NCBI GenBank assembly: GCA_965644495.1 | Contig: CBFFSA010000028.1 | Coordinates: forward strand, 1-64,000 | Direction of reading: 5' to 3' | Length of the DNA stretch: 64,000 nt | DNA from: Perkinsela sp. CCAP 1560/9 | Taxonomy: Eukaryota; Protista; Euglenozoa: Kinetoplastea | In this document: positions 1 to 64,000 of the stretch, in pieces | Position numbering within the stretch: the first letter of the stretch is position 1 | Layout of the letters: every line of letters begins with the position of its first letter | Notes under the pieces: model-generated | Databases searched by the model: none | What the model was told of the DNA's origin: nothing | The model's input: only the letters and a program-made list of their open reading frames with translations | Program-made: the position numbers and the translations under genes

Positions 1-3000
1 TCTTTCTTCCTCTTTCTTCCTCTTTCTTCCTCTCTTTCTTCCTCTTTCTTCCTCTTTCTTCCTCTTTCTTCCTCTTTCTTCCTCTTTCTTCCTCTTTCTT
101 CCTCTTTCTTCCTCTTTCTTCCTCTTTCTTCCTCTTTCTTCCTCTTTCTTCCTCTTTCCTTCCTCTTTCTTCCTCTTTCTTCCTCTTTCTTCCTCTTTCT
201 TCCTCTTTCTTCCTCTTTCTTCCTCTTTCTCCTCTTTCTTCCTCTTTCTTCCTCTTTCTTCCTCTTTCTTCCTCTTCTTCCTCTTTCTTCCTCTTTCTTC
301 CTCTTTCTTCCTCTTTCTTCCTCTTTCTTCCTCTTTCTTCCTCTTTCTTCCTCTTTCTTCCTCTTTCTTCCTCTTTCTTCCTCTTTCTTCCTCTTTCTTC
401 CTCTTTCTTCCTCTTTCTTCCTCTTTCTTCCTCTTTCTTCCTCTTTCTTCCTCTTTCTTCCTCTTTCTTCCTCTTTCTTCCTCTTTCTTCCTCTTTCTTC
501 CTCTTTCTTCCTCTTTCTTCCTCTTTCTTCCTCTTTCTTCCTCTTTCTTCCTCTTTCTTCCTCTTTCTTCCTCTTTCTTCCTCTTTCTTCCTCTTTCTTC
601 CTCTTTCTTCCTCTTTCTTCCTCTTTCTTCCTCTTTCTTCCTCTTTCTTCCTCTTTCTTCCTCTTTCTTCCTCTTTCTTCCTCTTTCTTCCTCTTTCTTC
701 CTCTTTCTTCCTCTTTCTTCCTCTTTCTTCCTCTTTCTTCCTCTTTCTTCCTCTTTCTTCCTCTTTCTTCCTCTTTCTTCCTCTTTCTTCCTCTTTTCTT
801 CCTCTTTCTTCCTCTTTCTTCCTCTTTCTTCCTCTTTCTTCCTCTTTCTTCCTCTTTCTTCCTCTTTCTTCCTCTTTCTTCCTCTTTCTTTCCTCTTTCT
901 TCCTCTTTCTTCCTCTTTCTTCCTCTTTCTTCCTCTTTCTTCCTCTTTCTTCCTCTTTCTTCCTCTTTCTTCCTCTTTCTTCCTCTTTCTTCCTCTTTCT
1001 TCCTCTTCTCTTTCTTCCTCTTTCTTCCTCTTTCTTCCTCTTTCTTCCTCTTTCTTCCTCTTTCTTCCTCTTTCTTCCTCTTTCTTCCTCTTTCTTCCTC
1101 TTTCTTCCTCTTTCTTCCTCTTTCTTCCTCTTTCTTCCTCTTTCTTCCTCTTTCTTCCTCTTTCTTCCTCTTTCTTCCTCTTCTTTCTTCCTCTTTCTTC
1201 CTCTTTCTCCTCTTTCTTCCTCTTTCTTCCTCTTTCTTCCTCTTTCTTCCTCTTTCTTCCTCTTTCTTCCTCTTTCTTCCTCTTTCTTCCTCTTTCTTCC
1301 TCTTTCTTCCTCTTTCTTCCTCTTTCTTCCTCTTTCTTCCTCTTTCTTCCTCTTTCTTCCTCTTTCTTCCTCTTTCTTCCTCTTTCTTCCTTCTTTCTTC
1401 CTCTTTCTTCCTCTTTCTTCCTCTTTCTTCCTCTTTCTTCCTCTTTCTTCCTCTTTCTTCCTCTTTCTTCCTCTTTCTTCCTCTTTCTTCCTCTTTCTTC
1501 TCTTCTTCTCTTCTTCCTCTTTCTTCCTCTTTCTTCCTCTTTCTTCCTCTTTCTTCCTCTTTCTTCCTCTTTCTTCCTCTTTCTTCCTCTTTCTTCTCTT
1601 TCTTCCTCTTTCTTCCTCTTTCTTCCTCTTTCTTCCTCTTTCTTCCTCTTTCTTCCTCTTTCTTCCTCTTTCTTCCTCTTTCTTCCTCTTTCTTCCTCTT
1701 TCTTCCTCTTTCTTCCTCTTTCTTCCTCTTTCTTCCTCTTTCTTCCTCTTTCTTCCTCTTTCTTCCTCTTTCTTCCTCTTTCTTCCTCTTTCTTCCTCTT
1801 TCTTCCTCTTTCTTCCTCTTTCTTCCTCTTTCTTCCTCTTTCTTCCTCTTTCTTCCTCTTTCTTCCTCTTTCTTCCTCTTTCTTCCTCTTTCTTCCTCTT
1901 TCTTCCTCTTTCTTCCTCTTTCTTCCTCTTTCTTCCTCTTTCTTCCTCTTTCTTCCTCTTTCTTCCCTTCTTCCTCTTTTCCTCTTTCTTCCTCTTTCTT
2001 CCTCTTTCTTCCTCTTTCTTCCTCTTTCTTCCTCTTTCTTCCTCTTTCTTCCTCTTTCTTCCTCTTTCTTCCTCTTTCTTCCTCTTTCTTCCTCTTTCTT
2101 CCTCTTTCTTCCTCTTTCTTCCTCTTTCTTCCTCTTCTCCCTTTCTCCTCTTTCTCCTCTTTCTTCCTCTTTCTTCCTCTTTCATCCTCTTTCTTCCTCT
2201 TTCTTCCTCTTTCTTCCTCTTTCTTCCTCTTTCTTCCTCTTTCTTCCTCTTTCTTCCTCTTTCTTCTCTTTCTTCCTCTTTCTTCCTCTTTCTTCCTCTT
2301 TCTTCCTCTTTCTTCCTCTTTCTTCCTCTTTCTTCCTCTTTCTTCCTCTTTCTTCCTCTTTCTTCCTCTTTCTTCCTCTTTCTTCCTCTTTCTTCCTCTT
2401 TCTTCCTCTTTCTTCCTCTTTCTTCCTCTTTCTTCCTCTTTCTTCCTCTTTCTTCCTCTTTCTTCCTCTTTCTTCCTCTTTCTTCCTCTTTCTTCCTCTT
2501 TCTTCCTCTTTCTTCCTCTTTCTTCCTCTTTCTTCCTCTTTCTTCCTCTTTCTCCTCTTTCTTCCTCTTTCTTCCTCTTTCTTCCTCTTTCTTCCTCTTT
2601 CTTCCTCTTTCTTCCTCTTTCTTCCTCTTTCTTCCTCTTTCTTCCTCTTTCTTCCTCTTTCTTCCTCTTTTCTTCCTCTTTCTTCCTCTTTCTTCCTCTT
2701 TCTTCCTCTTTCTTCCTCTTTCTTCCTCTTTCTTCCCTCTTTCTTCCTCTTTCTTCCTCTTTCTTCCTCTTTCACTTCTTCCTTTCTTCCTCTTTCTTCC
2801 TCTTTCTTCCTCTTTCTTCCTCTTTCTTCCTCTTTCTTCCTCTTTTTCCTCTTTCTTCCTCTTTCTTCCTCTTTCTTCCTCTTTCTTCCTCTCTCTCTCT
2901 CTCTTTCTTCCTCTTTCTTCCTCTTTCTCCTCTTTCTCCTCTTTCTTCCTCTTTCTTCCTCTTTCTTCCTCTTTCTTCCTCTTTCTTCCTCTTTCTTCCT

Positions 3001-3484
3001 CTTTCTTCCTCTTTCTTCCTCTTTCTTCCTCTTTCTCTCTTTCTTCCTCTTTCTTCCTCTTTCTTCCTCTTTCTTCCTCTTTCTTCCTCTTTCTTCCTCT
3101 TTCTTCCTCTTTCTTCCTCTTTCTTCCTCTTTCTTCCTCTTTCTTCCTCTTTCTTCCTCTTTCTTCCTCTTTCTTCCTCTTTCTTCCTCTTTCTTCCTCT
3201 TTCTTCCTCTTTCTTCCTCTTTCTTCCTCTTTCTTCCTCTTTCTTCCTCTTTCTTCCTCTTTCTTCCTCTTTCTTCCTCTTTCTTCCTCTTTCTTCCTCT
3301 TTCTTCCTCTTTCTTCCTCTTTCTTCCTCTTTCTTCCTCTTTCTTCCTCTTTCTTCCTCTTTCTTCCTCTTTCTTCCTCTTTCTTCCTCTTTCTTCCTCT
3401 TTCTTCCTCTTTCTTCCTCTTTCTTCCTCTTTCTTCCTCTTTCTTCCTCTTTCTTCCTCTTTCTTCCTCTTTCTTCCTCTTTCC
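1..3484. repeat. Tandem array of the 10-mer (TCTTTCTTCC)n / (GGAAGAAAGA)n; candidate telomeric array or satellite
   Basis: Near-perfect 10-bp periodicity from base 1 to ~3484 with scattered slippage variants; the array is open at the window edge. Confidence 0.95.
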
Positions 3485-3487
3485 TTT

Positions 3488-3630
3488 CAGGGACTGACCT
3501 GAACAACTGCCGCCCTGAGCATGTCTTCTCATGAATTCCCTTGTTTTCCGGATTCACAGCCACTTTACATGTGGCGCACTTCCAGGAACTGAAGGCCCTA
3601 GGTTCACGTTCGCAAGGTATCCCTGACTTT
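3488..3630 (-). pseudogene. Fragment of a lineage-2 RLE element (Zn-finger/RLE region) truncated by the repeat array
   Basis: Minus strand reads KSGIPCEREPRAFSSWKCATCKVAVNPENKGIHEKTCSGRQLFRSVPE, matching KAGLPCEKEPRAFSSWKCLTC...RSGPD in the 34265 ORF. Confidence 0.85.
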
Positions 3631-3677
3631 TGACTTAGGTCAAAAGGGGGTTTTTTTTACCTTTTTTTTTACCTTTC

Positions 3678-4330
3678 ATGGGAGTGTTCACACGCTCCAA
3701 AGCAAAAGATTCAGGAGTAGCTCCTGAGATTTTGCCACTCCCTCCTGCCCGGCGGAAAAAGAAGGCCGCGATGCCAACTCCTCCTCCGCCCGCCGTGCCA
3801 ATATCCGCCACCTCCGCATTATCGCCACCACCGCGTGCGCCTTCATTCCCTTCCGCAACGTCGTCCGCCCAAGAAACAGTCAGGAATGGAACACCGCCGT
3901 CATGCCCTCGGCCACCCCCTTCGTTACCGACACCGCTTTCTCCCCCTACATTGCTTTCTTTGCCGACCATCCCACATCCGGAAGCAACACTGTCGCAACC
4001 TCAATCGCACACAAATTCATCTGAATCCCCGCTGTGTCATTCCACCATTTCATCGCGAAAGATTACAATTAGCACATCAACGCGCGATCTTATCAATTTG
4101 CGTCCAGCACGGAAAATAGTCAATGAGCAGTACAATGAAATGCCACAGGTACAAAAACGATAATCAGGAAACTAGTGATCAAAATACAGTCAAAAGATCT
4201 AGGAATTCACCGCGCAACATGACTTCAACTGTATTAAACACAAAAAAGCATAAAAATAAAGATTCTGTCCCCGAGCCTTCACGGACAGTCAGCCCAAATA
4301 CAATTATATTAGAAAAAGCGCGTTCGAATC
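3678..4330 (+). pseudogene. 5' fragment of a lineage-2 RLE element (Pro-rich N-terminus), disrupted
   Basis: MGVFTRSKAKDSGVAPEILPLPPARRKKK matches the N-termini at 11223, 34265 and 63388; no RT follows. Confidence 0.8.
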
Positions 4331-5246
4331 ATTTTTTTTTTTTTTGGGGGGGGAACGCGGAACAATCTTGGATCTTCTTTTTTAGAAGGCCACAGTCTGA
4401 GGTGGCCAGAAAAAAAACGATGGTCTTCCCACTTGGGGATTAGCATCCCACACGGGAAAAAAGCAGAAAAGGCCGGATTAAAACTCAAATCAGAATTTTG
4501 AGGTGTAGCATACTTCTTATTCTACATATAAATGCTTCAATTACTTTCACAAGTTCTCATTATCGTATGATGATGATGTATATTTATACGAAGATTTTTT
4601 TTTTTGGGTGTGCACTCCCCTAGGCCCACCGGAAGCCTACCCACTTTTCATATGGATTTTCATCATATAAAAATCCATTTCTAAAGAAAATACCTTTCTT
4701 TCTTAAGAAAAAAGGAAATTTGTCCATTTAATAGCCCTCAGAGTTTAGTGTCCTGTATCTGTGCCCATGTTGTCGTTGTTGGGTCCTGTATTTGTGCCCA
4801 TGTTGAATAATACGAGATAGACTTGACTTTGGAGACTAGAAGATTATTTGGCTTCAAAGGCTTATGCCACCTAGCCATTTTTCACCCTGTATGTGGTTCC
4901 GCAATAGCGATACGATAGTGTAAGCCGCAAACTTTTCATTTTCCAATTGAAAAGCTTCACGTATAACTTTTGGGTCAGAATCCGCTCGTTTTGCAAGGGC
5001 TTTGATCAAGACCTTGGTATCTTCATGTAACATTCCACAATCCGTTAAAGCGATGCAACGAAAATACTAAAAGTTTACGAAAAGAATTGTACAATGGAAA
5101 TTTTGATTTCTGAGAATTATATTTACGTTAGTTGGCCGACGGGCATTGTACGTTTGTTATTCATAAACTAGTTTATATAGTGACACAAAGCATTATACAG
5201 TGAACTGGTAATAGAGCGCGTTTTTATCCTTTGAAACTTTTCTTTT

Positions 5247-6074
5247 ATGAAACGCCCGTCCATTAATCGCCAGTGTTCCTCGAGTCACATACACGCGTAT
5301 AGATCCAGGAACGAACATCTCGCATATAATACCCGCCAAACGCGGCAGAAGCAAAGCAGTCAAATACAAGAGGATACATCCAGGGGATCAAAGGGAGAGT
5401 GTAGCGAAGAGAACGCGAGTGATACAAGGGGGTGTAAAAAATGTGAAAGACTCGAATGGAAGATCAATTGCTTGTGGAAATTTGTACCAGGGAACATTGA
5501 GCCTGGAATGCAGGAGTGTGGCTCGGAAAAATCTTTTGAGTCTGTTGATGGGGGTAAGCAGGATTACTCCCGAGGTACGCGTGGCATTGGACGCGATGTC
5601 CGGAATGTGGAGCTCGTCGACGTGGGAGACACGAGCAAGGTTGTGGGAAAGGTTCCTGGTATATTGCACCGGGAATCATATAAGACAGACACCCCTTCAC
5701 GCAGTGACGTTCGTGCAACTTCTGCCAGTGTCAATACAAACCAAGGTGTCCTACGGAAGGGCGCTAATGACCTTATTCAACCTGATCGGATTAAATACTG
5801 TCCCAATAAAATTCTTTTGCAAAGCTCTTCAGGCACAAGGAGCAGAGGAGCCAGTACATCAGATGCAGCCGTTGACACCATTCCTACTGAACAAGATACG
5901 AAGAAGGTGCACCCAATCCGAAAGTCAAACATTGCTGATGTGCTGGAAGGCAGCATCCCGTTGGTCCGAAACCGCCAATTTGACCAAGGACAAATTCGTG
6001 GAAATATCACCGCAAAAGGTTGTAATTGCTTGGGGAAGGGGGACAAAGGCTACAAGGTGCAACCCGTGGCGTGA
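5247..6074 (+). CDS. ORF1 of the YR element, overlapping the YR ORF in another frame; gag-position ORF of unknown function
   Basis: ATG 6 nt after repeat A1; 275 codons open; no recognisable motif. Confidence 0.35.
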   Translation: MKRPSINRQCSSSHIHAYRSRNEHLAYNTRQTRQKQSSQIQEDTSRGSKGECSEENASDTRGCKKCERLEWKINCLWKFVPGNIEPGMQECGSEKSFESVDGGKQDYSRGTRGIGRDVRNVELVDVGDTSKVVGKVPGILHRESYKTDTPSRSDVRATSASVNTNQGVLRKGANDLIQPDRIKYCPNKILLQSSSGTRSRGASTSDAAVDTIPTEQDTKKVHPIRKSNIADVLEGSIPLVRNRQFDQGQIRGNITAKGCNCLGKGDKGYKVQPVA

Positions 6075-6414
6075 ATCGATGTACACAGTCATCCAGGGCC
6101 AGGGAACAATCGAATTGGCTCAATACGTACGTACGCTCAGGTCATGGGATCGAATGTGCCGGACAAATGTGAGAGAGATGGACAGGAACATAAAGAGGGT
6201 TCTGGGAGAGGGTTTCGGCACACATTCCGCCAAGAGAGGAGCGGTAACGCAATTATTCCAGGAAGTTGTCAAGGGGACAGTGGGAATCGAAGATGTGAAA
6301 AAATTAGCGAAGCACCAGCAGATCGAGTCCCTGTTGCGTTACAATTCAAACCCAGTTACCACCGCGCTAGCTCTAGGAACGGGGAAGGCGACAGCCAAAC
6401 TGAGGACGCTTTAG
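5419..6414 (+). CDS. Tyrosine recombinase of the YR retrotransposon
   Basis: Catalytic residues in order: AASR, HSAKRG, AKH, LRY. Start codon uncertain. Confidence 0.85.
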   Translation: MIQGGVKNVKDSNGRSIACGNLYQGTLSLECRSVARKNLLSLLMGVSRITPEVRVALDAMSGMWSSSTWETRARLWERFLVYCTGNHIRQTPLHAVTFVQLLPVSIQTKVSYGRALMTLFNLIGLNTVPIKFFCKALQAQGAEEPVHQMQPLTPFLLNKIRRRCTQSESQTLLMCWKAASRWSETANLTKDKFVEISPQKVVIAWGRGTKATRCNPWRESMYTVIQGQGTIELAQYVRTLRSWDRMCRTNVREMDRNIKRVLGEGFGTHSAKRGAVTQLFQEVVKGTVGIEDVKKLAKHQQIESLLRYNSNPVTTALALGTGKATAKLRTL

Positions 6415-6416
6415 CA

Positions 6417-8063
6417 ATGAAGGAGTTATTTCGAGAATATTTGCGGGACATGCCGCAGGAAAAGCATCGATACACGATTGTACGTACCAGACGTACGACA
6501 AAATTGGCCACGGAAGAAGATTTAAAGCTACCACTGCACGTAAAGAAAATTCCCAAAATGGATGTCAATGAAATTGAGAACATGATGAATGGAAGTACAA
6601 GAAACCGGTTTAGAGAAACGTTGAATACTTTGTTGGATCGGAGGAAGAAACCCGATAGTGAGCCAAAGGTAAATCCACGATTGAACATGGAAGATATTAG
6701 TCATTTGCTAGACGCACGTATTGTTTCGCGTGTTTCCCCTGAGGAGGAGAACAAAAGACCATCCAATCAATGGGTGATACCGTTCACAGTAGTTGAGCCT
6801 GCGGACGATAAAGGGGAAACGGAGAGGCGGCGCTTCATAGCCTGGACGAAAGAGGATAATGAGCAAATTAAGAACGAGTACATGCCTCACGTCCCGTTAA
6901 AACACGCGGCTTATTATCTCCATCGAGCGCAGGAAGCTTTTGGTGTGAAGCGTGACCTGACATGTGGATTTTATCAAGTACCGATTCCGGTAGCAAGTAG
7001 AACAAAATTTCGATTTCGAGCAGTAAACGGTGAGTTGTTTGAACTTAATGTGATGCCAATGTGGCACCGGTGCGCCCCGGAACTGATGCACACCATTACA
7101 TCCACAATCGCAGGAGATCCGGAGTATTGCAGAGCCGAGACGGCGTATACAGAACAGTTTAAGGTCGATGTATATGTGGATGGATTGAGAAGTGCAGGTT
7201 CACTAGACCAAGTTCAGCAGTATACGGAATTTGTGGAAACTCGCGCGGAGAAAGTTAACGCCACGTTTAAGGATAAAGAAAAGGAGCCCATGAAGCAGTA
7301 TGTTTTTAATGGCGTGGAATACAGCCATACCGAAGGTAAGGTAAGAATGGGACCGAGGATCGTGAAAAAGATGCAAGGCGATACTTTTCGGAATGCAACG
7401 TACGGAAAACTAGAATCAGCTGTGGGTAGATTAGTCCATGCATCAGCAGTACTGGGAGAACCCGTTGCCAATTACCACTTCACCTTAAAATTAGTGCGGC
7501 GCCGTATAAATGCGTTAAACAATGATCCGACATTATTGGATGTGAAGGTTCATCTTCCCCCCAATGTAACCATGGACTTGACGCGATGGAAGAAAAAGTT
7601 GATTTCAAACATATTCGTGGCGCCGCCGCCTCATCCCGACACTGTACCACATAGCCACGTTTTGTATACGGACGCTTCGTCAAAAGGTTGGGGAGGAATA
7701 ATATATTTGGACCACGGTTCCGTGATATGTGTGGGAGGTCGCTGGGAAGATGATTTCGATTATGAAGTCAATCGAGCGGAGACGAGGGCCGTTCGTCTCG
7801 CGTTCGAGAAATTGTCGCACCATTTTCAACGAGGTACCTGCGTAGACCTATTTATTGATAATACATCATGCTTAGCTTCCATATGCAAAAAATCGACCAA
7901 ATCGGATGGAATAAATATCGAATTGATAGGTTTACTTAAGTTTTTAAAGAGACAGGGTATAATAGTACAGCCGCATTACATTCCGTCAAAACTGAACCCT
8001 GCGGATCCAATAAGCCGAGGAGGATGGGATTGCGACAATGTGGCGAAAGGGGTGAAAGATTGA
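6417..8063 (+). CDS. Reverse transcriptase-RNase H (DIRS/VIPER type)
   Basis: RT: DLTCGFYQ, MPM, YVDG. RNase H: YTDAS, NRAETRA, FIDN, NPADPISR. The ATG follows the YR stop by 2 nt; the frame is open from 6144. Confidence 0.9.
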   Translation: MKELFREYLRDMPQEKHRYTIVRTRRTTKLATEEDLKLPLHVKKIPKMDVNEIENMMNGSTRNRFRETLNTLLDRRKKPDSEPKVNPRLNMEDISHLLDARIVSRVSPEEENKRPSNQWVIPFTVVEPADDKGETERRRFIAWTKEDNEQIKNEYMPHVPLKHAAYYLHRAQEAFGVKRDLTCGFYQVPIPVASRTKFRFRAVNGELFELNVMPMWHRCAPELMHTITSTIAGDPEYCRAETAYTEQFKVDVYVDGLRSAGSLDQVQQYTEFVETRAEKVNATFKDKEKEPMKQYVFNGVEYSHTEGKVRMGPRIVKKMQGDTFRNATYGKLESAVGRLVHASAVLGEPVANYHFTLKLVRRRINALNNDPTLLDVKVHLPPNVTMDLTRWKKKLISNIFVAPPPHPDTVPHSHVLYTDASSKGWGGIIYLDHGSVICVGGRWEDDFDYEVNRAETRAVRLAFEKLSHHFQRGTCVDLFIDNTSCLASICKKSTKSDGINIELIGLLKFLKRQGIIVQPHYIPSKLNPADPISRGGWDCDNVAKGVKD

Positions 8064-8262
8064 CTGGCGAAAGGGTGGTCCCCGCGTGGACACCCGTTCG
8101 AGAAAGGGAGGGAAGGGAGTTCTCTCCAGGAAAAAGTTCATGAGGTATATAAAATAGATTTGATACTTACTTCGCGAAGTTGATATTACAGTACTGGTGA
8201 AGATAATGTCATTTACTCTGTTGTCCATGATGGATGTTATATTTCGGTAGCTCTGTAGTTCT

Positions 8263-8841
8263 TTTGATGTTCATGCGCTCGTTGGCGCAGAGATACAGCC
8301 CTTGATGCGACAGCCGATATCATCGGCACAATCCGTATTGACGGATGTCGCACCAAGGTGGTTTAGCTCGGACTCTGTCGGTAGAGGGGGTCCAGGCAAC
8401 TCGCCCTCTCTTTACGCAGCCGGAGGGGCGCACTGCAACCGACTCGGCCCAGTCGGTAGAGGTGGTCCAGGCAACTCACCACCTCTTTACGCAGCCGGAG
8501 GGGCGCACTGCAACCGACCGCTGCCTCGCGATAAGACGAGGCAGAGCCACGCCCAGTGGTCCTCAAGGGAGGCCACCATGGCGCATGGCTCCCCGGGAAG
8601 AAAAGGGCGCGAAAGGAAGAAAGCCGGGGAGGGAAGAAAACCCACTCAAGGAGTGAGCCGGGGAGGGGTGATGGGGTGGAAGCGCGTCCCCTACTTCGCC
8701 GAGAAAGAGGGACAGTTTCGGCCTTAGTGCCGGCCGGCAACGGGCATATAAAACAGTAAGATTATGCCCGTTGCCGGGGAAAGAAAAGATGAACTAAAGG
8801 GAAAATGTACCAAAAAGGTACAGAAACTGTATCTTTATTTT
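8263..8841 (-). other. SL-headed, GC-rich structured insertion inside repeat B1
   Basis: Absent from B2. Minus strand begins with the SL variant ATAAAGATACAGTTTCTGTACCTTTTTG (8811-8838). Contains a perfect 15-bp inverted repeat (8734-8748/8763-8777) and a ~75-bp tandem duplication (~8377-8518). Confidence 0.75.
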
Positions 8842-11114
8842 AGATTAAACATTACAGTTTACATACGCTTACTATATCTGATTGACTATATGTTTTTCTT
8901 CCGGAAGTGCAATTCTAAAAGTTTACGAAAAGAATTGTACAATGGAAATTTTGATTTCTGAGAATTATATTTACGTTAGTTGGCCGACGGGCATTGTACG
9001 TTTGTTATTCATAAACTAGTTTATATAGTGACACAAAGCATTATACAGTGAACTGGTAATAGAGCGCGTTTTTATCCTTTGAAACTTTTTGCCCCACCCA
9101 CCAACCCGCAAACCACTCCCCGCGTGGACACCCGTTCGAGAAAGGGAGGGAAGGGAGTTCTCTCCAGGAAAAAGTTCATGAGGTATATAAAATAGATTTG
9201 ATACTTACTTCGCGAAGTTGATATTACAGTACTGGTGAAGATAATGTCTTTTACTCTGTTGTCCATGATGGATGTTATATTTCGGTAGCTCTGTAGTTCT
9301 ACAGATTAAACATTACAGTTTACATACGCTTACTATATCTGATTGACTATATGTTTTTCTTCCGGAAGTGCAATTCTCTGGTTCTAATCCCTTCTCTACA
9401 ACGTATTTCCGATGTTTTCTTTCTACGGCACTCTCTAACAGGGCTTTGCTGGTCTGTTTCTGGTAACTGCTGCATAGTGTGTGGACAACTGTGACATCAT
9501 ATAGAACTTCTCCAATATCTGGCCACATTATCGCCAGATCTGGGCCAGATCGTATACGACGAGCTCGGCATGGGTGCCTCTCTGCTGCTTCTGGTGATAT
9601 GGAGCACTTGCACTTTGTGCAGAAAAACGAGGAATACAGACGCGGTTCCACGGCACATGGTAGGCCTGCTTTCCCACACAGATTTGATAGGTATCTCACA
9701 ATATGTGAGTGCTTTCTTGTGCAATTCATTCCGGCACATTTCGAGCATCCGGCGACATGAGGAATTATACCAATCGGCGATTCACTGATCCCACAGCCTG
9801 GGCAAGAGATTGTACTTGAAGCATTAGGCAGTCCAATAGCTAATCTCATCTTGAGTGTTTGCTGAAATAAGTACGGGTTTACATAATTGTTTGTCGAGAG
9901 TAGATGATAATTCGCTTCTTTGGAACGTTTTATAACTCCACTGAAACGAGGATTCGATTTCAGCTCCGCTGCTAGCTTTTCGTGCTCAGTATTTGCCATT
10001 TTTTTCATTGCAGTACGTGCGCATTGTGATCCCGTTGTCCTCATACCTTTTCGTTGCTTCTCAAGTTTTTCTACCGGAGCTTCATGTGGTTTGAATTGCT
10101 CATCGATAGATTGACGAGAAGCGTCAAAGAGGTAACGATGTTTTAGGATTGTTGAGGTTATTCCCAGTCCTCCCATTTTGCATGGCAAAGAAGCGAGTGT
10201 TAGAGCATCTTCGTCAGCGTCACACCATTTCACTAAGACCTGCCGGATCTCCTTATCGAATTCCTGTGCTAGAAGAAGGGAAGCTCCCGGTTTGTGTACT
10301 CGCAAGTGATAATCATGACGTGGTAATGTACAGCGTTTGAGAATTGCTAGTGAGAGATTGCTTGGGCCCATGCGACTGAGTCTTCGAAACAAACAGTTGT
10401 GTTTTTCTAATTTTTCAAGGAGCATGCGTTCTACTGCTTTGTTACTCCCTATGTATCCTCCAAGTACTTTGATTGTGTCAACGCAGTCTTGAACCCCTAG
10501 TTCTCGGAGTGTCGAACCTTTGAAGTGCTGTGCCTTAGACCCTTGAAAAATTTCGCATTTCCGGAAGTTTATTTCCAAGTTCAAGTCGTTCGTAAGCTCT
10601 TTAAAGTGCTGAAACGCAACCTCGAGAGAAGCTTCATTTTTGGAGCTCATCGTGACGTCGTCCTGGTATGCTCTTATAGTAACTTCGGGGTATGCTTCTG
10701 CTACTTCCTTCAACGCTCCATGCAGCACAGTGCAGAAATAAACTGATGATAGCGCTGACCCTTGTCGAACTCCTGAAGAGCTTTGGATGACAGAATGTAG
10801 GGAGTTATTTGCAAAGAAGAGAAGTTCCGTTGGCTGACCATATTCCAAGTAAAACATTCGCATGAAGTGCTTGAAAATGGGATACTGTGTCAAAGCTTTT
10901 TCTATCGCTGTGCGGTGAGGTGTGTTATACGCATTTTTGAAATCGATGGTGAGGACAGTATTCCCTGCTTCGTATTCTGAAAGTAACTCATGGACAATTG
11001 ATTCGCAGGCATTTTTCTGTAGAATTCCGCGTTGGATTGGCTGAAAAAGCGACTTCAAAGCACTTTCATGACGCTGGAGAAGGATCGACCCACAAATTTT
11101 AAGTACAAATTTTA

Positions 11115-11132
11115 AGTTTCTGTACCTTGTTG
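11115..11132 (+). other. Partial spliced leader (3' 18 nt)
   Basis: AGTTTCTGTACCTTGTTG at the 5' end of the element. Confidence 0.85.
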
Positions 11133-11222
11133 ATTTCTTTTCTATATCGACTTTTTAATGTTCACCAGACAAGCGTACAGAACATGTTGCATTGATTGTT
11201 GTTGCTTTATTCTTACTTTCCC

Positions 11223-12368
11223 ATGGGAGTGGTCACCCGCTCTAAGGCGAAGGAATCGGGAGTAGCTCCCGAAATTTTGCCTCTCCCCTCCACCCGGCGA
11301 AAGAAGAAAGCAACCGAGGTGCGACCTCCGCCGCCAACATCAGACAAATCCCCGCAACCTGAACCATCCTCCTCTGCACTACGCTCGCAACCATCGCCCG
11401 GCCTGCGGCCTTCATCGCCTTCACTGCATTGCGCGTCCACACCTTTTCGGTCGCAGGCGCAATCAGCAGTACTGCCATCGCTATCGTCCCCTCCGGCGAC
11501 GAAGTCCCCTCCAGCAGATTCCTCGTCGGCCGAAAACGCAATAGAGCTTAGGTTCCCCAGTCTACTCCCGCTGCCGACCGGAAACGATGATACAGAAAGA
11601 AATTTTCGCATGTCATTCAGTGAGTTGAAAAAGCAGTTGGACGCACGCGCAGACTCGGAATTGCGCAGACTCGTGCCAAGACTCGGAATTGCGCACCCAC
11701 AGTTACCCGAAAGTATTCTTTGCCCCGGATGCAAAGCTATACTCAATAGCAAGACTGCACTAACACACATACCGGGATGCGTACGCTGTCCGGGATTCAA
11801 CGCCACAGCAAAGCACAACGCCCTAGTTCAATTTGTGTACAAACTGTGTCAAAAAGCCGGTTTACCGAGCGAAAAGGAACCAAGAGCACTCAGCACCTGG
11901 AGTTGTTACACGTGTCATCGAACAGTCGACTTCGAAGCCAGAATACTTCATGAAAAAACTTGCACTGGCAGACGATATCATCGCTCAGGACCGGATATAG
12001 TAATATATTGGAACACTGGTGAAGTTTTTTATGATCCCACAGTTATCCACAATCTCGCACCATCCAATATTCACCGTACGTCCAAGCAACTATTTGCCGA
12101 TGCAATTCAACGCAAACGAGGCACATACGTGGCGACAGGTCTAATCCCAGAAGAAAACTTCATGCGCATTCCCGTACTAGCCTCTGGGTCTTTACATAGC
12201 AACACCAGACTACTGCTACATGCGATTGCCGACGCTACCCTTGCGGTGCGACAGGGCACGGAAATGGAATTCAAGTTGCTTGTTCAAGAACTGGCGGGTA
12301 CTCAGGTATACTCACAGTTACGTCAGCACCTGAGTCACACAAACAAAGAGTGCGAAAGTTTGTATTAA
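11223..12368 (+). CDS. Internally deleted lineage-2 protein: Pro-rich N-terminus fused in frame to Zn knuckle-RLE, no RT
   Basis: MGVVTRSKAK N-terminus, then CPGC..HIPGC..C, AKHN, EPR, RSGPD..YD..K; poly(A) at ~12535-12544. Confidence 0.8.
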   Translation: MGVVTRSKAKESGVAPEILPLPSTRRKKKATEVRPPPPTSDKSPQPEPSSSALRSQPSPGLRPSSPSLHCASTPFRSQAQSAVLPSLSSPPATKSPPADSSSAENAIELRFPSLLPLPTGNDDTERNFRMSFSELKKQLDARADSELRRLVPRLGIAHPQLPESILCPGCKAILNSKTALTHIPGCVRCPGFNATAKHNALVQFVYKLCQKAGLPSEKEPRALSTWSCYTCHRTVDFEARILHEKTCTGRRYHRSGPDIVIYWNTGEVFYDPTVIHNLAPSNIHRTSKQLFADAIQRKRGTYVATGLIPEENFMRIPVLASGSLHSNTRLLLHAIADATLAVRQGTEMEFKLLVQELAGTQVYSQLRQHLSHTNKECESLY

Positions 12369-12783
12369 GTATCGCAGAAGGACCCAACTTTACAACTAGA
12401 ATATAACAAAGCTTGCATAGTCGCGTAAGCTTCAAACATAACACCCCCACTATTGGGGGGTAGCGCCATTAACAGGTTAGCTTATTTATTTATTTATCTA
12501 TTTATCTATTTATTTGTAAGTCCTGTTCTAGTTAAAAAAAAAAAGTAAAGACCTTTCTATAAGTTTACGATAAGAAATTTAGGAGACTTTATTTACAAAA
12601 AAAAAAAAAAAAATATTTGGCAAAAAAAAAATTGGCGCAAAAAAATTGATTGTGTTGTTTTATGCAGGCTTGTTCCACTTTTTGTATTAAGACAAAAAAA
12701 AAAAAAAAAAAAAAAACGCAGAGGAAGAAAAGAAAACAAAAGAGAAAGCAGCTGAAACGTCACGTAGGCAGTGCGAAGACTCA

Positions 12784-15515
12784 GTGGCCACGGCAATCCC
12801 CTCACGCAAACCTCGCATAAAAGTGATCATTGGAAAACAGCGACAAGAAAATCACACAACGATAAGATCAAGTAATGAAGTTCCCCACTCTGAACCATCT
12901 TCGCGTCTTCAAACACTCGGTAAGGTTGCTGGAGTGGTCGGAAAGACTGTGTGGAATGGGCTGCTGACACTGCACGGTGTTCCTACAGCCGAGGAGCGTG
13001 TGACAAGGGAACGCCAAATTGCAGAAACCGCTCGAGGAAAAGAAAGAAGAACGATATCAAAGTTAGATTGCCTCCAGATCACTACGATAAATACAGAATC
13101 TTCAGCGGAACAAACGGTAGGGATGCAAGACGGCAATACCGAGTCTCAGGCAAGCGTCGTTTGGCCAGGCACTACGACGACTGAGTCGATCACTGCGACG
13201 AAAGATGAAACTTCAGCCGAACAGCCGACGCAGGACGCAGATGTCGAATGTCAGACATACGCCGGCTGTTTAACTCCTGAGGACACCCCATTGAGCACGG
13301 GAAGGGTTGACGGGTCTACGACACTGCACGCGGTAGTTGACGAAAATAATATCACGATGCCGAACTTTGAACTTCCTGCTGAAACAGAGTCTGTCATAGA
13401 AGTTGCCAAGGAGGCCGAGATGATAGAGAAGTTGAATAAGTCGATAAACCCAACGGAGCAGTTTCCACTGGCACCGGATACCATCTGGGATTCATCAAAA
13501 ACGGCGAAACAAGGGGACTCGTGCTTGATGGCATGGTGCTTCAGCGATTCCTCGCAGCTGAATGTATCGAAAGGGGTGGTTAAGTCGGTTAAGAAGCGTT
13601 CCGGAATCGGACGGATGTCTCTCCAGTACGAAGGTATAGAAGGGTACAAATGCGGCGAGCAATTTCGTGGGTTCATTCCTCCAAACTCTAATGTGAGAGT
13701 TTATTCAATACAATGGCTAAATATAAAGGATTCAAAAAGCAGCATTGATGTGGACGCTAAAGGAATTCCCAGTAATCAAGGATTTTCTCATACGGAAGCA
13801 GACTTGGATTTCGATCCAATGCCAACCATGCGGACTGTCAGTGCAGAGTTTGTGCCCTGTGTTGTCTCTATCTATCGTGACATAATGCGGTATTACGCAG
13901 ATTCTTCTTACGACCAACGAAATCAAATCTGGCACAGAACCATGTCGGCAATGAAACATTCGTTAGCTACAGTGCGCCATCTCATTGGAAAAAAGCGTCG
14001 TCGCCGCCCAATTCAAAATCAGGAGACGAACGCAGGAAACAGTGAATTGGAACAAAAGGCTAAAGATCTGAGAGCAGTCAAAAAAGCGACACGACTTGTT
14101 TTGGAAGGAGCGATTAAGAAAGCGACGCGCGTGTTAGATCAAGACATCACCGAAACATCATTAGGGGATGAAGAAAAATTGTCTCAATTACAAAAACTAC
14201 ACCCATCTTTACCGATTTCTTTTGAGCTTCCCACCGACGCCACGAAGGTAGCATGTATCCCGCCCCATGAACTCCGAGAAGCAGGAAAGAGACTCGCAAA
14301 AGGCGCCGCCCCAGGTCCATCCGGTACCACAGAGGCCATCATTCGTCTGCTCTTGGACGATGAGATCTGTTGCACGAGTCTAAGCCACATGATGTGCGAT
14401 TTAATTAACGGACTGCTGTCCAAGGATGTAATGCGCAGACTGCGGAGAGCACGCTTAGTTGCACTCCCTAAAACAGCTCAAGCCGTTCGACCGGTGGCAA
14501 TGGGAGAAATTTTTCTCAAGTTGGCTGGACTAATCCTTCTTCTGCGTAACGAACATAAATTTGAAAAGCTTTTCCTGCCGATGCAGCATGGGGTGATGAG
14601 TCGCGCTGGCTGCGAGACTATTGTTCACGAACTCAATCGACGATATATGGAAGGGTGTGCTATCCTCTCGTTGGATATGAAGAACGCTTTTAATAGCCCT
14701 TCACGCGGCGAGATTGCAAAAGCACTTTTTGCTTTGAGCGCCCTTCGGCCTTTTCAGCGACTATTTGTTGCCGAATATGGGACAGCGTCTGAACTCCTCT
14801 TTTACGGAAAGAACGGGGAACTGTTTTCAACAGTTGAAAGTTCGGCTGGAGTTCGCCAAGGGTCGCCGTTGTCGACTCTATACTTCTGCTCCTTTCTTCA
14901 GCCAATACTGGAGACAATTGCACAAGAATTTCCCATGCTACATATATACGCTTATGTTGATGATATCAATATTGCGTCAACTGAGGAAGATCTTGTTGCA
15001 GCTGCCTATGTTCGCCTCAAAGAACTTCTTCTAAGCAAAAAAATCTGCCTTGCCCCTCAAAAGTGTGTATGGTTTAGCGGTCTGAACAATATTCGCCTAC
15101 CCGAAAGTCTAGCGAATGAAGGCGTTCAGATAGCGGAGAAGGCAGTCAAAACATTAGGAGCCTACGTAGGGGAAGCAACCCGAGTCAGTGAGCTGCTTCT
15201 TGCCAAGCTTGAAAAGCATCTAACCATTTTTCGGCGGCTTTGTGACATGGGAGCAAACAACGTTTCGCTTCTCCTCCTGTCGCGATGTGTTAATGTACGA
15301 CATCGATACCATATAAGGGTGCATCGACCGGGAGAAACTTTTGAAATGGCAAAATCTTTTGACAAGCAAGTGCAAGAAGTTCTTACTGCATGGTTTGGAT
15401 CGATGACACCAAAGCAAATTGCTTGGGCGCGTCTACCTGTGAAGAGCGGAGGATTGGGGTTAACGCCCACTGATCTCTTGCGAAAATCGGCGTATGAAGC
15501 ATCAAGGCACAGTGC
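12784..15515 (+). mobile_element. Lineage-2 RLE element: RT present, 3' (RLE) part missing, start unclear
   Basis: RPVAMGE, DMKNAFN, RQGSPLS, YVDD, GGLG; cut at YEASRHSA by the SL of the next element. Confidence 0.85.
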
Positions 15516-15554
15516 AATCTTTAACGATAAAGATACAGTTTCTGTACCTTGTTG
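15516..15554 (+). other. Full 39-nt spliced leader exon sequence
   Basis: AATCTTTAACGATAAAGATACAGTTTCTGTACCTTGTTG; same length and core as kinetoplastid mini-exons; not followed by a GT intron. Confidence 0.9.
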
Positions 15555-15589
15555 AATTATTTTCTTTTTCTTTGTCTACTCTCTTTTTG

Positions 15590-18500
15590 ATGGTAATGAA
15601 CGAGACACACCCAGACAACCATCCTGAGGACACACCTTTCGACCCTGGAATCATGGATTCTAATCAGAATTCTGTCCACGAAGAAAAATCCCATGAATTG
15701 GGTAGTTGGGACCAGTTTAAGGGCAACGAACATCTTATCCGAAGCGCAAGCACCTATGACGAGAGTTTGTACACTACTGCCATCCCGCAGAATATCCCGC
15801 ACGATTGGATGCGCCGTGCGCACGCTTTAGAAAAGGATATTGAAACGCCCGACATGGGTCACGTACATGACCGAACTGAAGAGGAGATCCATTGTAGTGT
15901 CCAGCGTGATATCGATAAGTCTAATAATGTTGATTTCGAAGGAGCTGATTCGATTTCACACAGCCAACTAAGCACATTTAGCAAGGCTGCGAAGATGACC
16001 GATGAGTGCTCTAATGTCAATTCTGACGGAACCGATTCGACTTCACTCAGCCAATTAAGCACATCTAGCAAGGCTGTGAAGACCACTGATGAGGGTCCTA
16101 ATGTCAACTTCGAGGGAACTGATGCGACTTCACCCAGCCAATTGAGAAAATCTAATAAAGCTGTGAAGGCGAGATTTTTACGACACCTTCGAAACTCAGA
16201 ACACTCTAAGAACTGTTACGAATCCGAAAGCAGTACGGCCACGTTTCCAGACCTCACTCCGACGGACCTCGTTTCTCATTTCTCCGTTTCTAGCAGTCTA
16301 AAGAGGCGCAAGAACAAGAAGTGCTCTAAAAGAAATATTACCTCACAGACATCTTTGAACCAATCAGGCTCCGAAAGCACAGTAGCGACAGAGTCGGGTA
16401 GCGACGGAGTCTCCGTTGAACCGGTATCATCACAAGACAGCTGCGTCACATCGGAAGTAAAGCTTAAGCGGAACCGAGCCACTTTCAAATCCGAGCCTGT
16501 TAAATCACCTAACCTCACGCGGAAGACAAAAACATCGTATAACGCTAGAAAGTGTCCAGTGGAATCATGTTTGTGGCAAACCGGTCCTCATGGAAATCAA
16601 TGGCAGGCGTATTATAATCACGTCTCAAACAGGCACGGGGCGGAAGTAACGGACACGTGGTGGGCAGAGGAAGGAAGATTTCGATGTGCATACTGCAAAA
16701 AACATTACCACTTAGGCAAAAAGGAGTCCCATACGCGACATTGCAAATTTCGCACACACTCATCCGATAACCCTCAGGATCCTTCCCGTGAGGTGAACGA
16801 CTCCCCGAACCCTACCACAAACGCCGCTGTGATGCCTCAACGCCCCCCCGGTACAAACCCTAATGATCAGCCCGATCAGATGGAGGATGTTGACAACTTG
16901 CTGCCGACCTTATCTTCTGTGTGCACACTGCCGGTAATTACGAGCAAGGATATCCCTTATTGCTGCAGGGCTGAATGGGCACGAGTACTCACTTCCTGCT
17001 TGACGGCAGCCACGCTAGATAATACACTCGAGGCGTGGACTCTCCTTGCGATGCTTCCGAAATGTGTCCTTCCGGCCCCCCGCCGTGGAGGCAGTAAGAA
17101 CAAAACCTCTTATGCGTCCTACGTCCGAAAATGTCTTTCCAGATGGAACCAAAAGGAGTACATACCCCTCTGGAGTGAAGCAATCGCCAGTCTACAGCGC
17201 AAACGCAAATCCCCGGCGCAAGCAACCAGCGTAGAAGAAAATGACGACAAGGCAGCTCTACGAGCGGCTAGGCTTGCCCGAGATGGAGAGCTATCGCGTG
17301 CCATGACAGCACTGACCTCGGAGCCACTCGCTCCCCATGACGATGCCACCTACAATAAACTCATAAACAAGCACCCTCCACGACTCTCTGGCGAAGACCC
17401 AGGCGAACAACTTCCTTCATCGTCCGTAACCCCTCTCAAGATCACACAGGAAAATGTAACCGAGGCACTCTCAAGTTTCCACAGAGGATCCTCCGGAGGG
17501 GCGTTCGGCCTTCGGCCAGAACATGTGCAGATAGCCATGGCATATCACAACGATGAGCGCATAGATCCATTGGGAACGCTCACCAAGTTCGTTAACCATC
17601 TTCTTTCCGGAGGCGCGATGGACGAGGTCCAGCCGCACTTCGCTGGCGGACGCTTATGTGCACTTCATAAGGGAGCACACGATGTTCGGCCCATCGCCGC
17701 AGGAGAAACCCTCCGGCGCCTCGCAAGCAAGGTTGCGTGCTTTTCTGTCAAACCAAAGGCCTGTCGGCTCTTCAGAGGACATCAGTACGGGGTTGCAATA
17801 CCCGCTGGAGCCGAGAGGGTAATACATTTATGCAGATTGACCATGGCGGAACACGTTGATGACGAGGACTTTGTCTTATGTAAAGTTGATCTCCGAAATG
17901 CGTTCAACCACGTATCACGCAACAGCTTTATTTCGCTCACCCGTCAATATTTTCCTGAGCTTAGTCCCTATGTCGAATGGTGTTACTCTTCAGACAGCCG
18001 CCTAACCTTCGGAGATCGAACGGTCACCTCTTCTGAAGGAGTTCAGCAGGGAGACCCACTAGGCCCTCTTTTATTTTCTCTCGTCGCGAAGGAACTATTT
18101 ACGGAAATCAAGAAGGCAGCCCCAAGGCTTGACTTAAACATGTGGTTCTTGGACGATGGGGTTCTGTCAGGCAAATCTTCAGACGTCAGGCATGCACTTG
18201 ACGTCATTGCAGTCGAAGGTCCCAAGTGGGGCTTACATCTCAATGTTGCTAAATGTGAACTCATTACGAATCCAGCTGCCTCTGACCGATTTGCTCTTTT
18301 TCCGGACATTCCTGGTTTGAACAAAAACACAGACGGCAATCTTGACATCTTGGGAAGCCCTATTGGATCTACAAGCTTTTGTCACCGATACCTATTGGAA
18401 AATCCAATCAGTCTCGCTGAGGACTCACTAACGGCAATACAAAAGTTGGATGACCCTCAAGTGGCCCTATCGCTCATTCGTCATTGCACAGGATTTTGCA

Positions 18501-19834
18501 AAATGGTGTATGCTCTACGCACGACACCTACCGCGGAGCTACAAGACCTTTGCGAACGCCTGGACCGAGCAGTCCAAAACACGACGGAGCGCTTTATCGG
18601 TCCTTTGGGTGAATCGGCTCGACGACAGGCACAACGAGACAAACGACACGGAGGATTAGGGTTGAGGTCCGCTGCAACACACGCCACATCAGCATACGTA
18701 TCTTCTGTAGCCTTTGCGTCTGCAAATGACCGTTGGGACCCCACGCAAGCTGAGAGTTTTGAATTCGCAGTACTGGACGTCAATAGGCGCGCGGGCTATA
18801 ACTTCGTTTCGAATACAGGGAGAATTCCAAAACCTTCGTCTTCCCCACCTGAACAGTTGAACCCAGAAACAGCAAACTCCGACGATATCATCCCGGACGA
18901 AAGAATCCTAGAAGTTTTGCACCCCGACGACGCAGACCCTGAAGCCTCTCGCCCCGTACTAGTAATCCCGCGACAACGAGAATTAAGCCAGGTGATTTCA
19001 GCATCCCAATACTTGGCAGACTATAAAAACGCAGATGACAAAACCAGAGCCCGATGGGTATCCCAAACGGGAGAAGGGGCATCGGAGTGGGCCTTTGTGA
19101 TTCCATCGAAGACCAGTGGTTTCGCTTTCACTTCCGCCGAGTTTCGCACTCTGACGCGATGGTGGCTAGGGGAAAAAATTTACCCCAAGGCAAGACCCTG
19201 CCCTATGGACAAATGTGGGCTCCCGCTAGGCCCTGAGGGGGACCATGCACTTTCCTGCAAGAGTGGGCATGGTATCATCGCTCGCCACAACGCTCTTGCC
19301 AGACAGTTTGCCCGAGACTGCACAAATGCCGGGCTTACAACGAAGCGGGAAGTAAGCCTGCATAACACGGGCCCTGGCGGCGGTCTGACGCGACCGGCGG
19401 ACGTATTTATCTCAAGTTTTCGAGCGGGCCAGGGCCTTGTAATGGATTTCGCTGTCACACACGTCCAGCAAACAAAATATACGGATCTAGTCCGTGATGC
19501 TAGCGTGGTTTCAGCTGGATCCTTTGCGGAAAGATACGCAACGGAACACAAGCAGAAACAACGGGAAGAAGCCGCCGCAGCCAAACTCCGATTTGCGGCC
19601 ATGGCCGTAGAATCATACGGCTCATGGTGCCCCAGCGCTATGGCGGTGATCCGTGACGTGGCAATTGAGCACTCAATGCACTCCGGTAACCTATCCAAAA
19701 AAGAAGCCTTACATCGACTTCTTGCTGGCTTGAACGTCACTTTAATGCGGTCGCAGGCACGTATGATGGTGCTACGATCCCCACCGACACCTGACCCAGC
19801 CCTGATAGGCTATGGCGATATGGAAGTGGTGTAG
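15590..19834 (+). CDS. LsmAD-like domain - zinc fingers - RT - CCHC - RLE polyprotein
   Basis: First ATG after the SL; CPVESC..H..H, CAYC..H..C; RPIAAGE, DLRNAFN, QQGDPLGP, FLDD; CPMDKC..HALSC, RHN, RPADV, DFAV. Confidence 0.93.
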   Translation: MVMNETHPDNHPEDTPFDPGIMDSNQNSVHEEKSHELGSWDQFKGNEHLIRSASTYDESLYTTAIPQNIPHDWMRRAHALEKDIETPDMGHVHDRTEEEIHCSVQRDIDKSNNVDFEGADSISHSQLSTFSKAAKMTDECSNVNSDGTDSTSLSQLSTSSKAVKTTDEGPNVNFEGTDATSPSQLRKSNKAVKARFLRHLRNSEHSKNCYESESSTATFPDLTPTDLVSHFSVSSSLKRRKNKKCSKRNITSQTSLNQSGSESTVATESGSDGVSVEPVSSQDSCVTSEVKLKRNRATFKSEPVKSPNLTRKTKTSYNARKCPVESCLWQTGPHGNQWQAYYNHVSNRHGAEVTDTWWAEEGRFRCAYCKKHYHLGKKESHTRHCKFRTHSSDNPQDPSREVNDSPNPTTNAAVMPQRPPGTNPNDQPDQMEDVDNLLPTLSSVCTLPVITSKDIPYCCRAEWARVLTSCLTAATLDNTLEAWTLLAMLPKCVLPAPRRGGSKNKTSYASYVRKCLSRWNQKEYIPLWSEAIASLQRKRKSPAQATSVEENDDKAALRAARLARDGELSRAMTALTSEPLAPHDDATYNKLINKHPPRLSGEDPGEQLPSSSVTPLKITQENVTEALSSFHRGSSGGAFGLRPEHVQIAMAYHNDERIDPLGTLTKFVNHLLSGGAMDEVQPHFAGGRLCALHKGAHDVRPIAAGETLRRLASKVACFSVKPKACRLFRGHQYGVAIPAGAERVIHLCRLTMAEHVDDEDFVLCKVDLRNAFNHVSRNSFISLTRQYFPELSPYVEWCYSSDSRLTFGDRTVTSSEGVQQGDPLGPLLFSLVAKELFTEIKKAAPRLDLNMWFLDDGVLSGKSSDVRHALDVIAVEGPKWGLHLNVAKCELITNPAASDRFALFPDIPGLNKNTDGNLDILGSPIGSTSFCHRYLLENPISLAEDSLTAIQKLDDPQVALSLIRHCTGFCKMVYALRTTPTAELQDLCERLDRAVQNTTERFIGPLGESARRQAQRDKRHGGLGLRSAATHATSAYVSSVAFASANDRWDPTQAESFEFAVLDVNRRAGYNFVSNTGRIPKPSSSPPEQLNPETANSDDIIPDERILEVLHPDDADPEASRPVLVIPRQRELSQVISASQYLADYKNADDKTRARWVSQTGEGASEWAFVIPSKTSGFAFTSAEFRTLTRWWLGEKIYPKARPCPMDKCGLPLGPEGDHALSCKSGHGIIARHNALARQFARDCTNAGLTTKREVSLHNTGPGGGLTRPADVFISSFRAGQGLVMDFAVTHVQQTKYTDLVRDASVVSAGSFAERYATEHKQKQREEAAAAKLRFAAMAVESYGSWCPSAMAVIRDVAIEHSMHSGNLSKKEALHRLLAGLNVTLMRSQARMMVLRSPPTPDPALIGYGDMEVV

Positions 19835-19855
19835 TTCCATCCTCTTTTGCATCCT

Positions 19856-20100
19856 CTGGTCCGGATGTTGGTCGTGTCGACAGAGTCTATGCTCACGCCT
19901 AGTCCGTCAGGGCTAGGTACCCCAAGTGAGGTAGCACACGGGTAGTGAATCTCCTCCCCGTCGGCCAGCATCCTGTTTCGCGACCGTGTCGCTGTCGACA
20001 CAGGCCCGCGCCTGCGCCCTCCCGTATAGCAAGGGACGGGTTCACAAGTCAGGCCGTGGAGAGGTCGAAAGACCCGGTCCGGAACGCGCGAATGGATTGG
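19856..20100 (+). ncRNA. Conserved structured cis-RNA in the 3' UTR (also 44209-44477, 49802-50046, partial 45073-45202)
   Basis: Nucleotide-level conservation between divergent families 1A and 1B, with compensatory changes and GNRA-capped hairpins. Confidence 0.75.
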
Positions 20101-21112
20101 GAATGGATTGCTTGTTTTTATTGTTATTGTTTTTATTGTTCTTATACTTACGGGAGATCGAATTGCTAGTTTTGGGCTCCAAAATATGAAATTGCTAATT
20201 TGATTGCTTGTTTTAAAATCATATACCCCCCCCCCCAATGGACCTACTTGGTTCGTCTAATGGGTCAAAATATAGAGGCAATGCCGCGATTCATACTTCT
20301 CCCCCCCTATTAATTGCAAAAAAAAAAAAAAAAAAAAAAACCTGGTCCTAGGGTTTGGAGGTTGTCCCTATAAAAAAAAAAATAAATAAAATGAAATCCA
20401 GTTCATGCTTTCACGTACATTAACAAAGAATATGAAAAGATATATTAAGAAGAAATATAACTGGAAATGGAACCATTGATTGTAAAACAGAACACGTAGG
20501 GAGGACTTTGAAACTTCGACGCCACAGAACATGGAAGCGAAACAAATGGACATCTGTTCCACTCGAATTGACAAATCCGGAGAAGCACAGGAGCCTCACT
20601 ACAAGAGTGCACAGGAATCCTTTGTGAAGCCGAAGAAAACACCAAGAATTCGGGTTGTCATGCAGAGCTCTGGCAGACCGCTGTCATCAAATTGGGCAGA
20701 TCATGAAATGCATGATTTCGAATCGCGACATATCCCATCTAGCCATCGATCGGCTCGGAATCATGAGAAAAGCTGTGAAGTCGATTCCTCGGAAAGCTGC
20801 GATTCACCGAGTGAAGTTTCTGAGGAAGGACACGACTCGGATACTATGTCGTTGGATGGTGAAAAAGAAGGCATCAATTGCATTGGTTTCTCCAAGGCCC
20901 CAGATCAGGTACACAACATAATAAACGAGTGGGGCAAAGACACAACCGGTGCGATTCAATGGAGCTTTCGAAGAATCAATGAGAAATATAGTTCCGTTGG
21001 AGAAGTCGTTAAGAGGACGGTCCGGAAAGGCATCGTGAAACTCAAAATAGCTTACAAACCTTGCGTCGGACATGAGGGGCCCTCAGGCTTTCTTTTTCTT
21101 CCCCAATCAGAA

Positions 21113-21330
21113 TAAAAAAAATAAATAAAATGAAATCCAGTTCGTGCTTTCACGTACATTAACAAAGAATATGAAAAGATATATTAAGAAGAAATATAAC
21201 TGGAAATAGAACATAACTTTCTCAGGGGAGGCGACATCCTTGTACAAAAAAAAAAAAAAAAAAAAATTTATTAAGCTTGTGAATTTTATTAAGCTTGTAA
21301 AAGAATTGCACAATGGAAATTTTGATTTCG
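21113..21330. repeat. Dispersed ~200-bp AT-rich module (also 22322-22538, partial 20371-20468, partial inverted ~50495-50583)
   Basis: Near-identical GAAATCCAGTTCGTGCTTTCACGTAC... segments; the 3' part resembles the start of YR repeat A. Confidence 0.8.
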
Positions 21331-23234
21331 AAAAATATCGGAGTGTAACACTTCCTGGACTGTTTTTCTACCCACCCCTCGGCTGTGGCAGATTTGGCCA
21401 GTACAAAGCAATCAGACAAAATAAGAATTTGGTCAATCCGTACGATAAGCGTCAACAAAGTGCCGGCATTAGGGACGGTAACGCTCGAAGAAGATACCGA
21501 TGAAGATCCAGAGGACCTCGGCAATGACCTTAAACGTGACTTAGAACCTCTACCAACGATGGCTCAAATAGATCCCTCTTTTGCGGTACATGTAGTCGCC
21601 ATCTTCCGCGCCATTGTTAAAGAATATCCAAAGTCCTCGTTGGAGTCAGAGAAAACAAGAATTTGGCGTAAACTCCTCAATGCGCCAAGAGATTCTTTAG
21701 CAACAGTACGGAACAAGTTGCAAAGACGTCAGAGCTCCGCAAAAATGCGCAAAAACTTTGATGCAAAGCTTAACAGAGCCATTAAAGAATCGTTGAGTAA
21801 GGACCCGAAAATTGCACCAGTGCTGAGAGCAGCAAGTGAAAAAGGGAACTCCGCGTGGCTTCATTCGACGGCAAAGTTAGTGCCTTCCAAATTCTTCACA
21901 TTAGCTTTGATGCCACGTCTTGGTCTAAGCCACCCCCGTATTCCCGAAAGTCTGCAATGCCCAGGATGCCGCACCCTTCTGGATTCTTCATCAGCCTTTA
22001 GCTGAATACCTTGATGAGAGAGGCCATTACACGCAAGCACAGCACATACGTGGCTTCCGGGATGATACCTCAAGAGCGTTTCGTATGCCTCCCAGTCCTC
22101 TCCGGTGGTGCTATGCATCACGGGCTCCGGCACTTGTTGCATACGTTGGCTGACTGCAGTGGACTTGATAGGGTCCGAACACTGAACGAATTTTCGCTTC
22201 GCCTGCAGGAGTTAAATGGGTCGATTGTTTTCTCTCAGCTGAGAAATTATTTATCTAATGACGATTCACAAAACATGGGCCTCTAGAATTTGACTTTAAA
22301 AACAAAAACCTTGGAAACTTAAAGAAAAAAAAAAAAAAAAATAAATAAAATGAAATCCAGTTCGTGCTTTCACGTACATTAACAAAGAATATGAAAAGAT
22401 ATATTAAGAAGAAATATAACTGGAAATAGAACATAACTTTCTCAGGGGAGGCGACATCCTTGTACAAAAAAAAAAAAACAAAAAAATTTATTAAGCTTGT
22501 GAATTTTATTAAGCTTGTAAAAGAATTGCACAATGGAACTTTGAACACATGGAAGCGGGAGAACATCTTAGTGAGGCACAACGTCTGGAATTGGAAATCG
22601 ACCGTCGCTCGATAAGGAATGCACTACAAGCGGCCAAGGCGGACAACCTCAGCAAGGCAACAAGAATTCTAGACAATATATACAAAGATTCATTCCTCAA
22701 TGCTGATGAGAAGTCGAACAAGCTTAGCGACCTTCACCCCAAAGGTCCCTTACCACAAAACATCGATGGAGAATTCCCTCGAATCGGGGTAGTTGATCAA
22801 TCGGAGTTGCGTCAAGCGACGGCAAGGCTATCAAAAGGATCATCGCCAGGGCCCACAGGATTCAGTGAAAACATGATGAGACTTCTGGTAGAGGATGAGG
22901 AATCGTGTCTCGCACTCTGTCACATCACAACAATTCGTTACACTCCGTGATTGAAAGTTCTTGTGGGGTCAGACAAGGGTCCGCCCTATCCTCGCTCTAC
23001 TTTTGTGCGTTACTGCAGGGTCCTTTGAAGGAAGTCACCAGTCTTTACCCGGAGGTCAAGATAAGAGCATATCAGGACGACGTGACAATGAGTTCAACAA
23101 ATTCGACATCCCTAGCAGCAGCATTCCTCCATTTGCGAGAATCAACTCAGGATTTGAACCTAGAAATCAATTTCAACAAGTGCGAATGGTTTAAGTCTTC
23201 AAAGACACAAGAATTTGACGCTTCACCTCTACGA

Positions 23235-26200
23235 CCTACGATCTTAATTGGAGATTTTAATTCCCCTTTAACGCTGGTCAACAAAACTGCTGAAGACAAA
23301 GCAGCTGTAGCACGATTTCGCGCCTTACTTGTAGACGTTGGTTGCAAGTCTGCCCACACTCTCTCACCAAGCTCTCGAAAGTGGACTTGTAAACTTCCCA
23401 ATGGCGCTGAGAGACAATTAGATCATATTATAATTTCCAATCGATACGCGTCAGCAATACAACATCATAAAGTTTTACTTGCTCCTTTCCCAACGCAGCA
23501 CTGCTCGGTTGTCACCCGTCTCAAGATTAAGTGGAAAGCGCATGAAACACAACCTGGCAATTATTTGCCATGGTACAACCTAAAATCAGAAAATATTTGC
23601 AAGGAATTCAATAAATGTACCCAACAAGCTGTTTTCAAAGTAATCGGAGAGGGAAGACCCGACCCGTGGGAGGTTTTATCAGAGGGGATACTATATGCGG
23701 CACAGAAAACACTTCCGGATTTCGAGGCACCAAGTGACTTAAGTAAATCCAATGGGCAACGAGAAGAAACAAACAAACAAGAGGAAATATTATCACTCAG
23801 CGCCCTGTACAAATCTAGTCGAAATGCGCATACATTCAAAGGTCTTGTAGACAAGAGTCGTGAGCAAATTGAGGAAACAATTGAAGCTGAATGTGCAATT
23901 CTCCAAGAAAAACTACGGAAAAACCATTCCAGCCCTTGGAGATTCATTCGCGAAATATGCGGAATGAGGAAAACAGTTTTTAATTATGGCGCAGGTCAAT
24001 CAAACCGGAAACGACTAGCAGCCGTTAAGGACTTCTTCTCTAAAATTGCTAACCGAGGTGTTGGAGACACAAAAGTTGAATTTGATGAGGCCAAAAACTT
24101 TGAAGGAGAAATCATGGATTCACCTTTCACAGAAGATGAACTTGCATGCGCTGCGCGTAGACTTAAACGAGGAAAAGCTCCAGGACTCGACGAGATACCA
24201 GCGGAAGCGTACATATCCATACTCGAAGAAAATTCTTTACGCCATCTCCTTCTTGGAATCATCAACAAAGCCCTTGAAACGGGAAAGACGCACCATCTCT
24301 GGAAAACCGTTCTGCAAGTCCCCGTACCGAAAAAAGGTGATCTTTCCGAGCTGCGGAATTGGCGCCCAATATGTCTTGTCAACGTTATCCTCAAGCTAAT
24401 TAACGGTATGATTTTGAATCGTATTCGGCCCTCGACAGAGCGAGTTCTACGCGAAAATCAATATGGTTTCCGCCCGGAGAGGTCCACCTGTGGAGCCCAA
24501 ATTATTCTCAATGAAATCCTCACGAAATCAAGACGGAATCGAAGTCACGAAAATGTCATGATTGCTTTCATCGACTTCGCGAGTGCCTTTCCATCGCTTT
24601 CACACTCATCTATCAGGGCAGCGTTACATTCGTTCCACGTAGGACCTCGAATGACAACCCTTGCAATGTCGGCCTACGAGGGCTTAGAGGCCATTGTACG
24701 TACCCCGTTTGGGAAAACCAGCTCCTTTCCTATTACCTCGGGTATTTTGCAAGGGGATGTGCTGGCTCCGTATTTATTTATCATGGTTCTCGATCGCATC
24801 CTTCACGCGGCATTGAAAAATAAAGATGATGGACTAACGCTGAGCTCCGCCGGAACCAGAAAACGTGGATATAAATCAACACGAGTGACTGATATTGATT
24901 ACGCTGATGATTTGATCCTGTTTTCCGACTCCAAACGTTCATTAGAAAGGATGGTCGACAGCGTCGCTACTGAAGCATCCAAAGCTAATTTGAGTATAGC
25001 CGCTGGTGTCAACAAAACGGCATGGATGTCCATCTCGAAGAATGAGAATAAGGATGGCGATCTCCTTTCATCAACTTGTGGGAACATTCCGAAAGTAAAA
25101 TCGTACCGCCATCTGGGGCATGTTCAGCATGAAACCGAGCCTAAATTAACATTAACCGACAGATTACGTTTGACGTGGGCGTATTTTAGCAAACTACGAG
25201 GTATTTGGATCTCGCCTCTTCGCGTAAAGGCTAAGCTTCGAATTTTTGACACCCTTGTCTATCCCATACTAAACTACGGTACGTCATCCATGGTGATATC
25301 GGCATCGCAGGTGAGAAACGTTGAAGTACAGGTAAACAACATGAGGCGCATCGTGTGTGACGCCGTAGGAGTTGATGAGAATGGGCATTGTTATCCTATT
25401 GAATCTCTGTACCACAACACGCTACATTTCAATACAATACATCGTATTAATCGGGCGCGCCTTGTGGGTCACCAAATTAGGCACTCTGAGATCTACCGCT
25501 CTTTAGTAGGATGGGGCTCCCGGGAAAAGGCGAGATTTCCATCGCCTTCCGAAGCATGCGCACAAGACCTTGGGATTGAGATGGAAGAAATGCTTGTATA
25601 TGCCTCTGATCGCGCACACTGGGCCAAATTAATTGAAAACCTCTCAGAGAGACTCGAGCCCTCAGAGTCTTATATTGGCTACAAAAGTCCTAAATGGAAA
25701 CTAGCATACAAAAACGCTTTAAAAGAAACAGTGTGTAATAAATTAGAATTTATCGAAGAAGGGGAAACCCCTTTTCCTGTAAAACCAGAGGAAATGCATG
25801 CGTACGTGGATGCTTCTATCTCCGATGATACGGACACAAGGGTAAAGGTAGCAGTTGGATGTGTAATAGTAAACGCAGAGAAGCATGAAAGTTTTTCGTC
25901 CTCCCTATCCTACCTGGAAACCAAATCTCCTGAAAGAGCCGAAATTCACGCTGCCCTATTTGGTTTGAGTAAACTAAAAGAAGTTGAAAATGTTGTTGTA
26001 CACACAGATTCGTATTATGTGTGGAATTTTGTAAATATGCGCCGAAGGAAAGATCGACTGGTTGGTTTTGAAGGCTCGAATTCCGATCTGCTTAGTTTTC
26101 TGGATAGTTTTATTCGATCAGCGCATTGTCAGGGGAGAACCATCACCTTTATTAAGGTCCGAGGCCATTCAGGGAATAAATGGAATGAAGAAGCGGATAC

Positions 26201-26634
26201 CTTAAGTAAAAAGCTCGTTAGTTCGGAACCTATTTCTAAACGAAGAAAAAACCTGAACCGAGGAAATGAATCGGCCCACTCCGAATATGAGTGGATAGCG
26301 TGCCTTAAAACAATAGAAAAGAAAACCACGAACCCAACCCGTGAGGAGCGTCGGATGCGGCGTAAGAGAAAAGGTAAGTTACTAGACACCGCGTCTTCGC
26401 TTGCTAACGCAGAATTTGAACAAAGCGAAAAGAAACATTTCCGAACATCCAACCTGTAAACTCAGGGGTGTACTCAAAACGAAAGTAATGGAAAAATATA
26501 TCTACCAATAGGGCGCACGATGGTGTGGGAATCAAATTCTATTAGTTCTAGTTTTAGGAGCATATATTTAGTGAAGCTTGAACAGTTTCTCAACTGAAGG
26601 GTAATGCCTTCAGTGTTGTGTGTGTGTGTGTGTG
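23235..26634 (+). mobile_element. 5'-truncated ingi/L1Tc-like LINE (family I1): partial APE, RT, RNase H; (TG)n tail; 12-bp TSD
   Basis: GDFN, QLDH; QGDVLAPYLF, YADD; YVDAS, HTDS, GHSGNKWNEEAD; stop at 26459; TSD tcacctctacga at 23223-23234 and 26635-26646. Confidence 0.92.
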
Positions 26635-27498
26635 TCACCTCTACGAACGCTGGGAGTTAAAAAGTGTGAGGATTTAATCAAAGTTCTAGGGGGATACATC
26701 GGCAGAGATAAAATAGTAGAAGAGAAGCTCCTCGAGAAAATGTCAAAACACGAATGCCTGTTTCGAAGGTTGCGCATCATGGGTCCGAGCAATTTGTCAT
26801 TAGCAATTCTAAAACGATGCACAGTGCCGCGTCAAGATTACCACCTTAGAGTGCACAAACCAGTGGCAACCCTTTCATTGGCAGAAGAGTTCGACAAAGA
26901 AATTCAATCTGTCATGATGAAATGGTGCGGAGCGAACGGTGACTCCTTAAAACTTGCCACTTTGCCATGCAAGTTGGGAGGTTTAGGTATTATTTCGACT
27001 GTTGTGAAGCAACGTTACTTTTTTGAAGCCTCGCGAAAATCTATCGAAGAGCTTTTCAAACCCACTAACGCTCCGGTAGGTTGCACGGGAACTCAGACGA
27101 GTCAGAGCCTCATGAAGAGTCAGAATCAAGCATCACGCACTCAACTAAAGAAACAAATGAAAAGCGAACACGAAACACTGGCAACAAAACTGAACGAAAA
27201 TCCCAGCATTGCTCGCATCACGAAGAGGTCAAAAGAATCCAACGTGCATTTGGACTCGGCGCACAACTACGTAAACCCCTATCTTTTCAAATACACGTTA
27301 ATGATGAGACTAGGTGTCAGCATCACAAAAGCGCCGAAAGATATTGCTTGCCCTGGATGTGGAGTCATGGAAACGCCAAGCAGTATTATGTCCCACGTAG
27401 CAGGATGTTCGCGTTGTTCTGGAATGAATTGCACTCGAAAACATTCTCATATTGTTCGGTACCTGGCCGATTTATGTACGAAAGCAGGCCTTCCGTAT

Positions 27499-28758
27499 GC
27501 ACACACACACACACACACAACACTGAAGGCATTACCCTTCAGTTGAGAAACTGTTCAAGCTTCACTAAATATATGCTCCTAAAACTAGAACTAATAGAAT
27601 TTGATTCCCACACCATCGTGCGCCCTATTGGTAGATATATTTTTCCATTACTTTCGTTTTGAGTACACCCCTGAGTTTACAGGTTGGATGTTCGGAAATG
27701 TTTCTTTTCGCTTTGTTCAAATTCTGCGTTAGCAAGCAAAGACGCGGTGTCTAGTAACTTACCTTTTCTCTTACGCCGCATCCGACGCTCCTCACGGGTT
27801 GGGTTCGTGGTTTTCTTTTCTATTGTTTTAAGGCACGCTATCCACTCATATTCGGAGTGGGCCGATTCATTTCCTCGGTTCAGGTTTTTTCTTCGTTTAG
27901 AAATAGGTTCCGAACTAACGAGCTTTTTACTTAAGGTATCCGCTTCTTCATTCCATTTATTCCCACAATGGCCTCGGACCTTAATAAAGGTGATGGTTCT
28001 CCCCTGACAATGCGCTGATCGAATAAAACTATCCAGAAAACTAAGCAGATCGGAATTCGAGCCTTCAAAACCAACCAGTCGATCTTTCCTTCGGCGCATA
28101 TTTACAAAATTCCACACATAATACGAATCTGTGTGTACAACAACATTTTCAACTTCTTTTAGTTTACTCAAACCAAATAGGGCAGCGTGAATTTCGGCTC
28201 TTTCAGGAGATTTGGTTTCCAGGTAGGATAGGGAGGACGAAAAACTTTCATGCTTCTCTGCTTTTACTATTACACATCCAACTGCTACCTTTACCCTTGT
28301 GTCCGTATCATCGGAGATAGAAGCATCCACGTACGCATGCATTTCCTCTGGTTTTACAGGAAAAGGGGTTTCCCCTTCTTCGATAAATTGTAATTTATTA
28401 CACACTGTTTCTTTTAAAGCATTTTTATATGCTAGTTTCCATTTAGGACTTTTGTAGCCAATATAAGACTCTGAGGGCTCGAGTCTCTCTGAGAGGTTTT
28501 CAATTAATTTGGCCCAGTTTGCGCGATCAGAGGCATATACAAGCATTTCTTCCATCTCAATCCCAAGGTCTTGTGCGCATGCTTCGGAAGGCGATGGAAA
28601 TCTCGCCTTTTCCCGGGAGCCCCATCCTACTAAAGAGCGGTAGATCTCAGAGTGCCTAATTTGGTGACCCACAAGGCGCGCCCGATTAATACGATGTATT
28701 GTATTGAAATGTAGCGTGTTGTGGTACAGAGATTCAATAGGATAACAATGCCCATTCT
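27499..28758 (-). mobile_element. 3' fragment of ingi-like family I1 (RNase H, 3' UTR, TG tail); inverted copy of 25378-26636
   Basis: Near-identical reverse complement, with a few substitutions. Confidence 0.9.
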
Positions 28759-28763
28759 GTACA

Positions 28764-31700
28764 TTTCTGTACCTTGTTGACTTTTTCTTTACTACTACTT
28801 TAACCTCTTTTATGTCAGTTCCTTCCTCGCGGGCGGCGCAACGTACGCCGTCGGAGAATCGGCAGACCACTGCAACTGTTAGGAGCACTGGCGTACAGGA
28901 GAACAACTTGAACTTCACCGAAGAAGCGAATAGACATGAGATTGGTTCATGGGACCAGTTCAAAGCCAACGACAAACTCATTAAAGCAACCAGCAACTAC
29001 GACGAACTCAAGTACACGACCTCCATTCCACAACATATACCCCAGCACTGGGCAGAGAAATCAGAGAAAGCCGCTCTCAGCATCGAGAAAAATCCAACCG
29101 CAGATACCGGCCAACACAAAGAGTACGGCGAAGAGGATACTTTCGCGAGTGTTCAAAGAAACAAAAGCTCAGATCAAGCTCTATCAGACCCCTCCGCATT
29201 TAAAATAAAGATCAGAAAAGAAAATACCACACATAAAAACAAAAAGCAAATTCCAAAGAAAGTCAAAGTTATACTTCGCACTACCAACTCACCAGCTCAT
29301 CAGCAAGCGAAGCATGCAGAAGCAGACATGTCACAGGACGAGCAAGACTCAAGTGACTCATGCACAAGTGGACCAGACATCTCGGACGACGACATGCTGA
29401 CTTTGACCGATCTCGCAGCAAGCACATTAAAGACCCCCGATCAGGTCGTGAAAATTATAAGCCAATGGGGAAAAGGATCTACCTGCGAAGTGCATTGGAA
29501 ATTCAGACACTGCGATGAAGTCTTTCACTCTATCGGAGATGTTGTGTCACGCCATTCCCGGAAAGGCACAGTTAGGGTGAAGATATCCTACACACCGAAA
29601 AATGGTTCAGGTCCATCAGGATTTCTCTACCTACCCGCATCACACAAGATAAATATTTTTCGACTACGCGCAATAAAACTAAATCGTATCGCTACGCAAT
29701 CGACACAGTTAGATCTGGGCGAAGTACAAGATTATGACGCAGGCGGCGACCTAGAACCACTCCCCTCCTTCACCGAAATAGACCCGACATTCGCATCCCA
29801 CGTCGTAGCAATCTTTAGAGAGATCTTACGAGGATATCCCGCGCTGCATCTCGCATCAGAAAAAACCTCTGTCTGGCACAAATTTCTTAACGCACCACGT
29901 GATTCACTCGCTACTGTACGGCAAGCGATCCAGCGAAAGTACAGCAACCCGAAAACCAGATCAACACGCAAGGACGAGTTCCTCACCACACAAGATGAGA
30001 AAATAGAACGTGAGGCCGACCAACGCTCAATACGTTCCGCGCTACGGACAGCTAGAGCTAGAAACTTGATCAAAGCCACCCGCATCCTCGACAACATATA
30101 TCTAGACACGAATCTCAGCATTGACGAAAAGGTAGCAAAGCTTAAGGATCTACACCCGGAGGGAGAACGTCCTAGTCTCACGTCAGCCCAATATCCACGA
30201 ACCGGGATTATCGAAAAACACGAACTCCGAGCAGCAATTGAAAAGTTGGCCCCGGGAGCCTCCCCAGGCCCAACAGGTTTGAGCGAGGCTATGTTGCGTC
30301 TACTAGCAGATGACGAAGAATCTAGCACGGCTCTGTGTCATATGCTGCGAGACATGGTAAACGGAGACATCGCACCGTCGGTACGCGAAAGATTGACTCG
30401 ATGCCGGCTCATGGCAATCAACAAACCAGAAAATGGAATAAGACCAATCGCAATCGGAGAAACTCTGCTAAAGATATGTGGGTCTATTCTATTAAACCGA
30501 AACGAAGAAAAACTCAAGAAATTCTTTGAGCCTGAGCAACGAGGAATTCTGCAAAAGAACGCCTGCGAAGGTATTGTCCACGAACTCATCGATGAATACG
30601 ACAAGGGGCACGCCATTCTAACAGTTGACTACAAAAACGCATACAACACCCCTTCCCGTCAAGCAATATCTGAGGCACTAACTCACAACAACATCTTTAA
30701 ACCATTTATGCGCATCTTCAATTTGGAATACGGAGAGCCTTCTGACCTACTTTTCTTCACCAACAACACACTCCATACAATAGTGAAAAGTTCCTCCGGA
30801 GTTCGGCAAGGCTCTGCCCTCTCGTCTCTATATTTTTGCGCCCTCATTCAAAACTCACTCAAAGAAATCGCGGAATCGTTCCCAGACGTTACAGTGCGCG
30901 CTTACATGGACGACATAACGCTATCATCAACTAATCCCATATCCCTCCAAACGGCTTTCCTTCATTTACACGAGTCTTCAAAACTACTCGGTCTACATGT
31001 GAATTACAGCAAATGTGAATGGTTTCAGAAAGTGGATACCCCCTGTGCTCCTCAAATCCTGCAAACCATGGGAGTGGGACATCCTCAGACAGCAGTAAAA
31101 ATCTTAGGCGCATACATCGGTCAGGATAGAATGGTAAATGAATGCTTATTAAAGAAGTTCGACAAACATAAGTGCCTCTTCCGTCGCTTACGACTAATGG
31201 GACCAAGCAACCTCTCCTTAGCAATTCTGAATCGCTGCACGATCCCCCGTCAGGACTACCATCTACGAGTCCACAAACCTGACGCCACTCTCGAACTAGC
31301 ACAACGCTTTGATGCAGAGGTTACGAGTATCATTGAACTTTGGTTTAATTCGACGGGCCCATCTACAACTCTAACAACTCTACCACAGTATCTTGGGGGA
31401 CTCGGGCTCAAGCCGTCATGCTTGAAACAAAAGTACTTTTTCCTTGCCTCTCGCAAGGCCATTGAAGAGCAATCAAAATCCTACAACGCTCCGGTGGTCA
31501 CTGCGGGATCCAAGCGAATCAGAACCAAAAGCGAACACGCCAACCTGACAAACGATACATCCAAGCGAATGGCCATGAAAGCGATCCGAGCCGAGCAAAA
31601 ACGCACTGCGACCGAGCTCAAAAAGGATAAACGCCTCAGCGAACTGATGGAACGAGGATCATCATCTTTTCAACATCTACATTCAACCAGCAATTACATA

Positions 31701-32430
31701 AATCCATATCTCTTCCGATTTTGTATAATGATGCGCCTAGGAATCGTGCCCAACAATATGCCAAAAACAGTCGTGTGCCCAGGATGCCTGTCAGAACATA
31801 CGTCCGACACGATATTTCAACATATACCTGGATGCACGCAATGCTGTGGAATCAATGCGACAAAGAAACACACAAGATTAGTTCGTTTCTTAGGAGAACT
31901 GTGTGCCAAAGCAGGGTTAGCTCACGTTGTAGAGCCAAGAGTACATTCATCATTCTTCTGCACTAAATGTAAGGCAACAGTCTCTGACGAGCTCTCCGAA
32001 AATCACCCATGCAGAGCCAGGTGCATACGCTCCGGTCCCGACCTAGGCATTATGTGGTCTCATGCAGGAGAAATTCTCTACGACGTCACCGTTGTTCACA
32101 GTTGTGCCCCTAGCTACACCAAGTCCTCCACAGAACAGTTAATGCAGAATGCTCTTGACCGTAAACACAAGAAATACGTCCTGCAAGGAGGAATTCCAGA
32201 AGAAAGTTTCAGCTGCTTGGCAATGACCGAATTAGGGCAGCTACACAAAAACACGAAAACCCTTTTGTCTCTATTGGCCCAACGATCACAACAAGACGTT
32301 AAAGTCGTGAAAGAAGCCTTCCAGCTCGAGATTGAGAAGATGAATGCATATACCATTGCAACGCAACTTCGAAAGTACGTTCCATCAGCACAATGGCTTG
32401 GCGGACTAAATCATTGATCGACTCTAGTAC

Positions 32431-32470
<40 letters not shown>
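28764..32470 (+). mobile_element. Full-length lineage-2 RLE element (family 2A), copy 1, with partial SL and a (CA)n(TA)n tract after the stop
   Basis: SL remnant TTTCTGTACCTTGTTG at 28764-28779; intact ORF. The 3' boundary is approximate. Confidence 0.9.
28812..32417 (+). CDS. LsmAD-like domain - RT - Zn knuckle - RLE polyprotein (1201 aa)
   Basis: WDQF..YDE.KYTT; RPIAIGE, DYKNAYN, RQGSALS, YMDD; CPGC..HIPGC..C; RSGPD..YD..K. Confidence 0.92.
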   Translation: MSVPSSRAAQRTPSENRQTTATVRSTGVQENNLNFTEEANRHEIGSWDQFKANDKLIKATSNYDELKYTTSIPQHIPQHWAEKSEKAALSIEKNPTADTGQHKEYGEEDTFASVQRNKSSDQALSDPSAFKIKIRKENTTHKNKKQIPKKVKVILRTTNSPAHQQAKHAEADMSQDEQDSSDSCTSGPDISDDDMLTLTDLAASTLKTPDQVVKIISQWGKGSTCEVHWKFRHCDEVFHSIGDVVSRHSRKGTVRVKISYTPKNGSGPSGFLYLPASHKINIFRLRAIKLNRIATQSTQLDLGEVQDYDAGGDLEPLPSFTEIDPTFASHVVAIFREILRGYPALHLASEKTSVWHKFLNAPRDSLATVRQAIQRKYSNPKTRSTRKDEFLTTQDEKIEREADQRSIRSALRTARARNLIKATRILDNIYLDTNLSIDEKVAKLKDLHPEGERPSLTSAQYPRTGIIEKHELRAAIEKLAPGASPGPTGLSEAMLRLLADDEESSTALCHMLRDMVNGDIAPSVRERLTRCRLMAINKPENGIRPIAIGETLLKICGSILLNRNEEKLKKFFEPEQRGILQKNACEGIVHELIDEYDKGHAILTVDYKNAYNTPSRQAISEALTHNNIFKPFMRIFNLEYGEPSDLLFFTNNTLHTIVKSSSGVRQGSALSSLYFCALIQNSLKEIAESFPDVTVRAYMDDITLSSTNPISLQTAFLHLHESSKLLGLHVNYSKCEWFQKVDTPCAPQILQTMGVGHPQTAVKILGAYIGQDRMVNECLLKKFDKHKCLFRRLRLMGPSNLSLAILNRCTIPRQDYHLRVHKPDATLELAQRFDAEVTSIIELWFNSTGPSTTLTTLPQYLGGLGLKPSCLKQKYFFLASRKAIEEQSKSYNAPVVTAGSKRIRTKSEHANLTNDTSKRMAMKAIRAEQKRTATELKKDKRLSELMERGSSSFQHLHSTSNYINPYLFRFCIMMRLGIVPNNMPKTVVCPGCLSEHTSDTIFQHIPGCTQCCGINATKKHTRLVRFLGELCAKAGLAHVVEPRVHSSFFCTKCKATVSDELSENHPCRARCIRSGPDLGIMWSHAGEILYDVTVVHSCAPSYTKSSTEQLMQNALDRKHKKYVLQGGIPEESFSCLAMTELGQLHKNTKTLLSLLAQRSQQDVKVVKEAFQLEIEKMNAYTIATQLRKYVPSAQWLGGLNH

Positions 32471-32471
<1 letters not shown>

Positions 32472-34223
32472 CAGTCCGCAAGTGGTCGTAGCAATGCTCT
32501 ACTTGTTATTATTATTATTCTCATTTTATCCTAACACAAAGCTCGCTGCGACAACACTACCCACGCGACTCCATCCACTTTTCCTTCTCGTACCGCCTCT
32601 CTTCAACCTTCTCCTGATTGAAAATATGCTTTGCGAATTCCTCAAATTAAATTAAATATAATTTCATTAAAATTTTTGCCTATTGAAAATTACAATGCAT
32701 TAGGAACAATCATACACATGCCCATTTGACTAATCAAATAAATTGATTGATCTCACAGTAGTCAACGAACTTGAATTTGAGATTTTGATTCACTTTTTTT
32801 TTTATAAAGAAAATGAGTATGTTAAAAAAAAAATGAGTATGTGCCCATTCTCATCAACTCCTACGGCGTCACACACGATGCGCCTCATGTTGTTTACTTG
32901 TACTTCAACGTTTCTCACCTGCGATGCCGATATCACCATGGATGACGTACCGTAGTTTAGTATCCAATCCAATCCAAAAGACCGACATATGTCGGTTAGA
33001 ATGTTAAATGTTTTCCCCCCGAACTTATACTCCCTCGCCTTCCAATTCAGAGTTTAGTAGTGCCTACTATTTTACTTTCACACAATACTTTTCCTTTATC
33101 TTCCTGAACTCTTCCTCAGGGTATTCCGAACCTGCTGGTGGAAACACATCTTCCGCCCAACTCTTACTATGAAGGCGCCCTCTTTCCACCAGTTTTCGCA
33201 ATCTTCCCGCACAGCGTGACTTTAGCCTCGGCGCCACGCTTGGGTGCTGGATTGGTTTTCGTCTTTCCCTTTTCCAAGGTTCTATGTTTTATCAGCTTTT
33301 CCAAGGATTTGTCGATTTGTGATGCGTTGGAATCATTACTTGTTTTTCTCTTTTTCTGCTCAGGCGGTCGAGGAACTTTTCGCGCTGCAATCAGTGCTAA
33401 CCCATCTGCCTCGTCGTTCCATTTATTTCCTGAGTGACCCTTGACTTTGCACATATATATTGAGTACAAATCATGTTTTAAGGACCGTAATTTTCCGTCT
33501 AACTGGGAGAACAAATCTCCATTTAAAACTCCCTTGTAACCAACGATTCGCCGCCGATATCGAAGATTGTGAAAGAAGTCCCATAGATAGTAAGAGTCTG
33601 TATGAAACAGACAAGCGCATGGTTTTGACGGCAGTTGGAGAAGGGCATGCTGAAAAGCTAAGATCTCTACTCGCTCAATAGTGTCTGATTCCAATGGTAT
33701 GGATATCCGTGAGGGTTCGCATCGTGGTTTTAGAACTACGATACCTATGCCACTTCGAATCTCTTTCGTATTTTTCATCGGCAGAACAGAGCCATCGGTA
33801 TAGATTTGTATGGCTTTATAGGCTGGAAAAGGCACATTTGATTCTTCAACGAACTGTAATTCTGAAGGACTTTTTCGTTTTTTAGCTTTGGCAAGAGCAG
33901 TTTTCCACTTTGCTGACCCAATTTTTTCGTATTCTATGAGCGGTTCAAGTTCACGTCGCAATTTTTCTGTCAGACGATACCAGTGTTCACGGTCTGACGC
34001 AAATACCAATGCCTCTTCCAGTGTAATGTTAAGATCCTTGAAGCAAGCCTCGCTTGGAGATAAATTGCGTGCATTCGGGCGTTGTTTCCACTGTACAAGC
34101 TCTTGAAAATCACTGGAGTGCCTCAGCATGTGCCCTACGAGCTTGGCCCTCTGAACCTTGTGTATAGTAGAAAAGCGCTCAGTTTCAAGATACAGAGAAG
34201 CATTCGGGTAGCTCATTCCGTAT

Positions 34224-37200
34224 ATGTTGAATTGTTGGTTGTTGTTTTCCTATTCTTACTTTTCATGGGGATGTTTACCCGCAGCCGGGCGAAAGACACG
34301 GGAGTAGCTCCCGTCGTGCAGCCTCTGCCGCCGTCCCGCCGAAGGAAGAAACCGCCCGAGGAACGATCTCCAGTGGCACCGCCGTCGCCAACGTCGCCGC
34401 CGCCGCCGGCATCGCCGCCACCGCCAAGCGGTAGCCGCCAAGTCACTAATGCAACCCAAACGCCGCATCCCGCCGCCATCTCACCACATTCGCGACTGAC
34501 GTCACATCCCTTGGATGAATCGGTTCACGATCCGATCGCCTCCTCTATGCCACGTTTGTCATCGCCCTTGTCACCTCCTGAGTCACTGTCCAAGCCATCG
34601 GGACTTCCTCCACCACCCGATTCGCCGTCGCCCTCCCCTGGACGAAGCGCGTCAACTCTGTCTACAGGTTTTTCTACACGGCCGTCCTCACCTCAACGAC
34701 CTCCCTCGTCACCTCTTCCGGTAACACCGCCGGACTCCCCGAAAGCGAAACAAAAAACTGCTAAGTCGGAGTGTACAGTCAAAATTAAGAGTGCCATACT
34801 CTCTTCGGATTTCTTCAACCGTCGTCACAAAAAGCTAAATCTTGTCCAACATAGCATGCCACAAGACGACAGCCCAATAATTCGCCACCCACAGGGTTGC
34901 ATCAAGATGAAAAAAAACACAGCTAGAGAAACAGCTTTCACTAAGAGTAGCAAAGAACCGACCTACGCACAAGCAGCCACCCCTCCACCGAAAGAGCCCA
35001 CTACCCTTGACGAGCTCGTGTTAAGACCATTAAATCCATCGGCGGTAGCCAGAGACAATCTCCGCAAGAAAATTATGGAACTGCAAATATCCAACCAGAG
35101 AGGCAAAGAAAACGAAACTAGCGACAAGGAAAATTCAGAACACAGTGTAAGAGCACAAGCCATCGCACTGCACATGCACGGGGGTGATTCGAATAATAAC
35201 GAGCATATCATGCGCCTTGAAAAACTATACGGGGACTCAACGCCTGCGAAGCATACATCAGATAGTCAATCAGCATCACCAACACCATCCCCAGCTCAGG
35301 TTGAATTCCATGAATGCGAGTCTCCTACGCCCAAAGACTACACTCCCCAAGGACTACCCTCGCCACCTATTCCCGTAGACATTGAAGTCTCAAACGAAAG
35401 CAGATCTTCCATCATTTATTGTGAGAAGAGCGACAACGATACATATGTGGAAAACATCCTGAGCGCGATAAAACCAGAAGTGCAATTTCCACTTACATCT
35501 AAAGAAATAATTCAATCGTGCTCGAGTATCAAAAATGGAACAAACTGCACGATCGTTTGGACTTTCGACCGGCAAACCAAACTCAACATCTCTGAAGGAA
35601 CAGTAATGAAAATAAACAGTAGGGCCGGTAAAAAGAAAGTTACAATCCAATACAAAGGCGTTCGAGGACATCGCACTGGAGATACATTTGGTGGCTTTCT
35701 TCCACCACAAGAAAACATTCGAATCTATCAAATACAGTGGCATTGCACACCGATGGGCAAAGAGGCGGGCGAGCACGAAGAGGAGGGAGAACACGGAATA
35801 AACATGGAATCAACGCTTCACTCAAGCAATTGGGGTGAGGACGATGTTGATCATCTGCCCATTCCGACCGCCAAGACAATAAGCACAGATTACATTCCGA
35901 CAGTGATTGCAATATACCGCGATATCATGCAGACCTACGAAAGCAGCGACTATCCTCTAAGAAACAAAATCTGGAATAAAGTTCTTTCTGCCATGAAATT
36001 GTCCTTAGCCGCCGTACGACAGGCCAACGGCAGACGGAGACGACGACGACCGCTGACGCGTGATTCTATGAATCCTAATGGATCTGAAGAACACGAGGAA
36101 AAAGAACGCGAAGAAAAGGAAGATCTGCGAGCCATTAAAAAGGCCACGCGTCTTGCTCTAGAAGGTTGCGTTTCAAAGGCCACAAAGGTATTGGATCGTT
36201 CGTTCAACCGCAGCACCCTCACAGTTCAAGAAACAATGCAAAAATTACGGGAATTACATCCTGAACAATCTTGCGACTTTGCGGTCCCCGACGACGCCCC
36301 CATCATAGCAGCAATCTCCATCTACGAACTTCGAAGCGCTAGCAAGCGATTGGCCAAGGGAGTCAGTCCGGGACCCACAGGTACCACTGATAGCGTTATT
36401 AGGTTGCTCATTGACGATGAACCTTGTTGCAACAGTCTGTGCCACATGATGGGAGACCTTATCAACGGGTTTCTCTCGCGCCAAGTGATGCAGCGACTGA
36501 ATAGGGCTCGTCTCGTAGCAATTGCAAAGCCAGACGGTGGAGTTCGCCCCGTAGCTATCGGCGAAATTTTCGGCAAACTGGCGGGCTTAATACTTCTTCA
36601 AAGATATGAAAAAACGCTTGAGCCGTTATTCTCACCCATGCAACAGGGAGTCTTTTCGCAAGCCGGATGCGAGAGAATTGTACACAAGTTACGCGATCGC
36701 TACCTAGATGGACATACAATATTATCAGTTGATATGAAAAATGCATTTAATACACCATCCAGAAACGAACTGGCAAAAAGCGTTTTCGCTTTTGCAACCC
36801 TAAAACCCTTCCAAAGATTCTTCGCAGCAGAATACTCGGAGCCTTCCGATCTACTCTACTACGGGTCTGATGGGAATTTGGCTGGCATTATTCCGAGTTC
36901 GGCTGGTGTGAGACAGGGCTCTGCTCTGGCAAGTCTGTATTTCTGTGTCTTCTGCCAACCCATACTCGAAACGCTCGCTTCAGAATATCCCGCAGTAGAA
37001 ATAAACGCGTACATCGACGACATTACGCTTGTTTCTCGTGACCCTTCCAATCTGGAGAAGGCGTTCTTCAGATTAAAAGACCTGTTGAAAGATAAACGAG
37101 TACTATTAGCTGAATCAAAATGCGTGTGGTATCAAGGAACTTCAGATCATGGAATCCCAATGGCCCTCCACGAACAGGGAGTCAAGACAGAGACGGAGGC

Positions 37201-38723
37201 CATAAAAATACTGGGAGCTCATATCGGCGACAACGAAACGGTCAGTGAACGTCTGCTTCGGCAAATTAGCAAATACGAAACCGGGTTTCGGCGACTAAAG
37301 AAAATGGGAATAAACAACATCTCCCTGTTGTTGTTATCCAAATGCGTAAACGTTAGGCTACAGTATTTGATGAGGGTGCATGAAGCGAATGCAACGGATA
37401 AAGCATCCTTGCAGTTCGACCACCAGGTTGAAAGTATTGTGGAAGCTTGGGTGGGATCCCTTTCCTCGTCACAGAAGAAAATTATGCGCTTACCAGTCAA
37501 AAAGGGAGGTTTCGGTTTAACGGCGTACAATCCTCATCGTGAGAATGCTTATGCGGCCTCGCGCTTTTCGGTTCTTGAGCACCAAAGTTCATCTTCAGTT
37601 CGGACCGACAAAGACATGGCAACCGCACACCCTTGCATTCCGAAAGCAACTAACCTAAAAATTACACCAGTTGACAACCAGACAGCCAACGCAATTCACC
37701 ACGATGAAGCTCTGAAAGAGTTGCAACAAGACCCTGAACTCAAACTAATCTTGCAAGCGAACTCATTTAAAGGCAATAACGACTGGCTTCTGTCACACGC
37801 CCGATACATACCGTCTCATCTGTTCAAGCTTGCCATTATGCCCAGACTTAATGCTCACCATCAAGACCTTCCCTCAAGCCTTCTATGCCCCGGATGCAGT
37901 ATGATACTGAATAATCGAAGCGCTCTTTTTCATATCTCAGGCTGCTCCCAATGCTCCGGATTTAACACAACGATGAAACACAATTCGCTCGTAACCTTTA
38001 TACAACGTCTTTGCCACAAAGCGGGTTTACCCTGCGAAAAAGAGCCCAGAGCTTTCTCTTCCTGGAAATGTCTGACATGCGGAATTAGCATTAACCCAGA
38101 AAATCGATCAACGCACCAGAAAGTATGCGCTGGAAGGCGTCTATGCCGCTCTGGTCCGGACCTGGTCATTTACTGGAATACTGGCGAAGTCTTTTATGAC
38201 CTTACGGTCATACACGAGCTCTCAGTCACGAATCGCTCCAAAAAGTGCACCCAACTAATGAACGAAGCTATCAAAAAGAAAATCAACACATACGTTAAAA
38301 CCGAACTCATAAGGGAGGAATGCTTCGAGTGTCTGCCAGTGTTGTCCGGGGGTGCTCTCCACCGAAACACTCAAAGACTAATCCAAGTTCTAGCTGATGC
38401 AGCAGGAATTGATCGTCAACTGGCGGAATTGGATTTCAAGCTTTTGGTGCAGGAGTTGAACGGTATCGAAGTATACTCTCAACTTCGAAAATATCTTGAT
38501 GGAAACCGTGACACTCTAGAATTTAGTTTATAATAGATAAAAGACAACATTTCAACTTCCCGCTTTATTGTGGGAGATTACTCCAGAGATTATCGTTACT
38601 TATAATAAAAAGAAAGGTATCCTATTGATGAAGAAAGATATAAAAAATGTATTATTTCGAACGGATGCGTTTCAATGTACCGATTTGCATCGGTTAAGAA
38701 CAAAAAAAAAAAGCATTTCTTTG
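34224..38723 (+). mobile_element. Full-length lineage-2 RLE element (family 2B) inserted antisense into I2
   Basis: Absent from the duplicate locus (~63185); GTAT repeated at 34220-34223 and 38724-38727; short poly(A) 38702-38712. Confidence 0.9.
34265..38533 (+). CDS. Pro-rich region - RT - Zn knuckle - RLE polyprotein
   Basis: MGMFTRSRAK start; RPVAIGE, DMKNAFN, RQGSALA, YIDD; CPGC; RSGPD..YD..K. Confidence 0.92.
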   Translation: MGMFTRSRAKDTGVAPVVQPLPPSRRRKKPPEERSPVAPPSPTSPPPPASPPPPSGSRQVTNATQTPHPAAISPHSRLTSHPLDESVHDPIASSMPRLSSPLSPPESLSKPSGLPPPPDSPSPSPGRSASTLSTGFSTRPSSPQRPPSSPLPVTPPDSPKAKQKTAKSECTVKIKSAILSSDFFNRRHKKLNLVQHSMPQDDSPIIRHPQGCIKMKKNTARETAFTKSSKEPTYAQAATPPPKEPTTLDELVLRPLNPSAVARDNLRKKIMELQISNQRGKENETSDKENSEHSVRAQAIALHMHGGDSNNNEHIMRLEKLYGDSTPAKHTSDSQSASPTPSPAQVEFHECESPTPKDYTPQGLPSPPIPVDIEVSNESRSSIIYCEKSDNDTYVENILSAIKPEVQFPLTSKEIIQSCSSIKNGTNCTIVWTFDRQTKLNISEGTVMKINSRAGKKKVTIQYKGVRGHRTGDTFGGFLPPQENIRIYQIQWHCTPMGKEAGEHEEEGEHGINMESTLHSSNWGEDDVDHLPIPTAKTISTDYIPTVIAIYRDIMQTYESSDYPLRNKIWNKVLSAMKLSLAAVRQANGRRRRRRPLTRDSMNPNGSEEHEEKEREEKEDLRAIKKATRLALEGCVSKATKVLDRSFNRSTLTVQETMQKLRELHPEQSCDFAVPDDAPIIAAISIYELRSASKRLAKGVSPGPTGTTDSVIRLLIDDEPCCNSLCHMMGDLINGFLSRQVMQRLNRARLVAIAKPDGGVRPVAIGEIFGKLAGLILLQRYEKTLEPLFSPMQQGVFSQAGCERIVHKLRDRYLDGHTILSVDMKNAFNTPSRNELAKSVFAFATLKPFQRFFAAEYSEPSDLLYYGSDGNLAGIIPSSAGVRQGSALASLYFCVFCQPILETLASEYPAVEINAYIDDITLVSRDPSNLEKAFFRLKDLLKDKRVLLAESKCVWYQGTSDHGIPMALHEQGVKTETEAIKILGAHIGDNETVSERLLRQISKYETGFRRLKKMGINNISLLLLSKCVNVRLQYLMRVHEANATDKASLQFDHQVESIVEAWVGSLSSSQKKIMRLPVKKGGFGLTAYNPHRENAYAASRFSVLEHQSSSSVRTDKDMATAHPCIPKATNLKITPVDNQTANAIHHDEALKELQQDPELKLILQANSFKGNNDWLLSHARYIPSHLFKLAIMPRLNAHHQDLPSSLLCPGCSMILNNRSALFHISGCSQCSGFNTTMKHNSLVTFIQRLCHKAGLPCEKEPRAFSSWKCLTCGISINPENRSTHQKVCAGRRLCRSGPDLVIYWNTGEVFYDLTVIHELSVTNRSKKCTQLMNEAIKKKINTYVKTELIREECFECLPVLSGGALHRNTQRLIQVLADAAGIDRQLAELDFKLLVQELNGIEVYSQLRKYLDGNRDTLEFSL

Positions 38724-39520
38724 GTATTCATCTAATCTGTTGCATTGGCAAACTATTCTTCTCATGTTGTTAACTTCAACGTCAATTCTTCGGAGCATGG
38801 ATTTTGAAATAGAAAGTGCACCTGTCCCAAAGTTTAGCACCGGATATACTATTGAATCGTAGAGGCGCAGCTTAGTCTCCGGGCTAAGTGGTGAAGACCA
38901 AATACCATTCATTCGAAAGAGAGATCCCCAAGCTAGTTTCAATCGATCTTTAACTGTAGATGTAAAATCATTTTCCTGCCGATGCCCTAAGTGTTTGTAA
39001 GACGTAACTTTCGGAATCATCCCCGAGAATTTGCTGTTCAGGCTCTCGCCGCTCATTTGAGATTTACCAAAAGTTAACCAGGCTGTCTTGTTTGCTCCGA
39101 CGGCTAGTTTCAGATTAGCTTTGCGTGACTCTTCAGCTACATTGTCTATCATATTTGTCAAACCACTCTTCGTGTCACTAAATAACGCTATATCGTCCGC
39201 ATACTCAATGTCACTCAGGCGCTTTTCATGAAGACCCCGCTTTCTTGTACCCCTAGAGCTGAGAAGAACCCCGTCTGATTTTCCATCTAGTGCTTTATTG
39301 AGAATTCTATCTAACACCATAACGAACAGATAAGGCGCCAATACATCACCTTGAAGTATTCCTGTAGTGATAGGGAAAGGTTTCGTGATTCCAATAGAAG
39401 TTCGTACAGTGCCTTTCAGCTCATCGTATATAGACATTATCATCTTAGAAAGACATGGACCTACTCGAAATGCATGCAAACTAGCTTTAATAGCAGCGAA
39501 CGATACCGAAGGAAATGCTT

Positions 39521-40519
39521 ATCAACATGAAATGTTTTTCAACATGAAAAGGATTGGAAAGAATTGCTTCTAAATCCCGAACTTAAGCCCATACTTCAAG
39601 CCACTTCTTTCAAAGGCAACAACGACTGGCTCACGTCACATGTACGAAGTATACCGTCACACCTATTTAAGCTTGCGGTTATGCCTAGGCTAAATGCTCA
39701 ACATCAAAATCTTCCGACCAACCTTCTTTGCCCGGGATGTGGCATTGTTCTCGACAATCGGAATGCTCTGTCACATATCCCAGGATGCGTTCAATGCTCA
39801 GGATTCAATTCAACGGCGAAGCACAATGCACTTGTTACATTTCTACAGCGACTATGCCACAAAGCTGGATTGCCATGTGAAAAGGAACCCAGAGCTTTCT
39901 CGTCATGGAAATGTCTGCAGTGCGGAGATATAATTAGTCCAAGCAATCACGTAACTCATCAGAAAGTTTGCACTGGAAGACGGCTATGCCGATCCGGACC
40001 GGATCTCGTTATTTATTGGAACAACGGCGAGGTATACTATGACTTAACCGTAATACACGAGCTTTCGCAGAGCAATAGGTCTAAAAAATGCATCCAACTA
40101 ATCAACGACGCGATCAAAAGAAAACACAACACGTACGTGCAGACGAATATTATACGAGAAGAATGCTTCCAATGCTTGCCTGTTCTGTCCGGAGGTTCTT
40201 TACATCGCAACACGCAAAGTCTGATCCATGCGATAGCAGATGCCGCCTTACTAGACCGGCAGGGGGTTGAACAGGAATTTAAACTACTGGTGCAGGAATT
40301 AAATGGTCTAGAAGTTTATTCCCACCTTCGGAAATACCTAAACGAAGAAGGCGCTACGCAGGAATTCAGTCTATAAATCAGCTCATTGGTTTTTATATCA
40401 TAATACGAAATATTACACAGCTTGCAAAGTCGCGCAAGCCTTATATAAGCCTTATCTCTGATCCGTCATTGTGGAAGAATGCAATGACAGGGGTCTTACA
40501 AAAAAAAAAAAAAAAAAAA
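39521..40519 (+). mobile_element. 5'-truncated family-2B-like element (Zn knuckle, RLE, 3' UTR, poly(A))
   Basis: ORF 39564..40376 is similar to the C-terminus of 34265; poly(A) 40500-40521 abuts an SL. Confidence 0.88.
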
Positions 40520-40595
40520 AACGATAAAGATACAGTTTCTGTACCTTGTTGAATTATTTTTATTAACCCACTATTTTCCCTAGCAGGGTCTCACC

Positions 40596-43500
40596 ATGCC
40601 ACACGACGACCTCTTCGATGCGAATGCAGTACCCATGGACGACGACTCTTTCCGTCAGGAAGAAATTTCGCACAACACGGGTGCTTGGGACCAATTTGCA
40701 GGAAACGCACATTTAATTCCCGGTCAGAGCTCCTACGATGAACTCTTGTACACAACACCGATTCCCAAACATATCCCCAAACACTGGGCAAAAAGAGCCG
40801 CCAAGATCGCCGGAGAGGCTCCCACGCCGGACACGGGAAGAATGACGGAAGATGAAGAGACGAATCACTCCCTCGTCGTGGAAGCAAGCCCGAGAAACAC
40901 ACCGGAGGTTCCTGACGCCCAAGTACCTTCTCCAAACAAGGCCTCGAAGCGCAAGAACATAAATCCGGTACCGATCCCGCAGCACTGTACTCAGCGCGTA
41001 TGCCCAGCTGAAGGATGCACTTGGAAGACTCCTCCTCACGGTGGGCAATGGCAAGCATTTTACAATCATGTGGCCCACCGACACGGAGAAAGCGTACCAA
41101 CCACTTGGTGGGAGGGGGAGGGAAGATTTCTTTGCAAGGACTGCTGCAGGCACTACGATAAGAACAAGGAGAATTCTCACCCCAAACAGTGCAAAGGCCG
41201 TAACCACCCCGTGCGATCTCAAACCCCACCTAGGCCAACGACAAGTCTCGAAAATGCAACTGAAATTCCTCCAGAAAACATGCTACCAACGTTGAGCTCT
41301 ATCTGCGCGCTGCCCATAAGCACATGCAAAGATGTCCCCCATTCCTGTAGGTTTCTATGGGCGAGCATTTTGACACAGGTCATGACATCTGCTGTGCAAG
41401 AAAACACAGTGGAGGCATGGACGTTACTGGCAATGCTCCCTAAATGCGTCTTACCTGCACCTTACCGAGGCGGTCGCAAAGGACACACGTCATACTCTAC
41501 ATACGTGGAAAAAAGCATGGAACTCTGGCTAGAAGGGGAGTACCTCTTGCTCTGGGAACAGGCCCTAAAGGATCACGCCAAAAAACGCTCCAAGCCTAGA
41601 AGTTCCGAAAATGAAGAAGAAAGAGCGGCAATCAGGGCAGAAATACTGTCACGTCAAGGGGAATACTCTAGGGGAATAGCCGCTCTAACCGCAGCACCCA
41701 TGGCGCCGGACAACGAGGAGACCCTTGCGAAGCTTCTAGAAAAGCACCCAAATCCTCACGAAAACCCACTTGAGAACGATCTTCCACCGATTGAGGGTAA
41801 TCCCCTGCGTCTGGAGGAAGTGGAAGTCAGGAAAGCGGTCGAAAGTTTTCGCAGAGGGTCTTCTGCCGGAACAATGGGTCTACGTCCAGAACACATCCAG
41901 GCCGCCATTTTGGAACACGCCAACAAGAAGGTGGGTCCTCTTTCGTCCCTCACTCGCCTCGTGAACCACATGCTCCAAGGAAAGGCACCGCCAGAGGTAC
42001 AACTGTTCTACGCTGGAGCCCGTCTCTGCGCTCTGGAGAAAGGTGAAGAAGATGTCCGACCCATAGCAGCAGGCGAAACCCTCAGACGTCTAGTAAGCAA
42101 AGCGGCATGCGTCGCCGTAAAGGAGAAGGCTGAAACTTTATTCCGGGGAAGACAGTATGGTGTGACTGCATCCGCGGGGGCCGAACGAGTAATTCATCTG
42201 TGCCGGAAAACAATGCTAAACAACATGGGGAGCGACAGTCTTGTTCTCTGTAAGGTAGACCTCAGAAATGCGTTCAACAACGTCAGCAGACCTGTCTTCA
42301 CTTTGCTCACACGTCTCAATTTTCCAGAACTTTCACCCTGGGTGGAATGGTGCTACACAAACCCGAGTTGTCTTACCTACGGGAATCACTTCCTATCCTC
42401 AGCCGAAGGCGTCCAGCAAGGTGACCCATTGGGTCCGCTTCTCTTCTCTCTAGTCCTTTCTGGGGTAACCGAGGAAATATCATCCCGATCAAACCTAGAT
42501 TCGCAACTATGGTATTTGGACGACGGAGTTCTCATGGGGGAGGCGGCGGAGGTTCGAAAGGCGCTTGATGTTTTTTCCGAGGTTGGTTCACAATGCGGGC
42601 TATTTCTGAATCCGAACAAGTGTGAAATAATAACGCCACCTGCCTCAGCCCATCACACGACTTTATTTCCGGAAATACCTACCGCCAAAATTCGTGTTGA
42701 CGGGAATTTCGATATTCTCGGATCCCCGATTGGGTCTGCGGAGCACTGCGCGGAGTTCCTAATGTCTCACGCCATCGAACCCGCACGCGAGACTCTCGCA
42801 GCAATAGGGCTAATAGGCGATCCACAAGTTGCCATCGCCCTCATCCGCCAGTGCACTGGCTTCTGCCAAATGGTGTACGCTCTCCGCACCACACCCCCCC
42901 AGGCTCTTTTTCAACTTTGTAGCCTACTAGACGAAACCGTTCTTAAAGCTGTCGAGTGGGCACTTTTCCCCCTGGAACCCCACGCACGTGACCAAATCCA
43001 ACGAAGGAAACGCCACGGAGGTTTCGGCCTTAGGTCTGCAACACTCCACGCGACAGCCGCTTACGTTTCTTCCGTCGCGCACGCCGCCGACATAGACGAC
43101 TGGGATCCTACAGAGGCTGATGGATTCGCCATTTCGGTACAAGACGTAAACCGTAAAGCAGGAGTAGCGCTAGTGGATCCCAACACGGGGCGCACACCCA
43201 AGCAGGACAAGCCACTCCCATACTCAGGCCACCATCACAACTTCCTCCCGAAAAGGAAACGCCCACGGAGCACTCAAAACAAAATGGAAGCGGACAGGGC
43301 AACCGCGCCGGAGATGGTCATCCCTCGACAGCAGCAACTCAGCCAGGCTATCTCACAGCAGGAATTCACCACAGCATACGAGCAGGCTGACCCTCGCACT
43401 CGCGCACGGTGGGTTTCAGAGTCGGGTAAGGGAGCAGGTAGCTGGGCTTTCGTGACGCCCTCTAGGAGCAAAGGATACGCCTTCACACCAACAGAGTTCC

Positions 43501-44174
43501 GCACGCTGTCCCGCTGGTGGCTGGGATCCGACATCTATCAAGAAGATCGCCCTTGCCCAGCGAAGGGATGCATATTACCTCTGCAGAAAAATGGGGAACA
43601 TGCATTGTTATGTAAGAACGGACATGGCCTCATCACCCGTCACAACGCGGTCTGTGAGCAATTCACAGCATTCTGCAGAAAAGCCGACATAGCTCCGCAA
43701 AGGGAGAAAAGCCTGGGAAATCGTGGTCCAAGAGGGGGTCTCACCAGACCTGCTGACGTGTTTCTCCCGAATTACACCCTGGGAAGTGGTATGGTGTTAG
43801 ACTTCGCAGTCACCCACGCACAGCAACTAAAGTATTTGGACTCTGTCCGGAATGCTAGCTGGGTGGCTGCGGGATCTTTCGCTGAACACTACTCAGCAAC
43901 GAAGGATAAACAACGCCAGGAAGCGGAGGAAGCGAAATTACTTTTTACGGCCATGGTAGTTGAATCCTTTGGCTCGTGGAGTAAAAGCGCGATGGCTGTT
44001 TTGTGGAAGGTGGGGGCGTTACGCGCAAACGCGTCAAACGGTCTACTCACAGACACTCAAGCCCGAAATGACCTTCTCAAAGAGCTGAACGTGGCTCTCA
44101 TGCGCTCCCAGGCCCGGATGATGGTCTCTAGGATAGTCGTCAGTGACCCTGACGCTCCCCTGGAAGGGGCCTAA
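40596..44174 (+). CDS. LsmAD-like domain - zinc fingers - RT - CCHC - RLE polyprotein (1192 aa)
   Basis: WDQFAGN..YDELLYTT; CPAEGC..H..H; QQGDPLGP, YLDD; RHN, RPADV, DFAV. Confidence 0.93.
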   Translation: MPHDDLFDANAVPMDDDSFRQEEISHNTGAWDQFAGNAHLIPGQSSYDELLYTTPIPKHIPKHWAKRAAKIAGEAPTPDTGRMTEDEETNHSLVVEASPRNTPEVPDAQVPSPNKASKRKNINPVPIPQHCTQRVCPAEGCTWKTPPHGGQWQAFYNHVAHRHGESVPTTWWEGEGRFLCKDCCRHYDKNKENSHPKQCKGRNHPVRSQTPPRPTTSLENATEIPPENMLPTLSSICALPISTCKDVPHSCRFLWASILTQVMTSAVQENTVEAWTLLAMLPKCVLPAPYRGGRKGHTSYSTYVEKSMELWLEGEYLLLWEQALKDHAKKRSKPRSSENEEERAAIRAEILSRQGEYSRGIAALTAAPMAPDNEETLAKLLEKHPNPHENPLENDLPPIEGNPLRLEEVEVRKAVESFRRGSSAGTMGLRPEHIQAAILEHANKKVGPLSSLTRLVNHMLQGKAPPEVQLFYAGARLCALEKGEEDVRPIAAGETLRRLVSKAACVAVKEKAETLFRGRQYGVTASAGAERVIHLCRKTMLNNMGSDSLVLCKVDLRNAFNNVSRPVFTLLTRLNFPELSPWVEWCYTNPSCLTYGNHFLSSAEGVQQGDPLGPLLFSLVLSGVTEEISSRSNLDSQLWYLDDGVLMGEAAEVRKALDVFSEVGSQCGLFLNPNKCEIITPPASAHHTTLFPEIPTAKIRVDGNFDILGSPIGSAEHCAEFLMSHAIEPARETLAAIGLIGDPQVAIALIRQCTGFCQMVYALRTTPPQALFQLCSLLDETVLKAVEWALFPLEPHARDQIQRRKRHGGFGLRSATLHATAAYVSSVAHAADIDDWDPTEADGFAISVQDVNRKAGVALVDPNTGRTPKQDKPLPYSGHHHNFLPKRKRPRSTQNKMEADRATAPEMVIPRQQQLSQAISQQEFTTAYEQADPRTRARWVSESGKGAGSWAFVTPSRSKGYAFTPTEFRTLSRWWLGSDIYQEDRPCPAKGCILPLQKNGEHALLCKNGHGLITRHNAVCEQFTAFCRKADIAPQREKSLGNRGPRGGLTRPADVFLPNYTLGSGMVLDFAVTHAQQLKYLDSVRNASWVAAGSFAEHYSATKDKQRQEAEEAKLLFTAMVVESFGSWSKSAMAVLWKVGALRANASNGLLTDTQARNDLLKELNVALMRSQARMMVSRIVVSDPDAPLEGA

Positions 44175-44588
44175 GGGATCTCGGGAATACCCACTGGGAC
44201 ATAAACCGCTGGTCCGGATGCTGGTCGGTGCCGACAGGGTCTATGCTCACGCCTAGTCTGTCAGGGCTAGGTACCCCAAGTGAGGTAGGACAAGGGTAGG
44301 GAACTTTGTTCCTCCCCGTCGGCCAGCATCATGCTCCGCGACCGTGCCGCTGTCGGCACAGGCCCATTGCTTGCGCCCTCTCGTACAACAAGAGAAGGGT
44401 TAACAAGGCAAGCTGGGAGTGGTCGAAAGACCCGGTTCGGAACATGCATGAGGAAGATGGGAGCGCGAATGGATTGGAGAAGACCTCGCCTCCCCCCTTC
44501 TTTATCATCAAAAACCCTCTTGTGGCGTAGGTGCGAGGCGAGGCAGAGGGAGACCTTACCCTCCCTGGAAAGGTGGAAGTTCGGTAAG

Positions 44589-44652
44589 GGGAAGTGGGAA
44601 AGTTGGGAAGTGGGAAAGTTGGGAAGTGGGAAGGTTGGGAAGTGGGAAAGTT
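44589..44652 (+). repeat. Four copies of the 16-mer GGGAAGTGGGAAAGTT in the 3' UTR of 1B
   Basis: Direct reading; eight GGG runs. Confidence 0.85.
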
Positions 44653-44920
44653 GGTTTGCTAGTTTTTATATAGTTGTTAAAAAGAGGAAAAAGATTTAAA
44701 TAAAGAAAAAAAAAAAAAAAAATACATCTCCCCCAACCCCCCACAGAACGGACGAGTTCTGTAACCATACGCGATCACAGACACTGAAATGAGTTAGACT
44801 GTGGGTATTAGGGTGCCTTCGGTCCAGCCCAACAGCTGCATACACTATGATTACGATACTAGACTCAGCGATTGGACGAACTAGCGAATAGGGAGGCAAA
44901 AAAAAAAAAAAAAAAAAAAA

Positions 44921-45037
44921 AAATAATTTGATTGCTTGTTTACAAATCATATACCCCCCCCAATGGACCTTCATGGTTCATGTATTGGGTAATATAGAGG
45001 CAATGCCGCGTTTCATACTTCTCCCCCCTTATTAATC

Positions 45038-45073
<36 letters not shown>

Positions 45074-45464
45074 CTGTTTCGCGACCGTGTCGCTGTCGAC
45101 ACAGGCCCGCGCCTGCGCCCTCCCATATAACAAGGGAAGGGTTCACAAGTCAGGCCGTGGAGAGGTCGAAAGACCCGGTCCGGAACGCGCGAATGGATTG
45201 GGCATGGATTGCTTGTTTTAATTTTTACTGTTTTTCTTGTTTGTAGTATATACTTAGGGGAGACTAAATTGCTAGTTTTGGGCTGAGAAAAAAGGTACAT
45301 CTGTGGACAGAAAAAGAATTGCTAATTTGATTGTTTGTTTTCAATTCGTATACCCCCCCCCCCAATGGACCTACTTGGTTCGTCTACTGGGTCAAAATAT
45401 AGAGGCAATGCCGCGATTCATACTTCTCCCCCCTTATTAATTGCAAAAAAAAAAAAAAAAAAAA
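44921..45464 (+). mobile_element. Two tandem poly(A)-tailed 3'-end fragments of lineage 1A
   Basis: 44921-45070 and 45071-45464 match the 3' UTRs at ~20195-20340 and ~49918-50200. Confidence 0.85.
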
Positions 45465-48400
45465 CTTTAACGATAAAGATACAGTTTCTGTACCTTGTTG
45501 AATTATTTTCTTTTTCTTTGTCTACTCTCTTTTTGATGGTGATGAACGAGACACACCCAGACAACCATCCTGAGGACACACCTTTCGACCCTGGAATCAT
45601 GGATTCTAATCAGAATTCTGTCCACGAAGAAAAATCCCATGAATTGGGTAGTTGGGACCAGTTTAAGGGCAACGAACATCTTATCCGAGGCGCAAGCACC
45701 TATGACGAGAGTTTGTACACTACTGCCATCCCGCAGAATATCCCGCACGATTGGATGCGCCGTGCGCACGCTTTAGAAAAGGATATTGAAACGCCCGACA
45801 TGGGTCACGTACATGACCGAACTGAAGAGGAGATCCATTGTAGTGTCCAGCGTGATATCGATAAGTCTAATAATGTTGATTTCGAAGGAGCTGATTCGAT
45901 TCCACACAGCCAACTAAGCACATTTAGCAAGGCTGCGAAGATGACCGATGAGTGCTCTAATGTCAATCCTGACGGAACCGATTCGACTTCACTCAGCCAA
46001 TTAAGCACATCTAGCAAGGCTGTGAAGACCACTGATGAGGGTCCTAATGTCAACTTCGAGGGAACTGATGCGACTTCACCCAGCCAATTGAGAAAATCTA
46101 ATAAAGCTGTGAAGGCGAGATTTTTACGACACCTTCGAAACTCAGAACACTCTAAGAACTGTTACGAATCCGAAAACAGTACGGCCACGTTCCCAGACCT
46201 CACTCCGACGGACCTCGTTTCTCATTTCTCCGTTTCTAGCAGTCTAAAGAGGCGCAAGAACAAGAAGTGCTCTAAAAGAAATATTACCTCACAGACATCT
46301 TTGAACCAATCAGGCTCCGAAAGCACAGTAGCGACAGAGTCGGGTAGCGACGGAGTCTCCGTTGAACCGGTATCATCACAAGACAGCTGCGTCACATCGG
46401 AAGTAAAGCTTAAGCGGAACCGAGCCACTTTCAAATCCGAGCCTGTTAAATCACCTAACCTCACGCGGAAGACAAAAACATCATATAACGCTAGAAAGTG
46501 CCCAGTGGAATCATGTTTATGGCAAACCGGTCCTCATGGAAATCAATGGCAGGCGTATTATAATCACGTCTCAAACAGGCACGGGGCGGAAGTAACGGAC
46601 ACGTGGTGGGCAGAGGAAGGAAGATTTCGATGTGCATACTGCAAAAAACATTACCACTTAGGCAAAAAGGAGTCCCATACGCGACATTGCAAATTTCGCA
46701 CACACTCATCCGATAACCCTCAGGATCCTTCCCGTGAGGTGAACGACTCCCCGAACCCTACCACAAACGCCGCTGTGATGCCTGAACACCCCCCCGGTAC
46801 GAACCCTAATGATCAGCCCGATCAGATGGAGGATGTTGACAACTTGCTGCCGACCTTATCTTCTGTGTGCACACTTCCGGTGATTACGAGCAAGGATATC
46901 CCTTATTGCTGCAGGGCTGAATGGGCACGAGTACTCACTTCCTGCTTGATGGCAGCCACGCTAGATAATACACTCGAGGCGTGGACTCTCCTTGCGATGC
47001 TTCCGAAATGTGTCCTTCCGGCCCCCCGCCGTGGAGGCAGTAAGAACAAAACCTCTTATGCGTCCTACGTCCGAAAATGTCTTTCCAGATGGAACCAAAA
47101 GGAGTACATACCCCTCTGGAGTGAAGCAATCGCCAGTCTACAGCGCAAACGCAAATCCCCGGCGCAAGCAACCAGCGTAGAAGAAAATGACGACAAGGCA
47201 GCTCTACGAGCGGCTAGGCTTGCCCGAGATGGAGAGCTATCGCGTGCCATGACAGCACTGACCTCGGAGCCACTCGCTCCCCATGACGATGCCATCTACA
47301 ATAAACTCATAAACAAGCACCCTCCACGACTCTCTGGCGAAGACCCAGGCGAACAACTTCCTTCATCGTCCGTAACCCCTCTCAAGATCACACAGGAAAA
47401 TGTAACCGAGGCACTCTCAAGTTTCCACAGAGGATCCTCCGGAGGGGCGTTCGGCCTTCGGCCAGAACATGTGCAGATAGCCATGGCATATCACAACGAT
47501 GAGCGCATAGATCCATTGGGAACGCTCACCAAGTTCGTTAACCATCTTCTTTCCGGAGGCGCGATGGACGAGGTCCAGCCGCACTTCGCTGGCGGACGCT
47601 TATGTGCACTTCATAAGGGAGCACACGATGTTCGGCCCATCGCCGCAGGAGAAACCCTCCGGCGTCTCGCAAGCAAGGTTGCGTGCTTTTCTGTCAAACC
47701 AAAGGCCTGTCGGCTCTTCAGAGGACATCAGTACGGGGTTGCAATACCCGCTGGAGCCGAGAGGGTAATACATTTATGCAGATTGACCATGGCGGAACAC
47801 GTTGATGACGAGGACTTCGTCTTATGTAAAGTTGATCTCCGAAATGCGTTCAACCACGTATCACGCAACAGCTTTATTTCGCTCACCCGTCAATATTTTC
47901 CTGAGCTTAGTCCCTATGTCGAATGGTGTTACTCTTCAGACAGCCGCCTAACATTCGGAGATCGAACGGTCACCTCTTCTGAAGGAGTTCAGCAGGGAGA
48001 CCCACTAGGCCCTCTTTTATTTTCTCTCGTCGCGAAGGAACTATTTACGGAAATCAAGAAGGCAGCCCCAAGGCTTGACTTAAACATGTGGTTCTTGGAC
48101 GATGGGGTTCTGTCAGGCAAATCTTCAGACGTCAGGCACGCACTTGACGTCATTGCAGTCGAAGGTCCCAAGTGGGGCTTACATCTCAATGTTGCTAAAT
48201 GTGAACTCATTACGAATCCAGCTGCCTCTGACCGATTTGCTCTTTTCCCGGACATTCCTGGTTTGAACAAAAACACAGACGGCAATCTTGACATCTTGGG
48301 AAGCCCTATTGGATCTACAAGCTTTTGTCACCGATACCTATTGGAAAATCCAATCAGTCTCGCTGAGGACTCACTAACGGCAATACAAAAGTTGGATGAC

Positions 48401-50217
48401 CCTCAAGTGGCCCTATCGCTCATTCGTCATTGCACAGGATTTTGCAAAATGGTGTATGCTCTACGCACGACACCTACCGCGGAGCTACAAGACCTTTGCG
48501 AACGCCTGGACCGAGCAGTCCAAAACACGACGGAGCGCTTTATCGGTCCTTTGGGTGAATCGGCTCGACGACAGGCACAACGAGACAAACGACACGGAGG
48601 ATTAGGGCTGAGGTCCGCTGCAACACACGCCACGTCAGCATACGTATCTTCTGTAGCCTTTGCGTCTGCAAATGACCGTTGGGACCCCACGCAAGCTGAG
48701 AGTTTTGAATTCGCAGTACGGGACGTCAATAGGCGCGCGGGCTATAACTTCGTTTCAAATACAGGGAGAATTCCAAAACCTTCGTCTTCCCCACCTGAAC
48801 AGTTGAACCCAGAAACAGCAAACTCCGACGATATCATCCCGGACGAAAGAATCCTAGAAGTTTTGCACCCCGACGACGCAGACCCTGAATCCTCTCGCCC
48901 CGTACTAGTAATCCCGCGACAACGAGAATTAAGCCAGGCGATTTCAGCATCCCAATACTTGGCAGACTATAAAAACGCAGATGACAAAACCAGAGCCCGA
49001 TGGGTATCCCAAACGGGAGAAGGGGCATCGGAGTGGGCCTTTGTGATTCCATCGAAGACCAGTGGTTTCGCTTTCACTTCCGCCGAGTTTCGTACTCTGA
49101 CGCGATGGTGGCTAGGGGAAAAAATTTACCCCAAGGCAAGACCCTGCCCCATGGACAAATGTGGGCTTCCGCTAGGCCCTGAGGGGGACCATGCACTTTC
49201 CTGCAAGAGTGGGCATGGTATCATCGCTCGCCACAACGCTCTTGCCAGACAGTTTGCCCGAGACTGCACAAATGCCGGGCTTACAACGAAGCGGGAAGTA
49301 AGCCTGCATAACACGGGCCCTGGCGGCGGTCTGACGCGACCGGCGGACGTATTTATCTCAAGTTTTCGAGCGGGTCAGGGCCTTGTAATGGATTTCGCTG
49401 TCACACACGTCCAGCAAACAAAATATACGGATCTAGTCCGTGATGCTAGCGTGGTTTCAGCTGGATCCTTTGCGGAAAGATACGCAACGGAACACAAGCA
49501 GAAACAACGGGAAGAAGCCGCCGCAGCCAAACTCCGATTTGCGGCCATGGCCGTAGAATCATACGGCTCATGGTGCCCCAGCGCTATGGCTGTGATCCGT
49601 GACGTGGCAATTGAGCACTCAATGCACTCCGGTAAACTATCCAAAAAAGAAGCCTTACATCGACTTCTTGCTGGCTTGAACGTCACTTTAATGCGGTCGC
49701 AGGCACGTATGATGGTGCTACGATCCTCACCGACACCTGACCCAGCCCTGATAGGCTATGGCGATATGGAAGTAGTGTAGTTCCATCCTCTTTTGCATCC
49801 TCTGGTCCGGATGTTGGTCGTGTCGACAGAGTCTATACTCACGCCTAGCCCGCGAGGGCTAGGTACCCCAAGTGAGGTAGTACACGGGTAGTGAATCTCC
49901 TCCCCGTCGGCCAGCATCCTGTTTCGTGACCGTGTCTCTGTCGACACAGGCCCGCGCCTGCGCCCTCCCGTATAGCAAGGGAAGGGTTCACAAGTCAGGC
50001 CGTGGAGAGGTCGAAAGACCCGGTCCGGAACGCGCGAATGGATTGGGCATGGATTGCTTGTTTTAATTTTTACTGTTTTTCTTGTTTGTAGTATATACTT
50101 AGGGGAGACTAAATTGCTAGTTTTGGGCTGAGAAAAAAGGTACATCTGTGGACAGAAAAAGAATTGCTAATTTGATTGTTCGTTTTCAACTCGTATACCC
50201 CCCCAATAAAAAAAAAA
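45465..50217 (+). mobile_element. Full-length lineage 1A element, copy 2, with SL (45465-45500)
   Basis: Nearly identical to 15516-20340 across the ORF; distal 3' UTR differs. Confidence 0.93.
45536..49780 (+). CDS. LsmAD-like domain - zinc fingers - RT - CCHC - RLE polyprotein
   Basis: Same motifs as 15590..19834, with few amino-acid differences. Confidence 0.93.
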   Translation: MVMNETHPDNHPEDTPFDPGIMDSNQNSVHEEKSHELGSWDQFKGNEHLIRGASTYDESLYTTAIPQNIPHDWMRRAHALEKDIETPDMGHVHDRTEEEIHCSVQRDIDKSNNVDFEGADSIPHSQLSTFSKAAKMTDECSNVNPDGTDSTSLSQLSTSSKAVKTTDEGPNVNFEGTDATSPSQLRKSNKAVKARFLRHLRNSEHSKNCYESENSTATFPDLTPTDLVSHFSVSSSLKRRKNKKCSKRNITSQTSLNQSGSESTVATESGSDGVSVEPVSSQDSCVTSEVKLKRNRATFKSEPVKSPNLTRKTKTSYNARKCPVESCLWQTGPHGNQWQAYYNHVSNRHGAEVTDTWWAEEGRFRCAYCKKHYHLGKKESHTRHCKFRTHSSDNPQDPSREVNDSPNPTTNAAVMPEHPPGTNPNDQPDQMEDVDNLLPTLSSVCTLPVITSKDIPYCCRAEWARVLTSCLMAATLDNTLEAWTLLAMLPKCVLPAPRRGGSKNKTSYASYVRKCLSRWNQKEYIPLWSEAIASLQRKRKSPAQATSVEENDDKAALRAARLARDGELSRAMTALTSEPLAPHDDAIYNKLINKHPPRLSGEDPGEQLPSSSVTPLKITQENVTEALSSFHRGSSGGAFGLRPEHVQIAMAYHNDERIDPLGTLTKFVNHLLSGGAMDEVQPHFAGGRLCALHKGAHDVRPIAAGETLRRLASKVACFSVKPKACRLFRGHQYGVAIPAGAERVIHLCRLTMAEHVDDEDFVLCKVDLRNAFNHVSRNSFISLTRQYFPELSPYVEWCYSSDSRLTFGDRTVTSSEGVQQGDPLGPLLFSLVAKELFTEIKKAAPRLDLNMWFLDDGVLSGKSSDVRHALDVIAVEGPKWGLHLNVAKCELITNPAASDRFALFPDIPGLNKNTDGNLDILGSPIGSTSFCHRYLLENPISLAEDSLTAIQKLDDPQVALSLIRHCTGFCKMVYALRTTPTAELQDLCERLDRAVQNTTERFIGPLGESARRQAQRDKRHGGLGLRSAATHATSAYVSSVAFASANDRWDPTQAESFEFAVRDVNRRAGYNFVSNTGRIPKPSSSPPEQLNPETANSDDIIPDERILEVLHPDDADPESSRPVLVIPRQRELSQAISASQYLADYKNADDKTRARWVSQTGEGASEWAFVIPSKTSGFAFTSAEFRTLTRWWLGEKIYPKARPCPMDKCGLPLGPEGDHALSCKSGHGIIARHNALARQFARDCTNAGLTTKREVSLHNTGPGGGLTRPADVFISSFRAGQGLVMDFAVTHVQQTKYTDLVRDASVVSAGSFAERYATEHKQKQREEAAAAKLRFAAMAVESYGSWCPSAMAVIRDVAIEHSMHSGKLSKKEALHRLLAGLNVTLMRSQARMMVLRSSPTPDPALIGYGDMEVV

Positions 50218-52129
50218 CTTATTTATATAGAATCATCAGAAAAAAAAAAAAAAAAAAGGGGGGCGGACGAGTCAGTCGGTAGCGAGTAATTGGGTTACTG
50301 ACACGTGCTCGGGTATGAATTACGCGACGTGACGTGTGCTCGGGTTGGTTGGCTGCGAGCTGAGGGGATGGGTCTTCCCGTTCACAAGTTACTTTGATTA
50401 TGGAATTCCGGAATATTGTTTCAAACTGTGCTGATGTGATGAGACTTGTACTCTTTGAGAAACTGATCTACATGTATGACGATTTCAATGAATTTTCGTT
50501 ATGTTCTATTTCCAGTTATATTTCTTCTTAATATATCTTTTCATATTCTTTGTTAATGTACGTGAAAGCACGAACTGGATTTCTAAAAGTTTACGGATTG
50601 AAATTCAGGAGGGATTATATTTGAATAGGGTTTGTTAATAATTATGTACGTGTATGAACTGTATGCATTTTCGCGTGAAATTGATTTTATTCTTATGTGA
50701 CTGTATTAGTGACTATTCTATTTGGGTAAAGCTTCACTCGTAAAAAAAAAAAAAAAAAAAAAAAAAAACGTATTCACGAAATCTACACCTACAACAAGAA
50801 GCCTCATCCGTCGCAGAAACATTTACTTTGCAAGGGAGCCAAAACCGTCTGAACATCAGGTCGTGATAAATCAGCGCACCACACAGTCACCAATGAACAC
50901 CACTAAATGCTTTAGCAAAGTCTATAAAAGCTACAGAAAGGCCTTGTCCTCTGAATGCTTTGGTTTTTATTTCGTTCATGATAATCTGAGCTCCAGAAGT
51001 CGCTCGGTTAGGTCGAAACCCATACTGGTTACCCCGAAGAGACTTTTCAATGTTGGGTCTAATGCTGGAGAGTATCATATGATTCATGAGCTTAACTACG
51101 CTATTTACTACGCATATAGGCCGCCAATTCTCAATGTTAGTGAGGTCTCCTTTCTTTGGGATGGGTATTTGAAGAGTGTTGCGCCAGGCTTCCTCTGTGA
51201 CTCCCGTTTCGTGTACCTGGTTGATTATATTCAGGAGATGCGATCTCAGATCAGGGTGGACCGCTATAGCTTGAAGGGCTTCCATTGGTATTCCGTCACT
51301 TCCCGGTGTTTTTCCTCCTCTGAAATGTTCTAGAGATGTGCTTAACTCCTCGCTTGTAAATGCTGCATCGGATATTGGTACTAACAGCGGCGGCAGCAGT
51401 TCAAAGCTAAGATTTGGATCTCCATCATCAGCGCCACTAAATTTCATGAAGTACGATCGAATTTCGTTAAGTTTATCATTTCGTGAGCTTCCGTTCGTGC
51501 TAAAGGTATCACGATATTGCCCGCATATCTTTCGAATCGTTCTCCATGGGTTTGAATGGTTTTTACGAAGCTGTTTTTCAATCTCCAAGCATTCGTCAGA
51601 AATAATCTCTTCAACTTCCCCTTTATTCTCCTTTACGAGGGCGTTGAACACCTTTTTGTTTCTGCTCTTGTGATATAAACCGCGCAAATCATGTATTTTT
51701 GAGTCCTTTACAGCTTCTTTGTTCAAATTTCGTTTCGTCGGTTTTTTGAAAGTTTTTACAGCATTTTTCATATATTGTGCGAGAGCGCCCCATGATCGAC
51801 CAGAGTTCGAAGTTGCTCGATATTGGTCGTGAACTTTATTGATGAAATTCTTCCTATCCTCACTATTTCGAAGAGAAATCCACGAGAGCTGATTCGTATT
51901 CGTTTTGGGATCACTGACTCGCCATTTAATTTTAATTCTGGCTATAACACAACAGTGAGTAGTAGGAATGGGTGCCTTGATCACTTTGTGTCGTTGAACT
52001 GCCGATGCAAATCTGCTACAAATAAATATGTGATCTAACTGCCTTAAAGCTTTGTTTGGTAATTCGCATGTCCATTTCCGACTGCTTGGACAAAGACTGT
52101 GCGCAGACTTACAGTCTATAGAACAAGAG

Positions 52130-54567
52130 TAGTTTAGTATGGGATAGACAAGGGTGTCAAAAATTCGAAGCTTAGCCTTTACGCGAAGAGGCGAGATCCA
52201 AATACCTCGTAGTTTGCTAAAACACGCCCACGTCAAACGTAATCTGTCGGTTAATGTTAATTTAGGCTCGGTTTCATGCTGAACATGCCCCAGATGGCGG
52301 TACGATTTTACTTTCGGAATGTTCCCACAAGTTGATGAAAGGAGATCGCCATCCTTATTCTCATTCTTCGAGATGGACATCCATGCCGTTTTGTTGACAC
52401 CAGCGGCTATACTCAAATTAGCTTTGGATGCTTCAGTAGCGACGCTGTCGACCATCCTTTCTAATGAACGTTTGGAGTCGGAAAACAGGATCAAATCATC
52501 AGCGTAATCAATATCAGTCACTCGTGTTGATTTATATCCACGTTTTCTGGTTCCGGCGGAGCTCAGCGTTAGTCCATCATCTTTATTTTTCAATGCCGCG
52601 TGAAGGATGCGATCGAGAACCATGATAAATAAATACGGAGCTAGCACATCCCCTTGCAAAATACCCGAGGTAATAGGAAAGGAGCTGGTTTTCCCAAACG
52701 GGGTACGTACAATGGCCTCTAAGCCCTCTTAGGCCGACATTGCAAGGGTTGTCATTCGAGGTCCTACGTGGAACGAATGTAACGCTGCCCTGATAGATGA
52801 GTGTGAAAGCGATGGAAAGGCACTCGCGAAGTCGATGAAAGCAATCATGACATTTTCGTGACTTCGATTCCGTCTTGATTTCGTGAGGATTTCATTGAGA
52901 ATAATTTGGGCTCCACAGGTGGACCTCTCCGGGCGGAAACCATATTGATTTTCGCGTAGAACTCGCTCTGTCGAGGGCCGAATACGATTCAAAATCATAC
53001 CGTTAATTAGCTTGAGGATAACTTTGACAAGACATATTGGGCGCCAATTCCGCAGCTCGGAAAGATCACCTTTTTTCGGTACGGGGACTTGCAGAACGGT
53101 TTTCCAGAGATGGTGCGTCTTTCCCGTTTCAAGGGCTTTGTTGATGATTCCAAGAAGGAGATGGCGTAAAGAATTTTCTTCGAGTATGGATATTTACGCT
53201 TCCGCTGGTATCTCGTCGAGTCCTGGAGCTTTTCCTCGTTTAAGTCTACGCGCAGCGCATGCAAGTTCATCTTCTGTGAAAGGTGAATCCATGATTTCTC
53301 CTTCAAAGTTTTTGGCCTCATCAAATTCAACTTTCGTGTCTCCAACACCTCGGTTAGCAATTTTAGAGAAGAAGTCCTTAACGGCTGCTAGTCGTTTCCG
53401 GTTTGATTGACCTGCGCCATAATTAAAAACTGTTTTCCTCATTCCGCATATTTCGCGAATGAATCTCCAAGGGCTGGAATGGTTTTTCCGTAGTTTTTCT
53501 TGGAGAATTGCACATTCAGCTTCAATTGTGTCCTCAATTTGCTCACGACTCTTGTCTACAAGACCTTTGAATGTATGCGCATTTCGACTAGATTTGTACA
53601 GGGCGCTGAGTGATAATATTTCCTCTTGTTTGTTTGTTTCTTCTCGTTGCCCATTGGATTTACTTAAGTCACTTGGTGCCTCGAAATCCGGAAGTGTTTT
53701 CTGTGCCGCATATAGTATCCCCTCTGATAAAACCTCCCACGGGTCGGGTCTTCCCTCTCCGATTACTTTGAAAACAGCTTGTTGGGTACATTTATTGAAT
53801 TCCTTGCAAATATTTTCTGATTTTAGGTTGTACCATGGCAAATGATTGCCAGGTTGTGTTTCATGCGCTTTCCACTTAATCTTGAGACGGGTGACAACCG
53901 AGCAGTGCTGCGTTGGGAAAGGTGCAAGTAAAACTTTATGATGTTGTATTGCTGACGCGTATCGATTGGAAATTATAATATGATCTAATTGTCTCTCAGC
54001 GACATTGGGAAGTTTACAAGTCCACTTTCGAGAGCTTGGTGAGAGAGTGTGGGCAGACTTGCAACCAACGTCTACAAGTAAGGCGCGAAATCGAGCTACA
54101 GCTGCTTTGTCTTCAGCAGTTTTGTTGACTAGCGTTAAAGGGGAATTAAAATCTCCAATTAAGATCGTAGGTCGTTGGGGGTTCGTGGATTCAAGATCGC
54201 GAACGGCCTTTCTTAAAGAAGCGTCGAAGGTAGATTTTATTTCCTTAGAAGAATCCCTAATGGGACCGTACACATTGAATAGTGTAGCGTTCCCGTTTTC
54301 CCAAGGAAACTGTGCAGTCATAATCCGTTCTGAGATAACCCGCACCCTTTCCAATGGAAAAGTACTAACGAGCGCCATTCCGTTGTAAGAACGGTCGGAC
54401 GTTGCTGAGGAAAAATATAAGTAATACGTAACGCCGGTGTCCTCCGTTTGCTGACGTAGAATCTCACCAAAGAGACGAGAATCAAAACGGAACCTCGTTT
54501 CCTGCAACCCCAGTATGTGAATCCTCTTGCTACTCATAAGGTTCAATATTTCGGGGAGGGGGGGCAC
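52130..54567 (-). pseudogene. Ingi-like family I1 copy (APE + RT), 3'-truncated, with two nonsense changes
   Basis: GLQET, NVYGP, GDFN, QLDH, YADD. TAC codons of the plus-strand copy are TAA here (53194, 52729). Confidence 0.88.
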
Positions 54568-54701
54568 TCGATGAATATTCATCGAACGCACTGTCCGTTC
54601 GATGAATATTCATCGAACAGGACATCATGTTCGATGAATGGATTGCAGTACGACCCGTTCGATGAATCATTCATCGAACAGGATGTCCTGTTCGATGAAT
54701 G
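54568..54701. repeat. Short array of the palindrome GTTCGATGAATATTCATCGAAC, period ~30-32 bp
   Basis: About five full or half units; the unit at 54597-54618 is a perfect 22-bp palindrome. Confidence 0.85.
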
Positions 54702-55662
54702 AAAACGCAATTTTTTTTTGTAAAAAAAAAAGCTCGTTTCGGTCTGCATCATGCTCCTGGCTGCTACCTTGATCCGTAAGACAAAAACAAATCCGAAACG
54801 TTATCAAAAAGCGGAAGGATAATAGTTTACGAGATGAAATTTAGGCGAGGGCTATTTACGTTTAATAACCTGGCCCTTCGGGGCACATAAATATATGAAC
54901 TTATGATATGGCCCTTCGGGGCACATGTATTATTAGTTTCTTCTTTCTCATATTCTTCAGTTTATGACTTTCAAACATCAACATATTTAGTAGACTTTAT
55001 TTCCTTTTTGTAGCTGTACTGCGAGCTTCGAGGCCCACCCACCAACCCCCAGCCTCGGCTGCGGGGTGTGGGGGGCTGAGCCCCTTCACTTCGTACTACT
55101 AGTATTAAATATTTAGGTTATAGCGCGCAAGGCCTTTTTTCAAGATAAAATCATAACTTACAAATACACAAACCTGCGGAAGTGGCAGACACAGGTCCTC
55201 ATTGCGCGAGCCAAAAAATATTGGGTTGGGGTTACGTTCGTTGTACTCAACGAACTGCCGGATTTTCGTTGAGTACTCAACGAACGGAAATTTACGGTGC
55301 AAGTCAAGGACTTTTGCATATGTCAAGGACTTTTGTGGAACACCCAAGAATTTTTTTTGAATTTCATTTTCCGTGCGTTCAGTATCCTACACTTCACTAT
55401 ATACGTTGACAACGCCTGCGTAGCGAAAACTACGAAATTCAGTGAGCTTCGCAAATTGCTTCCCACTAACGACGCACAGGGGAATCCTACGCGGGGTACG
55501 GCTCAGGCCCGCTCACGCGGGCCCTCGCCGTTTCGCGGCCGCGCGCACCCCCGCTCACGCGGGGGCCCCCGCGCGGCCAAAATGGGTACTAAAATTTGTT
55601 ATCAAGGTAGTTGGGCTTCGCAAATTGCTTCCCACGAATCTAGAGAGAAGCACACGTACAAT

Positions 55663-55701
55663 AATCTTTAACGATAAAGATACAGTTTCTGTACCTTGTT
55701 G
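55663..55701 (+). other. Full 39-nt spliced leader, followed by an extra CTTGTTG
   Basis: Identical to 15516-15554. Confidence 0.9.
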
Positions 55702-55740
55702 CTTGTTGACTTTTTCTTTACTACTACTTTAACCTCTTTT

Positions 55741-58700
55741 ATGTCAGTTCCTTCCTCGCGGGCGGCGCAACGTACGCCGTCGGAGAATCGGCAGACCACT
55801 GCAACTGTTAGGAGCACTGGCGTACAGGAGAACAACTTGAACTTCACCGAAGAAGCGAATAGACATGAGATTGGTTCATGGGACCAGTTCAAAGCCAACG
55901 ACAAACTCATTAAAGCAACCAGCAACTACGACGAACTCAAGTACACGACCTCCATTCCACAACATATACCCCAGCACTGGGCAGAGAAATCAGAGAAAGC
56001 CGCTCTCAGCATCGAGAAAAATCCAACCGCAGATACCGGCCAACACAAAGAGTACGGCGAAGAGGATACTTTCGCGAGTGTTCAAAGAAACAAAAGCTCA
56101 GATCAAGCTCTATCAGACCCCTCCGCATTTAAAATAAAGATCAGAAAAGAAAATACCACACATAAAAACAAAAAGCAAATTCCAAAGAAAGTCAAAGTTA
56201 TACTTCGCACTACCAACTCACCAGCTCATCAGCAAGCGAAGCATGCAGAAGCAGACATGTCACAGGACGAGCAAGACTCAAGTGACTCATGCACAAGTGG
56301 ACCAGACATCTCGGACGACGACATGCTGACTTTGACCGATCTCGCAGCAAGCACATTAAAGACCCCCGATCAGGTCGTGAAAATTATAAGCCAATGGGGA
56401 AAAGGATCTACCTGCGAAGTGCATTGGAAATTCAGACACTGCGATGAAGTCTTTCACTCTATCGGAGATGTTGTGTCACGCCATTCCCGGAAAGGCACAG
56501 TTAGGGTGAAGATATCCTACACACCGAAAAATGGTTCAGGTCCATCAGGATTTCTCTACCTACCCGCATCACACAAGATAAATATTTTTCGACTACGCGC
56601 AATAAAACTAAATCGTATCGCTACGCAATCGACACAGTTAGATCTGGGCGAAGTACAAGATTATGACGCAGGCGGCGACCTAGAACCACCCCCCTCCTTC
56701 ACCGACATAGACCCGACATTCGCATCCCACGTCGTAGCAATCTTTAGAGAGATCTTACGAGGATATCCCGCGCTGCATCTCGCATCAGAAAAAACCTCTG
56801 TCTGGCACAAATTTCTTAACGCACCACGTGATTCACTCGCTACTGTACGGCAAGCGATCCAGCGAAAGTACAGCAACCCGAAAACCAGATCAACACGCAA
56901 GGACGAGTTCCTCACCACACAAGATGAGAAAATAGAACGTGAGGCCGACCAACGCTCAATACGTTACGCGCTACGGACAGCTAGAGCTAGAAACTTGAGC
57001 AAAGCCACCCGCATCCTCGACAACATATATCTAGACACGAATCTCAGCATTGACGAAAAGGTAGCAAAGCTTAAGGATCTACACCCGGAGGGAGAACGTC
57101 CTAGTCTCACGTCAGCCCAATATCCACGAACCGGGATTATCGAAAAACACGAACTCCGAGCAGCAATTGAAAAGTTGGCCCCGGGAGCCTCCCCAGGCCC
57201 AACAGGTTTGAGCGAGGCTATGTTGCGTCTACTAGCAGATGACGAAGAATCTAGCACGGCTCTGTGTCATATGCTGCGAGACATGGTAAACGGAGACATC
57301 GCACCGTCGGTACGCGAAAGATTGACTCGATGCCGGCTCATGGCAATCAACAAACCAGAAAATGGAATAAGACCAATCGCAATCGGAGAAACTCTGCTAA
57401 AGATATGTGGGTCTATTCTATTAAACCGAAACGAAGAAAAACTCAAGAAATTCTTTGAGCCTGAGCAACGAGGAATTCTGCAAAAGAACGCCTGCGAAGG
57501 TATTGTCCACGAACTCATCGATGAATACGACAAGGGGCACGCCATTCTAACAGTTGACTACAAAAACGCATACAACACCCCTTCTCGTCAAGCAATATCT
57601 GAGGCACTAACTCACAACAACATCTTTAAACCATTTATGCGCATCGCAACGCTCCGACCCTTCCAAAGGTTTTTTGCGGCTGAATATTCCGAGCAATCTC
57701 AGCTTCTCTTCTACGGCAGCGAAGGTAAATTGGTCGACACAGTATCAAGTTCCTCAGGAGTAAAACAGGGATCGCCACTATCCACGCTGTATTTCTGCAC
57801 ATACCTACAACCTGTATTGGAAACCCTTGCAGAAGAATTTCCTGGCATCAACATACATGCGTACATCGACGATATCAATTTGACATCCGAAGATCCGAAT
57901 CAGCTCACGAACGCTTTTAAAAGGCTGAAGGCACTTGTCGCATCTAGCAATCTTGCACTATCGGCGCATAAATGTGTTTGGTTTGGTGGCATCCTCGGCA
58001 AGTCCATTCCAGAAGCTCTTCAAGCCGAAGGAGTACAAACCGAGAGCCAGGCCACTAAAGTACTGGGGGCTTTTATTGGAGAAGACGACGCCATCAGTCA
58101 AAAACTGCTCCAAAAGATCGGCAAACAAGAAGTAATATTCCGCAGGCTAAAGCTAATGGGCATGAGTAACGTATCCCTCATCCTTTTGACAAAAAGTGTG
58201 AACGTTCGTCAACAGTACTACATGAGGACACACAACCCCAAGGCCACGGATCAAACATGTAAACGTTTTGATAGCGAAATCGAGAGCGTACTTCAAACAT
58301 GGATGGGCCCATTGCAGACTAGACAAATTGACATAGCAAGGTTACCCCTGAAGAAAGGAGGACTTGGTCTCACGGCATGTCACCCAACGCGCGCGGCAGC
58401 TTATGAAGCTTCCCGACACGCAGCTTTTGAGCATATAAAATCTTTTTCAGCTCGAGTTGTGCCGTCACAGTTTCATAGCACTGAACACGCTGGGACAGCA
58501 AATGAACAAGAACTCGCTCGTCAAAAACCACCTACTGACGAAATTACCGCTGCAGCGAAACTTCATGAGGAAGCATGGAACAAACTCGTAAGCGATCCAC
58601 AAATGTCCGGGACGTTAAAAGCAACCTCCAATAAGGGGAGTTATGACTGGCTACTGTCCAATGTAAGATATGTACCACCGCACTTATTCGAGCTAGCAGT

Positions 58701-59397
58701 CATGCCCCGTCTTGGAGTACATCACCCGAGACTTCCTGATGCTATGACTTGCCCTGGATGCCGAACATTGATGGATGCAAACACTGCACTAACTCACATC
58801 CCCGGATGCGTGCAATGTACAGGTTTCAACGCCACAGCGAAGCACAACATGTTGACCAAGTTTCTGTATGATCTTTGCATGAAAGCTGGTATTCCATGCG
58901 AAAGAGAGCCGCGTTCTTTTAGCACGTGGAGTTGTCTAACATGCGGAAATACAGTCGACTACAACAATCAGCATCTCCACCACAAAACATGCGGAGGACG
59001 GCAGTTTCATCGCTCAGGCCCGGATCTTGCGATCTACTGGAACAGTGGCGTGGTGTTCTACGACCTAACTGTGGTGCACGAGCTCGCGCCTTCCCATCGG
59101 AATAAAAAGTGTTCCCAACTCGTGCGAGAAGCTATACAGCGGAAAAATGAAACATACGTCAATAGTGGCATGATTCCGGCGGAAGCTTTTGAGTGCCTTC
59201 CTGTCTTGTCCTGCGGGTCTTTACATAAGAGCACACGGGGCCTAATTAAATCACTGACGGATGTCTGCCTGTTGGATACCCAAAAAACCGAACAGGCATT
59301 CAAGTTGCTACTCCAAGAGCTGAACGGATCCGAAGTATACGCACAGCTCCGACATTTTTTGGAGCCTCAAGACTATCAGAAAAGCACTATTCTTTAA
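55741..59397 (+). CDS. Chimeric RLE-element ORF: family 2A N-half fused in frame to a 2B-like C-half
   Basis: Nearly identical to the 28812 ORF up to ..KPFMRI (57645), then ATLRPFQRFFAAEYS.. with YIDD and RSGPD..YD. Confidence 0.85.
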   Translation: MSVPSSRAAQRTPSENRQTTATVRSTGVQENNLNFTEEANRHEIGSWDQFKANDKLIKATSNYDELKYTTSIPQHIPQHWAEKSEKAALSIEKNPTADTGQHKEYGEEDTFASVQRNKSSDQALSDPSAFKIKIRKENTTHKNKKQIPKKVKVILRTTNSPAHQQAKHAEADMSQDEQDSSDSCTSGPDISDDDMLTLTDLAASTLKTPDQVVKIISQWGKGSTCEVHWKFRHCDEVFHSIGDVVSRHSRKGTVRVKISYTPKNGSGPSGFLYLPASHKINIFRLRAIKLNRIATQSTQLDLGEVQDYDAGGDLEPPPSFTDIDPTFASHVVAIFREILRGYPALHLASEKTSVWHKFLNAPRDSLATVRQAIQRKYSNPKTRSTRKDEFLTTQDEKIEREADQRSIRYALRTARARNLSKATRILDNIYLDTNLSIDEKVAKLKDLHPEGERPSLTSAQYPRTGIIEKHELRAAIEKLAPGASPGPTGLSEAMLRLLADDEESSTALCHMLRDMVNGDIAPSVRERLTRCRLMAINKPENGIRPIAIGETLLKICGSILLNRNEEKLKKFFEPEQRGILQKNACEGIVHELIDEYDKGHAILTVDYKNAYNTPSRQAISEALTHNNIFKPFMRIATLRPFQRFFAAEYSEQSQLLFYGSEGKLVDTVSSSSGVKQGSPLSTLYFCTYLQPVLETLAEEFPGINIHAYIDDINLTSEDPNQLTNAFKRLKALVASSNLALSAHKCVWFGGILGKSIPEALQAEGVQTESQATKVLGAFIGEDDAISQKLLQKIGKQEVIFRRLKLMGMSNVSLILLTKSVNVRQQYYMRTHNPKATDQTCKRFDSEIESVLQTWMGPLQTRQIDIARLPLKKGGLGLTACHPTRAAAYEASRHAAFEHIKSFSARVVPSQFHSTEHAGTANEQELARQKPPTDEITAAAKLHEEAWNKLVSDPQMSGTLKATSNKGSYDWLLSNVRYVPPHLFELAVMPRLGVHHPRLPDAMTCPGCRTLMDANTALTHIPGCVQCTGFNATAKHNMLTKFLYDLCMKAGIPCEREPRSFSTWSCLTCGNTVDYNNQHLHHKTCGGRQFHRSGPDLAIYWNSGVVFYDLTVVHELAPSHRNKKCSQLVREAIQRKNETYVNSGMIPAEAFECLPVLSCGSLHKSTRGLIKSLTDVCLLDTQKTEQAFKLLLQELNGSEVYAQLRHFLEPQDYQKSTIL

Positions 59398-59678
59398 GAA
59401 ATCAAAAGTACAGAAAAGATACAAATTGGAATTATAAAGTCTGCGAAGAGATAGACAAAAATCAGCACTAAAAGTTTATGTAAACTTGAGAAAGTTCTTG
59501 GATATCATACGGACTAAACTGCATATTCAAATCATTCTAAATACAAGCGTACAATGCCCGCCGGCCATTTATCGGCGTATAAAAAAAAAAAAAAAAAAAA
59601 AAGTGTTCGCCGGTTCTGTGGGCGACGAGGGTGACTGTTGTGACTCCCGTTTGGGTAAGATTAGTGCGGGCGATGGAA
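57646..59678 (+). mobile_element. 5'-truncated 2B-like element nested in 2A copy 2
   Basis: GCGCATC duplicated at 57639-57645 and 59679-59685; poly(A) ~59581-59602. Confidence 0.88.
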
Positions 59679-61399
59679 GCGCATCTTCAATTTGGAATAC
59701 GGAGAGCCTTCTGACCTACTTTTCTTCACCAACAACACACTCCATACAATAGTGAAAAGTTCCTCCGGAGTTCGGCAAGGCTCTGCCCTCTCGTCTCTAT
59801 ATTTTTGCGCCCTCATTCAAAACTCACTCAAAGAAATCGCGGAATCGTTCCCAGACGTTACAGTGCGCGCTTACATGGACGACATAACGCTATCATCAAC
59901 TAATCCCATATCCCTCCAAACGGCTTTCCTTCATTTACACGAGTCTTCAAAACTACTCGGTCTACATGTGAATTACAGCAAATGTGAATGGTTTCAGAAA
60001 GTGGATACCCCCTGTGCTCCTCAAATCCTGCAAACCATGGGAGTGGGACATCCTCAGACAGCAGTAAAAATCTTAGGCGCATACATCGGTCAGGATAGAA
60101 TGGTAAATGAATGCTTATTAAAGAAGTTCGACAAACATAAGTGCCTCTTCCGTCGCTTACGACTAATGGGACCAAGCAACCTCTCCTTAGCAATTCTGAA
60201 TCGCTGCACGATCCCCCGTCAGGACTACCATCTACGAGTCCACAAACCTGACGCCACTCTCGAACTAGCACAACGCTTTGATGCAGAGGTTACGAGTATC
60301 ATTGAACTTTGGTTTAATTCGACGGGCCCATCTACAACTCTAACAACTCTACCACAGTATCTTGGGGGACTCGGGCTCAAGCCGTCATGCTTGAAACAAA
60401 AGTACTTTTTCCTTGCCTCTCGCAAGGCCATTGAAGAGCAATCAAAATCCTACAACGCTCCGGTGGTCACTGCGGGATCCAAGCGAATCAGAACCAAAAG
60501 CGAACACGCCAACCTGACAAACGATACATCCAAGCGAATGGCCATGAAAGCGATCCGAGCCGAGCAAAAACGCACTGCGACCGAGCTCAAAAAGGATAAA
60601 CGCCTCAGCGAACTGATGGAACGAGGATCATCATCTTTTCAACATCTACATTCAACCAGCAATTACATAAATCCATATCTCTTCCGATTTTGTATAATGA
60701 TGCGCCTAGGAATCGTGCCCAACAATATGCCAAAAACAGTCGTGTGCCCAGGATGCCTGTCAGAACATACGTCCGACACGATATTTCAACATATACCTGG
60801 ATGCACGCAATGCTGTGGAATCAATGCGACAAAGAAACACACAAGATTAGTTCGTTTCTTAGGAGAACTGTGTGCCAAAGCAGGGTTAGCTCACGTTGTA
60901 GAGCCAAGAGTACATTCATCATTCTTCTGCACTAAATGTAAGGCAACAGTCTCTGACGAGCTCTCCGAAAATCACCCATGCAGAGCCAGGTGCATACGCT
61001 CCGGTCCCGACCTAGGCATTATGTGGTCTCATGCAGGAGAAATTCTCTACGACGTCACCGTTGTTCACAGTTGTGCCCCTAGCTACACCAAGTCCTCCAC
61101 AGAACAGTTAATGCAGAATGCTCTTGACCGTAAACACAAGAAATACGTCCTGCAAGGAGGAATTCCAGAAGAAAGTTTCAGCTGCTTGGCAATGACCGAA
61201 TTAGGGCAGCTACACAAAAACACGAAAACCCTTTTGTCTCTATTGGCCCAACGATCACAACAAGACGTTAAAGTCGTGAAAGAAGCCTTCCAGCTCGAGA
61301 TTGAGAAGATGAATGCATATACCATTGCAACGCAACTTCGAAAGTACGTTCCATCAGCACAATGGCTTGGCGGACTAAATCATTGATCGACTCTAGTAC

Positions 61400-61436
<37 letters not shown>
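59679..61436 (+). mobile_element. Displaced 3' half of family 2A copy 2
   Basis: Essentially identical to ~30710-32470; ORF remnant 59692..61386. Confidence 0.9.
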
Positions 61437-61964
61437 CAGTCCGCAAGTGGTCGTAGCAATGCTCTACTTGTTATTATTATTATTCTCATTTTATCCTAAC
61501 ACAAAGCTCGCTGCGACAACACTACCCACGCGACTCCATCCACTTTTCCTTCTCGTACCGCCTCTCTTCAACCTTCTCCTGATTGAAAATATGCTTTGCG
61601 AATTCCTCAAATTAAATTAAATATAATTTCATTAAAATTTTTGCCTATTGAAAATTACAATGCATTAGGAACAATCATACACATGCCCATTTGACTAATC
61701 AAATAAATTGATTGATCTCACAGTAGTCAACGAACTTGAATTTGAGATTTTGATTCACTTTTTTTTTTATAAAGAAAATGAGTATGTTAAAAAAAAAATG
61801 AGTATGTGCCCATTCTCATCAACTCCTACGGCGTCACACACGATGCGCCTCATGTTGTTTACTTGTACTTCAACGTTTCTCACCTGCGATGCCGATATCA
61901 CCATGGATGACGTACCGTAGTTTAGTATCCAATCCAATCCAAAAGACCGACATATGTCGGTTAG

Positions 61965-63320
61965 AATGTTAAATGTTTTCCCCCCGAACTTATACTCCCT
62001 CGCCTTCCAATTCAGAGTTTAGTAGTGCCTACTATTTTACTTTCACACAATACTTTTCCTTTATCTTCCTGAACTCTTCCTCAGGGTATTCCGAACCTGC
62101 TGGTGGAAACACATCTTCCGCCCAACTCTTACTATGAAGGCGCCCTCTTTCCACCAGTTTTCGCAATCTTCCCGCACAGCGTGACTTTAGCCTCGGCGCC
62201 ACGCTTGGGTGCTGGATTGGTTTTCGTCTTTCCCTTTTCCAAGGTTCTATGTTTTATCAGCTTTTCCAAGGATTCGTCGATTTGTGATGCGTTGGAATCA
62301 TTACTTGTTTTTCTCTTTTTCTGCTCAGGCGGTCGAGGAACTTTTCGCGCTGCAATCAGTGCTAACCCATCTGCCTCGTCGTTCCATTTATTTCCTGAGT
62401 GACCCTTGACTTTGCACATATATATTGAGTACAAATCATGTTTTAAGGACCGTAATTTTCCGTCTAACTGGGAGAACAAATCTCCATTTAAAACTCCCTT
62501 GTAACCAACGATTCGCCGCCGATATCGAAGATTGTGAAAGAAGTCCCATAGATAGTAAGAGTCTGTATGAAACAGACAAGCGCATGGTTTTGACGGCAGT
62601 TGGAGAAGGGCATGCTGAAAAGCTAAGATCTCTACTCGCTCAATAGTGTCTGATTCCAATGGTATGGATATCCGTGAGGGTTCGCATCGTGGTTTTAGAA
62701 CTACGATACCTATGCCACTTCGAATCTCTTTCGTATTTTTCATCGGCAGAACAGAGCCATCGGTATAGATTTGTATGGCTTTATAGGCTGGAAAAGGCAC
62801 ATTTGATTCTTCAACGAACTGTAATTCTGAAGGACTTTTTCGTTTTTTAGCTTTGGCAAGAGCAGTTTTCCACTTTGCTGACCCAATTTTTTCGTATTCT
62901 ATGAGCGGTTCAAGTTCACGTCGCAATTTTTCTGTCAGACGATACCAGTGTTCACGGTCTGACGCAAATACCAATGCCTCTTCCAGTGTAATGTTAAGAT
63001 CCTTGAAGCAAGCCTCGCTTGGAGATAAATTGCGTGCATTCGGGCGTTGTTTCCACTGTACAAGCTCTTGAAAATCACTGGAGTGCCTCAGCATGTGCCC
63101 TACGAGCTTGGCCCTCTGAACCTTGTGTATAGTAGAAAAGCGCTCAGTTTCAAGATACAGAGAAGCATTCGGGTAGCTCATTCCGTATTCATCTAATCTG
63201 TTGCATTGGCAAACTATTCTTCTCATGTTGTTAACTTCAACGTCAATTCTTCGGAGCATGGATTTTGAAATAGAAAGTGCACCTGTCCCAAAGTTTAGCA
63301 CCGGATATACTATTGAATCG
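61965..63320 (-). mobile_element. 3' part of ingi-like I2 (RT C-terminus, RNase H), duplicate copy
   Basis: Matches 33000-34223 plus 38728-38858; YTDGS, HTDS, GHSGNKWNDEAD. Confidence 0.88.
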
Positions 63321-64000
63321 TTGTTGTTGTTCGTGTCAATCGTTCGACGCTGTTGTTGTGTTTTTTTTTTTTTTTTTAGTCTTACTGATGGGAATGTTCA
63401 CCCGCAGCCGGGCGAAAGAAAGGGGATTAGCTCCCGTTGTCCAACCGCTACCGCCCACACGCCGAAAGAAAAAGCCGGAGGAACAACCATCGGAAACCCG
63501 TGCCCCCCCACCACCGTCGTCGCCGCCGCCGCCACAACAACAACAGCCACCCCATTCAGCACCACGAAAGACACCCTCACAACGAACTTCTCCTCCGCCG
63601 CTGCCGCGATTGCCTTCTCTGCTGCGCACGCCGTCCGACACATCGCCGCGGGCGCAGATAACAACTCCGCCACTGCCTCGCCCACTCTCCCCCAATTTAG
63701 CTCACGAGGCATACGCGGCGGTAAATTCGTCACGATCGTCCTCAGTTCCTCGGCCGCACGAGCTGATCCACACAGCGACGCGGGCTCAGCCGTCCCGTCC
63801 ACCATTGCCGCGTCCACTCTCTCCCCCTCCCGCCCACAATTCTATCGCGCCAGCGAATCCGCATCCATCGCCCGAAAGCCAAAAAAGTAGCAGTTTGAAA
63901 ATTAAAATCACATCAACTCGAGATCTAATCAAAAGGCGGAGTGGAAAGATGCCAGAGCCAACCCAAAATCAGGCTCAAGCATTAATCAATCAAATGGCGG
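63321..64000 (+). mobile_element. 5' end of another 2B-like element (ATG 63388), running off the window
   Basis: MGMFTRSRAKERGLAPVVQPLPPTRRKKKPEE; preceded by a T-tract and AG. Confidence 0.8.

Follow-up and report, generated by a model that had tools for sequence, protein, structure and literature searches.

An 11.4-kb train of same-strand, RNA-derived pieces inside one target-site duplication of a Perkinsela retroelement: probable template switching at most of its joints

How does a retroelement come to hold eight pieces of different origin, all on one strand, within a single short target-site duplication (TSD)? The question is raised by the window analysed here, the first 64 kb of contig C28 in the genome of Perkinsela sp. 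CCAP 1560/9 (21 Mb in 110 contigs). The window opens with a 10-bp repeat that runs for 3.5 kb; the remainder consists of nested retroelements. The repeat (1-3483) is a telomere-like array of the unit TCTTTCTTCC, unlike TTAGGG, the usual telomere unit of trypanosomes. Four levels of nesting are present on the minus strand at 27501-54175: a family-2 element and element I2 (12-bp TSD) split element I1, while element 2A and the train split I2. Part of this nested stack is duplicated at 55687-63321. I2 (32964-52129, minus strand), the host interrupted by the train, is a 5'-truncated, ingi-like RT-RNase H element nested in I1. A second long-read assembly of the same organism, ENA ERZ24900291, was the source of longer loci.

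The outer boundaries of the train show the short TSD and empty site of a single insertion made through target-primed reverse transcription. The 8-bp duplication AAATGCTT is present at 39513-39520 and 50905-50912, while five empty paralogues (C5, C8, C22, C24 and C27; 99-100% identity) carry a single copy: their match to the left flank ends at 39520, the match to the right flank starts at 50905, and the two flanks overlap by exactly 8 nt. The same empty junction is found at the target in three short-read samples. Excision of the insert in silico gives an open I2 RT frame that includes DFAKAFPS. Both the duplication and the restored frame had been described in an earlier note made from this sequence alone, and both are borne out. 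No poly(A) stands beside the 3' TSD, which is adjoined by a tail-less 136-nt piece. Assembly ERZ24900291 (locus L096) contains an identical 22.6 kb with 0 substitutions and 8 one-base homopolymer differences; it was probably made from the same sample as the window, and hence, while it counts against an error of scaffolding, it adds no second biological observation. In four other samples, the short-read contigs do not span the train joints, nor do they rule them out; the 1A alleles differ there. Only the empty target is seen in other samples, whose contigs cannot bridge repeats.

The 11.4-kb interval holds eight pieces on the plus strand, connected by seven joints. At the 5' junction lies a 17-nt patchwork filler (39521-39537), which echoes the element's own truncated end and a target motif and is missing in a close paralogue (L093). 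The leftmost piece, 2B (39538-40499), is a 5'-truncated family-2 RLE-type element comprising the C-terminal zinc-knuckle and nuclease region and the 3' UTR; it is 98-99% identical to other copies, which have only A6 where the train has A22. This A22 and nt 7-38 of a spliced leader (SL) occupy 40500-40551 and are followed by the CRE-like element 1B (40552-44722), with an intact 1192-aa ORF (40596-44174) and early tailing at an internal A5, which is A17 here. Next come an unassigned 175-nt fragment with A26 (44723-44923), whose three other genomic copies all sit behind an A-run and are never followed by one; a 116-nt CRE-family 3' end with A31 (44924-45070), which matches at least 10 loci at 100% and shares neither junction with any locus among the matches scored; and a 374-nt stretch with A20 (45071-45464), recognized by sequence match as another CRE-family 3' end. 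A complete 38-nt SL (45463-45500), its first two A's merged into the preceding tail, heads the CRE-like element 1A (45501-50217), which has an intact 1414-aa ORF (45536-49780) and terminates with A10, some 110 nt early. After it comes a VIPER-like split-direct-repeat element, represented by its 3' part (50218-50768; B1 at 50342-50583 and A2 at 50584-50741), ending in A27. Finally, a 136-nt low-copy fragment without poly(A) (50769-50904) would have been the first template at the primer end; it is found at only two other genomic places (97% and 92%), its first 23 nt are unmatched, and there is a 1-nt overlap, an A, with its source.

All identifiable pieces are RNA-derived and share one orientation, as the earlier note had stated for the RLE pieces. 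Its description of A-tailed pieces throughout is correct for most of them, but the 3'-most piece is tail-less, the A-run at 50240 came down from the source element, and that at 50208 coincides with an A-run of this source. Likewise, 1B and 1A are both SL-headed, tailed and intact in their ORFs, yet both fall short of their native 3' ends. No host mRNA retrocopies, which the same note had thought worth seeking, were identified in the train; the two unassigned pieces could not be placed or map within or close to clusters of elements. Neither the window nor the 175-nt and 136-nt fragments gave an Rfam match. None of the seven joints recurs at other loci among the matches scored, which means that the train does not duplicate another locus in the assembly. 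One possibility considered was that the 116-nt piece belongs to 1B as its native 3' end, the 175-nt piece having inserted between them; it is not supported, since the native 1B end has a different version of this module and 19 extra bases. Direct precursors in the form of empty joints between the 2B tail and the last piece, or the 2B tail and the 175-nt piece, were sought and not found; for a precursor joining a 1A-type end and tail to the VIPER-like piece, only an unrelated case on C11 was found. Elsewhere in the window, at 15515-15516, a tail-less 3'-truncated family-2 element abuts an SL-headed 1A, and the remainder of that element was not found downstream.

Elements 1A and 1B each have a single ORF with an RVT_1 match and the motifs QQGDP, YLDDG and RPAD..D. 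Their proteins are closest to CRE/SLACS, with 30-31% identity to the SLACS-labelled P0061 of Diplonema. Judged by sequence, 1A and 1B are members of the CRE clade that are not inserted at a fixed position of the SL RNA gene. The clade (SLACS/CRE) targets SL genes in trypanosomatids (PMC12278014). SLACS, CZAR, CRE1 and CRE2 likewise have a single ORF, an RT and RLE, a poly(A) tail and SL at the head (PMC12278014); in contrast to them, 1A and 1B are dispersed, lack a fixed SL-gene site and lie nearly always behind an A-run. The VIPER-like piece at 50218-50741 is the B1-A2 section of an element with split direct repeats, A1...B1-A2-B2, which is the VIPER/TATE layout (PMC12278014). Its source copies contain a zf-CCHC (Gag-like zinc knuckle) and weak RVT_1/RT_RNaseH matches; no tyrosine recombinase ORF was detected in the source parts examined, which lie outside the middle of the element. 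Genomic sources run on as TTTCG and are tail-less where the train has A27. Hence, this tail was added on the RNA, and the piece was copied in trans. The run at 50208 lies where the source has an A-run of its own, and the run at 50240 is inherited from the source, with A18 here versus A7-8 there.

Given that a tail-less first piece abuts the TSD, at least one template jump is required. Three simple family-2 insertions in the window have the order TSD, element, tail, non-A piece, TSD: 57646-59678 (7-bp TSD, 76-nt piece), 34224-38723 (4 bp, 11 nt) and 28751-32841 (9-10 bp, 8 nt). The 76-nt case has three empty sites, and the relatives of its fragment have 3 nt in common with the beginning of the TSD. 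Since all three insertions start alike, the enzyme often primes on a bystander RNA and then moves to a tailed RNA. Where a long A-run is followed by another piece, that piece is sense or SL-headed in about 40 cases and truly antisense in 1. At four of the seven train joints the donor carries A's at the break, which suggests that a T-ended cDNA pairs with the next tail from these donor-side A's. Such A/T pairing would agree with the microhomology step reported for R2 (PMC13586686). The earlier note had proposed that one RT chained several RNAs, from the 5' cap end of each to the next poly(A). A jump is indeed needed and most joints favour chaining, but the structure stops short of a single event, and pairing at A-runs, not only a cap-to-tail step, seems to be the glue.

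The SL joints were examined throughout the genome. A tandem gene at C1:661319, which, going by kinetoplastid leaders, we take to be the SL RNA gene, contains an exon of 38 nt that begins AACT and an intron with GTATGAG as its first bases. The genome has 352 occurrences of the leader core, 8 of them with the intron. In the train, poly(A) adjoins an SL at 40520 and at 45463-45465, as had been noticed before; measured against the true gene, the SL is joined at nt 7-9 in the first case and at nt 1-3 (a complete leader) in the second, which replaces the earlier estimate of about nt 8 and nt 4. Among 42 listed tail-to-SL places, the leader is present from nt 3 onward in 28 (13 with altered first bases), starts at nt 4-5 in 4 and starts at nt 7-9 in 10. 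The nt 7-9 start is common to four of five near-identical 1B copies, each with different neighbours; thus, the 5' end of 1B is inherited and not a fresh cap. The earlier note had also envisaged self-extending subtelomeric arrays. This is not supported: simple 10-bp repeats form the contig end (3.5 kb), the train is internal and TSD-bounded, and tail-to-SL joints are also found deep inside Mb-size contigs.

The main rival to joining by template switching is stepwise growth, a third route that the earlier note had overlooked: 2B, its tail and the 136-nt piece would have inserted first with the 8-bp TSD (one jump), after which CRE-like proteins priming on T-tracts would have filled the tails one at a time with their own and with bystander RNAs, leaving TSDs that are all A. 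Later insertion of this kind into A-runs, whose A's conceal the TSD, has been observed directly in this genome. A VIPER-like copy on C11 (L076, about 228000-229000) contains CRE 3' fragments of 229 nt and 392 nt inside two internal A-runs that are empty in the VIPER-like copies on C1, C17 and C23, and the C11 duplications are all-A and invisible. Hence, missing internal TSDs do not prove one event. The earlier statement that the train has no internal TSDs stands in so far as none of at least 4 nt is visible at any of the six internal pieces, but all-A TSDs occur in the genome and 1A has CTT after the A-run on both sides, a 3-nt TSD candidate. With this and its short right-hand tail, 1A is the likeliest later fill. 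At L009, L091 and L095 the duplication extends 6-8 nt beyond the A-run, where about 0.5 such cases are expected by chance. Heads start in an A-run in all five 1B copies and in 23 of 25 long family-1 heads versus none of five true family-2 heads, a family split that is biased, as loci L031-L060 were picked for tail-to-SL joints and two short elements received a neighbour's label. In addition, every internal piece has A-runs on both sides, so that all of them can be lifted out cleanly, leaving 2B, tail and last piece, the layout of the three simple insertions. Against stepwise growth stand the tails. The right-hand runs of proven or likely fills measure 8-16 A (n = 7, two weak), those of the six internal pieces 17, 26, 31, 20, 10 and 27 A (p = 0.011), and the tails of the 18-piece train L097 average 24 A (p = 0.0009 versus fills), with the caveat that A-runs alter in length, as the run at 50240 demonstrates. 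In simulations, six fills on a tail of 10-31 A gave at most 127 A, whereas the train has 153 A in seven runs; 0-2 fills fitted best, and four or more poorly. Furthermore, six young VIPER-like copies have about eight long A-runs that are still empty, neighbouring family-2 tails are empty too, and the train's flanks are identical to those of the empty paralogues, so six separate fills would need a much higher local rate. No TSD of at least 4 nt is visible among 18 adjacent pieces of L097 either. Visible TSDs occur at 5 of 81 pieces, which an all-stepwise model fits if the targets were 40-60 A long. On balance, purely stepwise growth is possible but unlikely.

The pieces might also have been joined as RNA, either in a read-through transcript of a source train missing from the assembly or by ligation before reverse transcription. 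A kinetoplastid would transcribe trains as read-through RNA, trains are common, and inherited composites do exist (1B with its short SL start, and the A-run at 50240). For U6/L1, ligation of RNAs ahead of reverse transcription has been shown (PMC6789731). Nevertheless, the seven joints are found at no other locus among the matches scored, and a poly(A) 3'-OH would be unsuited to RtcB-type ligation, which requires a cyclic or 3' phosphate (PMC8051266). We consider pre-joined RNA improbable. The proposal of the earlier note that incoming elements target the SL of resident copies has the sequence grouping of 1A and 1B with SLACS/CRE, and the SL-gene preference of that clade (PMC12278014), in its favour. 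It is already largely refuted, and highly improbable: the joined SL position varies across the 42 places, only one joint lies near nt 13-15, a partial test that misses long tails found no tail-leader-intron joint, the pieces preceding either SL in the train have no SL copy upstream of them, and five of the seven train joints have no leader. An assembly chimera joined at homopolymers would account for joints that are A-runs, and the second assembly probably shares the sample. It is barely credible, however, against an exact 8-bp TSD with five empty paralogues, the same path in that second long-read assembly and two intact ORFs. The structure of the train is real.

Tail lengths, unique junctions and the capture of a VIPER-like RNA favour template switching for most joints. 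We conclude that most joints are probably template switches made in one or two integration events, with none to two later fills. An RLE-type protein would have nicked I2 and primed on the tail-less bystander RNA fragment at the right end, a start that the structure displays. The RT would then have passed from RNA to RNA during target-primed reverse transcription via A/T pairing at A-runs, so that five to eight templates were joined over one or two events, and later priming in a new A-run, with the TSD hidden, may have added as many as two of the pieces, 1A being the likeliest. Against this reading, the leftmost piece belongs to family 2, like the simple core insertions, and this would suit a core that was filled later. 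That the whole 11.4 kb is one cDNA, made by a single RT chaining all eight RNAs, two full-length elements and a VIPER-like RNA among them, with serial jumping as the normal way in which CRE-like insertions are completed here, is a stronger proposition that we regard as doubtful.

Template jumping of the R2 type is well known in vitro and is used for library preparation and gene insertion. As here, an RLE-type non-LTR RT is involved; short homology lets the cDNA end pair with a new RNA at its 3' end, and synthesis starts without long homology. R2 jumping was shown in vitro and the element is rDNA-specific, whereas we have a genomic product only, with at most eight templates over 11.4 kb, elements (CRE-like and family 2) that are not site-specific, and joints that are mostly A-runs. 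L1 and Alu insert into older A-tails. Priming on T-tracts by these elements (PMC3649969) resembles the present case in that poly(A) pairs with a T-tract primer, copies lie head to tail and TSDs are largely A; it differs in using an APE-type L1 where we see CRE-like 3' ends, and it would explain some pieces, but the long tails fit poorly. Chimeric U6/LINE-1 retrocopies (PMC4476161; bioRxiv 10.1101/2025.02.02.635956; PMC6789731) also place same-orientation RNAs in one TSD, through template switching or RNA ligation. They have two parts with the LINE at the 3' end and involve APE enzymes; the train has many parts with their own tails, closes at the 3' end with a bystander that lacks a tail, and involves RLE enzymes. 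The telomeric arrays of Drosophila HeT-A/TART/TAHRE and Giardia GilM/GilT (PMC10088271) are likewise polarised and made of poly(A)-ended elements, unlike the train in that it is TSD-bounded inside an element, 36 kb from the simple-repeat end, with tails pointing away.

In the literature searched, natural template-jump products are two-part chimeras, and within that incomplete coverage neither multi-part trains nor SL-headed, dispersed, A-run-associated CRE elements turned up. Jumps per event could be counted in vivo in a genome that offers many multi-part trains together with empty paralogues and measurable tails, and the one-cDNA reading, if true, would yield a genome-wide record of multi-template reverse transcription in vivo. 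The two routes, jumping and the filling of old tails, can be distinguished by alleles and a simple assay. CRE-clade elements here have moved away from the SL genes to positions behind poly(A) runs. Unrelated RNAs, such as a VIPER-like transcript and an SL intron, gain a route into the genome. The intron is at L091:7420-7488 (ENA ctg3930l), where the entire SL RNA intron (98.6% identity to the SL gene) with A7 lies inside a 23-kb same-strand train; it is a non-element RNA captured in a train.

Several smaller observations were made along the way. At L097:1-4300 (ENA ctg3139l), about 17 short A-tailed fragments, CRE 3' UTRs or unassigned, lie in a row, with tails of 10-41 A and many tailing sites. 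A TSD suspected at C8:784284 against the edge of a VIPER A-run was discarded, there being no such copy on C8. Imperfect palindromic repeats at 54568-54702 and 55232-55289 lie upstream of an SL-headed family-2 element. At L009, L030, L094:3760-3830 and L101:12560-12650, stuttered partial leaders precede the SL and leader 3' ends are repeated after it, the extra joints not falling after AG. It should also be noted that a repeated 570-nt non-coding unit, found at 8263-8838 (minus strand), L003 and L014, has at its head an SL-like sequence followed by GTA, resembling the SL gene, and is possibly an SL-derived short element.
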